A stretch of DNA of 64,000 bases from a virus. This document shows, piece after piece, positions 1 through 64,000 of this stretch. The stretch covers positions 64,001 through 128,000 of the IMG/VR virus record IMGVR_UViG_3300042922_000850, one strand, 5' to 3'. Numbering within the stretch: the stretch's first letter is position 1; every line of letters starts with the position of its first letter. Made by a program: the position numbers and the translations under genes. The notes under the pieces were generated by a model. It made no database searches. It was not told where the DNA came from and saw nothing but the letters and a program-made list of their open reading frames with translations.

Positions 1-1
1 T

Positions 2-409
2 AAAACCTCTGAATATGTTCAAGACAACGACCGTCTTGCTATTGTTCCAAGGAAAGAAGACGAAGAGATATTCAGAGATAAATTAAAGGCTTATAAGGGT
101 AAATTAAAGGTATTTAAGGTAAAGAGTGATGTGCATATCAGGTGGATAAATCTGTGCAAAGAACGCAATTTAAGCGTTCCCATCCGTATGAGACTAATTG
201 ATTATTTTCCTGTTAACAGAAGTGCGAAAAGCTCTATTGGTCCCATTGATGGAGTTCTGTTTTGTTATTATGAAACGGATGGTAACTTCTTTGCGGCGAA
301 TAATTATAAACTTCCTGATGGATTTGAGGAAATTAAAGCGAGCGAGTATTGGAAAGCTATCGAGGATTATTATGAAAGATCAAACGAACCAATGCCTAAA
401 GGAGTGTAG
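2..409 (+). CDS. hypothetical protein, 5'-truncated by window edge
   Basis: Frame of ORF 131..409 stays open back to position 2. Confidence 0.7.
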   Translation, partial: KTSEYVQDNDRLAIVPRKEDEEIFRDKLKAYKGKLKVFKVKSDVHIRWINLCKERNLSVPIRMRLIDYFPVNRSAKSSIGPIDGVLFCYYETDGNFFAANNYKLPDGFEEIKASEYWKAIEDYYERSNEPMPKGV

Positions 410-412
410 ACC

Positions 413-1090
413 ATGACTGGACGAGAATTAATTAAGTATCTATTGGATGGGTTTCCGTTAGACCAAGAAACAGGAATAGATGGATTCTATTCGTTACCAA
501 ATCAAGATCGTATATACCCAATGGCAAAGATAACTGGTAACACATCAGATGGTTATCATACATTTGATGAACTTTACGCACACCGTACGGTTTTGTTTGC
601 TGTAATCTGCAATCAAAACCACGGCATCTCTTGGAGATCAAAACTTCACAATGACGGCACTATGTTTGAAGGTATGTTTATCGCCGGAATGGACTTGCCA
701 TATTATGGTCAGGTGACATACCATTGCGAAGATAAGTATTGGGATTTATTTAATGGTAGTCAGATATTACTGCATGCTCCTGCATGGGATGGCCATCAGC
801 CTAATGATGTAATTGAAAGAATGACCTCGTATAGAAATATAGAGGTCATGCGCAATAACCAAGAACTCGTTAACCATGTAGGTTTGGTAGCTGTTACGGA
901 AATGGCTGCATTTTATTTTAATCAAGCTATTCAACAGCAGTACAAAGACCTTAATTTAAATGCCGATCTCCAGAAACAATATTTTGGAACGAAATTGCTG
1001 ACATTCTTCCCGGAAGATTTTAAACGTATTGATGAAAGATTCAGAATGTCCAGGGAATGGGTTAATGAAATACAAAAATACTTAAACTAA
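413..1090 (+). CDS. WDGH-motif phage protein
   Basis: SDGYHTFDELYAHR and APAWDGH motifs. Confidence 0.7.
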   Translation: MTGRELIKYLLDGFPLDQETGIDGFYSLPNQDRIYPMAKITGNTSDGYHTFDELYAHRTVLFAVICNQNHGISWRSKLHNDGTMFEGMFIAGMDLPYYGQVTYHCEDKYWDLFNGSQILLHAPAWDGHQPNDVIERMTSYRNIEVMRNNQELVNHVGLVAVTEMAAFYFNQAIQQQYKDLNLNADLQKQYFGTKLLTFFPEDFKRIDERFRMSREWVNEIQKYLN

Positions 1091-1104
1091 GTGGGGGGAC
1101 TATT

Positions 1105-1794
1105 ATGGATAACGACAAACAAAAAATTATTATTCACACAAAAGGTAAGAGATTTTCATTAGATCTAGAGCCTACAGAAGCAGATGACATGTTCTTTGCG
1201 CTTTTAAAAACAGTGGTGACAGCAAGTTCTGATGTGAACTCATCACCGATGTTAAAAGAACTATTCGAGCAGCACCGTAACTCTTCGATAGTTTCAACTA
1301 AGGCGATAGAAGAAGGAAGCGCCTCTGTAGAAGACTCCGAGGATGTTCCTTCTAATATAACAGAAGCTTGCGATGAAACCCAGAGTAGATTAGCTTTTGT
1401 TGACATCCCATATGAAATCAAAGACGAGATAAGAAACAGAGATACCGAAACGCAGACAGTTGCAGACAAGGTGATGGAACAAGCTCGTAATGCCGGAAAC
1501 CGAGGATACCGTGGATTTGTAATGATCCGATGTAAACATTGCGGAGCGGTAAAGGCCACTGCACTGAAAGATTATCTGACGACATTCAAATGTCGCGAAT
1601 GTGGGACCGAAACTGAGTTAGAAAATTTGAAAACGATGTACGTGAACTGTGAATGTGGCGGCAGATATAGATACCAAACAAATTTTACAGCCGATGACAC
1701 ACTGTTTGACGTAGATTGTCTCGGCTGTAATTCACCGGTTACTGTAAGATATAATAGTAACTCTGAAACATTTCAGTCATTAAATCGATATTAA
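1105..1794 (+). CDS. multi-zinc-ribbon protein
   Basis: CKHC, CREC, CEC, CLGC in the C-terminal half. Confidence 0.7.
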   Translation: MDNDKQKIIIHTKGKRFSLDLEPTEADDMFFALLKTVVTASSDVNSSPMLKELFEQHRNSSIVSTKAIEEGSASVEDSEDVPSNITEACDETQSRLAFVDIPYEIKDEIRNRDTETQTVADKVMEQARNAGNRGYRGFVMIRCKHCGAVKATALKDYLTTFKCRECGTETELENLKTMYVNCECGGRYRYQTNFTADDTLFDVDCLGCNSPVTVRYNSNSETFQSLNRY

Positions 1795-1816
1795 TAATCA
1801 AACGGAGGAATTAATT

Positions 1817-2149
1817 ATGAATGAATGTGATTTTGATATTCTTCTCCTTGAATTAATTAACAAGGGGATACTACAACTAGTAAAGAATATGGACGATTGT
1901 ACAATTTCTGATGTGCATCATAAAGACCTTGGACATTTTGTAATAAGAACGTCTGAGGAGGAAGTCTATTATCTATCTGTTAAAAAGTCGGCAGGAGCGA
2001 TAAGCAATAGACTTGTTATTAATACCAGAAATGTCATCGTTCCATCGGTGGCAGCCGATACCGGCTATAACGACGCAGCCACGACGACAGCTACCATAAC
2101 CACCACGGCCACGACTAAGAACAAAGCTTGTCAGCCACCAGTATTTTAA
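1817..2149 (+). CDS. hypothetical protein, Thr-rich tail
   Basis: GGAGG RBS, ORF. Confidence 0.6.
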   Translation: MNECDFDILLLELINKGILQLVKNMDDCTISDVHHKDLGHFVIRTSEEEVYYLSVKKSAGAISNRLVINTRNVIVPSVAADTGYNDAATTTATITTTATTKNKACQPPVF

Positions 2150-2195
2150 AAATAAGAAGATTAACTGGGTTATAACCCAGTTAATCTTCTTATTT
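2150..2195. terminator. 46-bp perfect palindrome, probable terminator
   Basis: AAATAAGAAGATTAACTGGGTTA|TAACCCAGTTAATCTTCTTATTT directly after stop codon. Confidence 0.7.
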
Positions 2196-2205
2196 AAATT
2201 TTCTC

Positions 2206-2220
2206 GTATAAGTAAGAAAA
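2206..2220 (+). promoter_or_regulatory. class I promoter-like motif GTATAAGTAAGAAAA
   Basis: One of about 35 copies found at transcription-unit starts. Confidence 0.7.
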
Positions 2221-2270
2221 GAGGGAATAATATTATTCCCTCTTTTCTAAATAATCATGGGAGGAATGTT

Positions 2271-2429
2271 ATGTATGTAGAAATGGAACGTAAAAGAAAG
2301 AGGCGCAAAAAAATACTGCGAATTACATTTAATATTATCGGTGTAACTGTCGTGTGTTTGTTTGTCGCTGTCGTCGTTGTTGGCGCAATTTATGTAGCGG
2401 ATATATTTACAAACCAAGGAGGATATTAG
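2271..2429 (+). CDS. small membrane protein (52 aa, not in ORF track)
   Basis: GGAGG RBS; basic N-terminus followed by a hydrophobic helix. Confidence 0.65.
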   Translation: MYVEMERKRKRRKKILRITFNIIGVTVVCLFVAVVVVGAIYVADIFTNQGGY

Positions 2430-2430
2430 G

Positions 2431-2748
2431 ATGGAAGGGCCGGAAGTTGCTCAAGTTTTTCGTAAAATCGCGAGTGCGCTAGAGAAAGGTGAAATGGTAT
2501 ACAAAATCAATATTACCAGTGATTTTGTATGGCCGGAGAATTGTGTTATCGTTGTGAACAAATCAGAAGATGTTCCTGGAATTGATATAACCTTTAAACA
2601 GATTGAACTATCAACAGAAAAGTATCTGGCAATGAAGCTTATCAGCGATAAAGTGATGCCACTTAATGGCGACACCAAAGTCTGTATTTCAGTCGAATCT
2701 GATGTGTTGCCAGTTGTGTCGGAATTATCAGAATTATTCAAAAATTAG
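2431..2748 (+). CDS. hypothetical protein
   Basis: RBS, operon packing. Confidence 0.65.
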   Translation: MEGPEVAQVFRKIASALEKGEMVYKINITSDFVWPENCVIVVNKSEDVPGIDITFKQIELSTEKYLAMKLISDKVMPLNGDTKVCISVESDVLPVVSELSELFKN

Positions 2749-2762
2749 GGAGGGTTATTAAA

Positions 2763-3776
2763 ATGAAATGTATTAAACCAAGCTTTGAGATTTCAATTCA
2801 ACCGGAGGATCCAAAGGGAGTTCTGCAACACATTGAGAAAGTTGCAAGGGTGTGTTATAAGTCCGAGGGGAATATTACAGAAGATGGCGAGAGCGCAAAG
2901 AAACTTTGCACCAATTTAATTAGTAGGGGCCACGAAGCTATGATCGAACACTCTTCTTACATACTTCGCATGAGTGACACATTTTATAAAATCTGCACAA
3001 ATTATATTACAAACTTCGAAGAACATGGCTATAATTTGTTTCTTCGACGTACGTCAGATGGCAATTCACGCCATATTGTTTCCGGAAACGTAAGAGCGTG
3101 GAGAGATTTTATGAGAGCCGCTATCAATATAACTGGTTCTATACCTCCGTGGCTTAGTGTGTTCTTTACTAATGATGTGGACAAAGTGAATTTGTTCGGA
3201 GATTTACCTTTTGTTCATAGTGGACCACAAGATGACGCATGTTGTGAAAAAGAGGTATATATCATTGGCAAAAACGATCTAGAGACCTTGGTAGAAAAAA
3301 GAGTTCATTATGATATCTCTGTAAAATTTATCGTCGACCGCGGCGTATCTCATGAATTAGTTCGCCACAGAGTTGCTAGTTTCGGACAAGAAAGTACAAG
3401 ATACTGCAACTACAGTAACGATAAATTCGGTAGTAGTATTACCGTAATTGATCTTTTCGGCGGCATTAAATTAGATGCCGCGATGGGGAAATTAACATTG
3501 AGCCAGGTTGCCAGTATTTTGGCTGAATGGGAAGCTGCAATGGAAGATGCGGAGAAACATTATCTCAAAATGATGGAACTCGGTGCAACCGCACAAATTT
3601 CTCGTTCCGTTCTTCCGAACTCAACAAAAACCGAAATTACATTTACATCTAATATAGGTGAGTGGCAACAATTCTTCTCTCTGAGATTACCTGCTACGGC
3701 ACATCCTCAAATGAGAGAGGTAACGAGTGGTTTACATAAGAATTTTGTGGAATTATTTCCAGATTCATTTCAATAA
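2763..3776 (+). CDS. thyX: flavin-dependent thymidylate synthase
   Basis: SHELVRHRVASFGQESTRYCNY ThyX motif, GHEAMIEH, AHPQMRE. Confidence 0.95.
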   Translation: MKCIKPSFEISIQPEDPKGVLQHIEKVARVCYKSEGNITEDGESAKKLCTNLISRGHEAMIEHSSYILRMSDTFYKICTNYITNFEEHGYNLFLRRTSDGNSRHIVSGNVRAWRDFMRAAINITGSIPPWLSVFFTNDVDKVNLFGDLPFVHSGPQDDACCEKEVYIIGKNDLETLVEKRVHYDISVKFIVDRGVSHELVRHRVASFGQESTRYCNYSNDKFGSSITVIDLFGGIKLDAAMGKLTLSQVASILAEWEAAMEDAEKHYLKMMELGATAQISRSVLPNSTKTEITFTSNIGEWQQFFSLRLPATAHPQMREVTSGLHKNFVELFPDSFQ

Positions 3777-3797
3777 CACTGCGCAATTATATTTCCA

Positions 3798-3830
3798 AGA
3801 ATGGCTGTGAGTTCGTTTCACAGCCATTCT
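3798..3830 (+). terminator. hairpin after thyX
   Basis: AGAATGGCTGTGA/TCACAGCCATTCT arms. Confidence 0.6.
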
Positions 3831-3849
3831 ATTTTAAAGGAGAATTGAC

Positions 3850-4047
3850 ATGAGGAAAGTAATAAAAGTAATCTTTGGTATTATCATCCTAAGTGTGTTT
3901 GGTTTGTTCTGCATTAATAATATTGCCAATACAGCAGACAAAAACTTACAGGCGGTTGCTCTCGGGCTTGCAATTGGGTTTGTGATTTTCATATATGCTT
4001 GGGTGTGCGAAATAATTGATATGATAAGTAAGTGTAGAAAGGGATAA
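3850..4047 (+). CDS. small two-TM membrane protein
   Basis: Two hydrophobic segments, RBS. Confidence 0.65.
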   Translation: MRKVIKVIFGIIILSVFGLFCINNIANTADKNLQAVALGLAIGFVIFIYAWVCEIIDMISKCRKG

Positions 4048-4053
4048 GCTGCC

Positions 4054-4488
4054 ATGAATAAAAAGGAATACATCTTTTTGGTAAAAGATGTTGAGGCCGA
4101 GTACCAAAATCATGTTATACTCACAACTGATGTGGAGAAAGCTATGTTGAATTTCTGCCAAGAGATGCCGAATTATAGTTATGGCAGACAGCTCGAAGTG
4201 TGGTGCGACAACGAATGCATAATTCACCAATTAAAATATGTAGCGTCTCAAATTGGCAGGATATCAGAACTTCTAAGGACCACTTTGGAAGAAGATAGTC
4301 CTGAATTACTGGATATCATGTTAGGCTATCTTCTAAAGGAAAAGGCGCGTTACGAAGATAGCCAGCGATTAGCAAAAGAGGCGGAGGAACAGCGACAGCG
4401 AGAAATCGATTTAAGGCAGCTTGAGGCTCTAAAAGAAAAGTATCCTGATCAATTTCTTAGGCAAATAAGTAAACGGTTTAATTTCTAG
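4054..4488 (+). CDS. hypothetical protein
   Basis: ORF in operon. Confidence 0.65.
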   Translation: MNKKEYIFLVKDVEAEYQNHVILTTDVEKAMLNFCQEMPNYSYGRQLEVWCDNECIIHQLKYVASQIGRISELLRTTLEEDSPELLDIMLGYLLKEKARYEDSQRLAKEAEEQRQREIDLRQLEALKEKYPDQFLRQISKRFNF

Positions 4489-4513
4489 GCTTCTACGCTG
4501 AAAAGGAGAGACA

Positions 4514-4855
4514 ATGGAAACAAGGCAAATAACAGAAGTAAGATTATGTATTTTGAAATTAAATATGATGAGAAACGAACATGTAGAAAATGTGGATATA
4601 GCTGCTATATCCACATCGCTCACAGCTCTGCAAAATTGGTATGAAAGTTTATTGGTACCAGTATATAAAGAGCCGGACGAAGGTATTTGCGGCCCGAGAA
4701 CACTTTGCAAAAGCTTTCGAAAAGGTAGTCCATTGGAATATTACAACCCGATAAGTTGGGGACACGGAGGAATATCATCACAATGGGTCCCTATAGATTC
4801 ATTAAGTGAGATACGGTCGCAATTTTATTTTGTTGAAGAAGGAGGGTTTAATTAA
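4514..4855 (+). CDS. hypothetical protein
   Basis: AAGGAG RBS. Confidence 0.65.
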   Translation: METRQITEVRLCILKLNMMRNEHVENVDIAAISTSLTALQNWYESLLVPVYKEPDEGICGPRTLCKSFRKGSPLEYYNPISWGHGGISSQWVPIDSLSEIRSQFYFVEEGGFN

Positions 4856-5106
4856 TGTTTGGGAGAAAGTTCTACTGGTATTATGTATTGACCGATGGCG
4901 ATGGAATTAGATGCGGTGTTGCAATTACAAAGAGCAACGCATTTCCACTTAGTGGCGTAGTTGAGTTATACAAAAACAACTTTGGGCGCACCCATAATGT
5001 CACCTTTTTTGCAAGAATTAGCAAAAAAGAAAGTGAGCAGATTAAAGATGAAAAGGAGACGGAATTCCTTTATGACGGGGCCAATGTTTCTGCGAAAGAA
5101 GGATGA
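4855..5106 (+). CDS. hypothetical protein
   Basis: TAATG coupling, GGAGG RBS. Confidence 0.65.
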   Translation: MFGRKFYWYYVLTDGDGIRCGVAITKSNAFPLSGVVELYKNNFGRTHNVTFFARISKKESEQIKDEKETEFLYDGANVSAKEG

Positions 5107-5110
5107 AACT

Positions 5111-5452
5111 ATGAGTGTGATTGAAAAAGTGAAAGAGACTATTCAAGATATTGTAGAAAACACTGTTGCGTCAAAAGAAATGCAAGGATTTACGGCCACA
5201 GAGTTAATAGAACTACAAAATAAGTTAAGAAAGGTAGTATACCGGTCTCTCGGAAATGTACTTAGTCAGAGAGATGATATTTTTGCCATCCGTTTTGCCG
5301 TTGATATCGACGATACTATGTTGTCGGAATACAGACAACATAGTATCTTAATGACGAACCAGAGATTAGAGTTGCAGCAATTTGATCCCGTAGCAGAGGA
5401 TTGGATAAAATTAAGGGATATAAAAGGAGAAGATGATTATGAGCCAAGATAA
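5111..5452 (+). CDS. hypothetical protein
   Basis: Start reassigned to ATG 5111 after AAGGA. Confidence 0.6.
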   Translation: MSVIEKVKETIQDIVENTVASKEMQGFTATELIELQNKLRKVVYRSLGNVLSQRDDIFAIRFAVDIDDTMLSEYRQHSILMTNQRLELQQFDPVAEDWIKLRDIKGEDDYEPR

Positions 5453-6224
5453 TGAAAACAAATCAAATGAGACGTTAGAGTCTGCTGTTCTGCAAGCAAT
5501 TACCGTAGAGTTACAAAGCGATTTAATTCCCAATCTTGTAAAGAAATACCTGGAAAAAGGTATTTCTGATGTTCTTGCAGACTTAACTGGATACGGCGGG
5601 GATGTTAGAAAAGTATTGAAACAGAAACTCAGGGATACTATGGTTCCTTGCATTGAACAAAATGATTTTAATGTATACATGGTTAAGCTAGACACTGTGT
5701 TAACCGAAATTATCAACAAAACATCACTTATTGAGAATAAAGAGATCCTTGATAATTTCAAGGATCTGATGGCAGAGCCCGATAAAGGGTCAATCAAGCT
5801 CTCAGAAATCTTCGTAGAGTGGCAGAAACATGTAGCTGCTAATGTGAACACATCAGGATTAGATGCGAATTGTGAAGATGGGGAACCAAGCTACGAATTG
5901 GTTGAGGTTACCATGAGTGTTGATATCCAGAACAGAGGCAGCGGATATTATAAATCTAATTATGATGATGCAACAGTATTCTTTAAATGCGAGCACGACC
6001 CTGAAATGGACTTCGAATTTCGTCTTTATAAGCATAAGGACACGAAGGTATGGAAAAACATTGGTCTTAACGAATATTGCAACGTAAATGGGTTAAGACA
6101 TCTTGGTGATTTCCAAATCTTTTTGATGAAACTAAATCGAGCCTTTGTTGAGATTGAAATAGACGATCAGGAAGATAGTGCCGAAGTTGAACCAGATGCT
6201 AAACCGGAATGGGAATTAAACTGA
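5433..6224 (+). CDS. acidic hypothetical phage protein
   Basis: 263-aa ORF. Confidence 0.7.
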   Translation: MIMSQDNENKSNETLESAVLQAITVELQSDLIPNLVKKYLEKGISDVLADLTGYGGDVRKVLKQKLRDTMVPCIEQNDFNVYMVKLDTVLTEIINKTSLIENKEILDNFKDLMAEPDKGSIKLSEIFVEWQKHVAANVNTSGLDANCEDGEPSYELVEVTMSVDIQNRGSGYYKSNYDDATVFFKCEHDPEMDFEFRLYKHKDTKVWKNIGLNEYCNVNGLRHLGDFQIFLMKLNRAFVEIEIDDQEDSAEVEPDAKPEWELN

Positions 6225-6268
6225 CCCGAGGTTGATAAGAAAGATGCAGAGAAGGGAGACAATAACTA

Positions 6269-6781
6269 GTGGAGATTGAAAGAAAATGGCTGTTTGATGA
6301 TTTATTTTATAGAGACATAAAGGAAGATGTAAAGCGTGTTGGATATAATAGATATGGCCAAGCGTATTTGAGCATCTGTCCAGAAATACGAATACGCTGG
6401 AAACAGGGTCTTAATGGTGAGAAAAGCTATAAACTCTGTGTTAAGAGCAAGGGCAAAATTGAGCGCATTGAGGTAGAAAAAGATTTAACAGAAGATGAGT
6501 TTAATCAACTCATGATTGTAGGGAATTTAAAGGCCGAGGATTTTATCATAAAGGATACTTTGTTATTTGAGGATGCCGGCGGTAATATCCTGGCTGTTGG
6601 TAATACAGATATTTACCGTGACACAAGGTTTGTCTATGGAGAAATTGAATTCAAGTCTGTTGAAGAAGCTAACGCTTTCGTTACACCGGAATGGTTTGGC
6701 AAAGAAGTAACAGAAGATGATTATTATAAAATGGCGAACTATTGGAAGCGTACCAGAATTGATACTATTGAAGCGAGGTAA
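6269..6781 (+). CDS. CYTH (triphosphate tunnel) domain protein
   Basis: N-terminal EIERKW, QAYL, RIR, EIEF and PEWFGKEVT motifs. Confidence 0.85.
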   Translation: MEIERKWLFDDLFYRDIKEDVKRVGYNRYGQAYLSICPEIRIRWKQGLNGEKSYKLCVKSKGKIERIEVEKDLTEDEFNQLMIVGNLKAEDFIIKDTLLFEDAGGNILAVGNTDIYRDTRFVYGEIEFKSVEEANAFVTPEWFGKEVTEDDYYKMANYWKRTRIDTIEAR

Positions 6782-6786
6782 AGCGT

Positions 6787-7332
6787 ATGAAACTCAGAAT
6801 AGGTAATGCCTATTTACTTGATGATGATATTTTCTTAAAAGGGACTATTCAAAAGAAAGGGCTTCGAAAAATATTCGTTCCGGATACAGGCATTGGATGC
6901 GGATTTTCTTACCAAGTTATAACAAGAAAATCCATCGGGAAGAATTTGTTTTTTAGCCTAGAAGATATTAAATCAGATGAGCGTTTAAAGAATTTTGAAA
7001 TTGTAACCGCTGAGAATGTTCTTAAAAATAATGCCACGATCGGAGAGCTTGTTTATATTTATGAGCGCCCTCACGGAGGTTGTGAGCGTGAGGAAAACGC
7101 TCATGCAATGTATACCTATTTTAAAGAGAAGTCTAACGATAATACCGTAATGAAAGCATACTTCTCTTTAGAAACTTGGTTATACGGTGACGGGAAAGAC
7201 AAACCCCTTGAAATAAAGTCTGCAATGTTGTGGGGTGGGCTTATGGTAGCACATAAGCATGGAGATATTTCGTGGGACCAAATGAGAGAGATGTATGGTG
7301 AGTATATAAGCAAGGCAATGAATTTAAGATAA
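6787..7332 (+). CDS. hypothetical protein
   Basis: GAGG RBS, ORF. Confidence 0.65.
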   Translation: MKLRIGNAYLLDDDIFLKGTIQKKGLRKIFVPDTGIGCGFSYQVITRKSIGKNLFFSLEDIKSDERLKNFEIVTAENVLKNNATIGELVYIYERPHGGCEREENAHAMYTYFKEKSNDNTVMKAYFSLETWLYGDGKDKPLEIKSAMLWGGLMVAHKHGDISWDQMREMYGEYISKAMNLR

Positions 7333-7337
7333 ATCTG

Positions 7338-7385
7338 GTATAAGTAATAAAAGGAAGATATCGATATCTTCCTTTTATTACTTAT
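7338..7385 (+). promoter_or_regulatory. class I motif embedded in a 46-bp perfect palindrome
   Basis: ATAAGTAATAAAAGGAAGATATC|GATATCTTCCTTTTATTACTTAT (7340-7385). Confidence 0.7.
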
Positions 7386-7402
7386 TTTAAGGAGGAAAGT
7401 TT

Positions 7403-7657
7403 ATGAGCGCATATGATAACAATGTAAATTCAACACAATCTGCAACAACCGGAATAGGAACTACATACACCTCGGCTGAACAGTCAGTAAGTAGTGCATT
7501 ATTGCCTACGAAGCATGGTTTTGAACAATTCGTAATTCTTCCGACCAAATTAAACACAGGTTGGGTTGGTATCAGTAACACCGCAATTGAAAACAACAAT
7601 CTTCAGCAAGCGCCATCATCTGCAGCTGAACGTGTGAGCCGATTATTTAGTATATAA
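7403..7657 (+). CDS. hypothetical Ser/Thr-rich protein
   Basis: AAGGAGG RBS. Confidence 0.6.
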   Translation: MSAYDNNVNSTQSATTGIGTTYTSAEQSVSSALLPTKHGFEQFVILPTKLNTGWVGISNTAIENNNLQQAPSSAAERVSRLFSI

Positions 7658-7670
7658 GAAAGGCAATGGT

Positions 7671-7922
7671 ATGAAAGAAAATTACTACGCCTTATTAATC
7701 TGTATTCTTCGACCAGTCTCAATCGAAAGAAGCTTGCAGATGATGGTTGATGAAGAATTTACAAGGCAAAGAGATGAAAATATCAATGATGAAGATATCG
7801 AAAGCATGATTAAGATGAAAAAGAGCGGCATGACTTATGGAAAAATCGGTGAGATTTTCGGCCTTGCAGAAAGCGCTACCTATAGGAGAATTAAAAGATA
7901 CAAAGAAAGGATGAAAAAGTAA
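7671..7922 (+). CDS. small HTH DNA-binding protein
   Basis: GMTYGKIGEIFGLAESATYRRIK. Confidence 0.75.
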   Translation: MKENYYALLICILRPVSIERSLQMMVDEEFTRQRDENINDEDIESMIKMKKSGMTYGKIGEIFGLAESATYRRIKRYKERMKK

Positions 7923-8021
7923 GATGCTATTACGAGTAACAAATCTGGGAGAGAACCGTATAACGTCCAGAGGTTATATGTGGTCGTTATCTTCTTCAAT
8001 AACAGCAAGGAGGAATAGAAT

Positions 8022-8507
8022 TTGGGGAAAGTAATTGGCGGCACCGGACATAGGCCTGATAAATTATATGGTTACGATATGAGCAACCCAAAGTATCGCA
8101 CTATGATAGATTGGGTTAAGAAGGAGCTGGTTAGCGAAGATTGCGATGAAGCGATATGCGGTATGGCGCTTGGCTTTGACCAGATTTTTGGTCTTGCTGT
8201 CATCGAATTAAAAGATGAAGGGTATGATATCAAATTGCATTGCGCCATACCTTGCCTGAACTATACTAAGAAGTGGTACAAACAATCTGATATTAACCGC
8301 TATAATTTCATCCTCTCAAGAGCTGATGTTATCAAAATAGTACATGAGGATGAATATAAACCATGGTATCTCGATGATCGCAATAAATATGTTGTGGACT
8401 TATCTGATAAAATGCTTGCTGCGTGGAACGGTAGCAAAGGTGGCACATATAATTGTGTGAAGTACGCGATGAAAAATAATAAACCAATCATTCAAATGGT
8501 ATTCTAA
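8022..8507 (+). CDS. SLOG-family protein (YspA/DUF1273-like)
   Basis: TGHRP, GMALGFD, RNKYVVD and GGTYNCVKYA motifs. Confidence 0.85.
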   Translation: MGKVIGGTGHRPDKLYGYDMSNPKYRTMIDWVKKELVSEDCDEAICGMALGFDQIFGLAVIELKDEGYDIKLHCAIPCLNYTKKWYKQSDINRYNFILSRADVIKIVHEDEYKPWYLDDRNKYVVDLSDKMLAAWNGSKGGTYNCVKYAMKNNKPIIQMVF

Positions 8508-8522
8508 GGAGGATTTATCGGT

Positions 8523-9458
8523 ATGGCAAAGAAACAAACTATCTTGATAACGGAAAGCAATATAAAACAAATTTATTCCAGGTTAGGCGCATTTTTCCGC
8601 TCATGCGAGCATTGTAAACAATATAAGTCAACATCTCCAAGCGGTGAAGCCATTGGAGATGTTTACCCCGTACATAGTAACCAAGCAAATGATTTAATGT
8701 TATCTGCAGACAAGCCCGCGATCCATTTATTTGCGTCTATCTCTGTAAGCATTTATCCAGGGGAACGTATTTATATCGACTCAAACAAGATTATTATCCA
8801 GAAAAAAAATAAAGAACTAGTGACGAAAACTAAAGGTAAAACCTTTGGTGAAAATTGTTGCTATATAATTTTCGAGAGGGATTATAAATATTATCGCTCG
8901 GTTCAGGTTGATGGTGTAAAATACAGAGTTCTCTACAATTTACTTGGTACCACCTTAAATAAATGTGTCCAGAAACTTATTGAATCTGATGAGAAGGGGG
9001 TTAAAGCTATGATAGAATTTAATGGCCATAGCTTTTATTCTGACACAGTAACATTAGATAGTGCTTATATGGAGATACAGGGTAAAACGTATTCGGAATT
9101 TGTTGCGGATCAGGAAACAGCGCTTGCGCGGTGGAATAAAGAAAGGGCAGAAGACGAAGCTCTTTTACCGGCTAGGATAGAAAGACTTAAAAAAGCCGGT
9201 AGGGAATTAATTCACAAAGAACTTTGGGAAGATTGGGATAAGATGGTTACGGTTAGAGCTAAAGATATATACAAGGGATTTGAAGTCGATAGCTCGTTGA
9301 AAATCATCAAAGTACTGACAGAGGACGAAGACATTGAAAGTGCTGTCAAAGTAATTAGATCACAAGGCCATTCAGGAATGTCTTACAGCCTCGTACGTGA
9401 GATTGTAAGACGGTTTGGGGTTAGAGGTGAAGAATTTGCCGAGGCTTGCGGAAAATGA
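8523..9458 (+). CDS. hypothetical protein
   Basis: 311-aa ORF, AAGGAGG RBS. Confidence 0.7.
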   Translation: MAKKQTILITESNIKQIYSRLGAFFRSCEHCKQYKSTSPSGEAIGDVYPVHSNQANDLMLSADKPAIHLFASISVSIYPGERIYIDSNKIIIQKKNKELVTKTKGKTFGENCCYIIFERDYKYYRSVQVDGVKYRVLYNLLGTTLNKCVQKLIESDEKGVKAMIEFNGHSFYSDTVTLDSAYMEIQGKTYSEFVADQETALARWNKERAEDEALLPARIERLKKAGRELIHKELWEDWDKMVTVRAKDIYKGFEVDSSLKIIKVLTEDEDIESAVKVIRSQGHSGMSYSLVREIVRRFGVRGEEFAEACGK

Positions 9459-9487
9459 GTTTAATAGAGATTTGGGAGGATTAATTT

Positions 9488-9652
9488 ATGTCGGTGCTTT
9501 GGTGTGAATTCTTAAATATGTGGTGTAGCGACATTGATGATGAGGATAGAAGCGAGATGTGCCCTCATGGTCCAGACAGTAAGTGTAAAGGATGTTGCGA
9601 TAGCATGGATATTCCTTCGTCTAAAGAAGAAATGAGGAGGCAGTGGGAATGA
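9488..9652 (+). CDS. small Cys-rich protein (54 aa, not in ORF track)
   Basis: GGAGG RBS; six Cys residues. Confidence 0.55.
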   Translation: MSVLWCEFLNMWCSDIDDEDRSEMCPHGPDSKCKGCCDSMDIPSSKEEMRRQWE

Positions 9653-9858
9653 TGAGGAAATGTCAGGGTTCTTATTATGTAAATAAAGTGTGGGCTGCAT
9701 TTGAGGATGGATTGTTCCATCCTTGGGGCTCAGACTATGAAGAGTTTGATAATGGTGCGGTTAACTTTACTGTGGCCATTGTTGAGTTACCTAATGGAGG
9801 AATAATAGAGGTCCTGCCAGAAAAATTACGATTTACAGATAAGGATGAACAGCTATGA
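9643..9858 (+). CDS. hypothetical phage protein
   Basis: FHPWG...AIVELPNG; start uncertain. Confidence 0.6.
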   Translation: MGMMRKCQGSYYVNKVWAAFEDGLFHPWGSDYEEFDNGAVNFTVAIVELPNGGIIEVLPEKLRFTDKDEQL

Positions 9859-10136
9859 GCGAAGAAGAAATGAAAGCAAAGCCACCGAGAGAGCGTATTC
9901 TGGAATACATCAGTGCATACATATTCGAGCATGGGTATTCTCCATGCATAAGAGAGATTGGCGCGGCAGTTGGCTTAAAATCAATGGCATCAGTTAGTTA
10001 TCATGTTAATACCATGTTGTCTATGGGAACGCTAGAGACCGATACAGAGCCAGGAACACCTAGAGCGCTTCGTGTTCCTGGCTTAATGGTTATACGGCGC
10101 GAAGAATTCAAGAAATACGAGAAAAAAGAGGTGTAA
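9855..10136 (+). CDS. LexA-type DNA-binding domain protein without protease domain
   Basis: ILEYI..YIFEHGYSPCIREIGAAVGLKS..SVSYH...PRALR. Confidence 0.85.
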   Translation: MSEEEMKAKPPRERILEYISAYIFEHGYSPCIREIGAAVGLKSMASVSYHVNTMLSMGTLETDTEPGTPRALRVPGLMVIRREEFKKYEKKEV

Positions 10137-10137
10137 A

Positions 10138-10605
10138 ATGACAAAGCAGGAATATCTAGAAAGTATTTTATCAAAAAATCAGATTAAAGAAATTGAGAGA
10201 GCCATCAAAAATGGCTCTCCGGTATTTATTGGCGGTGAAAACCAAGCAACAGGGAAAAGTTCTTTGATGCAATTTCTAAGGATAGCTTATCGTGAGCATA
10301 ACCCTCAAGTATATGATCTTAGCGAAAAGAACATGCAAACGGTCATATATCTCAATCAACCATTAACTGAGCAGATACCCGATATCATTGGAAAAATTGA
10401 TGATATCACAACAAAAAAACCACAACCAAGATATGATGGAAAGTATAATGTCTTATCGCTCCCATCTAATCCGCGTGATTGTTGCCCAGAATATAAGTGC
10501 CCTGTGTGCGGTGAAAGATTTAATGGTTATCTAATAAATCATAATGACGCACATTGCCCAAATGCTGCATGCAATGTAAAACTGTGTGATCCGGGAAACT
10601 TCTAG
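10138..10605 (+). CDS. hypothetical protein with P-loop-like motif and zinc ribbon
   Basis: GENQATGKS, CPVC, CPNAAC. Confidence 0.55.
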   Translation: MTKQEYLESILSKNQIKEIERAIKNGSPVFIGGENQATGKSSLMQFLRIAYREHNPQVYDLSEKNMQTVIYLNQPLTEQIPDIIGKIDDITTKKPQPRYDGKYNVLSLPSNPRDCCPEYKCPVCGERFNGYLINHNDAHCPNAACNVKLCDPGNF

Positions 10606-10610
10606 AAGAG

Positions 10611-10943
10611 GTGAAAGCGATGTTCGGCCGAGAAAAATTAAAAGATCAGATAGATAAGTTAACGCGGCAGTTAAGTCTAAAAGATAAGGAGATCACATAT
10701 CTGAATTCTCTTCTTAAAGAGAATTCTGTAGACCCTGAAAAAGGAAGATTTAAAGTGGTTCCTTTCAATCCGGTAACGGTTGATGGTGTTGAAAGGAAAG
10801 TTAAGAAAGTTTACATGGGCACAGGGGGCGGCAAGTCGGCAGAGTGCGACAAAATCCTTGATAAGATGACCGGAAGGTTTTACATAGTTGCTCGTCATAA
10901 AAAAGATGACGAGCAAAAAATAGAAAATACGGAGGAAGATTAA
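10611..10943 (+). CDS. hypothetical protein
   Basis: ORF in operon. Confidence 0.6.
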   Translation: MKAMFGREKLKDQIDKLTRQLSLKDKEITYLNSLLKENSVDPEKGRFKVVPFNPVTVDGVERKVKKVYMGTGGGKSAECDKILDKMTGRFYIVARHKKDDEQKIENTEED

Positions 10944-10945
10944 TT

Positions 10946-11350
10946 ATGGATCCTAAGTTAAAGAAATGGGTTGGATTTAACTTTGACCTAAATAAAACAT
11001 TTGAGAAACCACCAAGAGAAGGAACCGATGAATCTGATGAAATGAAACAGTTCTTCAAAGATTTGAAGTCGGATATAAAAAAGGCTCTTGGTAGCAAGGG
11101 TATTAAAATAATTCGCATGAAGCCGAATTATTACAGCACAACAATTGTTGTTGGTGACGGAAAAGAAAAATATGCATATATTTCTTTTGGCGATATGCGA
11201 TGGAACGGACTGTGGAATAGCCAAATTCTAGTGCGAACGATGAAACACGATAAAGACTGGAGTGGTGGTCATAATAACTTTGTTAATTATGATGGTATTC
11301 CTGATAAAATATTGGAATTATGGGAAAGGTCAGCTTCAGAAAAAAGGTGA
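10946..11350 (+). CDS. hypothetical phage protein
   Basis: GGAGG RBS. Confidence 0.65.
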   Translation: MDPKLKKWVGFNFDLNKTFEKPPREGTDESDEMKQFFKDLKSDIKKALGSKGIKIIRMKPNYYSTTIVVGDGKEKYAYISFGDMRWNGLWNSQILVRTMKHDKDWSGGHNNFVNYDGIPDKILELWERSASEKR

Positions 11351-11357
11351 CGAGAAC

Positions 11358-11708
11358 ATGAGAATAGTTACATCAGTGTCAAGAAGAAGACTAAAGAATA
11401 TGCTCCGCTGGTTTAAAAACAAAGGTCAGGAAGTTAAAATCTCATACATCTATAATAATTCTAGGGGGCAGCACGAGGAGCGTTCTTACATAGGGATTAT
11501 AAAATCTTTTACTGTGGAGAAAGACGAAGAATACGGAGAATTTAAAATATCTGTACTCTTCACAGATGATTCTTCTATGAAAGAATGCTTAGACTCTTGG
11601 TGGGAATTTTATGACCTTGGAAAATTAAGAATGTGTAATAGTGGACCATATTGTTATTTCTCAATATGGTTTACAGAAAGAAATAAGGAGAAAAGTAATG
11701 GCGCTTAG
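11358..11708 (+). CDS. hypothetical protein
   Basis: Start reassigned after AAGGTG. Confidence 0.6.
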   Translation: MRIVTSVSRRRLKNMLRWFKNKGQEVKISYIYNNSRGQHEERSYIGIIKSFTVEKDEEYGEFKISVLFTDDSSMKECLDSWWEFYDLGKLRMCNSGPYCYFSIWFTERNKEKSNGA

Positions 11709-11895
11709 CTTGTGGAATTTCATAGTAATTGATGGTGATGGTAACAGTAGCGTTTACGTAGCAACCACTATCTCAAATGCAATTGACAGTATAGCCGATG
11801 CGTTTGAACCAACAGCAATATTAAGAACCACATTGTACAGTAATAACTGTAATGATTATGATAACGTAGTTACAGTTAATTATTCGGGTACGTAA
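11698..11895 (+). CDS. hypothetical protein
   Basis: Start reassigned after AAGGAG. Confidence 0.55.
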   Translation: MALSLWNFIVIDGDGNSSVYVATTISNAIDSIADAFEPTAILRTTLYSNNCNDYDNVVTVNYSGT

Positions 11896-11908
11896 TTAGG
11901 AGGATACA

Positions 11909-12121
11909 ATGGCAAAAGATAGTTCACTGCATTGCAAAATGGATGGCCGAGTGTTTCAAATGAGGGATGGGTCTTCTCACAGACCCATCCCTTTTTCGTC
12001 GGCAAAGCATAATTATACTAAAGGTGATATGGACCGATTGAAAGTTGGTCAAAGCGTTAGTTTTATGCCGATGTTTGGGAACGCAAACCCGGTGTACAGT
12101 AGTTTAGTGAGAATAAGATAG
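11909..12121 (+). CDS. hypothetical protein
   Basis: AGGAGG RBS. Confidence 0.6.
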   Translation: MAKDSSLHCKMDGRVFQMRDGSSHRPIPFSSAKHNYTKGDMDRLKVGQSVSFMPMFGNANPVYSSLVRIR

Positions 12122-12132
12122 AAGGAGTAAAT

Positions 12133-12714
12133 ATGAAAGCTTGGAAACATTTTAAGTTAATATCCCTGCATAAATGGTATGTGTTCAAAAATTGTTGCAG
12201 AGCAGGTATTTATCTACAAGGGATTACCCATGATGTATCGAAATATTCACCAACAGAATATTTCGAATCTATCAAATATTATACCGGAACAAGAAGTCCA
12301 ATAGAAGCCTGCAAAGAATTAAATGGTTACAGCATGGCTTGGTTCCATCATAGAGGACGTAATAAACACCATTGGGAATATTGGGTTGATAATTTTGAAC
12401 AAGGAATGACATACACTCTAATTCCTTATAAATATGCCGTAGAATTGCTATGCGATTGGATTGGCGCAGGTCAAGCTTACGAAAAAGAAAACTGGAGTTT
12501 TCAATCGCAGTATCGTTGGTGGAAGAAGAAAGTAAAGACAGCAAAATTACATCCAGTAATAGCTCATTTTATCGATACGATACTCGCTTTAATGTCGATA
12601 AATAATACTTATTTATATTTGAATAAGGAACATACCAGAGATATTTATGATACTATGGTGACTTTATATGGCCAAGGGATTTTAGAGGAGGCCTGTCCTT
12701 ACTACCCGGAATAA
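12133..12714 (+). CDS. DUF5662-like HD-superfamily protein
   Basis: HKWYV, HDVSKYSPTE, AWFHH..RNKHHWEYW, CDWIGAG. Confidence 0.8.
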   Translation: MKAWKHFKLISLHKWYVFKNCCRAGIYLQGITHDVSKYSPTEYFESIKYYTGTRSPIEACKELNGYSMAWFHHRGRNKHHWEYWVDNFEQGMTYTLIPYKYAVELLCDWIGAGQAYEKENWSFQSQYRWWKKKVKTAKLHPVIAHFIDTILALMSINNTYLYLNKEHTRDIYDTMVTLYGQGILEEACPYYPE

Positions 12715-12730
12715 AAGACAAGGAGGATTT

Positions 12731-12931
12731 ATGAAAATGGCTAGATCTATAATTGGAGCACTCATGATTATTGCTGGGGTAATAATCATATTTGTCCTGT
12801 CTGCAATTAATCCAGATATGACGGAATGGAGGTTATTTTTAACCTATTGGAAAGAGTATCTAGGCGTAGTAGTCTTGTTTATACTAGGTCAATACATTTT
12901 ATTAAGTGATGGAAGGAGAAAGAAAAAATGA
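12731..12931 (+). CDS. small membrane protein
   Basis: Two hydrophobic helices. Confidence 0.65.
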   Translation: MKMARSIIGALMIIAGVIIIFVLSAINPDMTEWRLFLTYWKEYLGVVVLFILGQYILLSDGRRKKK

Positions 12932-13137
12932 TAGTAATTGGCCAAGACGAAAGAGAACACGAGACCCGTGAGGTAGAACAAAAAGGATTGAAGATTTATT
13001 GCATCCCAGGGAAAGATAGAAGAAAGAAAGAATTGGTTGGGGAATACAAGGATCTTATGCGAGCTTGCGAAGTATTTGCAAGTATTTATGTTGCGAATAA
13101 AGATAAGCAAGCTTCATTTACAATGCCAAAAGAGTAG
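12928..13137 (+). CDS. hypothetical protein
   Basis: ATGA overlap with upstream gene. Confidence 0.6.
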   Translation: MIVIGQDEREHETREVEQKGLKIYCIPGKDRRKKELVGEYKDLMRACEVFASIYVANKDKQASFTMPKE

Positions 13138-13139
13138 GT

Positions 13140-13189
13140 TTTAGAGGGGCAATTGCCCCTCTAAACTTTCCTCCCATTTCTTGTATAAG
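13140..13189 (+). repeat. cassette-boundary repeat, copy 1 (22-bp palindrome plus class I motif)
   Basis: TTTAGAGGGGCAATTGCCCCTCTAAACTTTCCTCCCATTTCTTGTATAAG. Confidence 0.9.
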
Positions 13190-13219
13190 TAATAAAAGAA
13201 ATGGGAGGATAAAAATAAA

Positions 13220-13609
13220 ATGGCAATAAGTGATAAGGAAATAGCATTTGTAGCAATGAACGGAATAGCATTAACAGTAATGGGGCTGATAACAGCATAT
13301 ACAACAAAGAGGTTATCTGAAGAAAAGATAAAAAATATAAAGAAAGGGCAAGAAGTTGAGACACTGAAGACAAATCTTAATAAAATGGAAGATTTTATGG
13401 AATGGGAAATTAGTTACATGGAGGATAAAATAAATCTAAATATGATTCAGCTTAGATCAGTGGATATGTATCGATTTGCAGAAAGAGAATTGAAAGAAAT
13501 TAAAGGAGTAACAGAGGTATACGCAAAAGAAGAATTATTAGCAGGAATACGACAGAGAGTGAATACAATTAGAACATTATTAAATAGTGACGAGGAGGCA
13601 ACAAAATAA
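13220..13609 (+). CDS. N-anchored membrane / coiled-coil protein
   Basis: N-terminal hydrophobic helix; purine-rich codons. Confidence 0.7.
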   Translation: MAISDKEIAFVAMNGIALTVMGLITAYTTKRLSEEKIKNIKKGQEVETLKTNLNKMEDFMEWEISYMEDKINLNMIQLRSVDMYRFAERELKEIKGVTEVYAKEELLAGIRQRVNTIRTLLNSDEEATK

Positions 13610-14184
13610 TGAAAATTAGAATGTCAGCAAAGGATTTAGAGAGATTGAGTAATTTAAAAGAGCAGTTAGACAGGGATGTGCATGAATTGGAAATAATAGA
13701 CAATATGGAAGAAAAAGCAGATTTACAAGATAGTATTGAACGCACAAAAAATGTAATCAAAGGAATAAAAGAAGAACCGATAAGAAATATAATTATTATC
13801 GCGGGCGTGGTAAGCGTTGTAATAGGAACAGGTATTATTGTGTCGGAAATATATAAGTTACACAAGAAAATTCGGAAGATAGATACGATGAAGGTGGCAG
13901 AGAACATTTTAGCAGAGAAGGCTAAATTAGAAACAGAACTGGAAGAAGTAATAGAGAATGAAATTGTAAGTGAAGAGATTGAAGAGATAATTGGAAATGA
14001 TGCGGAGGAAGAATTCGCAGTAAGCGAAGTAGTAGCAGAAGATATTAAACAGACGGAGCCAGATGTAAAAGAAGCATTTGAACAGGAGGTTATAAACGCA
14101 GAGGAGCAGAGAAGCAAGAAGTTAGGTGATTTCGGAGAAAGATTAGCTAAAAAGAGAGACAAAATGAAAGCAAAGAAAGCATAG
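13609..14184 (+). CDS. single-TM acidic coiled-coil protein
   Basis: Central IIIIAGVVSVVIGTGII helix. Confidence 0.7.
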   Translation: MKIRMSAKDLERLSNLKEQLDRDVHELEIIDNMEEKADLQDSIERTKNVIKGIKEEPIRNIIIIAGVVSVVIGTGIIVSEIYKLHKKIRKIDTMKVAENILAEKAKLETELEEVIENEIVSEEIEEIIGNDAEEEFAVSEVVAEDIKQTEPDVKEAFEQEVINAEEQRSKKLGDFGERLAKKRDKMKAKKA

Positions 14185-14185
14185 A

Positions 14186-14235
14186 TTTAGAGGGGCAATT
14201 GCCCCTCTAAACTTCCCTTCCATTTCTTGTATAAG
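14186..14235 (+). repeat. cassette-boundary repeat, copy 2
   Basis: 48/50 identical to 13140-13189. Confidence 0.9.
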
Positions 14236-14269
14236 AGATAAAATATAAACAATAAAGGAGGAATTAGTT

Positions 14270-15112
14270 ATGAGAACAAAAATGAGATTAGTAATTTTAG
14301 CAATGGTAATGGTATTAACGGGGTTACAATCAACAACAGCATTTGCTGAGACAGTGATTTACGGAGAGCGTGTTGAAGAAACAATGTATGACATTGGACT
14401 ATGTGTGAGACTTAGTGAGACAGATATTACACTTAAATATCTTAACAGAAGTGGTCGAGAATTAGATCACATGTTGGAAAAAATGTTTGAACCAACAGGA
14501 ATTAGTAACATGAATATTGGCGTATCAGAAGAAATAGATTATTATACATTAAAGCTATGGCAAATGTCATGGGATGTCGAAACATATGACTATTATGACG
14601 GGTATTACACAGTCAATCTTTATCTGGAATACAGGGAAACAGCAGATGAAACAGCATTTGTAATTCAAAAAGTAAAAGAGTTTGTTCGAGCAAATAAGAA
14701 AAAAGTAGCCGGACTTTCAGATGCAGAGAAATACAGATGGATTTATGATCACCTTATTAACAATATGGATTATGATTATACAGAAGAAAATGATTCATGC
14801 TATGAGGCAATAACGTACGGAACAGGTACATGTGTAGCATACTCAGGATTATACTATCTGATTGCAGTAAATATGGGATTACCATGTAAAATAGTGTACG
14901 GCAAAGCAGGAGGCGGAGATCACGCATGGAATTTAGCAAGGTTAGATGGAAAATGGTATTACGTAGATGCAACGTGGGGCGATGATTATAGTGAGGAATA
15001 TTTCATGAGAGCAAAAAAGAATGTAACTACACATAAAATTAACGAAGAAGCAGCATCAAACAGTATTGATGAGAACGGAGTAATTGTATTTGCAAGGGAA
15101 GATTACAGATAA
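14270..15112 (+). CDS. exported transglutaminase-like Cys-His-Asp protein
   Basis: Signal peptide ending AFA; GTCVAYS, HAWN and YYVDATW motifs. Confidence 0.85.
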   Translation: MRTKMRLVILAMVMVLTGLQSTTAFAETVIYGERVEETMYDIGLCVRLSETDITLKYLNRSGRELDHMLEKMFEPTGISNMNIGVSEEIDYYTLKLWQMSWDVETYDYYDGYYTVNLYLEYRETADETAFVIQKVKEFVRANKKKVAGLSDAEKYRWIYDHLINNMDYDYTEENDSCYEAITYGTGTCVAYSGLYYLIAVNMGLPCKIVYGKAGGGDHAWNLARLDGKWYYVDATWGDDYSEEYFMRAKKNVTTHKINEEAASNSIDENGVIVFAREDYR

Positions 15113-15115
15113 AAA

Positions 15116-15142
15116 TAGAGGGGCAATTGCCCCTCTAAACTT
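15116..15142 (+). repeat. cassette-boundary repeat, copy 3 (palindrome only); probable bidirectional terminator
   Basis: TAGAGGGGCAATTGCCCCTCTAAACTT between convergent genes. Confidence 0.85.
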
Positions 15143-15932
15143 CTTTTTTATTGTATCGCTCTTGCATTTTTAAAATCTCTGTTTGTAGCCGGTTAACACT
15201 ATTGGCTATTAAGTCCAACTCCTCAGGACAATTCTTATTAAAATGTTCCTCTAATTTTTCTGGAATGCGTGAAGATGGCCATGTAGAAACACCATACTTT
15301 CTCAACACATCTAAAATAACGTTTAAGAGTTCAATTTGCTCTTTAGCATTGTATAGCTGGTCAATCTGCTTCTGCATCTCTTGCATATCTCTTGCCATCT
15401 TGGTTCCTAGTGATCTGCCGATATATTTTTTCTTACCTATGTCAGCGAGATAGCTTTCTGCAAACTCTTGCTTAGAACTGCAGAAGGGAATTCTATCACT
15501 ATCTAATTTGTTCATGATGATATACATAAGTAAATTCGGATCTAGTTCAATCTTTTTATATACCGCTTTTTTCACTGTGCGAATTGCACCAGTTACCGGA
15601 TCATAATATTTTAAACCAACACTTTCGGGAAGTTCCTCTTTCTTTACCATCCCTTTAGGCACAACAAAGTAAAATTCATGGCAATATGGAACATAACATT
15701 GCCATTTACCATCTTGTAAGAAATCACCTCGACTAACCTTTACTTCGTATATAGTGATATCAGGGTTTGACCAACTCTTAGCAATTGCAATTGCATCAAA
15801 TATCAATAACCCGTTGCCCACAGGGTTATAAGTCGGTCCATTTTTACACTCGGTGGCGAAGAAATCTTTAACATGATACTGTGCCAGCGCCCGCTTAATC
15901 ATCATAGATGTTACTTTTATGTTATCTGCCAT
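15135..15932 (-). CDS. MmcB-like PD-(D/E)xK nuclease with coiled-coil tail
   Basis: FDAIAI, YEVKVSRGDF, KWQCY..YCHEFYFVVP. Confidence 0.8.
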   Translation of the reverse strand: MADNIKVTSMMIKRALAQYHVKDFFATECKNGPTYNPVGNGLLIFDAIAIAKSWSNPDITIYEVKVSRGDFLQDGKWQCYVPYCHEFYFVVPKGMVKKEELPESVGLKYYDPVTGAIRTVKKAVYKKIELDPNLLMYIIMNKLDSDRIPFCSSKQEFAESYLADIGKKKYIGRSLGTKMARDMQEMQKQIDQLYNAKEQIELLNVILDVLRKYGVSTWPSSRIPEKLEEHFNKNCPEELDLIANSVNRLQTEILKMQERYNKKEV

Positions 15933-15941
15933 AATGCACCT

Positions 15942-16388
15942 CTAAAAACGCGTTTTTTGAAATCCGTCATAAGGGGCGCTATAGCAAAACCCGTTCTCTT
16001 TGATCTCAAACTTAACTCCGCATGCCTCACTAATAATCGGAGCAATTTCATCAAACTCTTCTTTACTTAATAGTTCCAGATGACGGCTATAAAACTTCAT
16101 TGTAAGAAACTTTGATGCTCCGCCCATGATCGGCTTATTAGCGTTCCATTCACAGTCTTCATCGAACCCGCCGTGACCAAGTTCAACAATTTCTCCCGCC
16201 TTAGGATTAGGAATACTGACATAGAATTTATGTGGCCAACCATATTTCCAATCAGAACCAGACATTATAGCTTTACCTTCTTTAATTAATTCTGCAAGCT
16301 GTTTAGGATATAAGCTGCCGCAGTAGCCACAACATTCATATCCATCTCTTTCGTAACGCTCCGCTTCTTCACAACTTCTAGATAACAT
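15942..16388 (-). CDS. hypothetical protein, possible zinc binding
   Basis: CGYCGS, DWKYGWPHKFY. Confidence 0.65.
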   Translation of the reverse strand: MLSRSCEEAERYERDGYECCGYCGSLYPKQLAELIKEGKAIMSGSDWKYGWPHKFYVSIPNPKAGEIVELGHGGFDEDCEWNANKPIMGGASKFLTMKFYSRHLELLSKEEFDEIAPIISEACGVKFEIKENGFCYSAPYDGFQKTRF

Positions 16389-16417
16389 AGTCTTCGCACT
16401 CCTTTTAAATTTTATTA

Positions 16418-16633
16418 TTATTTAACATTAAGATATGGCCCGTTGCAAGGGCAGTTCTTTTCTGGGCCATATAACATTTCGTCAGGATCATCATGACCGA
16501 TATACTCGGGAACACAATCGCAACAACCTCCACCATGGCACTCTTTTGGTCTTTTGTTTTTATATGATTGCCGATAAATACATTTTGCACATACACACCC
16601 ATTTTTATAGCATTCATTCGAGAAGCTAGACAT
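16418..16633 (-). CDS. small Cys-rich protein
   Basis: AGGAGG RBS; ten Cys residues. Confidence 0.6.
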   Translation of the reverse strand: MSSFSNECYKNGCVCAKCIYRQSYKNKRPKECHGGGCCDCVPEYIGHDDPDEMLYGPEKNCPCNGPYLNVK

Positions 16634-16639
16634 AGTTAT

Positions 16640-16810
16640 CTACCTCCTTTTAGATTTTTTATTATTCTTTGCAGCATAGACCGGACACATATCTTTATCT
16701 TTACTAAAATCTTGCTTTAATTGTAAATGTCTTATCTCTGCGTCTATTTTGGATATATGCGTAAAACAATAGTTTTTTATCAAACAGGTTTCGCTATTAC
16801 AGAATATCAT
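16640..16810 (-). CDS. small hypothetical protein (56 aa, not in ORF track)
   Basis: AAAGGAG RBS; MIFCNSETCL... Confidence 0.5.
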   Translation of the reverse strand: MIFCNSETCLIKNYCFTHISKIDAEIRHLQLKQDFSKDKDMCPVYAAKNNKKSKRR

Positions 16811-16859
16811 TACAACCACTCCTTTAATTATAAATTCCCTTGTAGAGGTATCTTTTATA

Positions 16860-16888
16860 AGTATAATACAAAAGAAAGCTTATGTAAA
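16860..16888 (-). promoter_or_regulatory. sigmaA-type promoter
   Basis: TTTACA-17 nt-TATACT on the minus strand, upstream of the 16810-15135 operon. Confidence 0.6.
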
Positions 16889-16902
16889 TATCCTTGTGCT
16901 AT

Positions 16903-16938
16903 AAAAAAAGAGTTGGCAACATTGCCAACTCTTTTTTT
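16903..16938. terminator. bidirectional intrinsic terminator
   Basis: A7-GAGTTGGCAA-CA-TTGCCAACTC-T7. Confidence 0.85.
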
Positions 16939-16951
16939 AGGCTGTAAATGA

Positions 16952-19900
16952 TTATTCTTCGAAAGACTGTGCGCTCTCTGAATAGATTTCACCACCAAGG
17001 TCGTGGGAAGGCGCTGACATTTCGGTTACATTGCTAATTTCTTTTGGGGTTATTCCACCAAGTGCACCACACTCCGGGCAATAGCCTAAGTTATCTGGTT
17101 GACCTTTGTAACTGCACACTTCACAATTAATGTCTTTTAATCCGGTTTTAGGATCAATTGTGGGTTCCTCAGGAACAACATTACTTTCTTTCTTTGCCTC
17201 TTCCTTTGTCGGAACATTCATCTCTGCCTCTTTAAACAGTTCATCAAGTTCTTCGGAAGCTAACTTCGAGACTTTTACATTTTTGACCGCATTTTTTATC
17301 GCTTTGACTCCGGCTCCTGCAAGTGCTCCAATTCCTACACCTGCAGCTCCTCCTGCGATAGCGTTGCTTGCAGCTTCACTACCATAATCAGATGGTAGTG
17401 CGGTTGGATTAACTTCTTTTGCTTGGTCAACCGACTTTTGATAAGCTGCTCCACTACCCATAAGACCGCCAATAGCTGCACCACTAAGTGCGCTAGCTTC
17501 TTTAGCGAGTTCATCGAGTTCTTCAGATGCATGCTTAACCGCTTTTGATTTTGCCACATCTTTTACAAGTGCCGGTAAAGATGTAACGATATTGCCAACT
17601 GCTCCCGCACTCGCACCCAATAAACCACCTTTTACCGCTCCTTTAAGAACAGCTTTGGGGTTCTCTTCACTTTCTTTTTTTTTACCTTCTATACCACCAA
17701 GAACTGTTCCTACTCCGGCACTAAATGGAATGAGGCCGGCACCTGCTTCTTTCTCCGCAGACTCATCGGTTGCTTCAAAAGATTGTTTTTCCACATGATT
17801 TTTAAATTCTTCTTGCATTTTTGCCTTAGCTGCTTCAAATTTCTGAGTCCCTTGCTCTGATGCTTTCTGAACCACCTTAGCGCCAAGTGCACTACTAGCC
17901 AAATTCGCGCCTAGCCCAATTCCGGCTCCAGCTAACGCACCTTTAGCAACGCCTTTTAAAGTTTTGTCACGATCGTTTTCTTTGGAAGTTTTAAGACCAC
18001 CAATTGCCCCGCCAACAATTGCACCAGGGAGAACAAACCCTGCTTCTTTCTCCATAATCTCCGTCATATCATATTTTGCCGAACAAACATCGTATGCGAC
18101 TTTATGAAGGTGATCGATTTGTTCAATAGCGGCTTGAATATAATTAGGGCTAACTACTTGGTTACGGTTTTTATACTGCATTACCTTTAATTGCATAAGG
18201 TCACAAGCAACTCTCTCTAATATATCACGATTTTCTATAATATCCTTAGATACTTCATAAATTCTCGGATAATTATGAGTTTCATTAGCTGTTGATGCAA
18301 CCTTTTCTGCGAAGAAGGATGATAAGCTCATAATCTTTGCTACTTCCAAAGCTGATTGCGATTCTCTTTCTAAAGCAATCTTCTCAAACACAGACGATAA
18401 TGTCTTACCCTCAGATGCAACGTTACCTAATTGTGCTGCGATGTCTTTAACTGCACTCGGTGCTCCGCTAAGTCCATCCGATAACATGCTTGCGATTACA
18501 GAAGTTGCAAGAACACCTGCAAGTTCTTTGGGTTTTACCATTGACTTTACGGTATTTTGTATCTTTTTACCTGCAAGAGATTGAACTCTTGCGCCTTGAA
18601 GTGCTTCGATATTCGGATTAGCAGGTAAAGCATAGGTCATTTGAGGATTGTTATTTACTTTGAAGATGATCTCTTGAAACTCCGCCTGATTAAATCCAAG
18701 GAGTTTAAGAACTAACTTTAAATCGTCTTTGGAAATTCTTGTATATGTCTTTACAAATCGTTTCAATATAGCTTTTTTTGTATCAACGTAATTAATTTCC
18801 ACATCGTATGCGCCGAGTTGCTTATCTCTGCATACGATTTTAATTTTATTCTTTTCTACTGCGGCAACCTTTTCAAAAGTATCTTCGTAGCTTTCTACGT
18901 AAGCAAGTTTATCGAGATCTTCTTTGTTCTGAAGATAATCTTTAATAATGCCCTTGATTAAGATTACTCTGGTTTCCGGATCCGTTGCAAGGACAAGGTT
19001 GGTTTCTGTCCTTGCGGGCCCCTGCGTTGCATAAGGGTTTTTATCAACTTTATGATAATTGATACAGATAGAACCTTTTGACATTAGGTTAGATAGCTTA
19101 AATTCGTCCATTGCAAGTTCTTTGGATTTCTTCGCAATGAAATCACCATAGGGCATTTCAAAGAACTTTGCCCCATCAAGAGTGCAAAGATTAACTCTGA
19201 TATTAACATTTAAGATATTCTGAGTTTCACTTGTTGTTAATAAGTTTGCGATTTCTGAGTTATCATAAATGGGCGATAACTCATAGCTTTTTGTTGAGAT
19301 ATCGTTTTTGCGGTCACCGCTACCATAAGTTCTTTCGTTTATCCAATTTACTTTTGAGGGGAATAAAGCTTTGTCTCCATCGAATGCCATGAAGATATCG
19401 CCTTCTTGCAATGTGGACAGGCTCTCCATCTTTATGGAAAATTTTGTCTCTGGCGCTTTTAAGCAAAGGAAACGTTCCGAGTTGCTGAGAATTTTCACAC
19501 GAGCATCGGCGGTGATGACTAATTTTACCTTCTTCGGAGCTTTGTCAGCAAAGGACATAAAATTATCGACAACAATGCCGTTAGTCATGGAAATCTCGTT
19601 ACCATTTTTCTCAGGAAAAGCAATGACTGTGCCGTTTGGTAATTTAATAGCATCGTCATATTGTAAGTTCTTCGCCTTTTCAAATAATTTAAGTTTCTCT
19701 TGGTCATCTGGGACGTTAATCTCAGCCGCCATTTTCTCCATTTCAAGTTTCACTTCTTCTGAAGCTTTTCTCTCAAACTCTTGATTAAGAACTTTCAGGT
19801 CAGCTTCAGTGAATTCTTTAATTGTTGCAGCCTTTTCAAGGAGTTCATCAATCTTCTCTGCAGCATAGATATAATTTTGGCCAGATGGACTACTATGCCC

Positions 19901-20461
19901 AACCGCTTGATCTCTAATTTGCAGAACGTTTCCAAGAAATCCTGTACTTGTAGCTGGGTTGTTCCTGGTATCAAGACCAACATAAGGGTCATCTGTATTA
20001 TTTTGGCGGTCTTTCTCCTGTAATTGCTGTATAGCGTAAACGACCTTTTTCATGTTTTCTCTAGAGTAAGGAACTCTGGTTCCTTCGGATTGAATAACAT
20101 CAAAAGGGATAAGTTCTCCATCAATAACCATAAACGGGAGTTCAATTACTTTGCCAAAATATTTGATTGCAACTACACCATTCGCATCTGAAACATAATC
20201 AGAATGTGCTTTATCCATCTCTTCGGGGTTTAGTTGTATAGCCACATTCGGTGTGCTTGGGAAGAAGGCTAATTCATTAAGCACGTACTTTCTAATAAAA
20301 GTCTCTATATTATCTGCTGTCGGCTGATAAATATCTATCCCTGCATATTTCTTAATAGCAAGATCCTCTTTGCTTAAAGAATAGTCTCTTGCTTCTTTCT
20401 CAAAGCCAAAAGACAAAGATGCTCCAAAGGCATTCGATATATTTCTCAATCTCTTATCCAT
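16952..20461 (-). CDS. large putative virion-internal protein with recurring K-x-A motifs, three glycine-zipper modules and a C-terminal zinc ribbon
   Basis: Start at ATG 20461 (GAGGTG RBS); many EKEA/EKxA/KxASEE motifs; CEVC...CPEC. Confidence 0.6.
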   Translation of the reverse strand: MDKRLRNISNAFGASLSFGFEKEARDYSLSKEDLAIKKYAGIDIYQPTADNIETFIRKYVLNELAFFPSTPNVAIQLNPEEMDKAHSDYVSDANGVVAIKYFGKVIELPFMVIDGELIPFDVIQSEGTRVPYSRENMKKVVYAIQQLQEKDRQNNTDDPYVGLDTRNNPATSTGFLGNVLQIRDQAVGHSSPSGQNYIYAAEKIDELLEKAATIKEFTEADLKVLNQEFERKASEEVKLEMEKMAAEINVPDDQEKLKLFEKAKNLQYDDAIKLPNGTVIAFPEKNGNEISMTNGIVVDNFMSFADKAPKKVKLVITADARVKILSNSERFLCLKAPETKFSIKMESLSTLQEGDIFMAFDGDKALFPSKVNWINERTYGSGDRKNDISTKSYELSPIYDNSEIANLLTTSETQNILNVNIRVNLCTLDGAKFFEMPYGDFIAKKSKELAMDEFKLSNLMSKGSICINYHKVDKNPYATQGPARTETNLVLATDPETRVILIKGIIKDYLQNKEDLDKLAYVESYEDTFEKVAAVEKNKIKIVCRDKQLGAYDVEINYVDTKKAILKRFVKTYTRISKDDLKLVLKLLGFNQAEFQEIIFKVNNNPQMTYALPANPNIEALQGARVQSLAGKKIQNTVKSMVKPKELAGVLATSVIASMLSDGLSGAPSAVKDIAAQLGNVASEGKTLSSVFEKIALERESQSALEVAKIMSLSSFFAEKVASTANETHNYPRIYEVSKDIIENRDILERVACDLMQLKVMQYKNRNQVVSPNYIQAAIEQIDHLHKVAYDVCSAKYDMTEIMEKEAGFVLPGAIVGGAIGGLKTSKENDRDKTLKGVAKGALAGAGIGLGANLASSALGAKVVQKASEQGTQKFEAAKAKMQEEFKNHVEKQSFEATDESAEKEAGAGLIPFSAGVGTVLGGIEGKKKESEENPKAVLKGAVKGGLLGASAGAVGNIVTSLPALVKDVAKSKAVKHASEELDELAKEASALSGAAIGGLMGSGAAYQKSVDQAKEVNPTALPSDYGSEAASNAIAGGAAGVGIGALAGAGVKAIKNAVKNVKVSKLASEELDELFKEAEMNVPTKEEAKKESNVVPEEPTIDPKTGLKDINCEVCSYKGQPDNLGYCPECGALGGITPKEISNVTEMSAPSHDLGGEIYSESAQSFEE

Positions 20462-20512
20462 AATAAGCTTCACCTCTCTTAATAATATTAAACGTTATAT
20501 CCGTCTGGAAAT

Positions 20513-20523
20513 ATTATAGCACA
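20513..20523 (-). promoter_or_regulatory. class II extended -10 (TGTGCTATAAT)
   Basis: About 50 nt upstream of the 20461 start. Confidence 0.55.
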
Positions 20524-20550
20524 AATGAGTTCAATTTTAAAAGTCTATCT

Positions 20551-21095
20551 ATTATATGTCCATGGACATATAATTTGGACACGAAAAATTATATGTCCAG
20601 AAATAAATTACCCTCTGCTACAGTATTTAAAAAAATCCGTGGACATGTAATTTTATTGTAAAAATTTAGATGTCCATGATATTTCGTTGATATACAATGG
20701 TTTCGTCTTTTTTGGACATGAAAACGTGGACTTTTGAAAAACAAACCCCTCTCGGTAGAATTTTTTTTAATGATATTTATATCTTATGTCCATTTTTTGA
20801 AAAAAATTTTTTATTTAAGGTATATGTCTGCAAAAGAAAAGTCCATTAATTTGGTTTTACCATAGCTATCATTATTATTATTATTTATATATATATAATA
20901 GAATAGTTGATAATAAGCGCATACGTCATTTGGGACAAGCCAACAGTTTGGGAAATTATGTATGGGTATGGTAAAACACCGTGGACTTTGACATAGGTTT
21001 TCGTGGACTTTGACATGGACTTTGACATACCTAAATGGACATATGGGGTAAAAAATGGACTTTTGACGTCCAAATTATCATCAAGAAGAGGTCCA
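20551..21095. repeat. non-coding iteron cluster around an AT-rich core; origin or terminus candidate
   Basis: 17 TGGAC/GTCCA copies, 24-bp palindrome at 20551-20574, three TGGACTTTGACAT copies. Confidence 0.75.
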
Positions 21096-21186
21096 AATGG
21101 CAAAACCCTTCATCTTTGACCTAGCATTTTAACTTTACCTCTTTTCCAGTATAAGAGATAAAACAAAACACAGGAGGAATAAAATT

Positions 21187-21381
21187 ATGAGACAAATAAG
21201 TAAAAAGACAATGGCAAAGTTAGACATTGTATCCGGAGTAATAGAAGTAACAGTGGGAGTTTTAGGAATGGTTACATTGGGAAAATCACCAAAGAGTTTG
21301 ATTGCAGCAGCATCATTGGTATTTGGAGCAGCAAATGTATGCTTTGGCATAGACGAAGCAGTGGAAGCAGCACAGGAATAA
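21187..21381 (+). CDS. small hydrophobic hairpin protein
   Basis: Cassette gene, AGGAGG RBS. Confidence 0.7.
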   Translation: MRQISKKTMAKLDIVSGVIEVTVGVLGMVTLGKSPKSLIAAASLVFGAANVCFGIDEAVEAAQE

Positions 21382-21394
21382 ACACAAGGATAGA

Positions 21395-21424
21395 GAAACA
21401 AAAGGACATATGTCCTTTTGTTTC
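21395..21424. terminator. 30-bp perfect palindrome
   Basis: GAAACAAAAGGACAT|ATGTCCTTTTGTTTC. Confidence 0.7.
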
Positions 21425-21431
21425 CGTTTCA

Positions 21432-21507
21432 ACCACGCCCACCACGTTGTTAATGATATCCGATGCCCAGCTTTATTCCTGCTGTTTTTCTAGTATAAGA
21501 GATAAAA
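21432..21507 (+). repeat. composite upstream element, copy 1
   Basis: ACCACGCCCACCACG, degenerate GGACA-N5-TGTCC, TTTATTC, class I motif. Confidence 0.75.
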
Positions 21508-21527
21508 CAAAACACAGGAGGAATAAA

Positions 21528-21752
21528 ATGAAAACAATAAAAACAATAATCGCATTTTTAAAGATAATAGGAAAGGTATTATTTAGTACAAGAGAAGAAA
21601 AAGAAAATATGAAATCAGTATTGAAAGCATATAACGATGCAGTACAGTCATATATGAAAGAAAATAATGTGAGTAGGGAAGTAGCAGAAGATGAAATGAA
21701 TGCAAGACTTCAGCGAGAAGCAATGAAAATGGAAAACAAGACAAGAGCGTAA
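21528..21752 (+). CDS. cassette protein, family A
   Basis: Start reassigned to ATG 21528; similar to 25802 and 27349. Confidence 0.7.
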   Translation: MKTIKTIIAFLKIIGKVLFSTREEKENMKSVLKAYNDAVQSYMKENNVSREVAEDEMNARLQREAMKMENKTRA

Positions 21753-21772
21753 GGCTCTTGTCTTTCGCTTCA

Positions 21773-21848
21773 ACCACGCCCACCACGTTGTCAAGGACAT
21801 CAGGTGTCCAGTTTTATTCTCGTCGTTTTTCTAGTATAAGAGATAAAA
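21773..21848 (+). repeat. composite upstream element, copy 2
   Basis: ACCACGCCCACCACG, GGACATCAGGTGTCC, class I motif. Confidence 0.8.
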
Positions 21849-21870
21849 TAAACAAATGGAGGAATTAAAA

Positions 21871-22164
21871 ATGGGTATGAGTATGGCAGGAAGAATTGTT
21901 GTATTAACAGAAAACGGAGCATTTGCAGTAGAAGAAGTAAAAGTTAAGGTTATAGAAGAATCAAGACAGTTTATAGTAAAGGAATGGGATGATACATTAA
22001 GTAAAGTAACAGCGTATGTAAGAGAAGATGGTTATGTAGATATGATTTACGAAGACGGGGTATGTCACACAGTAAATAAGGTATATTTTGAATCAATAGC
22101 ATTTGAAGGTGAGCTTGAAAATCAGAAGCAGATGGCAATAGAAGCAAAATTAATCAAAGCATAA
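21871..22164 (+). CDS. cassette hypothetical protein
   Basis: GGAGG RBS precedes ATG 21871. Confidence 0.7.
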   Translation: MGMSMAGRIVVLTENGAFAVEEVKVKVIEESRQFIVKEWDDTLSKVTAYVREDGYVDMIYEDGVCHTVNKVYFESIAFEGELENQKQMAIEAKLIKA

Positions 22165-22170
22165 ACAAAA

Positions 22171-22186
22171 GGGAGCGAAAGCTCCC
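22171..22186 (+). terminator. GGGAGC-GAAA-GCTCCC hairpin; identical copies at 23548 and 23857
   Basis: Follows stop codons in all three places. Confidence 0.75.
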
Positions 22187-22316
22187 TGTGTCTTTTTCCT
22201 TTACCCCGTCCACCTCGTGCACGAGGTTCTCTCGGACATGCCGTGTCCGTTTTATTCTCCATGTTTTTTTCCTATAAGAAAGAAAATAAAACAGAAAGAT
22301 AAAGAGGTAAGAGATT

Positions 22317-22535
22317 ATGAAAAAAGTAATGAAGGCAACAGTAATAGGATTAGGAATATTTATGATGGGAATGTATAGTTATGAAAGAGGAGTAAAGGAT
22401 ACAAAGGAAATATATGAAAAGGTATTAAGTAATCGAAACGAAGAATTAAATCAATTATTCAAAGAGGTATTGGATGAAAAGAATGAGAAAATTAGAGCAT
22501 TGAAAGCAGAAATATATAGGATGTCAGAGGCGTAA
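22317..22535 (+). CDS. N-anchored coiled-coil cassette protein
   Basis: Hydrophobic N-terminus. Confidence 0.7.
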   Translation: MKKVMKATVIGLGIFMMGMYSYERGVKDTKEIYEKVLSNRNEELNQLFKEVLDEKNEKIRALKAEIYRMSEA

Positions 22536-22664
22536 GCCTCGCATCTTTTTCTTCCAATGCTCTAATTTTCTCCGCTCACCATGCTGACCGGACATCCCAT
22601 GTCCACTTTATTCTCCCTGTTTTTCTCCTATAAGAAAGAAAACAATATTAGGAGGTAACACAAA

Positions 22665-22952
22665 ATGAAATTAGAAGAGTTCGGAATACAGGCAGTATTG
22701 GAAGTAAAAAGAATTAGAGTAACACCATGTTATGAAAGTAAATGGGAAATTATGTTAAAGTTAGATGACAGTGAAAAGGTATATGGGGAAAATATAAAAA
22801 ATCACGGGTATGTAGAAATATATAAAGGAAAGGCAATCGTAGGGCTAACGAGGTTAGACACTGAAACACAGGAAAAAATGGAAGATTTGGTACATATGTG
22901 TAAAACGGTAAAAGAAGTATGTGATTTATATTTTGAGGTTTATTATGACTAA
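22665..22952 (+). CDS. cassette hypothetical protein
   Basis: AGGAGG RBS. Confidence 0.7.
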   Translation: MKLEEFGIQAVLEVKRIRVTPCYESKWEIMLKLDDSEKVYGENIKNHGYVEIYKGKAIVGLTRLDTETQEKMEDLVHMCKTVKEVCDLYFEVYYD

Positions 22953-23031
22953 GGGCATTTGCCCTTAGTTTTATTTTCCCTATTTTCCACGTATAAGTAA
23001 GAAAATAAACAAAAGAAAGAAGGAATAAATT

Positions 23032-23541
23032 ATGAAATCAAGCATTAAGATAGTAGGAGCAACAACGGTAACAGCAACAGTGGCATTAGTAATTGGAATG
23101 ATGGCAAAGAGAAAAGTGAATCATCGAAGAAAAGAGAAAGAAGGATATTTATTAAAAGAATATTATGAGCACGGATATAGTGAAGGGCATAAGGACGGAT
23201 ACGAAGAGGGACAGCAGAAAATGGAGATTAAACCGGAGAAAACGGGAAGAAGTTATAGTTATGAGAAGTTCATGGACACTTTAAGAAGAAGTGAAGCAGG
23301 TGAGTTTGATTACACCGGATGGAAGATGGTAACATCGGAACAGTCAGGATTTGACAGAAATTATTACAACGGAAGAGTTGTATGGGGATATGATGGAGCA
23401 CCAGATGATGAGTTTTACTTCACAGTAGTAACAGAAGATGGGCACAACGCAAGGATAGTAAGCGTTATGAGAGCAGATGGAACAGAAATCAATTATGATG
23501 AATCATTTATTGTACAGTATTTTATACTGAGAACGTTTTAA
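23032..23541 (+). CDS. N-anchored protein with GxxxG repeats
   Basis: HGYSEGHKDGYEEG. Confidence 0.7.
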   Translation: MKSSIKIVGATTVTATVALVIGMMAKRKVNHRRKEKEGYLLKEYYEHGYSEGHKDGYEEGQQKMEIKPEKTGRSYSYEKFMDTLRRSEAGEFDYTGWKMVTSEQSGFDRNYYNGRVVWGYDGAPDDEFYFTVVTEDGHNARIVSVMRADGTEINYDESFIVQYFILRTF

Positions 23542-23624
23542 ACAAGAGGGAGCGAAAGCTCCCTTAAACTTTTCTCTTTTTCTCCTATAAGTAAGAAAAC
23601 AACGAAAGAGAGGATTTAAAGATT

Positions 23625-23846
23625 ATGGACAACGATAAAGTAATTAAAGAATGTAACATTGAAAGACAAACAGGATTTGCGGCAGAAAACAAAGTAAACG
23701 TAGTTTACGAGGACGGAATGGCAGAGAAGATATTAAATTATTACCCGGATGAATTATCATTCAGCGAAGAAGAATTTATAGGATTAACGAAGCAGCAGGC
23801 GAAGGATTTATTCCATAAAAAAGACATAGCATATTTACAAAGCTAA
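23625..23846 (+). CDS. cassette hypothetical protein
   Basis: YYPDELSF...DIAYLQS. Confidence 0.7.
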   Translation: MDNDKVIKECNIERQTGFAAENKVNVVYEDGMAEKILNYYPDELSFSEEEFIGLTKQQAKDLFHKKDIAYLQS

Positions 23847-23891
23847 ATAAATAAAAGGGAGCGAAAGCTCCCTGGACTTTTTCTTTTTGTA

Positions 23892-24809
23892 TCAGGCTTT
23901 TCTTGGAGATTTGTCAAAGAATATCGATCGCTTCGTATACGGGGTGACTTTGTGAACTCCGATATAATCTTGATTGGGATTTATAATTCTCTCTATTCTG
24001 TTCTTTTCTCCAAGTATCTCGGATTCTTTAATTGCTGCGGCAACATCATTATTTAACAACGGATAATGAGTCTCTTTATATCGCTGTAATTTATCATAAA
24101 TCTCCGGAGACCGCTTTGATCCTTGTTCTAAGTGTGTTAACTGTCTCTTTTTTGTTAAGTCCCCAGAAACTCCGTTATAACGAGAGATCCCACCCGACAT
24201 ATCAGTTATAAGATGGTTCCTTTTTGGGAATGCCAAGTTTTTCGGAAGGACATCTGATACTTTAATATTTTTTGGCAAATACTTACGAGAATGCTCATCT
24301 GTAATGCGGCGAATTTCTTTAATCTTCTTTTGATTTTTTGGTGTATCTCCAATTTCCTCAATCTCACCTACTATTCTATCAACAGTTCTCATCTCTTGTA
24401 GCTCTTTAATTTTACGCTCACCCTCATTAATAGGATGAGTGTGTAGATTTGAATAAGTGGAGTTATTGTTAATACGTGAATCCACTCTATGCTCTCTGAC
24501 CGGACCCGTTTTAATAGCCTTTACTTCACCTTTGTCTATCAGGGCAGCCAATTCTGTTTCACTTGGGAGTTTACGAGAAGTACTTTTTATTTTTTGATAT
24601 GCATTATTAGAAACATCTCCAAGCCCCATTTTTGCCTCAGCAAGCTCTCTTCCCGCTAACGCATTACCCTTTCTATCTCTTAGTTTGCGAAGTGCCCACT
24701 TCCAATTACCATCTGGGACTAAGCGAACCTTTTTTGCAATCTCATGGGCTTTACTTGCGGTTAAGGCCTCTTTATATATTTCGTTCTCATAATGAACCAC
24801 TTTATCCAC
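23892..24809 (-). CDS. basic protein with MDKVVHYENEIYKEA leader and HTHP motif; putative virion-internal protein
   Basis: GTG start 10 nt after AAGGAG; class II -10 at 24838-24847. Confidence 0.65.
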   Translation of the reverse strand: MDKVVHYENEIYKEALTASKAHEIAKKVRLVPDGNWKWALRKLRDRKGNALAGRELAEAKMGLGDVSNNAYQKIKSTSRKLPSETELAALIDKGEVKAIKTGPVREHRVDSRINNNSTYSNLHTHPINEGERKIKELQEMRTVDRIVGEIEEIGDTPKNQKKIKEIRRITDEHSRKYLPKNIKVSDVLPKNLAFPKRNHLITDMSGGISRYNGVSGDLTKKRQLTHLEQGSKRSPEIYDKLQRYKETHYPLLNNDVAAAIKESEILGEKNRIERIINPNQDYIGVHKVTPYTKRSIFFDKSPRKA

Positions 24810-24953
24810 GCCAACCACGCTCCTTCCTTTTGTAGTAATTATATCACAAACCTGTCGACCACGCACACCACGTTTTTCTGGTATAAGTAATAAAAGGAGG
24901 ATGTTAATGCCTTCTTTTGTAATCGACACAATAACAGAAAGGAGGGGCAGTTA

Positions 24954-25109
24954 ATGAATACCTCAATCAAAATAACTATTAAAGTACTTGGTTTTGTACC
25001 ATCGGTGTTTTTGAATTTAGCTTTGATATCTGCGGGTACAGGGGTAGCGCTAAGTGCTGGGAAAAACTTGGTAACGATATGTTCTAATGTAATGAAGACA
25101 GAGTTATAG
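24954..25109 (+). CDS. small hydrophobic cassette protein (51 aa, not in ORF track)
   Basis: AAAGGAGG RBS. Confidence 0.6.
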   Translation: MNTSIKITIKVLGFVPSVFLNLALISAGTGVALSAGKNLVTICSNVMKTEL

Positions 25110-25215
25110 CAGAGATATAGCAAGGAAGACAGAGTGGCAGTGCCACTCTGTCTTCACCATTATACCGCTTTTATCTGGTATAAGTAATAAAATAAAGAGA
25201 ATGGAGAATTTGATC

Positions 25216-25413
25216 ATGGAAGAGAAATTATACACAGAACAAGAAGTAATCGAGCATATGATAAGAGCAGTTAAGACTTATAAGGATGGGATAACCCTTG
25301 GCAGAAAAGAGGGAGCAGTAATAGGTATAGTAATTGGGGTGGTATTAGTAGCATCAATAGAAATTGGGAATGCGATTAGCCGAATGAAAGCTAAGAAGGA
25401 GGCAGAGGCGTAA
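25216..25413 (+). CDS. small single-TM cassette protein
   Basis: GAVIGIVIGVVLVAS. Confidence 0.65.
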   Translation: MEEKLYTEQEVIEHMIRAVKTYKDGITLGRKEGAVIGIVIGVVLVASIEIGNAISRMKAKKEAEA

Positions 25414-25485
25414 GCCTCTACTCTTTATTTTCTACTATTTTCTGGTACAAGAGATAAAATAAAGAGAATAGAGGAGAAATTAACT

Positions 25486-25632
25486 ATGGGAGCAAAAATC
25501 AGGATGGCAATAAGAACAATTGAAGCAATACAAGCAATGGGAGCAGTAATAGTAGTTGCGGCAGCAGCATATGGTGTAGGTTATAAACAAGGACACGAAG
25601 ACGGGCGGAGACAAGGCGTTAGATATAGATAA
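25486..25632 (+). CDS. small TM protein with GxxxG repeats (48 aa, not in ORF track)
   Basis: GAGGAG RBS; GYKQGHEDGRRQG. Confidence 0.6.
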   Translation: MGAKIRMAIRTIEAIQAMGAVIVVAAAAYGVGYKQGHEDGRRQGVRYR

Positions 25633-25801
25633 ATAGATGATTAACAGGGTGAGGAGCAATAGGCTCCTCCTGTTATTTGTCTGACCACGCCCACCACGTG
25701 CGCGATGTTTACAGCATGGTTATAAACTGCTATAAATTCTTGTATAAGTAATAAAAGAAGAACAACAATGTTCTTCCAAATATATTTTATGGAGGGTTTT
25801 C

Positions 25802-26050
25802 ATGAAAAAAACCGCATTTTATTTTAATGTAATACGTATAAGGTTATTTGGCACAAAAGAAGAGAGAGAAGACGAAAGAAGAGTGAGAAATCTTTATAAT
25901 AATATGATAATCGGATATATGGAAAAAGAAGGGCTGAAGAGCAAGCGAAAGGCAGAACGGCAATTAATTAACAGTCTAGAATTTTCTGCTCAAGAGGCAA
26001 GGAAAAAACGCGAAGAACAACGAAAATTGTGGAGGAAAGGTAATGTTTAA
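25802..26050 (+). CDS. cassette protein, family A
   Basis: LFGTKEE...YN...YM...AE. Confidence 0.7.
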   Translation: MKKTAFYFNVIRIRLFGTKEEREDERRVRNLYNNMIIGYMEKEGLKSKRKAERQLINSLEFSAQEARKKREEQRKLWRKGNV

Positions 26051-26234
26051 AGTAAAGGTATTTCCAGTCCCGTTTCGCAATATCGGGCTCGGATGTTATA
26101 TTGACACCCTCCATATAGGTCTTATCCCATTTATTAATCTTATTACAATGGAAGACACCCCATCCAGGCACCGAATTGATATTGGTTGGCTGTGCTTTTC
26201 TATCTTAATCCTTACCGGAAAGCGCAATACCTAA
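26043..26234 (+). CDS. cassette protein, family B (WLCF)
   Basis: Similar to the two repeats in 32893. Confidence 0.65.
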   Translation: MFKVKVFPVPFRNIGLGCYIDTLHIGLIPFINLITMEDTPSRHRIDIGWLCFSILILTGKRNT

Positions 26235-26247
26235 CCACGCCCACCAC

Positions 26248-26356
26248 GTGTGTCACACTACCTAGTAAATATATAAGGGGAGTGTGACACACAGTATGTT
26301 GTCAACCGCATATGATTGCAAACCAAGCTTGCAATCATATGCGGTTGACAACATAC
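26248..26356. repeat. two adjacent inverted repeats (12-bp and 28-bp arms)
   Basis: GTGTGTCACACT/AGTGTGACACAC; GTATGTTGTCAACCGCATATGATTGCAA with its perfect reverse complement. Confidence 0.9.
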
Positions 26357-26426
26357 ACTATACCGGTCTTTAATTCACGCCCTTTTCTGGTACAAGAAAT
26401 AAAACAAACAATAGGAGGAAGATAAA

Positions 26427-26624
26427 ATGAAAATCGGAACAGTAGTAGTAATCAGTACATTAACAGCAGCATTAGGATTTACAATAGGCATATTTGTAGG
26501 CGCAGTAGCAGGTGCAATAGCAGTATCAGAAATAATAACAGATAAGGAAGATGAAGACAGCAACGAAAGTGAAAGCAGTAATGAAAGTGAAAGCAGTAAA
26601 GACGTCTTCTCATTCCTTGTATAA
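26427..26624 (+). CDS. small TM protein with acidic tail
   Basis: Hydrophobic N-terminal half. Confidence 0.7.
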   Translation: MKIGTVVVISTLTAALGFTIGIFVGAVAGAIAVSEIITDKEDEDSNESESSNESESSKDVFSFLV

Positions 26625-26655
26625 GTAATAAAATAAAGAGAAAGGAGAGAGTATT

Positions 26656-26856
26656 ATGCAAAGCAGTATTACAATAGACGGCGGAGTTAATTTAGAAGCA
26701 CAAGAGATTAAAATAAGTAATATAGAAGGAAAGGCTGTCATTGAAATTGGAGCAATAAAAACAATTTTAGACGAAGGGGAATCTATTACAATCAAGTGTC
26801 AACAGGGGTTGCAATCATTAGAAATAGGGGATTTTGTCGTAGCATCAAAACAGTGA
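26656..26856 (+). CDS. cassette hypothetical protein
   Basis: AAAGGAG RBS. Confidence 0.65.
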   Translation: MQSSITIDGGVNLEAQEIKISNIEGKAVIEIGAIKTILDEGESITIKCQQGLQSLEIGDFVVASKQ

Positions 26857-26932
26857 TAGTGAAGAGGGGTTAAACCCCCTCTTCTTTCCTCGTATAAGTA
26901 ATAAAATAAAGAACGCAGAGGAGGAAGAATAT

Positions 26933-27136
26933 ATGGATTTAACAGCAGTGATAGCAAGAGTAAGAGCAGATGGTCACACTATAAGAGAGACAGAAAGTAC
27001 ATATCAGTTTTATGCAAATGACGAGTATATTAAATCGTTAGAAGTAAGAGGATTATTAGTGAAGGGAGATTGTCATAAGATAAGGAATAGCACATTTAGG
27101 CTATACAAAGAAAAATGGTACAAAAGGGCAAAGTAA
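26933..27136 (+). CDS. cassette hypothetical protein
   Basis: GAGGAGG RBS. Confidence 0.65.
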   Translation: MDLTAVIARVRADGHTIRETESTYQFYANDEYIKSLEVRGLLVKGDCHKIRNSTFRLYKEKWYKRAK

Positions 27137-27217
27137 TTGCCCTTTTGTCTCTTCTCTCATAAAATCCTTTATCTTATTGTATAAGTAATAAAATAAGAGA
27201 AAGGAGGTAATTTATAT

Positions 27218-27346
27218 ATGAAAGATAAGATAAAGGATTTAAGTACGGCAATGATGATAGTCATTACAGTAGGAGCAGCAGTTATAGCTGGAGCAATTGT
27301 ATTAGTTATATCTCGAATTAGAGATGCGATTAAGGGGAGACTTTAA
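27218..27346 (+). CDS. small single-TM protein (42 aa, not in ORF track)
   Basis: AAAGGAGGT RBS. Confidence 0.6.
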   Translation: MKDKIKDLSTAMMIVITVGAAVIAGAIVLVISRIRDAIKGRL

Positions 27347-27348
27347 TT

Positions 27349-27549
27349 ATGATGGTATTGATCGGGAGGATATTTAAAAACGTATTTGGCAAGAAAATGC
27401 AAGTAGATGATGTACAAGTTTTAGTTGAGGACCATGATGAAATAGTCTATCAATATATGAAGACTAATAAAGTAGATAGAGCAGCCGCAGAGAAGGAAGT
27501 AAACAAAATGATATTGGACTTAAAGGTAGTGAGAGAAAAGAGAGGTTAA
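27349..27549 (+). CDS. cassette protein, family A
   Basis: YMKTNKVDRAAAEKEVN. Confidence 0.65.
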   Translation: MMVLIGRIFKNVFGKKMQVDDVQVLVEDHDEIVYQYMKTNKVDRAAAEKEVNKMILDLKVVREKRG

Positions 27550-27628
27550 AACCTCTCTTTCACTATCATCTGGTATAAGTTATAAAACAAGAGAAGTCTT
27601 GTTATTTTATTTTTAAGGAGGTAAGGTT

Positions 27629-27847
27629 ATGTCCAACCCAATTAGGGACTGTGCAAATGCCCATAAGCGCACGGGAGAAATGTTAAATGATTTTCTTTAT
27701 GAAGATGGAAAACCATTATTGAAAGGAGGTAAACCGGGTGTGCGTAAGGACCATACAAAAGAAGAATTAGAACAGATGCTAGAAGGGATATTAATAAGTT
27801 CTTTTGAAAATTATAATGATATTGCGAATGAACTTGGCTGGGAATGA
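27629..27847 (+). CDS. hypothetical protein
   Basis: AAGGAGGT RBS. Confidence 0.65.
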   Translation: MSNPIRDCANAHKRTGEMLNDFLYEDGKPLLKGGKPGVRKDHTKEELEQMLEGILISSFENYNDIANELGWE

Positions 27848-27868
27848 TTTATATTAAGGAGGAGAAAG

Positions 27869-28201
27869 ATGAGCAACCAGAAGAAAAGATATTTTATCAT
27901 CACAATAATAGCACTTGTAGCTGTTATTGCAGGAGGCACTATTTTTAATAGCCGACTATTAGGTTCTATCGGATTAACAGCTTATGTAATAAATGCCACA
28001 ATAGACCTTGTACTTGCTTTTAAAAGAGATGAATTAATTTCACTAAGAGACCTGAGAATTTACAAAGAGTTTTTTGTGGACAATAAAGGCGTTTACATCT
28101 CGGCGGTTCTAATGTTTATAATAACATTACTGACCCCTGTAGTAATGTATGCTTTCTTTATAATCATCTGGATAAATACGATCAAAGAGTTTATAGGTTA
28201 A
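27869..28201 (+). CDS. multi-TM membrane protein
   Basis: About three hydrophobic helices. Confidence 0.7.
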   Translation: MSNQKKRYFIITIIALVAVIAGGTIFNSRLLGSIGLTAYVINATIDLVLAFKRDELISLRDLRIYKEFFVDNKGVYISAVLMFIITLLTPVVMYAFFIIIWINTIKEFIG

Positions 28202-28213
28202 GGAGGAAAGATT

Positions 28214-29104
28214 ATGGATTTATATTCAGTTGGACTAATGATTACTAAGCGGTGTAATTTCCATTGCGGGCATTGTATGTTTTCATGCAACGCAAAGGGT
28301 GACAATATGTCTGATGAGGTAATTAAAGCTGCAGGCTATTTTATTAGAGAAAATAACGTTGACCATGTAGCCATCTACGGCGGAGAACCATTTTTAAACA
28401 TCCCGCTCTTTGATAAAGTGCTTGACGAAGTTTATGATAGGGATATAGGATTTTTTGTGTCTACAAATGGGAGTTTTATGGGATCCAAGGCAAAAAGAGA
28501 GTATGTGTATAAACTGTTGTGTCGGATGAAAAACAATAGCTCTGAATTTACGGGCATCAGGGTATCAAACACCGTTTTTCATAATGCGTGTCGAACAGAA
28601 AAACAAAAGGCGTCTATCAAACAATTAAAATGGTGGATTAGTGATCCATATTCTTGGGTCGAAGATAATTATGACAGCTACGAAGAATGCTATGACGAAA
28701 ACCCTTTTGACTTTCCAAGGGGAAGGGGGTCATTATACATTGACCCGGAGAACGCGAGTGAAAAAATGAATCCTAGTGGGCGAGCTTTAAAACATGCTGA
28801 TATTCATGATAAAGCATGTCATTGTTCAATGACATGCAATACAAATGAGATTTATGACGAGTTTGAAATGAATATCAGTACGAACGGGGATATTTCAGTA
28901 TGTTGTTATTGCGACGGATGCGTTGTAGGAAATATACTAGAGGAAAATATTTGTCCAAGCGTAATATTCGAACGTACAAAGAAGCTGAATGAGTTTTTTA
29001 AAGAGAAGTATGATGTTCATCAAAAGACGAAGATGGTAGATATCTGCCAAATATGTAAGAAATACCGGATTGGACCAGATGGCATAAGAAAATATAGGAG
29101 GTAG
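28214..29104 (+). CDS. radical SAM protein with SPASM/twitch-like Cys-rich C-terminus
   Basis: CNFHCGHC, GGEPF, STNG; C-terminal NGDISVCC and CQIC. Confidence 0.9.
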   Translation: MDLYSVGLMITKRCNFHCGHCMFSCNAKGDNMSDEVIKAAGYFIRENNVDHVAIYGGEPFLNIPLFDKVLDEVYDRDIGFFVSTNGSFMGSKAKREYVYKLLCRMKNNSSEFTGIRVSNTVFHNACRTEKQKASIKQLKWWISDPYSWVEDNYDSYEECYDENPFDFPRGRGSLYIDPENASEKMNPSGRALKHADIHDKACHCSMTCNTNEIYDEFEMNISTNGDISVCCYCDGCVVGNILEENICPSVIFERTKKLNEFFKEKYDVHQKTKMVDICQICKKYRIGPDGIRKYRR

Positions 29105-29110
29105 TACATA

Positions 29111-29383
29111 GTGGCGATATACGAAATAACGATCACAAGAACAATTGAAGAGAAGCAAAAAATTTATGTTGAAAGCAGCACTGGGGTAATTCATAAGGTC
29201 CTCAGTAAACAAAATAATATCGACCAGAGTTTGGAGAGTTATGTTAAGAACGTTGGGAGAGAAATTGAAATATTAGATAAAGAGAAACCTAAGGTAAGAA
29301 AGCTCACAATGGGTTCAATATCACATTGGTGCAAACGAATTGGTCCAGGACAATATATTTGGAATGATGCACCGGGGAGGTAA
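29111..29383 (+). CDS. hypothetical protein
   Basis: AGGAGG RBS, GTG start. Confidence 0.6.
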   Translation: MAIYEITITRTIEEKQKIYVESSTGVIHKVLSKQNNIDQSLESYVKNVGREIEILDKEKPKVRKLTMGSISHWCKRIGPGQYIWNDAPGR

Positions 29384-29384
29384 T

Positions 29385-29597
29385 ATGACAAGAAAAGAAA
29401 TGTTTGTTAATTGGGCGGTAACTACTTCGGGTGTCTATTTTATAAATGTTATGATGTTTTCATTTACGAATGATATGATGGCCTTCAGAGCGATCAATCC
29501 CACCGCTTATACAGCTGTAGGCATAGGACAAATAATTGCCGATGTTATTTTAATAATAGCTCTTTCTCGTTATCTTTTTAAACGAAAGAGTAAATAA
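29385..29597 (+). CDS. small two-TM protein
   Basis: Start reassigned after GGAGG. Confidence 0.6.
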   Translation: MTRKEMFVNWAVTTSGVYFINVMMFSFTNDMMAFRAINPTAYTAVGIGQIIADVILIIALSRYLFKRKSK

Positions 29598-29639
29598 AAA
29601 TTTTAGGAATAAAAATATTCTGGTATAAGAAAGAAAAGG

Positions 29640-29711
29640 AAAGCAGTAGCTCAGATGGGAGAGCACCAGTATTAATACTGAGGGTGGCAGGTTCGATACC
29701 TGTCTGCTTTT
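29640..29711 (+). tRNA. tRNA-like RNA or pseudo-tRNA; anticodon undetermined (6-nt loop), no encoded CCA
   Basis: Acceptor AAAGCAG/CTGCTTT; D arm GCTC-AGATGGGA-GAGC; T arm GCAGG-TTCGATA-CCTGT; anticodon arm 16 nt. Confidence 0.8.
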
Positions 29712-29783
29712 GTTTTCATTGTTTTTAAAAAACAATGTATTTCTAGTATAAGGAATAAAACAAAACAAAGGAGGTTCATAAGT

Positions 29784-29996
29784 ATGAACGAGGAAGTATA
29801 CGAGACAACAGAAGAGGTAACAGAGGCAGTAGCAGGTATGGATGACAATCGAATAAAGATTGCAGTAGTAGCAGTAGCGGGGGTTGTATTATTAGCAGGA
29901 GCAGGTTTTACATGGCTGAAGTTAAGAAAGAAAAAGAAATTGGCAGTATCAGATGCAGACATCGATTTAGATGAAGTTGCAGCAGACGAACAATAA
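29784..29996 (+). CDS. small single-TM protein
   Basis: TM helix followed by LRKKKK. Confidence 0.7.
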   Translation: MNEEVYETTEEVTEAVAGMDDNRIKIAVVAVAGVVLLAGAGFTWLKLRKKKKLAVSDADIDLDEVAADEQ

Positions 29997-30093
29997 GGTT
30001 TAAGAACCGGGGGCATATGCCCTTGGTTCTTTTCTGCTAATTGAGCGGATTTTATTGTATAAGAAATAAAACAAATGAAAGGAGAATTAAAGT

Positions 30094-30279
30094 ATGGACG
30101 CAACAACAGATAAGAAAGTAGGAGAGGTATTAGTACAGACAATTGTATTAACTTCAAAAGAAGGAACATTAAAAGGATTTATCGCAGGATGTATTGTAAC
30201 AGGGATAGCAATAGGTGGTATTTATATTGCAAACAAACATGGAATAGCAATTAAAAGCTTCATCAAAGAAAAGATTTAA
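30094..30279 (+). CDS. small single-TM protein
   Basis: GFIAGCIVTGIAIGG. Confidence 0.65.
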   Translation: MDATTDKKVGEVLVQTIVLTSKEGTLKGFIAGCIVTGIAIGGIYIANKHGIAIKSFIKEKI

Positions 30280-30375
30280 ATATATAGGAGGCGCTTGCCT
30301 CCTATATTCTTTCTTTTGATGTTGAATTTTCTTGTATAAGAAATAAAAGAATAATAGATAATGGAGGATACGAGA

Positions 30376-30552
30376 ATGAGAAAGTTGATAAGAAGAAAAA
30401 TCAAAGAGACAATGGTAAGCGTAGGATTTAAGTTAGTAACTACAGTTATGGCACTTGTAATGACGGCAAAAGAGTTGTGGAATATGAGAGAAACCAGGAA
30501 AGACATTAATAAAATGAAAAGAATGTGGAGCGAATGGGCAAACGAAAAATAA
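30376..30552 (+). CDS. small basic cassette protein
   Basis: GGAGG RBS before ATG 30376. Confidence 0.6.
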   Translation: MRKLIRRKIKETMVSVGFKLVTTVMALVMTAKELWNMRETRKDINKMKRMWSEWANEK

Positions 30553-30581
30553 AGAAAAGAGGAGGCGTTGCCTCCTCTAAG

Positions 30582-31547
30582 TCATTTTTTTATTCCAAAT
30601 AAGCTACTAACATAATCGGATACATTCTTGCTAGCGACTATAGGGGCTCTTTTTTTGAAATTTTCTTCTGCTACTTGCTTTTCCATTTGGTCAGCAAGTT
30701 TTTTATCATAAACACCGCTATCACCATATTTTAAACCATAAGTTTCATAAGTTTTACCCTTCTGAAACTTCTTAGCGCCAGGATACATTTTTAAATATTT
30801 AGGGTCTGCAGTTTCTCCTGAAGTGGCCCGAAGTGCTTTATAGAAATTTCTTGTGTGCAAAGGAGCAACTGCAACATTAGCAGATTCCCTTGCAATTACT
30901 TTGGGAGATACGTGAGCACTATTGCCGATTTGCTCTGGCCGAAAATCATGTTTAATCATGCCATTCTTCTTGTTTTTTAATTTCTTCTCAACCTGTTGAG
31001 TAGCTCTGTTTTCATCTACTTCATGTCTAAGACTAATCGCCTTATTCCATTTATCAAAATCTTTTTTTACCGGTTTACTCATGCTAAAAACATGTTCTTT
31101 CTGATAAACATTATCTGCAAACTCTTGGTCAATTTTTGATTTTGATGGTGCATAAGCTACCCTGCTCTTCGACACAGATCCGGCACCGTCTTTTACTCCG
31201 GATATACTCCGAGAAGCGGCTTCAAAATTTACCTTCAGCGCTTTTTCAGCAGGATTAATACCCTTGCTTTTAAATTTTTGTTCGGCTACATATTCTGCAT
31301 TAGGCTTATGGATATCCTTAAACAGTGCTTTTCCATAAGTTAGTGGATTGGATGTTGTCTTAACCTTATAATCTTTAGCGATTGCTTTCGTTCCCTTTTC
31401 CAATCCCTTTAGTTCCCTGTTGTAATTTAGGATATTCTTTTTTACTAACTCTCTACGAGCAAGATCAGATAAAGTACCGAGTTCTCGTTTCCATGCTCTA
31501 CTGGCTTCTTTATAAATTAGTTCTTCATATGCTGCGATTTTATCCAT
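30582..31547 (-). CDS. basic protein with MDKIAAYEELIYKEA leader; putative virion-internal protein
   Basis: AAGGAG RBS; class II -10 at 31581-31590; LRHEVDE motif. Confidence 0.7.
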   Translation of the reverse strand: MDKIAAYEELIYKEASRAWKRELGTLSDLARRELVKKNILNYNRELKGLEKGTKAIAKDYKVKTTSNPLTYGKALFKDIHKPNAEYVAEQKFKSKGINPAEKALKVNFEAASRSISGVKDGAGSVSKSRVAYAPSKSKIDQEFADNVYQKEHVFSMSKPVKKDFDKWNKAISLRHEVDENRATQQVEKKLKNKKNGMIKHDFRPEQIGNSAHVSPKVIARESANVAVAPLHTRNFYKALRATSGETADPKYLKMYPGAKKFQKGKTYETYGLKYGDSGVYDKKLADQMEKQVAEENFKKRAPIVASKNVSDYVSSLFGIKK

Positions 31548-31689
31548 CTATACAAGTCTCCTTTGCTTGGGTTTAGAATAATTATATCACGACCTCGCCC
31601 ACAACGCACTTCACTGCATTTCACCGTACCCTTTATTCCATGCTCTTTTCTAGTATAAGAAATAAAACAATACATAGGAGGAAAATAGC

Positions 31690-32004
31690 ATGACAGAGGT
31701 AATGAAAGAAGCAATGAAAGAACTTGAAGTTTTAAGAAAGCAAGAAGAAAGAGTGAAGACAATAATTTTTAATGAACTGGCTGATAAAGATGGGCCAATG
31801 TTAGAAGAAGGGTTTACAATTCACGCAAAGAAATTTAGCAGTGTAGAAGTGGCAAAGCTTTTAGGAGTACACGTACATACATTACGCAGATGGATACAAT
31901 CTGGTAAATTAGTGGCAGAAACAGGAATGGGACCGCATGGAATACAAATACATGAATGGGCGTTAAAAGAGTTTATTAGAAAAAACAGAGAGGTTTTTAT
32001 TTAA
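31690..32004 (+). CDS. excisionase/MerR-like HTH protein
   Basis: FSSVEVAKLLGVHVHTLRRWIQSGKL. Confidence 0.8.
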   Translation: MTEVMKEAMKELEVLRKQEERVKTIIFNELADKDGPMLEEGFTIHAKKFSSVEVAKLLGVHVHTLRRWIQSGKLVAETGMGPHGIQIHEWALKEFIRKNREVFI

Positions 32005-32108
32005 AGAGGCAACCGCCTCTTTAAAATTTGTTGTTTTATTGTATAAGAAATAAAACAACAAATAATAGTAACAGAAAGTGGGGAATAATAAATAGGAGGA
32101 TACGTATT

Positions 32109-32216
32109 ATGGGAGTAATTAAAAGCGTAAACAAGCAAACGATTGTATTGGTAGTAATTGGATCAGCAATAGGATTTATTACAACTTTGGCAGCGGAAGC
32201 ATCCAGAAGAAAATAG
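32109..32216 (+). CDS. 35-aa single-TM peptide
   Basis: AGGAGG RBS. Confidence 0.55.
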   Translation: MGVIKSVNKQTIVLVVIGSAIGFITTLAAEASRRK

Positions 32217-32346
32217 GATAAGAGGAATTAGGGGAGAGTCAGCTCCCCTAAACCTTCGTCTTTTTGTCAAAAACTTATATTATAAAACCAGACAGGTTTC
32301 TAGTATAAGAAAGAAAAGAAGTATATAAGAAAGAAGGAGAGATAGT

Positions 32347-32697
32347 ATGAAAATGCAGAATGTAATTTTAGGAACAGTTGTAGTAGGGATAGCAATTATT
32401 GTAACAACAGCGGTAATAACGACAAAAGTTATAAAAAAGAAGGCAGGTGATAAGCAAACACCAGAACATCTGGAGGAGAGTGGTGAAGTATCTTTTTATA
32501 AAGAAAAGTTTAATATCGATACAGAGGCGGCAGAAGCAATCGCATCGACTATGGATATCGTCATGGCAGAATTAGAGGAAGCGGATAGACCGGCATCGAG
32601 AGAGAATTTAATCGAAGCAATACAAGATGAATTTAATATAGGGGTTAACCCGGAAGACATTGTGGATGCATACATAGCATATTGCAACATGGATTAG
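32347..32697 (+). CDS. N-anchored acidic protein
   Basis: N-terminal TM helix. Confidence 0.7.
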   Translation: MKMQNVILGTVVVGIAIIVTTAVITTKVIKKKAGDKQTPEHLEESGEVSFYKEKFNIDTEAAEAIASTMDIVMAELEEADRPASRENLIEAIQDEFNIGVNPEDIVDAYIAYCNMD

Positions 32698-32892
32698 AGG
32701 ATGAGGGACATTAAGTGTCCCTCAAATTTTCTTCATCTTATCGTATAAGTAATAAAAGAAAAAGGTGAATAGAAATAAATATATAAGATAGGCGCCTATT
32801 CACACCGCAGTTTGACAAAATGCGGTATATAATGTGCAGACAGCAATAGCAGACAAATATTTGTCTGACTTTTATTTTTAGGGGGTAATTTT

Positions 32893-33288
32893 ATGAAAAA
32901 AATGAAGACATTTATTCAAAATGAAAGGCTTAATTTGGGTGTAGGTATAGATACCGGTGAATGGCAGTTAACACCATCCTTTAGTATCTATTTTGAGAGA
33001 GATTGGTACAATAGCCGGCTAATCCAGTTTTCATGGCTCTGCTTCTTTATCGCCGGTGTAGTGTATAGTAAAGAGCATTTGCATGCACAGGCGATAAAAG
33101 ATATTGAAAAAACCAACTACCTTTTTACTAACAAAAAGGTAGTTGTAATGGCTAAGATTGCCACATATACATGGGAAGTCTTGCCGGTAATTGGATATGC
33201 CCAATTACCGGATAATCCCGAACACGGAACTATATTTGAAGTAACATGGTTATGTTTCACGTTCGGTGCATCTTTTTATAAACAATAA
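32893..33288 (+). CDS. family B protein with two WLCF repeats
   Basis: FSWLCF and VTWLCF. Confidence 0.7.
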   Translation: MKKMKTFIQNERLNLGVGIDTGEWQLTPSFSIYFERDWYNSRLIQFSWLCFFIAGVVYSKEHLHAQAIKDIEKTNYLFTNKKVVVMAKIATYTWEVLPVIGYAQLPDNPEHGTIFEVTWLCFTFGASFYKQ

Positions 33289-33413
33289 AGAGATAAAAGA
33301 GCGGGGGATTTTGCCCTAACTGGTTCACTTTTGAGGTACAAAATCAAAAATAAATATTTTAAAAGGTTAAATTAAAATTCAGGGCATTAATAAGTAGTGC
33401 AGATTGGAGAAAA

Positions 33414-33572
33414 ATGAACGTTGAAAGAATGGGAAAAAACTTTGAATTATGTATCAGAGACGAATCCAATCTTATAGTTGCATGGCAAGCGGGGATGTCA
33501 GAAGAAGATATTAATGATATGTTAAAAAGACATTTTGGATGGCGAAGAAGTCATGCATATGTAGAGAGCTAA
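33414..33572 (+). CDS. small hypothetical protein (52 aa, not in ORF track)
   Basis: GGAG RBS. Confidence 0.5.
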   Translation: MNVERMGKNFELCIRDESNLIVAWQAGMSEEDINDMLKRHFGWRRSHAYVES

Positions 33573-33667
33573 ACTGAAAAGTAGCGGTGGGTGAAAATAT
33601 ATTCTTCGCTCCTGAGTTTTTCCTTTTTCTGGTATAAGAAACAAAAGGATTAAAGGAGGATAATATT

Positions 33668-33811
33668 ATGAACGAAGCAAGTATGGGGTTAGACCAAGAA
33701 CAACGAATGAAAGAAGTTGAACGAAGAGTTCAGAACGAAATAAGTCACGGAGAGATTTTAACTGAGAAGGAATTTAACAGCATTATAGAGGATGTAATGA
33801 AAACAAATTGA
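33668..33811 (+). CDS. small cassette protein (47 aa, not in ORF track)
   Basis: AAAGGAGG RBS after class I motif. Confidence 0.6.
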   Translation: MNEASMGLDQEQRMKEVERRVQNEISHGEILTEKEFNSIIEDVMKTN

Positions 33812-33964
33812 GAGAGGAGCTTATGCTCCTTTTTAATTTCTTCTTTTTTTTGGTATAAGAAAGAAAATAAGAGAATGTAATGTAATTCTCTTAAGTTTGT
33901 TTTCATTTGTAACATAGGAAGTAAGACAAAAGAAAATATTAAATAATTCAAGGAGGATTCACAA

Positions 33965-34492
33965 ATGCAGATTTTAACAAAGGGAACAATGATTGCAACG
34001 GTTATCGTGTCAGGGGCAACAGCAGTAACATCTATAGTAGTATCCGCAAGAGAGAAAAAGAAATCAGGTAAACTTCTAAGTGAAATGTGTGATGCATATG
34101 AGGAGTTGTCAAAGAAAAATGCCGATATGAGCAAAACTATTGAGGCGAACAACGCTTTTATGTCTAGGGCGGAAAACGAACTTACAGAAAGAGCTAAGAA
34201 CATCCGTGAACTATCCAGAGATAAAGTTTCTCTCGAAGGAAAACTTACTATTGAGAAAAACATATCGAAAACGTCATTTAACAATGGATTTTCAGCAGGT
34301 GACGAAGCAGGATATGCTCGTGGTTATGAAACTGGATTTAAAGAAGGCAAGAAAGCCGGAGTAAAAGAAAGTAAGAAGATTGATAAGGAAACTACCGATA
34401 GCACAGCTGCTCCTGGTAAAGAACGCAAAAAGAGAGAAAGTAAGAGCACAGAGAGTAAGAATGTGGCTGGCGAAGAAACGTTGGGCAAATAA
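33965..34492 (+). CDS. N-anchored coiled-coil protein with GxxxG repeats
   Basis: GFSAGDEAGYARGYETGFKEGKKAG. Confidence 0.7.
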   Translation: MQILTKGTMIATVIVSGATAVTSIVVSAREKKKSGKLLSEMCDAYEELSKKNADMSKTIEANNAFMSRAENELTERAKNIRELSRDKVSLEGKLTIEKNISKTSFNNGFSAGDEAGYARGYETGFKEGKKAGVKESKKIDKETTDSTAAPGKERKKRESKSTESKNVAGEETLGK

Positions 34493-34503
34493 GGATAATG
34501 GGC

Positions 34504-34531
34504 TATCAGGAGGCTACATAGCCTCCTGATA
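34504..34531 (+). terminator. hairpin
   Basis: TATCAGGAGGCTA-CA-TAGCCTCCTGATA followed by TTTT. Confidence 0.7.
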
Positions 34532-34698
34532 TTTTGCTATGTCAATTTAGCAAAATGCTTTTATTTTTTACTTCTCGTATAAGAAAGAAAAGGGGGATAT
34601 TTTCTTCTTTTCTTTCTTGCTATCATGATTTTACAATGATAAAATAGAAAGAAAAATGCGTTACAAAGGGTAAAAATATTAATATAGGAGGCAAAATT

Positions 34699-34932
34699 GT
34701 GGAGAAACAAGTACCGGGTAATGAGCCAGTGGGAACAGGCTTTTTAAACACAGCTGATATACTGGGCAATCCCTGTGATATAAGAAACAGTTCAATTATG
34801 ACTGTTCTTTATTACTTACAAAACGCAACAAATTTTGTTATTTGTGACGAGCAAGGTAATAGATACTTGATATCTGAAACAAAGTATGAAAAAGAAACTG
34901 GATCAATACTATTAGAAATTAAAAGAAAGTAA
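34699..34932 (+). CDS. hypothetical protein
   Basis: AGGAGG RBS. Confidence 0.6.
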   Translation: MEKQVPGNEPVGTGFLNTADILGNPCDIRNSSIMTVLYYLQNATNFVICDEQGNRYLISETKYEKETGSILLEIKRK

Positions 34933-34944
34933 GGGAGATAAATT

Positions 34945-35925
34945 ATGATGACCTATGATGAATTTAAAGCAAATGTTTCAACGGATGTTCTTAATTATTT
35001 ACCAGGTGGAGCAGACGAATGGATAGCGGGAGTTAAACCTATCAGAAAGACAAACCAAATTCTTGATGGCCTTTTGATCTTAAGAACAAATCAGGAAACA
35101 GAGAAAGTGGCCTGCCCTATTATATATCTAGAGCAATGTTACAAATATATAAAAGAGGGTGCCCATTCATACGAAAACGTATTAGAGAGTATTGCTGATG
35201 GATACCTAAAGGAACTGAAGGCGCACGAACAGATTGTCGATAAAGCGGACATCTGTAAAGAAAGCGCATCCGATCATCTTTTTTGCACTGTAATTAACGT
35301 GGAAAAGAACGAGAAATTACTTGCCTGCACCCCCCATCAAATCAAACATGGCCTTGCGATTATTTGCAAGTGGCTTTTTAGCAAGGATGAGGATGGGTTA
35401 GTAACAGCTTTGGTCAATGAAGGCATTATGAAAGAGCAATTAAACATGGATGAGGATGAAATGTTTTCGCTTGCAATGAAGAATACAAAACGGATGTTCC
35501 CAACAAAGATCTGCCCTATCTGTGTGAGTGTTGAAAAAACATTGGAACGGATGGGAATGCCAAAAGAAATGATAAAGAAAGCAGTAAAAGAAATTACTCC
35601 AGAAAACGATATGTTTGTTGTCTCAAACGATATTGGGCAAAACGGAGCCATCAACTTTTTATATGATGAAACGTTACTTCGGTTATCAGATATAATGAAA
35701 GGTAATTTTTATATTCTGCCCTCTAGTATTCACGAAGTGATTGCAGTAAGAGATCCTAACAAATATACTGGGTATAGCGAACAAGTGGCACGGAATATGC
35801 TGGAAACGGTTATGGAGGTAAACAAGACCGAGGTTTCTGCCCCCGATTTTTTATCAGACAGCGTTTATTATTATGAATGGCTATCTGAGAAGATGACCAT
35901 AAAGAAAGCAAGCACACAACAATAA
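34945..35925 (+). CDS. DUF5688-like protein
   Basis: FYILPSSIHEVI, MEVN...FLSDSVYYY. Confidence 0.8.
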   Translation: MMTYDEFKANVSTDVLNYLPGGADEWIAGVKPIRKTNQILDGLLILRTNQETEKVACPIIYLEQCYKYIKEGAHSYENVLESIADGYLKELKAHEQIVDKADICKESASDHLFCTVINVEKNEKLLACTPHQIKHGLAIICKWLFSKDEDGLVTALVNEGIMKEQLNMDEDEMFSLAMKNTKRMFPTKICPICVSVEKTLERMGMPKEMIKKAVKEITPENDMFVVSNDIGQNGAINFLYDETLLRLSDIMKGNFYILPSSIHEVIAVRDPNKYTGYSEQVARNMLETVMEVNKTEVSAPDFLSDSVYYYEWLSEKMTIKKASTQQ

Positions 35926-35944
35926 TATTAAGGTAGGTGAAAGA

Positions 35945-36454
35945 ATGTTTCATATAGTAAAAACCTTAGTATACCGGGGAGTGGATATCTTCTTGGTACA
36001 GCAAGAAGAAGATGATAAAATCTATATCCCTAGAGATTGCATCAGAAAAGCTCTGCAATATGTTAATAGCGGACAAATATCGAAGATGCAATCTCGATAT
36101 AGCAAGATTTTTCAATCCGAGTACATCCGTGATTTTACACTGCAGGTTCCTGAGGGTGGAGTTGTAAATGGTACCGGGTTATACACTATACGAGGAATGG
36201 TTGAGGTGTGTTCCCATACACAAAAATTTAGAGCTGCAGATGCGCTCATGGATTTCTTAAAACATGAGTTAAATATCATGGGCGTGCAAGAGCTGTTCCC
36301 TGAAATTGCACAGATTCATCCGTTTACTGTTTTTGATAAAACAGAGCGGGAGTTATTAATACAAATCAATCTTCATATGTCCAAGATAGAGAAGATATTG
36401 GAAGATATCAAAGAGAGGTTAACTGAGGAGGATAATCATGGACAAACAGAATAA
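35945..36454 (+). CDS. BRO-N-like DNA-binding protein
   Basis: IYIPRDCIRKALQY...LYTIRGMVEVC. Confidence 0.5.
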   Translation: MFHIVKTLVYRGVDIFLVQQEEDDKIYIPRDCIRKALQYVNSGQISKMQSRYSKIFQSEYIRDFTLQVPEGGVVNGTGLYTIRGMVEVCSHTQKFRAADALMDFLKHELNIMGVQELFPEIAQIHPFTVFDKTERELLIQINLHMSKIEKILEDIKERLTEEDNHGQTE

Positions 36455-36770
36455 ACTGGTCGACAGGGTTAAATACCAAACGATAAAAAAGTTTACTTAT
36501 GATCAGATGCAAAATTTTTTAATAGACATTTATACAATAGGATATAAATCGGCTGTAGAACAAATTAATCCTTCGATTAAAAGCATTGATGAAAGCGCTG
36601 TGGAAAGGGCGATAAAGGAATTAATCCGGAAAGAGTTTGGCATAGGAGAAAAACGATATTCTGCTGCCGGCATGGAACAAAAGATTAAAGAAGCTCTGGA
36701 TGGTAGCTTTGAAGATTTAGACGTTGCTGAAATTAGTGTTAAACTTGATGAAAAGAGGCGAGAACTTTAG
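36438..36770 (+). CDS. hypothetical protein
   Basis: GGAGG RBS. Confidence 0.65.
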   Translation: MDKQNKLVDRVKYQTIKKFTYDQMQNFLIDIYTIGYKSAVEQINPSIKSIDESAVERAIKELIRKEFGIGEKRYSAAGMEQKIKEALDGSFEDLDVAEISVKLDEKRREL

Positions 36771-37175
36771 ATGGTATACACTACATATTTTGGGAGACTT
36801 AAAAAGATACCTGTTCTTTCAAGAAAAATTATTGTAGCAAGATACGTGCCACCACAGTTCAATCTGAAAGCTGCGGCAAATACATATCACTACCCGCAGC
36901 TTTCTCCATCAACATCTTTATTAAAATCATATAAAGATGGGTTATGCGATTGGGATACTTTTGCCGAGGAATACCGACAGGAAATGGAGAATCGCCCAGA
37001 CCTTATAAAATGTATCGATGCCATGGCAAAGTATATAAAAGAACATGGTGATGAAGATATTTTTTTAGTCTGTTATGAAAAGGATCCAAACTCTTGTCAT
37101 CGGTATCTGTTGGCGCTTCATTTAAAAGAAAAATATCAAATTGATTGTGAGGAGTGGAGAGATGGAAGTATTTAA
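36771..37175 (+). CDS. DUF488-like protein
   Basis: YTTYF, LSPS..LL, LVCYE...CHR. Confidence 0.8.
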   Translation: MVYTTYFGRLKKIPVLSRKIIVARYVPPQFNLKAAANTYHYPQLSPSTSLLKSYKDGLCDWDTFAEEYRQEMENRPDLIKCIDAMAKYIKEHGDEDIFLVCYEKDPNSCHRYLLALHLKEKYQIDCEEWRDGSI

Positions 37176-37452
37176 AATTGAAAAGGATTTAAGTTTTGAC
37201 CTTGAGTTCTGGCTTGAAAAGTTAGCTGTGAAATCAAATGACATCCTTTTAATGAAAACATCTAGTGAAATACCTGATGTTGTGACAAAAAATGTAGTAG
37301 AACAATTTGCCGCATTAGTACAGGGTGAAGAGAAATTCGAAGGCGTAAAGATGTTTATCATCCCAAGCTCAGGCATAGACATATCGTTGTTAACTGACCT
37401 GCAATTAGAAGAAATGGGATTAATGCGCATCCCAAAAAAGAAAAAGAAATAA
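37162..37452 (+). CDS. hypothetical protein
   Basis: Start reassigned. Confidence 0.6.
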   Translation: MEVFKIEKDLSFDLEFWLEKLAVKSNDILLMKTSSEIPDVVTKNVVEQFAALVQGEEKFEGVKMFIIPSSGIDISLLTDLQLEEMGLMRIPKKKKK

Positions 37453-37486
37453 CTTTAAAACATTAGCGAAAGTAGGCAAATCTATT

Positions 37487-37738
37487 ATGGCAAATATCAT
37501 TCAGTTTCCTACAAAGAAGATTAAAGTTAGTCTTGATATGATGCGTTTGATCGGGTCTCCAGTGCCACACCGGATAATTGTGGCGGCCATAGAATTAGAG
37601 TTAAAGAATTGCAATTGTTCTTATCGCGAGCAACATGATGATATAGCCAACGGAGGAACAAAATTAACTTGCATTGTTGATAAAATGCCAAGGGATAATG
37701 AGATGTTAGGGATACGTTGGGAAGTAATAGAAGAATAA
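37487..37738 (+). CDS. hypothetical protein
   Basis: ORF in operon. Confidence 0.6.
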   Translation: MANIIQFPTKKIKVSLDMMRLIGSPVPHRIIVAAIELELKNCNCSYREQHDDIANGGTKLTCIVDKMPRDNEMLGIRWEVIEE

Positions 37739-37749
37739 AGGAGGATCTT

Positions 37750-38097
37750 ATGCCAAGCTTTGATGAATTGGGAAGGCCAGGGAAGTGTGATGTATGTAGT
37801 AAGGAGGCAAATGTAGTTGTTCTCTCATCAAGTATGGGGCCAATAAGTTGGGCTTACTGCGAAAATTGTGCGACTAAAAGATTGGAACCATACGGCGGTA
37901 TGATAGCATATATTTCATCGTTAAATTACCCAGATGATGTTAATCCGGATTATGTAAAGGAAATCCGAAGAATATTAAAAGAATTGGGCAAAACAGAAGA
38001 GGAATTTATTGCAGACTGTAAAAAATCCAATGAGGAATATACGGAATATCTTAAAAATCAGTCGGAAGAACTTTGTGAAGAGAGTGAGGAAGAATAA
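37750..38097 (+). CDS. zinc-finger protein
   Basis: CDVC...CENC. Confidence 0.65.
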   Translation: MPSFDELGRPGKCDVCSKEANVVVLSSSMGPISWAYCENCATKRLEPYGGMIAYISSLNYPDDVNPDYVKEIRRILKELGKTEEEFIADCKKSNEEYTEYLKNQSEELCEESEEE

Positions 38098-38098
38098 C

Positions 38099-38650
38099 AT
38101 GAACCAAGAAGATTTTAGCATCAGCCAGTTTACAAGTAGCACCGCAGTTTATCTATTAAACGCGATAGCAGAAACCATTGAATTTGAAATGGGGGAGGAA
38201 GATGCTATCGATCATATAGTTGAAGCATTTAATAAGCTTGCAACAGTAATAGAGCGGAAAAACGTCAATATCTCTGATTTTCAGAACGATAACAACTTTA
38301 TATTGCAAACAGCAAAGGATCTAATAGTTTTAATTAATGATGAAAATCCATATGCAGTAATTAAAGAAAAATATAATAACTTAAGAGACGAATATATTAC
38401 AAGCTTCGGTAATTCTTTTATTTCAATGAACAGAAAAGACCTCGAAAATTTGGGATTTGCTTTCTGGCAACCATCAGAGCCTCTGATGTTAATACCAATC
38501 TGGGCTTATCGGCTGCTCCCGACAGACCTAGAGCTTACGTCAATTAATGGGGACAAGGCAATTGCGTTTAATCCAATTATTCGGGTTGACCGTAGTTCAG
38601 ATATTCGATTTGGTCATCTTGGATGGGGATTTTACTTAAGAAAGGAGTAA
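38099..38650 (+). CDS. hypothetical protein
   Basis: Start reassigned after GAGGA. Confidence 0.65.
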   Translation: MNQEDFSISQFTSSTAVYLLNAIAETIEFEMGEEDAIDHIVEAFNKLATVIERKNVNISDFQNDNNFILQTAKDLIVLINDENPYAVIKEKYNNLRDEYITSFGNSFISMNRKDLENLGFAFWQPSEPLMLIPIWAYRLLPTDLELTSINGDKAIAFNPIIRVDRSSDIRFGHLGWGFYLRKE

Positions 38651-38653
38651 ACA

Positions 38654-39178
38654 ATGTTTGGTAGAGTACTGTGGTTCGACGATAATAAAGGATATGGATT
38701 TATAGGTTCCTCGGATGCAAGCTGCGATATTAAGGAGGACATCTTCTTTCATTACAGCGAGATAAAAACGGAAGAATCATTCAAAACACTTATGTATGGA
38801 CAACCTGTAGAATTTGACATGCAAACTACGGGGACAGCAAAGGATCGTGTTATCGCGGTTAATATAAAGCCAATGCCATTTATTAACGAGAATACGAATA
38901 AGCCATTTCTATTGACAAGCTTTGTTGAATTTACAGATGAATCACCTTTAGGCTGCACCTTGCAAGAGTTTCAAACAGTTATTGGTTCCAAGGAGAAGAA
39001 GGGTATTAAACATATCTTTTCCTATCCGAGCTCCGGAATGCTCTTAGGACTTAGTCGTCCTGCCTCAGATTTTAATGGTCAGGAATTGAGCCGGATAGCA
39101 GAAACTATTCTTGATAACCGGTATAGGAAGATCATAGAAACAGGAGACTGGCTTAGTTACGATATATTACAAGTATAA
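38654..39178 (+). CDS. cold-shock domain protein with C-terminal extension
   Basis: GRVLWFDDNKGYGFI (RNP1), DIFFHYSEI (RNP2). Confidence 0.85.
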   Translation: MFGRVLWFDDNKGYGFIGSSDASCDIKEDIFFHYSEIKTEESFKTLMYGQPVEFDMQTTGTAKDRVIAVNIKPMPFINENTNKPFLLTSFVEFTDESPLGCTLQEFQTVIGSKEKKGIKHIFSYPSSGMLLGLSRPASDFNGQELSRIAETILDNRYRKIIETGDWLSYDILQV

Positions 39179-39190
39179 GGTGGGTGTTTT

Positions 39191-39625
39191 ATGGACCGAA
39201 GAGAGATATTAACTAATAAGGCAATTTGCGTTTGCGTAGAAGCGCGAAAAGCTGTCGAGCGGCAAACCGTTAAAATGGGATCAGCTAACGAAAAAAGACA
39301 AAAGGGCATAATAGGTTTGATTTTTGACACGGAAAGTATTTTGAAAAAATCTCATATTGAAAGAAACACGACAGTTTCGCTAGAATATCTGGAAAAGGGT
39401 CTAAATAATATATGCCTAATTGATTTAAAAATGAAGGGGATGAAAAATATTTATAGCCCTGTGCGCGAGATATTCCCGGAGATTGTTAAATGTACCGTCA
39501 AACTTGCCCACGACGCAGACAATGCGGGCAGCGTAGACGATGTGAACGGTATTTTCATTCCCTTCCCTTCTCCGGAACAATTTGCTAACCTTGCAAGACA
39601 GCTATTTTCAAGAGGAGGTGAGTAA
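39191..39625 (+). CDS. hypothetical protein
   Basis: ORF in operon. Confidence 0.6.
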   Translation: MDRREILTNKAICVCVEARKAVERQTVKMGSANEKRQKGIIGLIFDTESILKKSHIERNTTVSLEYLEKGLNNICLIDLKMKGMKNIYSPVREIFPEIVKCTVKLAHDADNAGSVDDVNGIFIPFPSPEQFANLARQLFSRGGE

Positions 39626-39829
39626 ATGGATTATTATCAGGAAAAATACGAAACACTATTACGCGATTATAAGAAGCTACAAAGGAAATGCGACGATTTA
39701 GAGGAGAATAATCGGAAACTGTATGACCAGTTAGATAGTGCAAATTTCCGAATAAGACAAGAATTGGAGCCCAGAATAAAACGCGAAGGAAGAAGATATG
39801 ATGCGTGGGTAACTGATCCAGAAAGATAG
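39626..39829 (+). CDS. small coiled-coil protein
   Basis: GGAGG RBS. Confidence 0.6.
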   Translation: MDYYQEKYETLLRDYKKLQRKCDDLEENNRKLYDQLDSANFRIRQELEPRIKREGRRYDAWVTDPER

Positions 39830-39854
39830 GAAATAAGTTTAATTTGAAAGGAGG

Positions 39855-40130
39855 ATGTTTATGTTATTAAAGCAAGTCGTTAAAGATATAGGAGTCGAGG
39901 TAGAGAGTCATTATATCAGTACACGTAGGATATTTGATATTAACTTTATCAATTCTGATTTATATCAAATATTTAATATTAGCTTTATCAATTCTGATGG
40001 AGACAATGACGAAACTCAGTTTGAGGCACAAAACATCGATGAGTTAGATGCGCTGTATACCGAGTTTTGTAAAGAGAATGGGTTTAAAACTGACACAGTG
40101 TATGGTATAACCATCGTTGCGCCAGATTAA
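39855..40130 (+). CDS. hypothetical protein
   Basis: ORF with internal IF(D/N)I(N/S)FINSD duplication. Confidence 0.6.
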   Translation: MFMLLKQVVKDIGVEVESHYISTRRIFDINFINSDLYQIFNISFINSDGDNDETQFEAQNIDELDALYTEFCKENGFKTDTVYGITIVAPD

Positions 40131-40149
40131 AATTAATGGAGGAAAGAAT

Positions 40150-40428
40150 ATGAAAATGAATGTTATTTTTAAATGTGGGGGAGTAATGGTAAACAAACAT
40201 TCTGATGGCGGTAAACACAATGGGTGGAATAATCCATTTGGGGAAAATTTGCCGGCTGTAGGAGATTATATTGAACTTGGAGAGCACACAGAAAAATTTA
40301 CTCATTTAGAATATACCCCAATGAAAAGATATATTGTAAAATCAAGGGCATTTTCTGCCATTGAAGATAGCAATAATCTTTATTCTTCGCCAACCTGTGT
40401 AATTGAATTGGAGGAAGTGTCTAAGTAA
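40150..40428 (+). CDS. hypothetical protein
   Basis: Start reassigned after GGAGG. Confidence 0.6.
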   Translation: MKMNVIFKCGGVMVNKHSDGGKHNGWNNPFGENLPAVGDYIELGEHTEKFTHLEYTPMKRYIVKSRAFSAIEDSNNLYSSPTCVIELEEVSK

Positions 40429-40461
40429 CCATTTCTATAAACAAAGACTTCGTGAGGTAAA

Positions 40462-40839
40462 ATGATGATCAGATGTAGTAACTCGGCTCTTTTACGAACA
40501 AACTGTTGTGTGGAGTGTGCGGCTCAAAACTTAGAGGACGAACGATGTTCCTGTATTATTGCAGAGGAGTTAGGATTTGATAAATGGAAAATTGTAAAGT
40601 ACTGCAAGTATGCGGTTTTAATAAGAGGATGGAGAGCAAGTAGCGAAGTTCATTTCGGTGACAAAGAACAGAAATTCGATGATAAAGAACAGAAAGTGGG
40701 TGGCAAAATTCGTTTTAACGGCGAAGAACATGAAGTGGAAGTAGAGATAAAGGACGACCAGTTATTTATTCACTTCTCGGAGGGTGCTAACACATCAAAT
40801 TGGTATCACGCCGTATATATTGACCACAAACGCAGCTAA
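40462..40839 (+). CDS. hypothetical protein, Cys-rich N-terminus
   Basis: ORF. Confidence 0.6.
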   Translation: MMIRCSNSALLRTNCCVECAAQNLEDERCSCIIAEELGFDKWKIVKYCKYAVLIRGWRASSEVHFGDKEQKFDDKEQKVGGKIRFNGEEHEVEVEIKDDQLFIHFSEGANTSNWYHAVYIDHKRS

Positions 40840-41234
40840 TGTTAAGAAAGGATGATAGTAGCATGTCAATTGCAAAGAAGGACAGATTTATAAACACAAA
40901 TTTAAGACTAGCTCTTACATTCCAAGGCAGAGAAGTTTCCTTCCCTCCAGAAGCTTTTTATTATGAAGGGAATGAATATATTATTCTCGGGAAATCAAAC
41001 AAGGATGACCTAATCCCTATTAATGTGACGGACATCGAAATGCAAAAGATTGTTACGATGGGAGAGTTAGGGCAATATATCTGCACAAACATCGCAGGAG
41101 ATATATTTGATGCTTGTATATATAGAGGAGAAGATGGTGAGCACGCCTTCCTGCTTGCAATCCGAACAAGAGAGAAACCGGAGAAACAAAAGGGCGCACA
41201 AACCACAACAGGAAAGACGGAGGATGGAGAATAA
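40839..41234 (+). CDS. hypothetical protein
   Basis: TAATG coupling. Confidence 0.6.
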   Translation: MLRKDDSSMSIAKKDRFINTNLRLALTFQGREVSFPPEAFYYEGNEYIILGKSNKDDLIPINVTDIEMQKIVTMGELGQYICTNIAGDIFDACIYRGEDGEHAFLLAIRTREKPEKQKGAQTTTGKTEDGE

Positions 41235-42253
41235 TGAAATTAATGTATTTTACGGACCCACATGTACGTGTGAAATCTCCCCTATATCGATTAGATGATT
41301 ACGGGGAACGTATTCTCAAGAAACTTAATTACGTGGCGCAATTGGGCCATGAACACAACGTAGACGGATATATCTGTGGCGGTGATATACTTGACCGCCC
41401 GGATATACCATATTCAATGATGGCGAAACTCATATCTGTTCTAATAAAATTTGAAAAGCCAATTTATACCGTTATTGGAAATCATGAGGAATTCGGATAC
41501 AACCCAAATTCACACCCACGTACAGCATTATCTATTGTGACAGCGTCAGGGTTGCTTACAAGACTTTCAATGAACAACCCCATCATTCTTACGGACGCTC
41601 TGGGAAACAAAGTGTCTTTAACCGGATGCGACGCACATTCCGAACTTGATAAGTATGGCAGAGTATCTGATTATGTAGATATACCAGAGGTTACAAACGC
41701 AGTAAGAATTCATGTTGTGCATGGGTTCCTGGCGAAGCGCCCATGGCCTCAAGTGCCTGTCACCACAATCGACGATATTTTACACACAAAAGCACATCTT
41801 GTTCTTTCTGGCCACGAACACAGCGGTTTCGGAGTAGTCAGAAAGGGCGGGAAAGTGTTTTGTAATCCGGGTGCACTTGGTCGTGTAACTGCGTCGGTAG
41901 GTGATGTAAATTTGGATGTTAAAGTTGCTTTGATTGATACAGGAGTAGCTGTTGATAGTGACGGAATTAATATCGACCTTCTTAAATTCCCTATTGAAAT
42001 TGCTCCTCCGGCAAACGAGGTTATTGATCGCGAGAAACTTGAATTGGAAAAAGAGCATAAACAAGCGCAGGCTGCATTCGTGGCATCTGCAAAAGAAGCA
42101 ATCAAGAAATTTAATTTTGAAGAGGGATTTAACCTTTATTCAATGCTTGATTTCCTTATCCTTGAAGATGAAATTCCGGAAGAAGTACAGAAACTCATGA
42201 GATATTATATTGAGAAGGCAGAGGAAGAATTATCGAAAGGCGGCGGAGAATAA
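41234..42253 (+). CDS. sbcD: SbcD/Mre11-like metallophosphoesterase nuclease
   Basis: TDPH, GGDILD, GNHE, HG, SGHEH, NPG motifs. Confidence 0.85.
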   Translation: MKLMYFTDPHVRVKSPLYRLDDYGERILKKLNYVAQLGHEHNVDGYICGGDILDRPDIPYSMMAKLISVLIKFEKPIYTVIGNHEEFGYNPNSHPRTALSIVTASGLLTRLSMNNPIILTDALGNKVSLTGCDAHSELDKYGRVSDYVDIPEVTNAVRIHVVHGFLAKRPWPQVPVTTIDDILHTKAHLVLSGHEHSGFGVVRKGGKVFCNPGALGRVTASVGDVNLDVKVALIDTGVAVDSDGINIDLLKFPIEIAPPANEVIDREKLELEKEHKQAQAAFVASAKEAIKKFNFEEGFNLYSMLDFLILEDEIPEEVQKLMRYYIEKAEEELSKGGGE

Positions 42254-42259
42254 TACCTC

Positions 42260-42439
42260 ATGGATGAAAAATTAAAGCAAAAATTAAAAGACCACATCGA
42301 CAGTCTTAAGCCAAAGGAAATAGCAGAAATTAAATATTCTGAGTGCGGGATTTGTTTAGACCCAAAAGAATGCGGGAAAACAACTTTGGAAAACTGCAAA
42401 AGAAAGTTAAGAAAACATCTGAAAGATGGTTTATCATAA
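42260..42439 (+). CDS. small hypothetical protein (59 aa, not in ORF track)
   Basis: GGAG RBS; CGIC..C..C. Confidence 0.5.
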   Translation: MDEKLKQKLKDHIDSLKPKEIAEIKYSECGICLDPKECGKTTLENCKRKLRKHLKDGLS

Positions 42440-42510
42440 TTTGTTATCGTGCTTTATTTTGTTGCAGAGCTCTGCATACAGTGCGATAATAAATTAATGG
42501 AGGTGCAGAT

Positions 42511-43035
42511 ATGAAAGCAGATAAAGAATTAACATTGGAAGAGATAGGGGGAGGAATAGCTCAGCTTATAACCGACACTATTAATAAAAACCCTTCAGTT
42601 AATGTCCGTAATGATTCCGAGGGCAGGGATATTTTGAAAAATCGGATACTTGAATTTGCGGAAGAATTTATAAAAGTCGACCCTTTGCTTAAGATTGATA
42701 ATGAAACACACACAATTTATATTTACGATATTTTTGACATGAATATCTTAACAAGAGCTCCTCTCACTTATCCTGAAATTAAAATGAACTGCGAGTATAA
42801 AGTTATAGCAGAAGATGATAAGGTGTTTGGGACAATAGTTTGGGAACGTGAAGAGAAGGAGTGTAGCTTTACCTTTACCACATGTTACACTCCTTCTCAG
42901 ACGCTAGAGTATATTTCACTAGCAATAAATGTGAAAGGAGGTGAAGAGCAACATGATGGAGAAATATGGAACAGATATGGAGAATCTTCCATTGACGGAC
43001 GATCAGTACCGTCAATTGATGAGATTAGCTTCTGA
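42511..43035 (+). CDS. hypothetical protein
   Basis: GGAGGTG RBS. Confidence 0.65.
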   Translation: MKADKELTLEEIGGGIAQLITDTINKNPSVNVRNDSEGRDILKNRILEFAEEFIKVDPLLKIDNETHTIYIYDIFDMNILTRAPLTYPEIKMNCEYKVIAEDDKVFGTIVWEREEKECSFTFTTCYTPSQTLEYISLAINVKGGEEQHDGEIWNRYGESSIDGRSVPSIDEISF

Positions 43036-43126
43036 TAATCCGCAGGAAGAATTTAAAATGCCTACAAATCGTAAGGCCGCAGATGAATTAATTGAAAAGT
43101 TGGCAGGTGAAGCATATGAGAGATAA
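42953..43126 (+). CDS. small hypothetical protein
   Basis: AAAGGAGGTG RBS; overlaps the upstream ORF. Confidence 0.55.
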   Translation: MMEKYGTDMENLPLTDDQYRQLMRLASDNPQEEFKMPTNRKAADELIEKLAGEAYER

Positions 43127-43436
43127 GCAAGAATATAATTTAGATCAATTTAATCTTTCAGCATTTGATGAAGTGGCCAGTGAAACAAACCATTCAATAG
43201 AAGATGGATTAGATCCAATTACACATGCACAACAGATGACTGTCTACTCTCTATTTGGGCAGCTGGGACTGGATAAAACTGATTTTAAAATTGAGAAAGT
43301 AAGCAAGATGACAAAAGCTCAGGCCATGGACTTAATAGATCAGTTGATTAAAATGCAGGAAGAAAAAGAAGAAAGAGATGCTGAGGATGACTTTGAAGAT
43401 TACTATGGAGAAATTGGAGAGGACTTAAAATTTTAA
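43116..43436 (+). CDS. acidic hypothetical protein
   Basis: Start reassigned after AGGTG. Confidence 0.6.
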   Translation: MRDKQEYNLDQFNLSAFDEVASETNHSIEDGLDPITHAQQMTVYSLFGQLGLDKTDFKIEKVSKMTKAQAMDLIDQLIKMQEEKEERDAEDDFEDYYGEIGEDLKF

Positions 43437-43457
43437 ATGACGAGGGGGGTAAGACCA

Positions 43458-44366
43458 ATGGACATCGCTACATTGTCGACTGTGAAGGAAGGGTCAAAAA
43501 TTGATATCCGTGCCATGATCACAGATAAGAAGACATTATTAAAAACAAATAAAGAAAGTTATCTTTCTTTAGACATTCAGGATGCTACAGGTAAAATAAA
43601 CTTTCCTATATGGGATAATATCGCTACATTGGATAGCGCATTGGAAGTCGGGACACTTGTGGATATTGCCGATGCAATCCTCGGTTCATGGAATGGCGCT
43701 ATCCAGCTGAAAAATCCCAGGTTCCACGTTTTAACAGAAGAGGAGTTAGAGACGGTAGACATCAATCAATTTATCCCATCTTATAATATTCCTCCGGAAC
43801 TGATAGATTATATGGAGCAAACGATTACAAATATGGATGAACCGTATAAAACAATTGCAACCTGCGCCACAGGAGCGTTGGGCTATAATACTCAGCGATG
43901 GAAGGCATTTACTGAATGTGTTGCAGCGGAAAAGCATCACGGAAATAAGCGCGGCGGCTTATTTCTACATACTTACGGTGTTCTCATTAATTCGGAGAGC
44001 GTTATAAATGCATATGTAACAAAACCATTCTTTTGTGACGCAAAAGAAGTTATCAATCCGTCTCGCCTGCGTTTAAAAGCAATTCTCCACGATATCAAAA
44101 AAGTGGATGAATACGAGTACCAAACAAATATCCGAAGAAAACCGGGCAGACCTCTCGGACACATTTATGATGGGGTAAGTTATCTAAGCGAAATCAATAA
44201 AGAAGCTGGATACGTTTTGTCCAAAGAAGAAGAGAATGATATTGCATGGTCAATCTTAACACATCACGGTCAATATGGACCTGCTAATCCTGAGACTTTA
44301 GAGGAATGGATATTACACTTGTCAGATATGATAGATAGCAGGGTTGTAGGATCTGTGGAAAAATAA
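43458..44366 (+). CDS. YhaM/Cbf1-like OB-fold plus HD 3'-5' exonuclease
   Basis: YLSLDIQDATGKI..PIW; KHH...GGLFLHT; LHDIKK; GH; ILTHHG; DMIDSR. Confidence 0.85.
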   Translation: MDIATLSTVKEGSKIDIRAMITDKKTLLKTNKESYLSLDIQDATGKINFPIWDNIATLDSALEVGTLVDIADAILGSWNGAIQLKNPRFHVLTEEELETVDINQFIPSYNIPPELIDYMEQTITNMDEPYKTIATCATGALGYNTQRWKAFTECVAAEKHHGNKRGGLFLHTYGVLINSESVINAYVTKPFFCDAKEVINPSRLRLKAILHDIKKVDEYEYQTNIRRKPGRPLGHIYDGVSYLSEINKEAGYVLSKEEENDIAWSILTHHGQYGPANPETLEEWILHLSDMIDSRVVGSVEK

Positions 44367-44373
44367 TAATATC

Positions 44374-44415
44374 GTATAAGAAATAAAAGAGGATGAACAA
44401 TATCCTCTTTTATTT
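44374..44415 (+). promoter_or_regulatory. class I motif followed by hairpin
   Basis: GTATAAGAAATAAAAGAGGAT...ATCCTCTTTTATTT. Confidence 0.65.
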
Positions 44416-44441
44416 TATTTAATTAAAAGGAGGATATAAAA

Positions 44442-44951
44442 ATGGAACGAGTTATTTTAAATAGGCTCAGGGAAGAATTAAAGAGCCTATCAGTAAAGGA
44501 AAGAGAAGAGTATGCACAGGAGTTGGGAATTATTTTGGCAGAAAGACCCGTCGCTCGGATTGAAACATTGGCAGCGGAAGAGGAAGTAAGTAAAGAAATA
44601 TCGATCTTTGAGATCAAAGAACTGTTGAGAAAGTTTGGTATGCCAACCAATATCAAGGGTTATACTTTCGTTGCAGATGCGATCAACCTCTGTCTTACTG
44701 ATCCATCTTCCAGTGCAGCGTGGGTGAAGTGTATTTATATAGACGTTGCCTTAAAGAATGACACCACGCCTTCTCGTGCAGAAAGAGCGATGCGTCATGC
44801 AATTGAAATGGTCTGTAATCGTGCTCGAAATGACGGACTATTATATGAAATATTTGAAGCGGAAATGGATTCCGAGGGCGGCAAAGTTTGCAATAGCCGT
44901 TTTGTCTCAGGTCTCGTAGAATATCTTAAAGAAAAGCACTCTATTCAATAA
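44442..44951 (+). CDS. Spo0A C-terminal effector-domain protein without receiver domain
   Basis: GMPTNIKGY..., TTPSRAERAMRHAIE, NSRFV. Confidence 0.9.
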   Translation: MERVILNRLREELKSLSVKEREEYAQELGIILAERPVARIETLAAEEEVSKEISIFEIKELLRKFGMPTNIKGYTFVADAINLCLTDPSSSAAWVKCIYIDVALKNDTTPSRAERAMRHAIEMVCNRARNDGLLYEIFEAEMDSEGGKVCNSRFVSGLVEYLKEKHSIQ

Positions 44952-44982
44952 AAAATAACTTTAAAATGTGGAGGTAATTTAT

Positions 44983-46098
44983 ATGAGTTTCGATGCAAGG
45001 GAAACCAACAAGAATAACGTCATAGCAAAATTATTAGGCGAAAATGGAACAAGTAGTAAACTACTACAATTCACTCAAGATAATCCGGGAGAAAGAATAG
45101 GCAATTTTAACAATTTAAGGGATATGGCGTATGATATTCATAAGAACAGCAAGGATTATACGGTAGCCTTAAAGGATATGGTAGCTTACTCAGAGATGCG
45201 CGATGATATTGAAAATCTGTATTTGGGTGTAGACTTACCGGAGAAATATTTTGATAGTAAGTTCCTGTTTAGCAACAACGGTTTATCTGGAATTTGCGGA
45301 CAATTAGATATTCCTGCTGCATACATAAGGAAATGTTTAGAAGAAAATGTTACAGAGCATGCAGCTCACACTCTTAATTATTGGATAAGCCGCGCAAAGA
45401 ACAGTGCAAAAGAGATGCTCCTTCGCACCACTTCGTCCCGTATTCATGGCGTACTATCAAGTAAATATTCTGTTTTTGATGATCATGAAGTATTTGATAT
45501 AACGGAAGGTATCCTTGGTCAGCGCAACAATTACGAGGTAAAAAACTATCACCTAGACCCTGAGTTCATGAAGCTTCGTATCGTATCTAGAGATAAAGTT
45601 AATATCAACGGCAGACCACTAAGCTTCGGTTTTGATATTAATAATTCTAGAGTGGGTAGAAGTTCGTTAGAATTGAGCGTAATTATCTTCGACCATATCT
45701 GTCGTAACGGAATGATCATGGGTGGCGGCGCAGGTTTATTTTATAATAAGAGACATGTCGGCATAAGCAGAGAGACTTTCGTTACAGAGTTTACCGACAT
45801 GCTAGACAATGCCCCTGACACAGTCGCTTTTATCCAAAAGGCTATAAATTCGGCAGGCAATGAAAAATTAAACAGTGAGACAATTCAGCGTTATCTGGAT
45901 AAGTTTAAGGCCGAGAATATGTCTAAGAATATCAGCGGCAGGGTAGAACAAATGTTTGCCGAAAAATACGATAACAATTTATTCGGATTTGTAGGTGCGG
46001 TAACAGAGGTTGCACAGGACTACAATTTAGAAGTCAGAGAACGAATGGAAAAATTCGCAGGCACATTAATATATCAGTCCGGTAGAAAAATCTCTTAA
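44983..46098 (+). CDS. DUF932-like protein
   Basis: GVLSSKYS.FD, GFDINNSRVG, ICRNG, RH. Confidence 0.75.
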   Translation: MSFDARETNKNNVIAKLLGENGTSSKLLQFTQDNPGERIGNFNNLRDMAYDIHKNSKDYTVALKDMVAYSEMRDDIENLYLGVDLPEKYFDSKFLFSNNGLSGICGQLDIPAAYIRKCLEENVTEHAAHTLNYWISRAKNSAKEMLLRTTSSRIHGVLSSKYSVFDDHEVFDITEGILGQRNNYEVKNYHLDPEFMKLRIVSRDKVNINGRPLSFGFDINNSRVGRSSLELSVIIFDHICRNGMIMGGGAGLFYNKRHVGISRETFVTEFTDMLDNAPDTVAFIQKAINSAGNEKLNSETIQRYLDKFKAENMSKNISGRVEQMFAEKYDNNLFGFVGAVTEVAQDYNLEVRERMEKFAGTLIYQSGRKIS

Positions 46099-46113
46099 AA
46101 CTAAATATTATTT

Positions 46114-46143
46114 CTTCTGACGGGTAATTTTACCCGTCAGAAG
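46114..46143. terminator. hairpin
   Basis: CTTCTGACGGGTAA-TT-TTACCCGTCAGAAG. Confidence 0.7.
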
Positions 46144-46154
46144 TCGTCATAACC

Positions 46155-46168
46155 GTGCTATAATAAAA
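46155..46168 (+). promoter_or_regulatory. class II extended -10 (GTGCTATAATAAAA)
   Basis: Heads the replication operon. Confidence 0.55.
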
Positions 46169-46199
46169 TCTCATTAAAAGTTAGGAAGGAGAAAGATTT

Positions 46200-46607
46200 A
46201 TGTCTAAATTGGTAAGCGCTAAATGCAAAAAATGCGGGAACTATCTTAATTTTGATATTGGAAATATGGATAAAGAAGAAGCTGAGAACTCGCTTAAAGC
46301 AATCCGCAGTTGGCAATGTTCTGCCGGCAATCATGTAGAATTGATGTCACCCTTTGATTTATACGAATTTGATTGGGATAATATCACAGAGAACGAACCC
46401 GTAACAGAAGAACAGTTTCAAGCAGATTTAAAAGAAAAGTTTAAGGAAGTATATTCTTCTGACGAATTTGGAGAAGCATATAGTATTGATAGCTTTGCTT
46501 TAGGGAAGTGCCTTTGCCACCCTCGCAATGGTGACGAGGATAGTATGATCATCTTTGACTTTATTCACGGACCAAGCGGAAAGAGATATTATATATCCAT
46601 GTTATAG
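46200..46607 (+). CDS. hypothetical zinc-binding protein
   Basis: CKKC...CSAGNH. Confidence 0.65.
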   Translation: MSKLVSAKCKKCGNYLNFDIGNMDKEEAENSLKAIRSWQCSAGNHVELMSPFDLYEFDWDNITENEPVTEEQFQADLKEKFKEVYSSDEFGEAYSIDSFALGKCLCHPRNGDEDSMIIFDFIHGPSGKRYYISML

Positions 46608-46623
46608 AAAGGAAACCTCAATT

Positions 46624-47931
46624 ATGAGAAAAATTAAACTGGTAATTCTGCATAATTTTAAGTCTCATGCTCACAGCGAAATTCCATTCGATGATTTTAC
46701 TGCGATAATCGGCCCATCGAATAGTGGCAAGTCAACAGTTTTTAAGGCTATTCGTCTGTGCTTATATAATGAACCATCAGGAGATCGATTCATTACGCAT
46801 GGCGAAAAATTATGTTATGTAGAGGTAAGATTTGATGATAACTCCGGGATACGAAGAACTCGTGGTAAGGATGACCAGGAGATAAACCTCTATGAAATCA
46901 TTCATACAGATGGTAAAGTTGATCCCTATACAAATTTCGGGGCAGGTCCGGTTGCTCCCATTATCGCATTTCATGGTATGCCAAAAGTAAATTTATTTGG
47001 CGAAGAGGAATGTTTGAATATGGCAGACCAATTTTCTGCACCCTTTTTGCTAACCTCGACTTCTGAAAAACGGGCAAAAATGATTGGTAAAATAGCTAAG
47101 ACTGACGTCGCTGACCTTGCTCTCTCAAATCTTAATTCTGAGGTAAGAAATAGAACTGCCTTAAAGAAGAAATATACCAAGGAACTCAAAGAAAAACATG
47201 AATCACTCAAGGAACTAAAGGATTTGCCTTATGCTGAAAGCTTGATAGATTCGCTAGACCTAAAACTTGATAAGGCGAAGAATATCGACAATAGACTAAG
47301 GCGAATTATGGTTATACAAAAAGAATTAGAAGCGCTGACGAAGAAAAAAGACAGTCTCTTTGATTTCATTCAAAAAGAAGCTGACATAAATAATCTGATC
47401 AATCAATTAGATGGGATATTGGCCTTAGACCACAGAATGACAAAGATAATAACCATCCAGAGGAATTTGATAAAGGCTATCGGAGAAAAAGATGCTACGC
47501 AAAGATTAATCGATACCGTAGATATGGATCAGCTTGGCGCTATTTGTATAGATATGGATAAGCTTCTTTCCGTTACTGCAGATGTATTCCATATTCAAAA
47601 GATACAAGAAAAATTAGAGTCAGAGATAAAACGGAAGGGTATCGCAGAAAAAACAATTAAAGATGTTCCAGATGTTGATCTTATTGTCAGTGAATTGGAA
47701 AATTGCCGCTCAACCCTGCTAAGCTTAAACAATATTCTTTCGATTAAGTCAAAACTTGATACAGAAAAGTTAAGGGTACCGAGAGGAAGAGAGGTTATAG
47801 CAAACCTTGAAAAACAATATACTGGTAAATTCGAAATATATAAGCAAGCTCTGATTGATAATAAACAGTGTCCTGTCTGTCAATCAGAAATAACAGAGGA
47901 GAAAGTGGCCGCAATCACAGACTTGATGTAA
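46624..47931 (+). CDS. sbcC: SbcC/Rad50 N-terminal half (Walker A to zinc hook)
   Basis: NFKSH, GPSNSGKS, Q-loop, coiled coil, ends shortly after CPVC. Confidence 0.85.
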   Translation: MRKIKLVILHNFKSHAHSEIPFDDFTAIIGPSNSGKSTVFKAIRLCLYNEPSGDRFITHGEKLCYVEVRFDDNSGIRRTRGKDDQEINLYEIIHTDGKVDPYTNFGAGPVAPIIAFHGMPKVNLFGEEECLNMADQFSAPFLLTSTSEKRAKMIGKIAKTDVADLALSNLNSEVRNRTALKKKYTKELKEKHESLKELKDLPYAESLIDSLDLKLDKAKNIDNRLRRIMVIQKELEALTKKKDSLFDFIQKEADINNLINQLDGILALDHRMTKIITIQRNLIKAIGEKDATQRLIDTVDMDQLGAICIDMDKLLSVTADVFHIQKIQEKLESEIKRKGIAEKTIKDVPDVDLIVSELENCRSTLLSLNNILSIKSKLDTEKLRVPRGREVIANLEKQYTGKFEIYKQALIDNKQCPVCQSEITEEKVAAITDLM

Positions 47932-47943
47932 GGAGGTGGCATA

Positions 47944-50900
47944 ATGCAAGAAGAAAAAGATCGCGATAAGTTTACTCATTTGCACGTACATACCCAAGGT
48001 TCGTTAGCAGATTCTATGTTAAAAGAAATTGAACTTGCAAAAGCAATTAAAGCAAAAGGGATGCACGCAGTTGCGATTACAGATCACGGTAATATGTTCA
48101 ATGTAATAAAGTTCTATAAAGCTTGTAAGCGTGAGGGTATTAAGCCAATAATCGGTATGGAAGCTTATGTCGCCCCGAGATCTAATTTATTAAAACAACA
48201 TAAAATAGATGATGCAAATTACCATTTGGTTCTACTCGCAGAAAACAATGATGGTTATCAGAATTTAATGAGTATTGCTTCAGATTCATCAATTAACGGT
48301 ATGTACTATAGGCCTAGAACAGACAAGTCGAAACTAAGAGAATGGAGCAAAGGCATAATCGCTTTATCTGCTTGTTTAGGTGGAGAGGTTCAGCAATATA
48401 TTCTCGAAAAAGATTACAATACGGCAAAGAAAGTTGCTTTAGAATATCAAGATATTTTTGGAGTTGGTAATTTCTTTTTAGAATTGCAAGACCATGGCCT
48501 GCCTGAACAAAAGATGGTAAATGAAGCTTTGCTTAAAATGAGCAAGGAGACGAATATACCTCTGGTTTGCACAAATGACTGCCATTATCTAACCAATGGC
48601 GATTATGAGCCACACGACGTTCTCATGGCTATCCAAGCAAAGACCACAGTAGATAGCGAAAAACGAAAAAAGTATGGATCGGATCAATTCTATGTAAAAA
48701 CGCAAGAAGAAATGGAACAACTATTCAGTTATATCCCAGAGGCGCTTGAAAATACAGTAAAGATTGCAGAGCGATGTAATGTGGTAATTGATTTTCACTC
48801 TAATAAATTACCGCCATTCCGGTTACCGGCTAACTTTACTGGGACTAATTTCGAATATCTTATGATGCTTACGTATAAAGGTTTGAAGAAATTTTATGGT
48901 GAAATAACGCCAGAGATTAAAGAAAAAGCTGAATACGAAGCAAATGTTGTAAATGGTATGGGTTATGTAAATTACTTCTTAATTGTGTGGGACTTTTTCC
49001 GGTTCTGCATTGAGGGAACTGATGAACCAGGCCAACCAAGTCCTCCAGGATGGATACCAATTTTAACAGGTCCAGGCAGAGGAAGCGGAGCAGGAAGTAT
49101 TCTGTTATATGCCTTAGAAATTACTAAAATAGATCCAATAAGATATGACCTTTTGTTCGAGAGATTTTTAGACCCATCTCGTGTTTCCATGCCAGATGTG
49201 GATAGCGATTTCGAATATGAGAGAAGACAGGAGGTTATTGATTATGTAATTCGAAAATACGGAAGACAATCTGTGTGCCAGATTATAACGTACGGCACAT
49301 TAGCAGCAAGGGCCGCTATTCGAGCAGTTGGTAAAGCGCTTGATTTGCCGTATAGTATTTATGATGAAACGGCAAAAATGATACCGATTGAACCGGGGAT
49401 TACAATTAAAGATGCTCTGGAACAAAATCCAGATTTATTTCGTAAGTACGATAATGATGAAATCATACATCGTCTGCTTAATATTTCTATGAGACTAGAA
49501 GGACTACCGACTTATACAAGTACTCATGCTGCAGGTGTGTTAATCACGGATGATCGTGGAGTTACCGCACACGTTCCGGTTTGGGCAAATGAGGGCGCGA
49601 TTGTATCTCAATATGATATGAATATACTTGAAGAGTTAGGGCTTCTGAAAATGGACTTCCTTGGGCTTCGTACACTAGGAGTAATTCGAGAAGCTATGGA
49701 CATGATTAAGAAAAACCATGGGGTTACAGTTGACCTTGATCAGGTTTATCAATGTCTGGATATGGCTCCGCTACGATTACTTGAAGAAGGGAAGACAGAT
49801 GGTATTTTCCAGTTAGAAGGTGGCGGTCTAACTGAGTTTGTAAGAGAGTTAAAGCCAAAGAGCATGGAAGAGTGGATTGCTGTAATTTCTCTCTATCGCC
49901 CAGGACCAATGGATTCAATTCCACAATATATGGCCAATCGAAGAAACCCGGACCTTATCCAATATCCGTTCGAGGTATTACGAGAAGTGCTTGGGGAAAC
50001 CTTTGGAGTCCTCTGCTATCAAGAGCAATGTATGAAATCTGTTATTATTGTATCAGGATATGATAAATCCGACTCTGATGGCTTTCGTAAGGTTATTTCG
50101 AAGAAGAAGAAAGACCTAATCCCATTACATCGAAAATGGTTTATCGACGGAAGAAACCAAGTGGATTTGGACGAATACGGAAAGCAAAAGGACTATGGGC
50201 ACGTTATACCAGGAGGCATTACAAAAGGGCAAGCAAGAGAAGCTTTAGAGAGGTTCTTCGATAAGATGGAGGACTTTGGTAAATATGCTTTTAACAAATC
50301 CCATGCCGCAGCGTATGCCGTTGTTGGATATGTAACTGCGTGGCTGAAGTTCTATTATCCAGTAGAATTTATGGCGGCATTAATGAATTCTTTAGCAGGA
50401 GCTACAAAGCAAACAAAAACCGCTCGTTATATTAACCACTGCAGAAACAGTCTTGGTATTGATATTGTTGCACCAGATATTAACACGAGTGAGGAAAGAT
50501 TTGTTGCCACAGAAGATGGAAAAATCATCTTTACATTAAACGCAAAAAATGTATCAGCGACTAGCTTGCAAATCATTAAAGCGCAAAGAGCCACATCTAA
50601 ATTTAGAGACTTTGATGACTTTATACGCAGAACTCTCGACGGAGTGGGAAAACAAGATATTACTGCGTTCGCTTCTATAGGAGCATTTGATAGCCTTGGT
50701 AGCATAAGTTCACAAATCACTGCAGGAGCCGCCGATATTGCTGACAAGATGTCCAAAACCAAACAAGCAAGAGCCAGAGCAAGAAATTCGGGGAGAGCAT
50801 TTGAAATTGAAAAATGGTTAACCCTCGATGTAGCTATACCTTATGGTATAAAAGAGTTTCCGAACAGAGTTCGTTGGGCTTTGGAAAAAGAATATCTGGG

Positions 50901-51501
50901 ATTATATCTAACAGGCCACCCAATCTATGACTATCTTTATTACTCAGAACAATACTCTAATTTTAAGCTATCCGAGTTAGATTACGAGATCGATGAAGAA
51001 ACCGGATTGGTAATTATGAGTACACCAATCCACGGAAGAAAAACAGTAAGGTTTGTTGGAATGTTTAGCAGCATAAAGAAAACCATTACAAGAAAGAATA
51101 AAGAAAAGATGGCTATCGCAGAAGTTGAAGACTTAACCGGTACCGCAAAGATGATGATATGGCCAAATAATTATCTGGCTGTGGAAGACTTATTATCTAC
51201 GGATAAGGTCTACGACTTTACAGGATATATTAAAACAGATCCAGAGGAACCACCGGTCATTGTCCTAACTTCTCTCGAACCACTTGAAATACCAAAAATC
51301 AAGAAGCTCGTTATTCGAGAAAACGACAGGTTTAAACTCAAATCCGTTGTTGATTCCATTCGTTACAACAGACTTTTTAGAGGAGATACTCCGGTATATG
51401 TGGAGTGTGGTAATATCAGGTTGCTGCTTGATAATAAATGCTGGGTAAACTTGGACACAATAGACTTGAGTGAGTGCGAATATCAAATTATTGACAAATA
51501 A
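47944..51501 (+). CDS. dnaE: DNA polymerase III alpha subunit (family C)
   Basis: PHP HLHVH/TDHG, GPGRGSGAGS, FERFL, MPDVDSDF, KMDFLGL, YAFNKSHA, C-terminal OB fold. Confidence 0.97.
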   Translation: MQEEKDRDKFTHLHVHTQGSLADSMLKEIELAKAIKAKGMHAVAITDHGNMFNVIKFYKACKREGIKPIIGMEAYVAPRSNLLKQHKIDDANYHLVLLAENNDGYQNLMSIASDSSINGMYYRPRTDKSKLREWSKGIIALSACLGGEVQQYILEKDYNTAKKVALEYQDIFGVGNFFLELQDHGLPEQKMVNEALLKMSKETNIPLVCTNDCHYLTNGDYEPHDVLMAIQAKTTVDSEKRKKYGSDQFYVKTQEEMEQLFSYIPEALENTVKIAERCNVVIDFHSNKLPPFRLPANFTGTNFEYLMMLTYKGLKKFYGEITPEIKEKAEYEANVVNGMGYVNYFLIVWDFFRFCIEGTDEPGQPSPPGWIPILTGPGRGSGAGSILLYALEITKIDPIRYDLLFERFLDPSRVSMPDVDSDFEYERRQEVIDYVIRKYGRQSVCQIITYGTLAARAAIRAVGKALDLPYSIYDETAKMIPIEPGITIKDALEQNPDLFRKYDNDEIIHRLLNISMRLEGLPTYTSTHAAGVLITDDRGVTAHVPVWANEGAIVSQYDMNILEELGLLKMDFLGLRTLGVIREAMDMIKKNHGVTVDLDQVYQCLDMAPLRLLEEGKTDGIFQLEGGGLTEFVRELKPKSMEEWIAVISLYRPGPMDSIPQYMANRRNPDLIQYPFEVLREVLGETFGVLCYQEQCMKSVIIVSGYDKSDSDGFRKVISKKKKDLIPLHRKWFIDGRNQVDLDEYGKQKDYGHVIPGGITKGQAREALERFFDKMEDFGKYAFNKSHAAAYAVVGYVTAWLKFYYPVEFMAALMNSLAGATKQTKTARYINHCRNSLGIDIVAPDINTSEERFVATEDGKIIFTLNAKNVSATSLQIIKAQRATSKFRDFDDFIRRTLDGVGKQDITAFASIGAFDSLGSISSQITAGAADIADKMSKTKQARARARNSGRAFEIEKWLTLDVAIPYGIKEFPNRVRWALEKEYLGLYLTGHPIYDYLYYSEQYSNFKLSELDYEIDEETGLVIMSTPIHGRKTVRFVGMFSSIKKTITRKNKEKMAIAEVEDLTGTAKMMIWPNNYLAVEDLLSTDKVYDFTGYIKTDPEEPPVIVLTSLEPLEIPKIKKLVIRENDRFKLKSVVDSIRYNRLFRGDTPVYVECGNIRLLLDNKCWVNLDTIDLSECEYQIIDK

Positions 51502-51515
51502 AGGAGGCTATTTAT

Positions 51516-51770
51516 ATGGCGACAATTACAGAAAATGATATCTTAAAAGTAAAAAACGAGGCTCTTGCAATCAGAGACCAGGTGATTTCTGCAAAATCAA
51601 CACTTGAAAACGTAACAACTAATATTAAAAATTATGAGGAAGAATTGAGACAATTAGATGTTGACCCAGATAAGATAGATGAAAAAATTGCCGAGATGTC
51701 AGCACAGCGAGATGAGATTTACACATCTTCCTTACAAACCATAAATGATTGGAAATCAAAAATGGTTTAG
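51516..51770 (+). CDS. small coiled-coil protein, possible middle piece of split SbcC
   Basis: All-helical heptads; gene position. Confidence 0.6.
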   Translation: MATITENDILKVKNEALAIRDQVISAKSTLENVTTNIKNYEEELRQLDVDPDKIDEKIAEMSAQRDEIYTSSLQTINDWKSKMV

Positions 51771-51781
51771 GGGGAAGATGA

Positions 51782-52762
51782 TTGCTCGGTAAACCGTGGA
51801 CAGATGCAGATAAAGACTTCTTAATTAAGTCATACGCTGAAGAAAGTATCGAATACATATCTGATTATCTAGGCAGAAGTAAAAATGCTGTTATGGCCAA
51901 AGCCAGAGAACTTGACTTGAAAAAGATAGTCAAAAAGAATACTTGGACAGAACAAGAGATTTCTTATTTGGTAAAGATGTACCCTAAACAAAGTGCCAAA
52001 TACATCGCTAAGAAATTAGGGCGTGGGGTCGATGCGGTCTTCCGTATGGCACACAAAATGAATTTAACAAAGAAAAGGGGCAGAAAAGCAAAACCCAGAT
52101 GGACACAAGACGAAATATTCTACCTCACAAATTTATATGCAACAAAAGATATTAAAAAGATTGCGGAAAGATTAGGAAGAACGGAATCGGCTGTAATTCA
52201 TAAGGCTTCACAACTTCATTTATTCAGGGAGAAGAATTACAATCGAAACGGTGTTCCTTGGGCAGACTCGGAGTTCGATTATCTGAGAAAACACTATGCA
52301 ACAAAGAATACCGTAACGCTATCCATTGAGATGGATCGCCCAATAAGCACTATTCAGGAGTATGCAGCTAGGATGGGTATACACAAGAAAAGAGCCGCCG
52401 CACCTAAGCCACTTCGAAAAATAAGTCATGGCGGTATAGGGAAGTGGACGGATTGGGAATCGCAATATCTTAGAGAGACGTATGATATATTCCATTGGAA
52501 ACACATGCGTTATGATGCATTGTGTCGTTCTCCCAAGTCAATCAACAAAAGATTAAAAACCATGGGACTATACGAACTACGTGTACGAAGAGTTCGTAGT
52601 TATACGGTAGTTTTTTATTACCGAACAGAAGAAGAACTGAGACAAAAATGGGAATATGTGAATTTTTGGAAAGAGGTGACAAACGATGCTTACCCAGGAT
52701 CAAGAAAAGATGGCTACAGATTTCGAGGCAGCATTGCAGCAGTTGAAAGAGGCTGTAAGTAA
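51782..52762 (+). CDS. protein with five tandem Myb/HTH-like repeats
   Basis: W(T/A)xxE..YL...Y......IA..LGR...AV...A..L repeated five times. Confidence 0.8.
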   Translation: MLGKPWTDADKDFLIKSYAEESIEYISDYLGRSKNAVMAKARELDLKKIVKKNTWTEQEISYLVKMYPKQSAKYIAKKLGRGVDAVFRMAHKMNLTKKRGRKAKPRWTQDEIFYLTNLYATKDIKKIAERLGRTESAVIHKASQLHLFREKNYNRNGVPWADSEFDYLRKHYATKNTVTLSIEMDRPISTIQEYAARMGIHKKRAAAPKPLRKISHGGIGKWTDWESQYLRETYDIFHWKHMRYDALCRSPKSINKRLKTMGLYELRVRRVRSYTVVFYYRTEEELRQKWEYVNFWKEVTNDAYPGSRKDGYRFRGSIAAVERGCK

Positions 52763-53378
52763 AATGCGATTTAGAAAGGAAACTCTTCTAAACGACTCTG
52801 AAAAGTTACAAAAAGACATCGATGATTTAAAGATTGGTGATTATGATAAGGCAGCTATCCTGATGAATAAATTAGCAAACAATCAACGGGCAGCGGCAAG
52901 TGAACAGTTATCTAAATTAGGGACGATGGCGTTACAGTATACTTTTGGCCCTAACTATGAGATGCAAATTGAAATGGCAGGGACTTTGAAAAAGCCTAAA
53001 GCAGACATATGGTTTATTCAAGATGGAAAAGTCGATGAAAGAGAAGATCCGATGGAAGACAATGGTGGTGGCGTTGTCGATATTATTGGTTCCTCCATGC
53101 GCGTAGTGATTATGGATAACTATTCTGATGCTTCAAAAGGAATTCCTTATATTGATGGACCGATCCTATTTGATGAACCCTTCAAGATGGTTAGTAGTGA
53201 ATACATACCTCAAATGAGCGAATTTATTTCTAACGTAGCGAAGGATTTTAACCGACAGGTTATTGCGGTAACCCATAACGATTATCTATCATCTATGACA
53301 GACTCAAACATTTTTATCTCATTGGATGAGAACAAAAGGAGCGTTGTCGTTATACAAAAGAACAAAAAGGAGGAATAA
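52686..53378 (+). CDS. sbcC: SbcC/Rad50 C-terminal half
   Basis: Signature-like NGGG, Walker B ILFDEPF, H-loop AVTH. Confidence 0.85.
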   Translation: MLTQDQEKMATDFEAALQQLKEAVSKMRFRKETLLNDSEKLQKDIDDLKIGDYDKAAILMNKLANNQRAAASEQLSKLGTMALQYTFGPNYEMQIEMAGTLKKPKADIWFIQDGKVDEREDPMEDNGGGVVDIIGSSMRVVIMDNYSDASKGIPYIDGPILFDEPFKMVSSEYIPQMSEFISNVAKDFNRQVIAVTHNDYLSSMTDSNIFISLDENKRSVVVIQKNKKEE

Positions 53379-53660
53379 ATGCCCATGCTATTATTCGGGA
53401 AGAAAGAAAGTGTTTGTGCACCAACCCCAAAGTATCGGACCGAAATTTCCAAATTGGTTGATGAGCGAAAAGCAGTACAAAATGTAATGCGGTTTATCTG
53501 TGATCCGGATTTGTATAATGTTTACCAGGATAAGTTACAGAATATTGATGCGGAACTTGGTTTACTATATAAAAAGGCTCGCACAGAAAACGAAAGGAAT
53601 GATCAGTTGTATGTTGTCACCTCAACTATTAAGCAATATCAAAAAAATCTTTATCAATAA
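53379..53660 (+). CDS. hypothetical protein
   Basis: AAGGAGG RBS. Confidence 0.6.
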   Translation: MPMLLFGKKESVCAPTPKYRTEISKLVDERKAVQNVMRFICDPDLYNVYQDKLQNIDAELGLLYKKARTENERNDQLYVVTSTIKQYQKNLYQ

Positions 53661-54075
53661 AATTGAATTGATGCAACAACGCGATGAATTACGAACCTCC
53701 GTCGCAAATGGAAAAGACTTTTTTTATAAGTACGCAAAGTCTGGTGATGGCAAGCTTCTTGGCGATGGTGCTCAAAGGATGTTGGAGATAATCCAGCGGA
53801 TAGCGGACATTGAGAGTGAAATAAAAAGGATGGATACTCTGATTATTTCAAACCTAGAAATGGAAATTAACCAAGTTAATTTTAAGTTTGTCATCCCGCA
53901 ACACCCAAATGATGCGGGCGATATTATACAAAGCACAGAATATTTTGTAACAAATGAGGATACTTCAAGAGAAAATAGCTTGGATATTAATGATTTATGG
54001 ACTATTATACTTTTGAAGGAGATGTTTGATGTTAAAAACGTTGAGCTAATTCCGAAAGAGAAAGGTGGTGAATAA
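53500..54075 (+). CDS. hypothetical protein; true start probably downstream
   Basis: ORF overlaps the upstream gene. Confidence 0.55.
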   Translation: MIRICIMFTRISYRILMRNLVYYIKRLAQKTKGMISCMLSPQLLSNIKKIFINKIELMQQRDELRTSVANGKDFFYKYAKSGDGKLLGDGAQRMLEIIQRIADIESEIKRMDTLIISNLEMEINQVNFKFVIPQHPNDAGDIIQSTEYFVTNEDTSRENSLDINDLWTIILLKEMFDVKNVELIPKEKGGE

Positions 54076-54328
54076 GATGTTTATTAATTTTTACGATGAG
54101 TTAGAAATGATCGACGAGTTAAAACAGAGAGTTGGCGAACTTGTAGTTTTACACTATGAGTGTGAAGACTGCGGGACCGATCAGGTAACAGATGAGTTAG
54201 AGATAACTTCTGACATGATTGATGATTTACAAGCAGATGGATATTTTATGTGTAGTTGGCCTTGTACTGATTGCGGCGCAAACACTAAGTTTATGAGAAC
54301 AGACATGATGAGGGGAATTGAGTACTAG
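54065..54328 (+). CDS. acidic zinc-ribbon protein
   Basis: CEDC...CTDC. Confidence 0.65.
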   Translation: MVNKMFINFYDELEMIDELKQRVGELVVLHYECEDCGTDQVTDELEITSDMIDDLQADGYFMCSWPCTDCGANTKFMRTDMMRGIEY

Positions 54329-54514
54329 GCATACGGGGGTAAAGTGGAATGTGTATTTTTAAGAAGGTTGCTACTGCTATATTAAAGTTCGTGACAGTAG
54401 TTGTTGTACCAGCTACATATCTTTTAATCAAAGGGTTCGTTGATTCTATGTTCCCGTCTTCTGCACGAGAAATATTTGAAAATTCATAATCTCAAATATT
54501 TCTCGTATAAGAAA

Positions 54515-54670
54515 GGTGAAGCGGGGCAACCCCGCCTGGAAACGATAATATACAGGCTTGTTATATAGTATGTTTGTAAGGTTAGCAAATAAAACAAATA
54601 ACCATATTATCAACGAAATACAAAATATAACTATAATACTAGGCTCTTGGCGGTTTGCCAAGAGCTATTT
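54515..54670 (+). ncRNA. candidate structured small RNA
   Basis: Class I-like motif at 54505, no RBS-led ORF, several stems, terminal hairpin GCTCTTGGC/GCCAAGAGC. Confidence 0.4.
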
Positions 54671-54762
54671 ATTTCATTAAATTTTATGGTATAAGAAAGA
54701 AAAGGTAGAGAAGACACGATTCTCTACCTTTAAATAATTTTATTTAAAGGAGGATAAAAACT

Positions 54763-55701
54763 ATGACTCAAAATTTAGAATCAGTTTTATCATTTTTATT
54801 AAGACCGGCGGTAGAATATAACCTGCCGCAGAAAAAATATTGGGGAACAGTGGTTAAAGAAAATTCAATGTTAGTTGCTTCTGGTAGTTTCACAATTGAA
54901 ATCGGGAACATTCATTTCGACAAAAAGCCAGATGGAGAGTATTTTAGTTTTCTGGAGAGCAAGTTTGCTGAGTTTGCATATCCGCTAAATCCGGCTCAGA
55001 TTCAAGAAAAAGTGAGTTCTCAGTGCAGCTTTGTTGGCAAGGTGGTATTCCCATTAACAAATATTATTAACCGGTTGTCTGATATCGATAAGCAACTCGT
55101 ACCTAATGGCAAGGATTCTATATTGAAACGCTGTAGACTTATCGTGTCTCCTGGGTTTTTAGAATCTGGAGATATGACACTAAAGTTTACAGACAATGGA
55201 AACGGGTGGGAATTCAAACATGCTTCTCTACCAAAACCAGTTCGCCTACACAAAGATTCTGTAATAGGACCTGACGGAATAAGAAAAGATACTGTGTACA
55301 GGTGCGAATTAAAAGATAGCGATGATCTTCTTGTAAATGTAATTGAACCGTATGGAAAAATGAGACTTGGTATTTTATATTCTCCAAAAGGATTTGTACC
55401 GGTGAATTTAGAGGAGATTAACCGAATGAGCGGTAAAATACCACCCGACATGATAATCTGTTCAAATATAATTGAACCGAACCCAATCCCGGCTCCACCA
55501 ATTCATTTAGACGCTAGTACAATGTTCGATTTATTAAATGTATTTTTAATGTGCCAGAACACAGAAAAGATAGAAATGCACTTACCTGATGATCCCAACA
55601 AACCGGTAATGTTTACTAACGTTCCTACGAGTGATGATGATTTAAGAATAAGAGTTGTTGTGGGAACGCTCAACCCGTTCTACGGAGCACAGAGGAGGTA
55701 A
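54763..55701 (+). CDS. putative diverged sliding-clamp (DnaN-like) protein
   Basis: C-terminus IHLDASTMFDLLNVF..EKIEMHL....KPVMF...VVVG resembles beta-clamp domain III. Confidence 0.4.
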   Translation: MTQNLESVLSFLLRPAVEYNLPQKKYWGTVVKENSMLVASGSFTIEIGNIHFDKKPDGEYFSFLESKFAEFAYPLNPAQIQEKVSSQCSFVGKVVFPLTNIINRLSDIDKQLVPNGKDSILKRCRLIVSPGFLESGDMTLKFTDNGNGWEFKHASLPKPVRLHKDSVIGPDGIRKDTVYRCELKDSDDLLVNVIEPYGKMRLGILYSPKGFVPVNLEEINRMSGKIPPDMIICSNIIEPNPIPAPPIHLDASTMFDLLNVFLMCQNTEKIEMHLPDDPNKPVMFTNVPTSDDDLRIRVVVGTLNPFYGAQRR

Positions 55702-55708
55702 TTAGCTA

Positions 55709-56227
55709 GTGTATAGTACTTTTCATGAAAGGTTGGAAGAAGATGCGGATATTGACCTTGAGCACTTCAGTGTCTTGAGGCATACAGGCAAGGAGTTAAT
55801 AGCGCAAGGGGAGAATATCGCCTATCCAATTTTCGCATATGGATGGGACTATCTTCTTTCAAGTACGTTGATTACAATCCATAACAATGACTTCAGGAAG
55901 GAAGTTAAAACAAAGTATCAAGAGGCATTTATTGATGCGGATGACCTGGACTTCATTCCAAGTGTACTAGAAGTCGCAGATGCTATTGATGAATATAATA
56001 TGATTGTTATCCATGATTTTTATAAAAATAATGGATATTCTATCGATGATATTGATGTTATCATTGGAAATTATATTCAAGAGTTCTCATGCTCCATGGA
56101 GGATTGGGTTGAAGAAGTTTTTAGAGATTTTGGATACGCTTATTATGGTTCATCCGTAAGTCGGTGCCACGATATTACGGATGAATATGCTCCACAGAAT
56201 ATACTTCTAGTGGAATTTTTAAGATAG
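55709..56227 (+). CDS. acidic paralog 1 (QN-motif family)
   Basis: APQNILLVEF. Confidence 0.7.
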   Translation: MYSTFHERLEEDADIDLEHFSVLRHTGKELIAQGENIAYPIFAYGWDYLLSSTLITIHNNDFRKEVKTKYQEAFIDADDLDFIPSVLEVADAIDEYNMIVIHDFYKNNGYSIDDIDVIIGNYIQEFSCSMEDWVEEVFRDFGYAYYGSSVSRCHDITDEYAPQNILLVEFLR

Positions 56228-56240
56228 GAGGCACTAATTT

Positions 56241-56885
56241 ATGAACAACCTCGCAATAAAAGGGGACCATTCCTTAGAAACTAGTGACACCCCACGGGTA
56301 TATTTCTATAACAAATATTATAATATGCCGGAAGCATACGACGCGGATACACTATGTAGTATGGTTATTAATCATCCACAGTATACAGAAGATAAGGAGG
56401 AGAACGAGAAGAGAATACTTCAAATCTATAATGATGTAATGGAACAGATGGGTGGCGAAGCTATCCCATCATTTATCGATATTACCGCTTCTGTTTCATC
56501 GTATAATGAAAATATATTTTATAATATAGCTGTTCTTCAAGTAATGGAAAATGGTTCATATTTGGATGTGGACGATATTGAGGAGCTGCTCGAAGAGGAA
56601 ACAACTTCCGTAATGGAGTGGTTTAGTTATAATTTAGAATATTGTAATTTGGATGACTCTATATTTGAACTGTTGCATAGAAATAAATTGTCCTTTTCGG
56701 TGTCTGAAGATGACTCACAATATGAAGATTTAATAAGAGTAGATGAGGTTGTTAGAACTTTGCCAGAAGGCGGAAAAGAATATGACATTATAATTGCTGA
56801 TTGCCAGAACATAATTCTCCCGTGCTTTGGAATTCGTGATTTCTTTTTACAAGACAACCTTATCTTATATAGACCTGGGGAGTGA
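56241..56885 (+). CDS. acidic paralog 2
   Basis: ADCQNIILPCF. Confidence 0.7.
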   Translation: MNNLAIKGDHSLETSDTPRVYFYNKYYNMPEAYDADTLCSMVINHPQYTEDKEENEKRILQIYNDVMEQMGGEAIPSFIDITASVSSYNENIFYNIAVLQVMENGSYLDVDDIEELLEEETTSVMEWFSYNLEYCNLDDSIFELLHRNKLSFSVSEDDSQYEDLIRVDEVVRTLPEGGKEYDIIIADCQNIILPCFGIRDFFLQDNLILYRPGE

Positions 56886-56889
56886 AAAA

Positions 56890-57546
56890 ATGTTTGATTT
56901 AGATTTTGTCAACAAAAGTTTGGGTTTATGCGACGAACCATACATGTCAAACGAAGATTTTCACAATCGGACAGAAGAAATACTAGGTTCGCTATTCTTA
57001 AGATCAAATTGCGTTACAAAAAAGGATTACCGAAAACATTGTGATTACATTTTCAAATCATATGAGATTAACTTTAAAGCTGTGGGTGGGCCGCCAGATA
57101 TTGAAGATATTATTCTTAATATTGAAACTGACAATTGGGAAAAAATGTTGGAACTTGGTAAATTAGATTTATGTTACGGACAAGGGAAACAGGGGTATTT
57201 AAAATTTATCAGCTATCAGGATTTTGAAAAAGACTTTATGGCGGAACAAGCAATTGAGAAATTGGCCGAAATGTGGTATACCGATTATCATTTTGAGGAT
57301 TCTGACGATATGTTCGAATATGTTATGAAAATCTTGAATGAGCACAATTTAGCATACACTTATCCAGAATCTAAATTGATTGAGTATCGCAAGGGTAAAA
57401 GAGAGATTGTTTGCTTCAACGACTGTCAGAATTTATTACTCCCGGAATGGCAGCTCCATATGATTATTTCGCGAGGTGGCAGCCATGAATATACAGCGGA
57501 TGAAATCAAAGCCCTGTTGAGTGTATCTATTATATCAAAAGATTAA
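56890..57546 (+). CDS. acidic paralog 3
   Basis: NDCQNLLLPEW. Confidence 0.7.
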   Translation: MFDLDFVNKSLGLCDEPYMSNEDFHNRTEEILGSLFLRSNCVTKKDYRKHCDYIFKSYEINFKAVGGPPDIEDIILNIETDNWEKMLELGKLDLCYGQGKQGYLKFISYQDFEKDFMAEQAIEKLAEMWYTDYHFEDSDDMFEYVMKILNEHNLAYTYPESKLIEYRKGKREIVCFNDCQNLLLPEWQLHMIISRGGSHEYTADEIKALLSVSIISKD

Positions 57547-57558
57547 GGAGGGAATTGT

Positions 57559-58209
57559 TTGAGCAATGAGATTTCTGTAAAAAACGATTATTCCGAGCAA
57601 TTTGAAAACTTAATGAGTAAGATAGTCTCCTCTTTTGTGGACAAAGAGGAGACTCGTTATAAAGCCCAAGAAAAAATAATCACGGATGCTTATATGGAGG
57701 TCTTAAATTATGGAGGAGATAGTGCGCCCGACTTTTCAGAAATTGTCTTGAATATAGAAGAGCGGAATTCCGATATATTGGCAGAACTAGCTGCTATGGA
57801 TATGGAATGCGGAATGATGTGTCCGGAGCACTCTCATCAAGAACTGACATCATATTTTATGGGGCCGGCAGAAGACGAAGAAGATAATTTGTACTCAGCA
57901 TATTTAAGTGCATGGTATGAAGAATACTCGGCAGAATTTCGTTATGAGCTACCATATTTTATAAGCACAGTTTTGGAAGAATTGGGCTTTTGTTATTTGA
58001 TTAGTGACGAGGCTGATGGGCCTAAAGATTATCAATATGGCTTATCGAATAACTTTGCCATTTATGTTAATGATGCACAAAATTTATTACTACAAGATTG
58101 GCATCTTAAAATACTTGCTGGAGACCGATTAGGTAACTACAGTTATACACAGCAAGATATAGAAAATTTGCTTAACATCAGATTTGATTCAAAACCAGAA
58201 AGGGGGTAA
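57559..58209 (+). CDS. acidic paralog 4
   Basis: NDAQNLLLQDW. Confidence 0.7.
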   Translation: MSNEISVKNDYSEQFENLMSKIVSSFVDKEETRYKAQEKIITDAYMEVLNYGGDSAPDFSEIVLNIEERNSDILAELAAMDMECGMMCPEHSHQELTSYFMGPAEDEEDNLYSAYLSAWYEEYSAEFRYELPYFISTVLEELGFCYLISDEADGPKDYQYGLSNNFAIYVNDAQNLLLQDWHLKILAGDRLGNYSYTQQDIENLLNIRFDSKPERG

Positions 58210-58214
58210 ATAAT

Positions 58215-58844
58215 TTGTATGCTGTTGAAGAATCTAAAGAAACGCAACTATGCAGTTTCTACGAGGGGCGATTAGATGAATTGCTCGATGACATGTTTCT
58301 CGGGGAAAGCTGGATCGAGACACCTGAAGATTGGGAGCGCAAGGAAGAGAAGTTGATGGAAATCTATCAGGAGGTATGGACCAATGAGCTTGTTACAAAA
58401 ACAGCCGTGCCGGAATTATCAGATATTTTAGATGCTGTTTACGATCACAATATGGAAATACAATCAGAAATTGTGGCTCTCGATCTTGAATACGGCCAAT
58501 ATGGTGAACGGTCATTTTATGTAGAAGACTTTTACGACGATAAAGAAGATGCCCAAGAAGCTGTAGAAGAGGCTTGGGAAAACGACCTCAATATAGAGAC
58601 TAATTATATGTACAACACAGATAGTTTGGTATTAAAAATATTGCATAAATTAAAATGCTCTTTCTTGGCAAACGAACAGACATTGCACGAATTCTTTTGT
58701 GAAGACTGGCCAGAGGGGTGTGATGCAGTAGTTGGTGATTGCCAGAATTTATTGCTTCCAGAATGGCATTTAGCGTCAATGCAAGAATATGAACACTCTG
58801 TGACAGACGAAGAAAGAATATTGGTACAATTGGTATCGAGGTGA
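58215..58844 (+). CDS. acidic paralog 5
   Basis: GDCQNLLLPEW. Confidence 0.7.
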   Translation: MYAVEESKETQLCSFYEGRLDELLDDMFLGESWIETPEDWERKEEKLMEIYQEVWTNELVTKTAVPELSDILDAVYDHNMEIQSEIVALDLEYGQYGERSFYVEDFYDDKEDAQEAVEEAWENDLNIETNYMYNTDSLVLKILHKLKCSFLANEQTLHEFFCEDWPEGCDAVVGDCQNLLLPEWHLASMQEYEHSVTDEERILVQLVSR

Positions 58845-58848
58845 CGAC

Positions 58849-59214
58849 ATGAGTTATTTTTTAATACCGGACTACGGGACTCTTAATATAGGCTGTCCGT
58901 CAGGAGAAGATATATTAATCTATATGTACCGGGCTTACATGGATTGTTGCAAGCCGCATAAGGTATTTGGTTATCTCTCCGATACAGCGCCAAGTTTATT
59001 TGAGTTTTATGATAGTCTGACAGACCAAGTGCACTCATCAGATCGCAGAACATTTTTATTCCGAGGGATTGCATTAAACCGGGGAGAGCTAAGCGATCCA
59101 TATTTTGTGGAGATGCTTTTAAAAGACTTCCTGTTTCAATATACGAGAGATGATGGGATTGAGGGATGCGATTGCCAAAATATAATACTACAGGAGATGG
59201 TTGAAGATGAGTAG
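58849..59214 (+). CDS. acidic paralog 6
   Basis: CDCQNIILQEM. Confidence 0.7.
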   Translation: MSYFLIPDYGTLNIGCPSGEDILIYMYRAYMDCCKPHKVFGYLSDTAPSLFEFYDSLTDQVHSSDRRTFLFRGIALNRGELSDPYFVEMLLKDFLFQYTRDDGIEGCDCQNIILQEMVEDE

Positions 59215-59518
59215 AGAAAGCAAGATAATCGAGGAGAAGATACTCTCAGAATACTTCAAGATTATAAGTGAAGGATTTGTTCCTCAAACAAAAGCTTTAA
59301 GAGAAAAGGTAAAGTACCGTATGGATGTAGAATGTTTTGATCTTATATACGGTCAAACATTTGAAGACGAGATAACGGAAAACGCAATACACGATGTTCT
59401 GTCGCTTTATAAGCATGTGCATTATCATGACGGAAAGCGGTTTTTCGAATGTCAAAACCCATTATTTTTCGAGTGGTTTTCTTATCAGAAAATTCTACTG
59501 CTAACACAAAATCCTTAA
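59207..59518 (+). CDS. paralog 7
   Basis: FDLIYGQ; FECQNPLFFEW. Confidence 0.7.
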   Translation: MSRESKIIEEKILSEYFKIISEGFVPQTKALREKVKYRMDVECFDLIYGQTFEDEITENAIHDVLSLYKHVHYHDGKRFFECQNPLFFEWFSYQKILLLTQNP

Positions 59519-59545
59519 TTATAAATGAGAGAGGATATATAGACT

Positions 59546-60286
59546 ATGATTAATACAAAATATCAAGCAGTAGAATGTTTTACGTTTTTGCAAAAGATTT
59601 GCTCCAGAAATGGATGTGAGGAATGTGAGGAGAAGTCATGCGGAGTTTTGTTTGTCGGCCAACACGCTTACTCTGCTACTGCCAATATTGTTGGGAGAAT
59701 AGGTGTTAATGATAATCTTCCGATGGACAATCCAATTTTCTGGAGCTACGGCAGGGAGGGAGAAATTAATCGCCCAAGCCAAGATAAGTTTCTACTAAAC
59801 ACGAAGGGATACATTAAAAATAATCCATCCATGGGAGCATTTTTAAGCAGCGGTTTTATAGATCGCTTTGATCATTACTTGAACAAAGCTCCTGCGAATG
59901 ATTTCCGTATTCGCAGGAAAGATCTATTGGATCACTTAGACAGTCAAGGCTTAAGTTCGGCAAAACAAAACAAAATGAAAATACAAATTGGCTCAGCATT
60001 AACGGACGTGACATTTAATGCTGAGCCAATTAAATGGACAAAGGCAATGGATAGTCCATTTTCATTTGAGTTGCCTCGCTTTGTATACCCTGGTACATAT
60101 CAAAAAAGCAATATCGATAAAAACGTGGTCTGTTCTATCAATTTGCTATCTTTCTATGAAATTATTGCAAATGGGTTTACAGAGTATGAAATTATCCGTA
60201 TTAAATACGACAACGCTGGCCCTGTTGTTATCGAGGGAAAAGCAAGAAATAAAAGTGAGGTTTTCTTTGCTGTATCTCAAATATGA
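59546..60286 (+). CDS. second putative diverged sliding-clamp-like protein
   Basis: FRIRRKDLLDHL; SINLLSFYEII...IRIKYDNAGPVVI...FFAV. Confidence 0.35.
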   Translation: MINTKYQAVECFTFLQKICSRNGCEECEEKSCGVLFVGQHAYSATANIVGRIGVNDNLPMDNPIFWSYGREGEINRPSQDKFLLNTKGYIKNNPSMGAFLSSGFIDRFDHYLNKAPANDFRIRRKDLLDHLDSQGLSSAKQNKMKIQIGSALTDVTFNAEPIKWTKAMDSPFSFELPRFVYPGTYQKSNIDKNVVCSINLLSFYEIIANGFTEYEIIRIKYDNAGPVVIEGKARNKSEVFFAVSQI

Positions 60287-60303
60287 TAACATAAAATTCT
60301 ATC

Positions 60304-60411
60304 GTATAAGTAACAAAACAGGGAGAGTATAGGATAAAGTGGGCTAAAAAATAAAGTCACTTCCTATATTTTTACTCTTTAAAAGTGCCATAACAAAGTG
60401 GTATAATAAAA
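60304..60411 (+). promoter_or_regulatory. tandem class I (60304) and class II (GTGGTATAATAAAA, 60398) motifs
   Basis: Upstream of the primase gene. Confidence 0.55.
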
Positions 60412-60441
60412 ATTACTGAAAGAATAGGGGGCCAAGGTCGC

Positions 60442-63400
60442 ATGAACAAAAAGGAATGGTATGAGCAAACAATAGAATTCATCACAAACGATCTTGAGGA
60501 TTTTTACCAGCATTTTTATAAAAATGATGAGAAAGGTTTTAAACTCGTTTCTATTGGGAGCGGTTACAGACTAAACCCATGTCCGGTATGTGGGCACAAC
60601 GATTGCGCAACTGTAGGAGAAGCCGTGAATTGTTTTTCTTGCCATTGGTCTGGTACCCATATTAGTGCATGGTACGAGTATGCTACAGGAGTGTTGGGTA
60701 TTCCGCTAAGGGATGCTATTGCGAAACTAGACATATTTACAGGTCTTAGATTTCCAAACTCAGCCGGTAGCAATATTGAGGACTATGCGCAGGAAATAGC
60801 TAGACAGAACATCTTAAGAGTTGCTGAAAAACACTATCATGAACAGCTGATAAAATGTACTCAAACATTTAATGTGGGAACCCGGTGGGTAACCCCGTTA
60901 GATTATCTCCTGAAAATAAGACAGAGAAAAATGACAACTATTGAAGATATGAAAATAGGCTTCATATCGAATTATTTTGATCTGCATAAACTACTTATTT
61001 CTATGGGGTATACCAAACAACAAATCAAAGATGCAAAAGCATGGGCTCCAGAAGGATTATTTATCTATTACTACAAAGATCCTCTTACAAAAGATATCAC
61101 GAGGATTAATACGAAAAACCCATTTCAAGCCAAGATACAGAAAAAAGATGATAGTGGCAGCACCATCGAGGGCGATGTTATTCAAGGATACTCAGTTGGT
61201 GATAAAGTGCCAATGTTTACCCCGCGGTTTTCTTTTAAGAAACCTTTTGTGGCGGTCGAAGGGGAAAATGACCTCGGTGCAATTTACGAAAACGGAGCTA
61301 CTAATTCAAGTTGTATCGGTGGTAACCTTTCCGATGAACAATTTGAAGCTGCCTTCGAAAATGCTGAAAATATCATATATGTAATGTTCGACAATGATGA
61401 AAAGGGCAATGAATATGTTGATAGGATGAACAGGCTTCTTCCTGATAAAGATATAAGAAAGATTGAATATCCCTTGAATTTCAATGACCCAGATGATTAT
61501 TACCGAAGCCCCGAGGCTAAGCATATAGACATCTTGATAAAGGACGCGAAGAGACTTGAAACGGAAGGATATAAAATATCTCATATTGGCAATGCATGGA
61601 CAATTGCGAACCGCCACAGAAAAGTTGAATTTATTATCGATATGCACAGTTCCGACAAAGGTCAAATGGTCGGAACTGTGAATCTCTTTAGCGATGGAAT
61701 ATTAATTGATAGGGAAGTCGATAAGGACTTAACTAAATGCAAAGCTAATAAGAAGCCATTCAATTTTTATCTACATGATAAGATTAATGAGCACTTTAAT
61801 TCCGGATTAGGTGAAAAATCTGCTGATGAGCTAGCGGACATTTATTGGTGTTCTGCAAAGAAACAGGAAATTGTAAGGCGATTAGCTAAAATCTTATTTG
61901 ATTCAAATAATGATGATAAGATTGTTAATATGCTGAAGATAAAACTAAAGACTTCGGACGGAAGAGAGGATGTCATTGACGCTATTTTAAAAGAAGCTAA
62001 TGATGTTCAGAATAAGCTTGTCGGGGCGTACGTCGGAAGCAATATTCCAAAAATCAAAGTATCACAATATTTTAATATTGGTAATAACGACGGTTATTTT
62101 TATTTCATGAACTACAAGCAAGATGGTGATTCTCTAAGAAGATTGCCTTTCTTATTGAGAAATGATAAAACTTTAATCCGTCTAGATTTACTAAAAAGAA
62201 AGGATCCACAATGTCTGCTTCTTGTGGATAATAAATATGAGCTGCCAGTTGAAATTAATGAAGCTATTATGGATTCCGATGAGTGCTCCCTTACTCAGGC
62301 AAATGTATATAAGTACATAGACGGGCAAATACCATTAGAGGAGCTAGACCCCAAGAATTTAGCAGATGTTTTAACTGAGTATTTTGAGAAGTTTTATTAC
62401 TCCACGGATAGCTCGGTATATAAAATACTATCTTTGTACACCATTCTTACTTACTACTATGAATTATTTGATAGTATCCCTTATCTTTATATTAATGGTC
62501 AGAAGGGATCAGGAAAGTCTGTAATCGGTTCTGGACTTCACCTGTTCTGCTTTAATGCAAAGATGGCAACGGATATTTCAGATGCATCATTATTTCGTAT
62601 GACTAGTTTAGAGGGCGGTACTTTAATTCTTGATGAAATGGAGCAATTAACTTCAAGAAAGAAGGGTTCAGAAAGCACTATGGGTATTGTTTTAAAAGGT
62701 GGGTATAAACGGGCAAGTAATGTTTATCGCGCGGATGTGGAGACCACCTTAAAGACAAATCGATATGATAGCTACGGTCCTAAAGTAATCATCAATATCT
62801 TCGGACTTGATGATGTTATTAAAGATAGGTGTATTCAAATCAATACATTCAGGTACAAATTAACCAGAGAAACAAAGAGAGAAGACCCGAAAAGTTATTT
62901 AAATAGGCTGGGGGGTATCCGTGATTTAACCAGTAAGTTATGCTTATCTGCTTTGGAACATTTTCAGGAGGTAAACAAAATTAAACAAAGTTGCTTCTTT
63001 GAAACCAACAATGACAAGGCTAGACTGTCCGAGATTCTAACCCCAATTCTCGTTATGGCAAAGTTTGTAGATGCCAAAGAGCGCAAAGCTATGACTGAGA
63101 AAGATCTTTCATTAACTAATGGAGACTGTATTGGGTCTTATGAAAAAGCGGTTCAAGATTTCTACATAAATGTCATAAAGGGTGACAAGGAGGACACTGA
63201 CCGCAATACGCCAGAGGGTATTATTACAGCGTGTATTCCTCAAATTGCAAAAGAACTTTATGGAATTATCCCAGATCCAGAGAAAGTCTATACCATTCCA
63301 ACCTCTCATAAATACACAGAACCAATTAAATACAGTGTAGAAGAGGGGTGGTTTGATGTTAACGTAATTCATTTAAAGTGTTTTGTGGAAGAGCATCAGC

Positions 63401-63654
63401 CAGGAGAAACCGCTCATACCAAAATTGTAGTGAGATGGTTAAAGACGTGTTTTGATATTCCTTACAAGGATATTAAGAGATCTATTGCAAATATTGAAAA
63501 CGAAGACTTGATCAGAGAATTCAAGGGGAATGCAAAGCCAAAGATAAACACGTACCGATTTTATTTCAGAGACTTTATCGATTCTATAGGCGAACAATTT
63601 TTAGATAAAACACCTAGATCAAAAGCACCTGAAAAGAAAGTTACATTATTCTAA
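60442..63654 (+). CDS. DNA primase (zinc finger plus TOPRIM) fused to a P-loop ATPase/helicase-like domain
   Basis: CPVC..CFSC; VEGEND, FDNDEKG, DPDD; GQKGSGKS, LILDEME. Confidence 0.85.
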   Translation: MNKKEWYEQTIEFITNDLEDFYQHFYKNDEKGFKLVSIGSGYRLNPCPVCGHNDCATVGEAVNCFSCHWSGTHISAWYEYATGVLGIPLRDAIAKLDIFTGLRFPNSAGSNIEDYAQEIARQNILRVAEKHYHEQLIKCTQTFNVGTRWVTPLDYLLKIRQRKMTTIEDMKIGFISNYFDLHKLLISMGYTKQQIKDAKAWAPEGLFIYYYKDPLTKDITRINTKNPFQAKIQKKDDSGSTIEGDVIQGYSVGDKVPMFTPRFSFKKPFVAVEGENDLGAIYENGATNSSCIGGNLSDEQFEAAFENAENIIYVMFDNDEKGNEYVDRMNRLLPDKDIRKIEYPLNFNDPDDYYRSPEAKHIDILIKDAKRLETEGYKISHIGNAWTIANRHRKVEFIIDMHSSDKGQMVGTVNLFSDGILIDREVDKDLTKCKANKKPFNFYLHDKINEHFNSGLGEKSADELADIYWCSAKKQEIVRRLAKILFDSNNDDKIVNMLKIKLKTSDGREDVIDAILKEANDVQNKLVGAYVGSNIPKIKVSQYFNIGNNDGYFYFMNYKQDGDSLRRLPFLLRNDKTLIRLDLLKRKDPQCLLLVDNKYELPVEINEAIMDSDECSLTQANVYKYIDGQIPLEELDPKNLADVLTEYFEKFYYSTDSSVYKILSLYTILTYYYELFDSIPYLYINGQKGSGKSVIGSGLHLFCFNAKMATDISDASLFRMTSLEGGTLILDEMEQLTSRKKGSESTMGIVLKGGYKRASNVYRADVETTLKTNRYDSYGPKVIINIFGLDDVIKDRCIQINTFRYKLTRETKREDPKSYLNRLGGIRDLTSKLCLSALEHFQEVNKIKQSCFFETNNDKARLSEILTPILVMAKFVDAKERKAMTEKDLSLTNGDCIGSYEKAVQDFYINVIKGDKEDTDRNTPEGIITACIPQIAKELYGIIPDPEKVYTIPTSHKYTEPIKYSVEEGWFDVNVIHLKCFVEEHQPGETAHTKIVVRWLKTCFDIPYKDIKRSIANIENEDLIREFKGNAKPKINTYRFYFRDFIDSIGEQFLDKTPRSKAPEKKVTLF

Positions 63655-63657
63655 TTG

Positions 63658-63690
63658 TTAGCCGGATTTATTTGTCCGGCTAATTTTTAT
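63658..63690 (+). terminator. intrinsic terminator
   Basis: TTAGCCGGA/TCCGGCTAA followed by a T tract. Confidence 0.7.
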
Positions 63691-63710
63691 TTAAATCTAA
63701 GGAGGAAGAT

Positions 63711-63950
63711 ATGATGAATAGTAAGTTTCCAGATGAATACCGAAGAGATTTATTCGGGAAGTTCTCTATTTTCACTAATGAGGACGGGGAGCTTGAAATT
63801 GCAGACAATGAAAAGGAAATTGTGATGCAAAATAGAGAGACCGGCGTTTATCACAAAGTAAATTTAGAGATGTTTGTCGGATTAATTAAAAAGGTGTTTC
63901 CTTCAAAAGAGGAACAAAAGGAATTATTAATATCAATGTTTAGAGATTAA
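63711..63950 (+). CDS. hypothetical protein
   Basis: AAGGAGG RBS. Confidence 0.65.
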   Translation: MMNSKFPDEYRRDLFGKFSIFTNEDGELEIADNEKEIVMQNRETGVYHKVNLEMFVGLIKKVFPSKEEQKELLISMFRD

Positions 63951-64000
63951 AAAATAAAGGGTACGAGGAATGTGGCGCGATATTAGCATTTAAACTAATA

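Follow-up and report, generated by a model that had tools for sequence, protein, structure and literature searches.

Nine consecutive genes in the replication module of an uncultured soil phage, whose complete genome has 166,758 bp (~167 kb), may belong to a single operon that encodes a private sliding-clamp system, in which two clamp-type genes enclose an array of seven genes for a paralogous family of clamp clients or adaptors. We regard the case for this system and for the single operon as evenly balanced. The seven array genes are old sister genes, mostly very acidic, and the family to which they belong is undescribed. What raises the private clamp system to a reading that is as well worth holding as doubting includes the conserved gene order, the operon layout, the predicted fold of the downstream flanking protein, the motif logo, the concerted motif change across paralogs, the L-F tail of the primase-helicase and the association of an eighth copy with RNase H. 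Docking, the identity of the clamp partner and all downstream functions are what we infer.

Layout, conservation and membership of the array

Coordinates refer to the window, the whole stretch of 64,000 nucleotides that was analysed, and all genes given with coordinates lie on its plus strand. Between 55709 and 59518, seven tightly packed open reading frames (p1 to p7) were confirmed, with genes and motifs exactly as the sequence-only reading had quoted them. Its placement of the array inside the replication module was also borne out: the genes sit between a DnaE-type Pol III alpha gene, the upstream anchor of the module (47944..51501, 1185 aa; Pfam PHP, DNA_pol3_alpha, finger, HHH_6 and OB), and a primase-helicase gene (60442..63654, 1070 aa; Pfam Toprim_2). 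The first gene of the block, up (54763..55701, 312 aa, probable sliding-clamp fold), is followed by p1 (55709..56227, 172 aa), a divergent member with PQNILLVEFLR at its extreme C-terminus (Q-N at 56195), and by the full-length paralog p2 (56241..56885, 214 aa; ADCQNIILPCF from 56799). The next paralogs are p3 (56890..57546, 218 aa; NDCQNLLLPEW from 57421), for which a TTG at 56827, upstream of the 56890 start, is likewise open, p4 (57559..58209, 216 aa; NDAQNLLLQDW from 58072) and p5 (58215..58844, 209 aa, net charge −40; GDCQNLLLPEW from 58737), which was the copy chosen for modelling. The short member p6 (58849..59214, 121 aa) carries CDCQNIILQEMVEDE at its C-terminus (from 59170, including DCQNIILQE), and the minimal member p7 (59201..59518, 105 aa) carries FECQNPLFFEW from 59447. 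The last gene, dn (59546..60286, 246 aa), is modelled by AF2 as a two-domain sliding clamp.

From up through dn, neighbouring genes are separated by 4–27 nt or overlap, and no convincing terminator was found inside the block, where one weak hairpin match falls within p2. The gap ahead of up, which has a strong RBS, is 430 nt long and contains hairpins; the one after dn measures 155 nt and contains a promoter-like site.

The proposed family HMM and survey of copy number and synteny yielded at least 115 clusters in metagenomes, with array order and flanks constant wherever the flank sufficed. Among all related loci whose flanks are long enough (L006, L008/L009, L010, L012, L015, L019 and L021), each has the same gene order between its up and dn orthologs, and where a locus reaches far enough, Pol III alpha lies upstream of the array and the primase-helicase lies downstream. 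The up orthologs, 305–318 aa long, occupy the same position in all related loci. Related phages carry a 1:1 counterpart of every array copy, with the order unchanged, so that the expansion suggested earlier is not a recent one. The number of long paralogs per array varies by lineage between 3 and 4. Ortholog identity is 30–61 % for p1 and 26–59 % for p6, which retains its motif.

That the tandem genes are paralogs was confirmed at two levels of sensitivity. The copies p2 to p5 are mutually similar by BLASTP (E 1e-7 to 1e-11, 22–30 % identity; p2-p5 1.5e-8, p3-p4 1.4e-11, p3-p5 3.7e-10), and p2, matched by the family HMM at E 5e-71, forms its own clade together with its orthologs. By BLASTP against the other copies, p1, p6 and p7 gave weak, non-significant matches only; profile-profile comparison (hhalign) of their orthologs with the family profile joined all three, at 97.7 % and E 2e-12 for p1, 90.5 % and E 1.4e-6 for p6, and 94.9 % and E 4.3e-8 for p7. 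In p1 the Y/P/[DE]-[IV]/N positions are in register with the family, and the p7 orthologs are matched by the family HMM in two pieces. The count of seven holds for the tandem genes; the genome total is eight, as a further family copy, p8, lies 62 kb from the array, outside the window, next to RNase H, an adjacency that is conserved.

The acidic and aromatic composition that had been noted for most copies agrees with the figures: D+E amounts to 16–25 % and F+W+Y to 11.5–15 % in p1 to p7, and the net charge runs from −12 to −40 apart from p7, the least charged at −3. The shared sub-motifs are likewise real, with Y51, P66, [DE]70-I71 and N79 (p5 numbering) conserved at 84–99 % across the family and LDL.YGQ restricted to the window's clade. 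No Pfam, PHROG or NCBIfam relative was found for any copy or for 113 relatives, and no PDB relative or fold match for the family, which had gone unrecognised at first sight. A literature search found no published description of a cassette that combines clamp and paralog array.

A clamp-type motif within a folded core

The family motif reads N-D-C-Q-N-h-L/M-F/L-P-E-W/F. When the entire 166,758-bp genome was translated in six frames, [DE]-x-Q-N-h-h-h turned up 7 times, only in p2 to p7 and p8, which is beyond chance; for the less strict Q-N-h-h-h seen in p1, about 10 matches arise by chance. The motif alone is retained by every one of the eight paralogs, even by p7, which has 105 aa and lost N79. 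It had been placed near the C-termini, and the distance of its Gln is here corrected to 9–42 residues before the C-terminus, with p1 and p6 ending 9–11 residues past it.

A PIP-box, Q-x-x-[ILM]-x-x-[FY]-[FY], was considered and rejected: position 7 is E/D in 67 % and only position 8 is aromatic (F/W 65 %), so that the paired aromatics are lacking. The bacterial clamp-binding consensus is Q-phi-x-[L/M]-[F/L] or Q-phi-x-[L/M]-x-[F/L], given by Dalrymple as QL[SD]LF (review PMC11139829). The suspected clamp-ligand type fits the first of these forms but deviates at position 2. In the logo of 113 sequences Q is present in 100 %, Q+3 is L/I/M in 97 % and Q+4 is F/L/I in 86 %, whereas position 2, aliphatic in canonical motifs, is Asn in 73 %, which counts against clamp docking. 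The copies in the window read QNLLL, QNIIL, QNILL and QNPLF.

Across lineages the two hydrophobic anchors change in concert. In the window's clade, p1 to p6 have L-L at Q+3/Q+4, L010 and L019 have M-F in 10/10 equivalent genes from at least 4 separate orthogroups, and L021 has I-N in 3/6 genes; p7 keeps L-F in the lineages examined, save for I-F in L021. Among 215 profile columns, Q+3 and Q+4 rank 1st and 2nd for being uniform in a clade's paralogs and different between clades. Recent gene conversion is not the cause, since the codons differ synonymously. The co-variation across a lineage's paralogs, drawn from three or four independent lineages only, points to one shared docking partner.

The AF2 model of p5 (113 sequences; pLDDT 91.7, pTM 0.87) comprises five helices, within residues 2-145, and a sheet of three strands. 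Motif residues 175-184 run as coil from strand 169-173 into helix 182-189, are modelled as ordered (pLDDT ~89-92) and are preceded by a near-invariant N-D. In this confident model the motif is a strand-to-helix turn of the folded core and neither a loose tail nor a free linear peptide. An ordered motif after a strand, with N-D ahead of it, suits a structural or ligand-binding turn too. Foldseek gave no fold match for p5 at E ≤ 0.001, and the wide VIA-align search gave Z ≤ 6, the best match (Z 6.0) being to generic helical hairpins.

Predicted flanking clamp folds and other replication proteins

Of the two clamp-like flanks that had been proposed, the downstream one was upheld by its AF2 fold and the upstream one is clamp-like in an ESM Atlas model only. 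The model of dn (pLDDT 78.5, pTM 0.78) had 493 Foldseek matches in the PDB at E ≤ 1e-3, and the best 50 of the 493 were all beta clamps, PCNA or 9-1-1. VIA-align superposed 201 residues on beta-clamp residues ~133-364, domains II-III (Z 15.7, rmsd 3.2 Å), which form the motif pocket of beta (pocket residues: PMC11139829). By its predicted fold dn is a sliding clamp, with no detection by the clamp Pfam models and no detectable sequence similarity to DnaN. For up, no sequence match was found in Pfam, PHROG, NCBIfam or the PDB. Its low-confidence ESM Atlas model (pLDDT 0.55) was nearest to a DNA pol III beta cluster (TM 0.48/0.60, 194 aligned), with PCNA at TM 0.47/0.56, and on this model up is probably clamp-like.

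The primase-helicase ends in KKVTLF (63634-63651), an L-F-COOH on a variable linker, and the LF end is kept in 6/6 lineages examined though the linker differs; the protein is likely a further clamp client. Pol III alpha reads R-A-F-E-I at the place of the canonical G-Q-M-T-L-F-D that is present in a homolog from a gut phage, and a clear Q-x-x-L-F is absent from the phage polymerase, which counts against a private clamp system. Across the complete genome, no match to the DNA_pol3_delta2, AAA or T4 gp62 families (PF13177, PF00004, PF16790) was found at E ≤ 10, and the genome has no recognisable AAA+ clamp loader. The paralogs were themselves rejected as AAA+ loader subunits or gp62, having no P-loop and no Pfam match.

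Proposed docking, rival readings and known clamp systems

If the operon encodes a private clamp system, dn, and probably up, would be ring clamps, every chain of which contains two beta-clamp-like domains. Each paralog would be a small folded protein whose conserved core (helices 2, 3 and 5 plus the three-stranded sheet) displays N-D-[C/A/S]-Q-N-h-[L/M]-[F/L]-P-[E/D]-[W/F] at the strand-to-helix turn, and this element would plug the hydrophobic cleft between two clamp domains, like Q-phi-x-[L/M]-[F/L] on bacterial beta. The remainder of each paralog, a long, very acidic helical arm that differs among the eight orthogroups and is conserved between phages, may assign every clamp-bound copy a separate job. 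That job might be to recruit a particular enzyme, p8 always adjoining RNase H; alternatively, the arm might cover the basic DNA channel and thereby regulate use of the clamp.

We consider it unlikely that the family is unrelated to clamps, its motif serving a new fold only as a turn, structural or ligand-binding, in early or middle host-takeover or anti-defence factors, such as DNA mimics directed at various DNA-binding proteins of the host, and equally so that the array lies in the replication module merely through expression timing. Long helices with a charge that reaches −40 over 209 aa resemble Ocr- or ArdA-type mimics, the ordered motif after a strand is co-conserved with Y51, N79 and D175, and the long paralogs, 33–43 % identical where the primase retains 76 %, evolve faster than their neighbours, as would fit an arms race. 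However, no family, sequence or fold match to known mimics such as Ocr and ArdA was found, though the high acidity that the paralogs share with them leaves a mimic-like action conceivable, and 1:1 orthology in fixed order is unlike typical fast-turnover anti-defence islands. Such a reading also leaves unexplained why two clamp-type genes strictly enclose the array in each lineage and why exactly the two clamp-motif anchors change in concert in independent orthogroups. These changes bear as well on a very improbable role as decoys or inhibitors of the host beta clamp, in which a canonical-looking motif, perhaps with the acidic arm in the DNA channel, would act to shut down host replication while the phage itself works with divergent clamps of its own. 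The motif matches the bacterial consensus (PMC11139829), Twort Gp168 is a precedent, described in PMC11139829 (citing PMC8565349) as blocking beta via the DNA channel, and a phage with its own clamp could afford to poison that of the host. But the beta pocket is reported to be highly conserved across bacteria (PMC11139829), and because of this a fast-evolving partner from the phage accounts better for the lineage-wide M-F or I-N shifts (identity among dn orthologs is only 35–57 %); moreover, seven or eight conserved, non-redundant orthogroups exceed the needs of one host target.

In T4 the loader genes adjoin the clamp gene. A phage that encodes its own clamp or clamps with no loader match genome-wide could have replaced the absent AAA+ loader by the paralogs, as ATP-independent clamp openers, assembly chaperones or a loader substitute similar to the delta 'wrench'; their motif lies at the loop-to-helix boundary of a folded domain, as does AMSLF of delta (PMC11139829). 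We think this improbable, as the paralogs lack a P-loop and a structural match to loader subunits (best VIA-align Z 6.0), the 3 or 4 long paralogs per array, depending on lineage, make no fixed pentamer, and a host loader or self-loading could serve. Similarly doubtful is a more elaborate loader-free clamp system, with the eight paralogs as a new class of ATP-independent clamp handlers that open, assemble or park the two phage clamps via a structured, delta-wrench-like motif, p1 to p6 serving one pocket, p7 and the primase tail the other, and p8 delivering RNase H.

Sliding clamps are 'toolbelts' common to unrelated enzymes through a short peptide. This phage lineage appears to have reduced its clamps past sequence recognition, to have dropped any recognisable clamp loader and to encode a dedicated family in operon with the clamps, its eight diversified proteins all carrying the putative docking element. 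The paralogs share with DnaN clients the invariant Gln followed by [L/M/I][F/L/I] at +3/+4, with the flanking dn superposing on the pocket-forming beta domains, and with delta (AMSLF) and MutL (QPLLI), which bind beta from folded domains (PMC11139829), a motif within a structured region. They differ in position 2 Asn and in the presumed partner, a two-domain phage clamp with no detectable DnaN sequence similarity; and whereas DnaN clients are unrelated enzymes, here eight paralogs of one family, the array copies beside a clamp gene, are predicted to dock.

Among phages, T4 gp45 with gp43, gp33 and gp55 sets the precedent for clamp clients (PMC2988020). It too is phage-encoded and has among its clients small acidic proteins with a short hydrophobic/acidic clamp-binding element, and p1, p6 and the primase carry the putative element at or near the C-terminus. 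The T4 tails, however, are interchangeable, unstructured C-termini on unrelated proteins, whereas the element here belongs to a conserved fold; and T4 has the AAA+ loader gp44/62, whereas this phage has none detectable and its paralogous candidate clients share an operon with two clamp genes. The MuC/Mor activators of phage Mu bind the host clamp through Qx[D/E][L/M]F motifs (PMC12867686). MuC likewise uses a near-consensus motif, deviating at position 2, for a non-polymerase clamp function, but its target is the clamp of the host, it is known as a DNA-binding activator and it lies outside any paralog array, and the paralogs have no recognisable DNA-binding or transcription domain. Gp168 of Staphylococcus phage Twort is, in the account of PMC11139829 (citing PMC8565349), an inhibitor that sits in the DNA channel of the beta clamp; it is also a small protein of a Bacillota-infecting phage aimed at a sliding clamp and suggests a role for an acidic surface at the basic channel, but by the same account it skips the canonical pocket, and the clamp it attacks is that of the host. 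If docking is true, the array would give a compact, genetically linked model for co-evolution of clamp-client specificity (LL, MF and IN flavours) and for clamp management without an AAA+ loader, would name a family of at least 115 clusters now blank in Pfam, PHROGs and NCBIfam, and would make the motif flavours natural orthogonal clamp-peptide pairs.

An old paralog family in a conserved operon

The seven consecutive plus-strand genes at 55709-59518 (p1, 55709-56227; p2, 56241-56885; p3, 56890-57546; p4, 57559-58209; p5, 58215-58844; p6, 58849-59214; p7, 59201-59518) and the motif near their C-termini were found exactly as the sequence-only reading had described them. Their aromatic content of 11.5-15 % was in line with that description, as was their high acidity (D+E 16-25 %, net charge -12 to -40), with the exception of p7, which has a net charge of -3. 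The paralogy proposed for the seven was significant in BLASTP for p2 to p5 (E 1e-7 to 1e-11, 22-30 % identity) and not for p1, p6 and p7. Comparison of ortholog profiles built from related phages by hhalign placed these three in the family as well (p1, 97.7 %, E 2e-12; p7, 94.9 %, E 4e-8; p6, 90.5 %, E 1e-6), with the p1 elements Y...P...[DE]-[IV]...N in register with the other members in the profile alignment. We therefore count seven paralogs in tandem, of which three are divergent or shortened, and, elsewhere in the genome, an eighth copy, p8. In a six-frame translation of the whole genome the strict pattern [DE]-x-Q-N-h-h-h occurred seven times, always in p2 to p7 or p8; the looser Q-N-h-h-h of p1, taken as a string, could be of chance origin. 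The full-length p8 gene (genome 57516-58190) lies 62 kb upstream of the array directly after an RNase H gene, a position kept in a related phage (loci L016 and L017).

Searched exhaustively with the family profile, 1.84 billion cluster representatives yielded 115 proteins at E<=1e-3, nearly all 185-240 aa long, and among these matches of any length no fusion to a known domain was seen. All copies and 113 relatives gave nothing above noise in Pfam, PHROGs and NCBIfam, so that the family is indeed an unrecognised one, and the family profile found nothing better than E 0.1 in the PDB. One 298-aa family protein from another metagenome (P0097) appears by eye to be a natural fusion of a long member with a short p6/p7-like member, which suggests that neighbouring paralogs can act together. 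Among 50,697 phage records the cassette had no match by blastn, and neither the product of the 5' flanking gene ('up', 312 aa, 54763-55701) nor the downstream primase had one by tblastn. The closest phage records for the DNA polymerase III alpha protein are unannotated gut contigs with 40-45 % identity, and the cassette is absent from the one examined, MT835501.1.

A survey of homologs and synteny showed that all relatives placed on contigs (L006, L007, L008/L009, L010/L011, L012, L015, L019/L020 and L021) share the arrangement; L010/L011 were binned with a Clostridia MAG and L012 comes from a fermentation metagenome. Where loci were long enough to show the full gene order, it read Pol III alpha, a few small genes, 'up' (305-318 aa), one ~170-aa gene, three or four ~210-aa genes, two genes in the range 100-130 aa, the 3' flanking gene 'dn' (246-258 aa; 59546-60286 in the window) and the Toprim primase-helicase. 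A locus scan based on 'dn' gave one metagenome locus and no relative in IMG/VR. Every gene of the array had a 1:1 ortholog at the same position and branched in a clade of its own in the family tree. This means old duplications of which all copies have been retained, and the notion of a recently expanded family does not hold. Identity to the window proteins in L006 or L012 was 76 % for the primase, 61-66 % for 'up', 55-57 % for 'dn', 53-70 % for p1, p6 and p7 and 33-43 % for p2 to p5, which makes the long acidic copies the fastest-evolving genes of the block. Genes of the block overlap or are 4-27 nt apart. Upstream of 'up' lies a spacer of 430 nt that contains two hairpins and a strong ribosome-binding site, the sole terminator-like site within the block is a weak hairpin inside p2, and between 'dn' and the primase gene there is a spacer of 155 nt carrying a promoter-like site.

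An ordered motif that changes in concert

With the family alignment as input, AlphaFold2 gave a p5 model with a pLDDT of 91.7 and a pTM of 0.87, in which helices 2-26, 37-59, 68-96, 110-129 and 131-145 are followed by a small three-stranded alpha/beta unit. Foldseek searches of the PDB and BFVD with this model gave nothing below E 0.5, and the ESM Atlas gave no usable match. VIA-align against 48,161 chains reached a best Z of 6.0, for generic helical hairpins over residues 1-147 only. Within the model the motif residues D175-L181 form an ordered coil after strand 169-173 and P182-W184 start helix 182-189, so it does not form a disordered tail. According to the alignments the sheet, the motif and helices 2, 3 and 5 are retained in the 105-aa p7, and helices 1 and 4 are missing along with the acidic inserts. 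We thus regard p7 as the predicted minimal core and the acidic helical arms as the variable part.

Family-wide conservation in p5 numbering was 100 % for the motif glutamine Q177, 99 % for N79, 97 % for Y51, 94 % for D175, 88 % for P66, 86 % for L143 and 85 % for N174. The motif itself reads h-h-h-N-D-[C 71 %/A 21 %/S 7 %]-Q-N(73 %)-h-[L 75 %/I/M]-[F 44 %/L 28 %/I 13 %]-P(58 %)-[E/D 67 %]-[F/W 65 %], and it is retained in the minimal copies p6 and p7 though N79 is lost there. The canonical clamp-binding motif is Q-phi-x-[L/M]-[F/L] (PMC11139829). The proposed likeness to such motifs thus stands at positions 1, 4 and 5, where the L/M and F/L alternatives of the family are exactly those seen in bacteria, and fails at position 2, which is Asn. 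Placement within a fold has precedent, since some clamp-binding motifs lie in loops of folded domains, as in delta (AMSLF) and in a structured region of MutL (QPLLI) (PMC11139829).

The residues three and four positions after the glutamine (Q+3 and Q+4) differ between phage lineages. In the clade of the window (window, L006, L008 and L012), p1 to p6 have L or I at Q+3 and, at Q+4, L in most cases and I or F in some, and p7 has L-F. All ten equivalents of p1 to p6 in L010 and L019 have M-F, with L-F in p7; in L021 three of the six have I-N and p7 has I-F. The genes with M-F fall into orthogroups (p1, p2, middle copies and p6) older than the split of these phages. When the 215 columns of the long paralogs were ranked for being uniform within a clade and different between clades, Q+3 came first, Q+4 second and Q+7 sixth. 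The sole nucleotide repeat detectable between paralogs is the motif, 72-84 % identical; its many synonymous differences mean that recent gene conversion does not explain why the motif is shared. The same two residues changing alike in independent paralogs would be expected from a shared partner, and this concerted change, seen across three or four lineages, is the strongest new evidence that the motif may be a docking element. The Asn at Q+4 in several L021 copies fits poorly with a position buried in the core.

Flanking clamp-like proteins and possible roles of the paralogs

Clamp Pfam models (beta N, central and C domains; gp45 C) gave no match anywhere in the genome. The AlphaFold2 model of 'dn' (pLDDT 78.5) retrieved 493 PDB chains at E<=1e-3 in Foldseek, and the best 50 of the 493 were all beta clamps, PCNA or 9-1-1. 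VIA-align superposed 201 residues (Z 15.7, rmsd 3.2 A) on residues ~133-364 of the beta clamp, which are domains II and III, the pair that makes up the motif-binding pocket of beta (PMC11139829). We therefore assign a predicted clamp fold to 'dn'. The ESM Atlas model of 'up' (pLDDT 0.55) was closest to a pol III beta cluster (TM 0.48/0.60) and PCNA (TM 0.47/0.56), and profile comparison found no relation between 'up' and 'dn'. Of the suggestion that both flanking products are clamp-like, the part on 'dn' is thus borne out by the fold prediction, and the part on 'up' is a lead, not proof. The 'dn' residues 70-93 (59753-59824) have the lowest pLDDT (<50) and yet are among the most conserved segments, with I74, N75, K81, F82, L84, N85 and Y89 invariant in a four-sequence alignment and K81, F82, L84 and N85 still invariant across 11 sequences. 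The segment may belong to an interface or be a loop induced by a partner.

The clamp-loader families PF13177 and PF16790 and the generic AAA family PF00004 had no match at E<=10 in the complete 167-kb genome; PF13177 and PF00004 give matches in control genomes. A genome without detectable AAA+ loader nonetheless appears to encode at least one sliding clamp of its own.

The C-terminus of the primase-helicase (63634-63651) consists of a variable charged linker and L-F-COOH in all six lineages examined (KKVTLF, KKNLLF, KKNKLF, VKDKLF or LEDKLF in the window, L006, L008, L010, L012 and L019) and looks like a clamp-binding tail. Since p7 and the primase gene flank 'dn' and keep L-F (L021 p7, with I-F, being the exception among the lineages examined), and since p1 to p6 follow 'up' and vary together, there may be two pockets, one per clamp, which is speculative. 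A 299-aa protein ending in VLF was considered as a further client of this kind; it is Pam3 gp34-like by Pfam, and its tail is therefore probably coincidental. Q-x-x-L-F is absent from the phage Pol III alpha. Around residues 950-960 the sequence is R-A-F-E-I, R-T-F-D-A or D-S-F-D-F in this lineage, and a gut-phage homolog has a canonical internal clamp-binding motif there, G-Q-M-T-L-F-D; the lineage retains x-F-[DE]-h alone, having lost the Gln and the Leu. From this we infer, as one option, that a paralog may bridge Pol III alpha and the clamp.

We consider it about an even chance that the phage has a private clamp system in which one or both clamps are bound by eight specialised partners. 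The conserved structured motif of each paralog would bind the phage clamp(s), the acidic arms would give each clamp-bound copy a distinct role, and p8 would probably work with RNase H. An unlikely alternative, though the strongest of the rivals, is a clamp-independent takeover or DNA-mimic family: the motif is ordered in the model, and Y51, N79 and the near-invariant N-D before the Gln could make up a polar site with a structural or ligand-binding role. The missing AAA+ loader could also mean that the paralogs are ATP-independent openers or loaders in its place, which we regard as quite improbable. The least probable reading makes them decoys or inhibitors of the host clamp. It has a precedent in Twort Gp168, which according to a passage of PMC11139829 blocks the DNA channel of the clamp; weighing against it is the contrast between a highly conserved host pocket and motif flavours that differ from lineage to lineage.

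Returning to the private clamp system, a clamp with motif-bearing clients is established for bacterial beta (PMC11139829) and, with a motif-bearing client, for Mu MuC (PMC12867686), and a clamp with its clients gp43, gp33 and gp55 for T4 gp45 (PMC2988020). In contrast to these systems, the putative clients of the phage are paralogs of one unknown fold with the motif belonging to that fold, a single operon places their genes between those of the predicted clamp 'dn' and the putative clamp 'up', and the genome is without recognisable loader. Full-text literature searches found no description of such a clamp-plus-paralog cassette.

Genomic surroundings of the array

The source record of 166,758 bp, of which the window spans bases 64001-128000, has direct terminal repeats and is rated complete; its GC content is about 37 % and the plus strand carries nearly all genes. 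The stretch is present in two soil-metagenome DNA runs, and the expression look-up listed no RNA dataset containing it. The array does lie inside a replication module, as proposed: upstream are genes for a metallophosphatase (41234-42253), an HD/OB protein (43437-44366), the N-terminal half of an SMC/Rad50-type ATPase (46555-47931), a DnaE-type Pol III alpha (47944-51501), a repeat-HTH protein (51782-52762) and the C-terminal half of the ATPase (52686-53378), and downstream is the Toprim primase-helicase gene (60442-63654). The SMC/Rad50/SbcC-type ATPase is apparently split, with the Pol III alpha and repeat-HTH genes between its halves and the metallophosphatase gene further upstream. Its N-terminal half (458 aa) has a weak Rad50 zinc-hook match at its end, and its C-terminal half (230 aa) matches positions 214-373 of AAA_15. 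The 326-aa repeat-HTH protein contains about five copies of an HTH-like unit, W-T-x-x-E...Y...IA..LGR...V..KA..L, with faint Pfam matches only (HTH, SANT, DnaA_C); its L010 ortholog has faint GcrA matches.

Upstream of RNase H and p8, at L005 193-749 (genome about 56286-56842), lies the gene of a small AbrB/MazE-type regulator, the ortholog of which in L016 carries Pfam MazE_antitoxin. It adjoins a 95-aa protein that we take to be SpoIIID-like. Both point tentatively to a Bacillota host that forms endospores, which would agree with the Clostridia MAG carrying L010.
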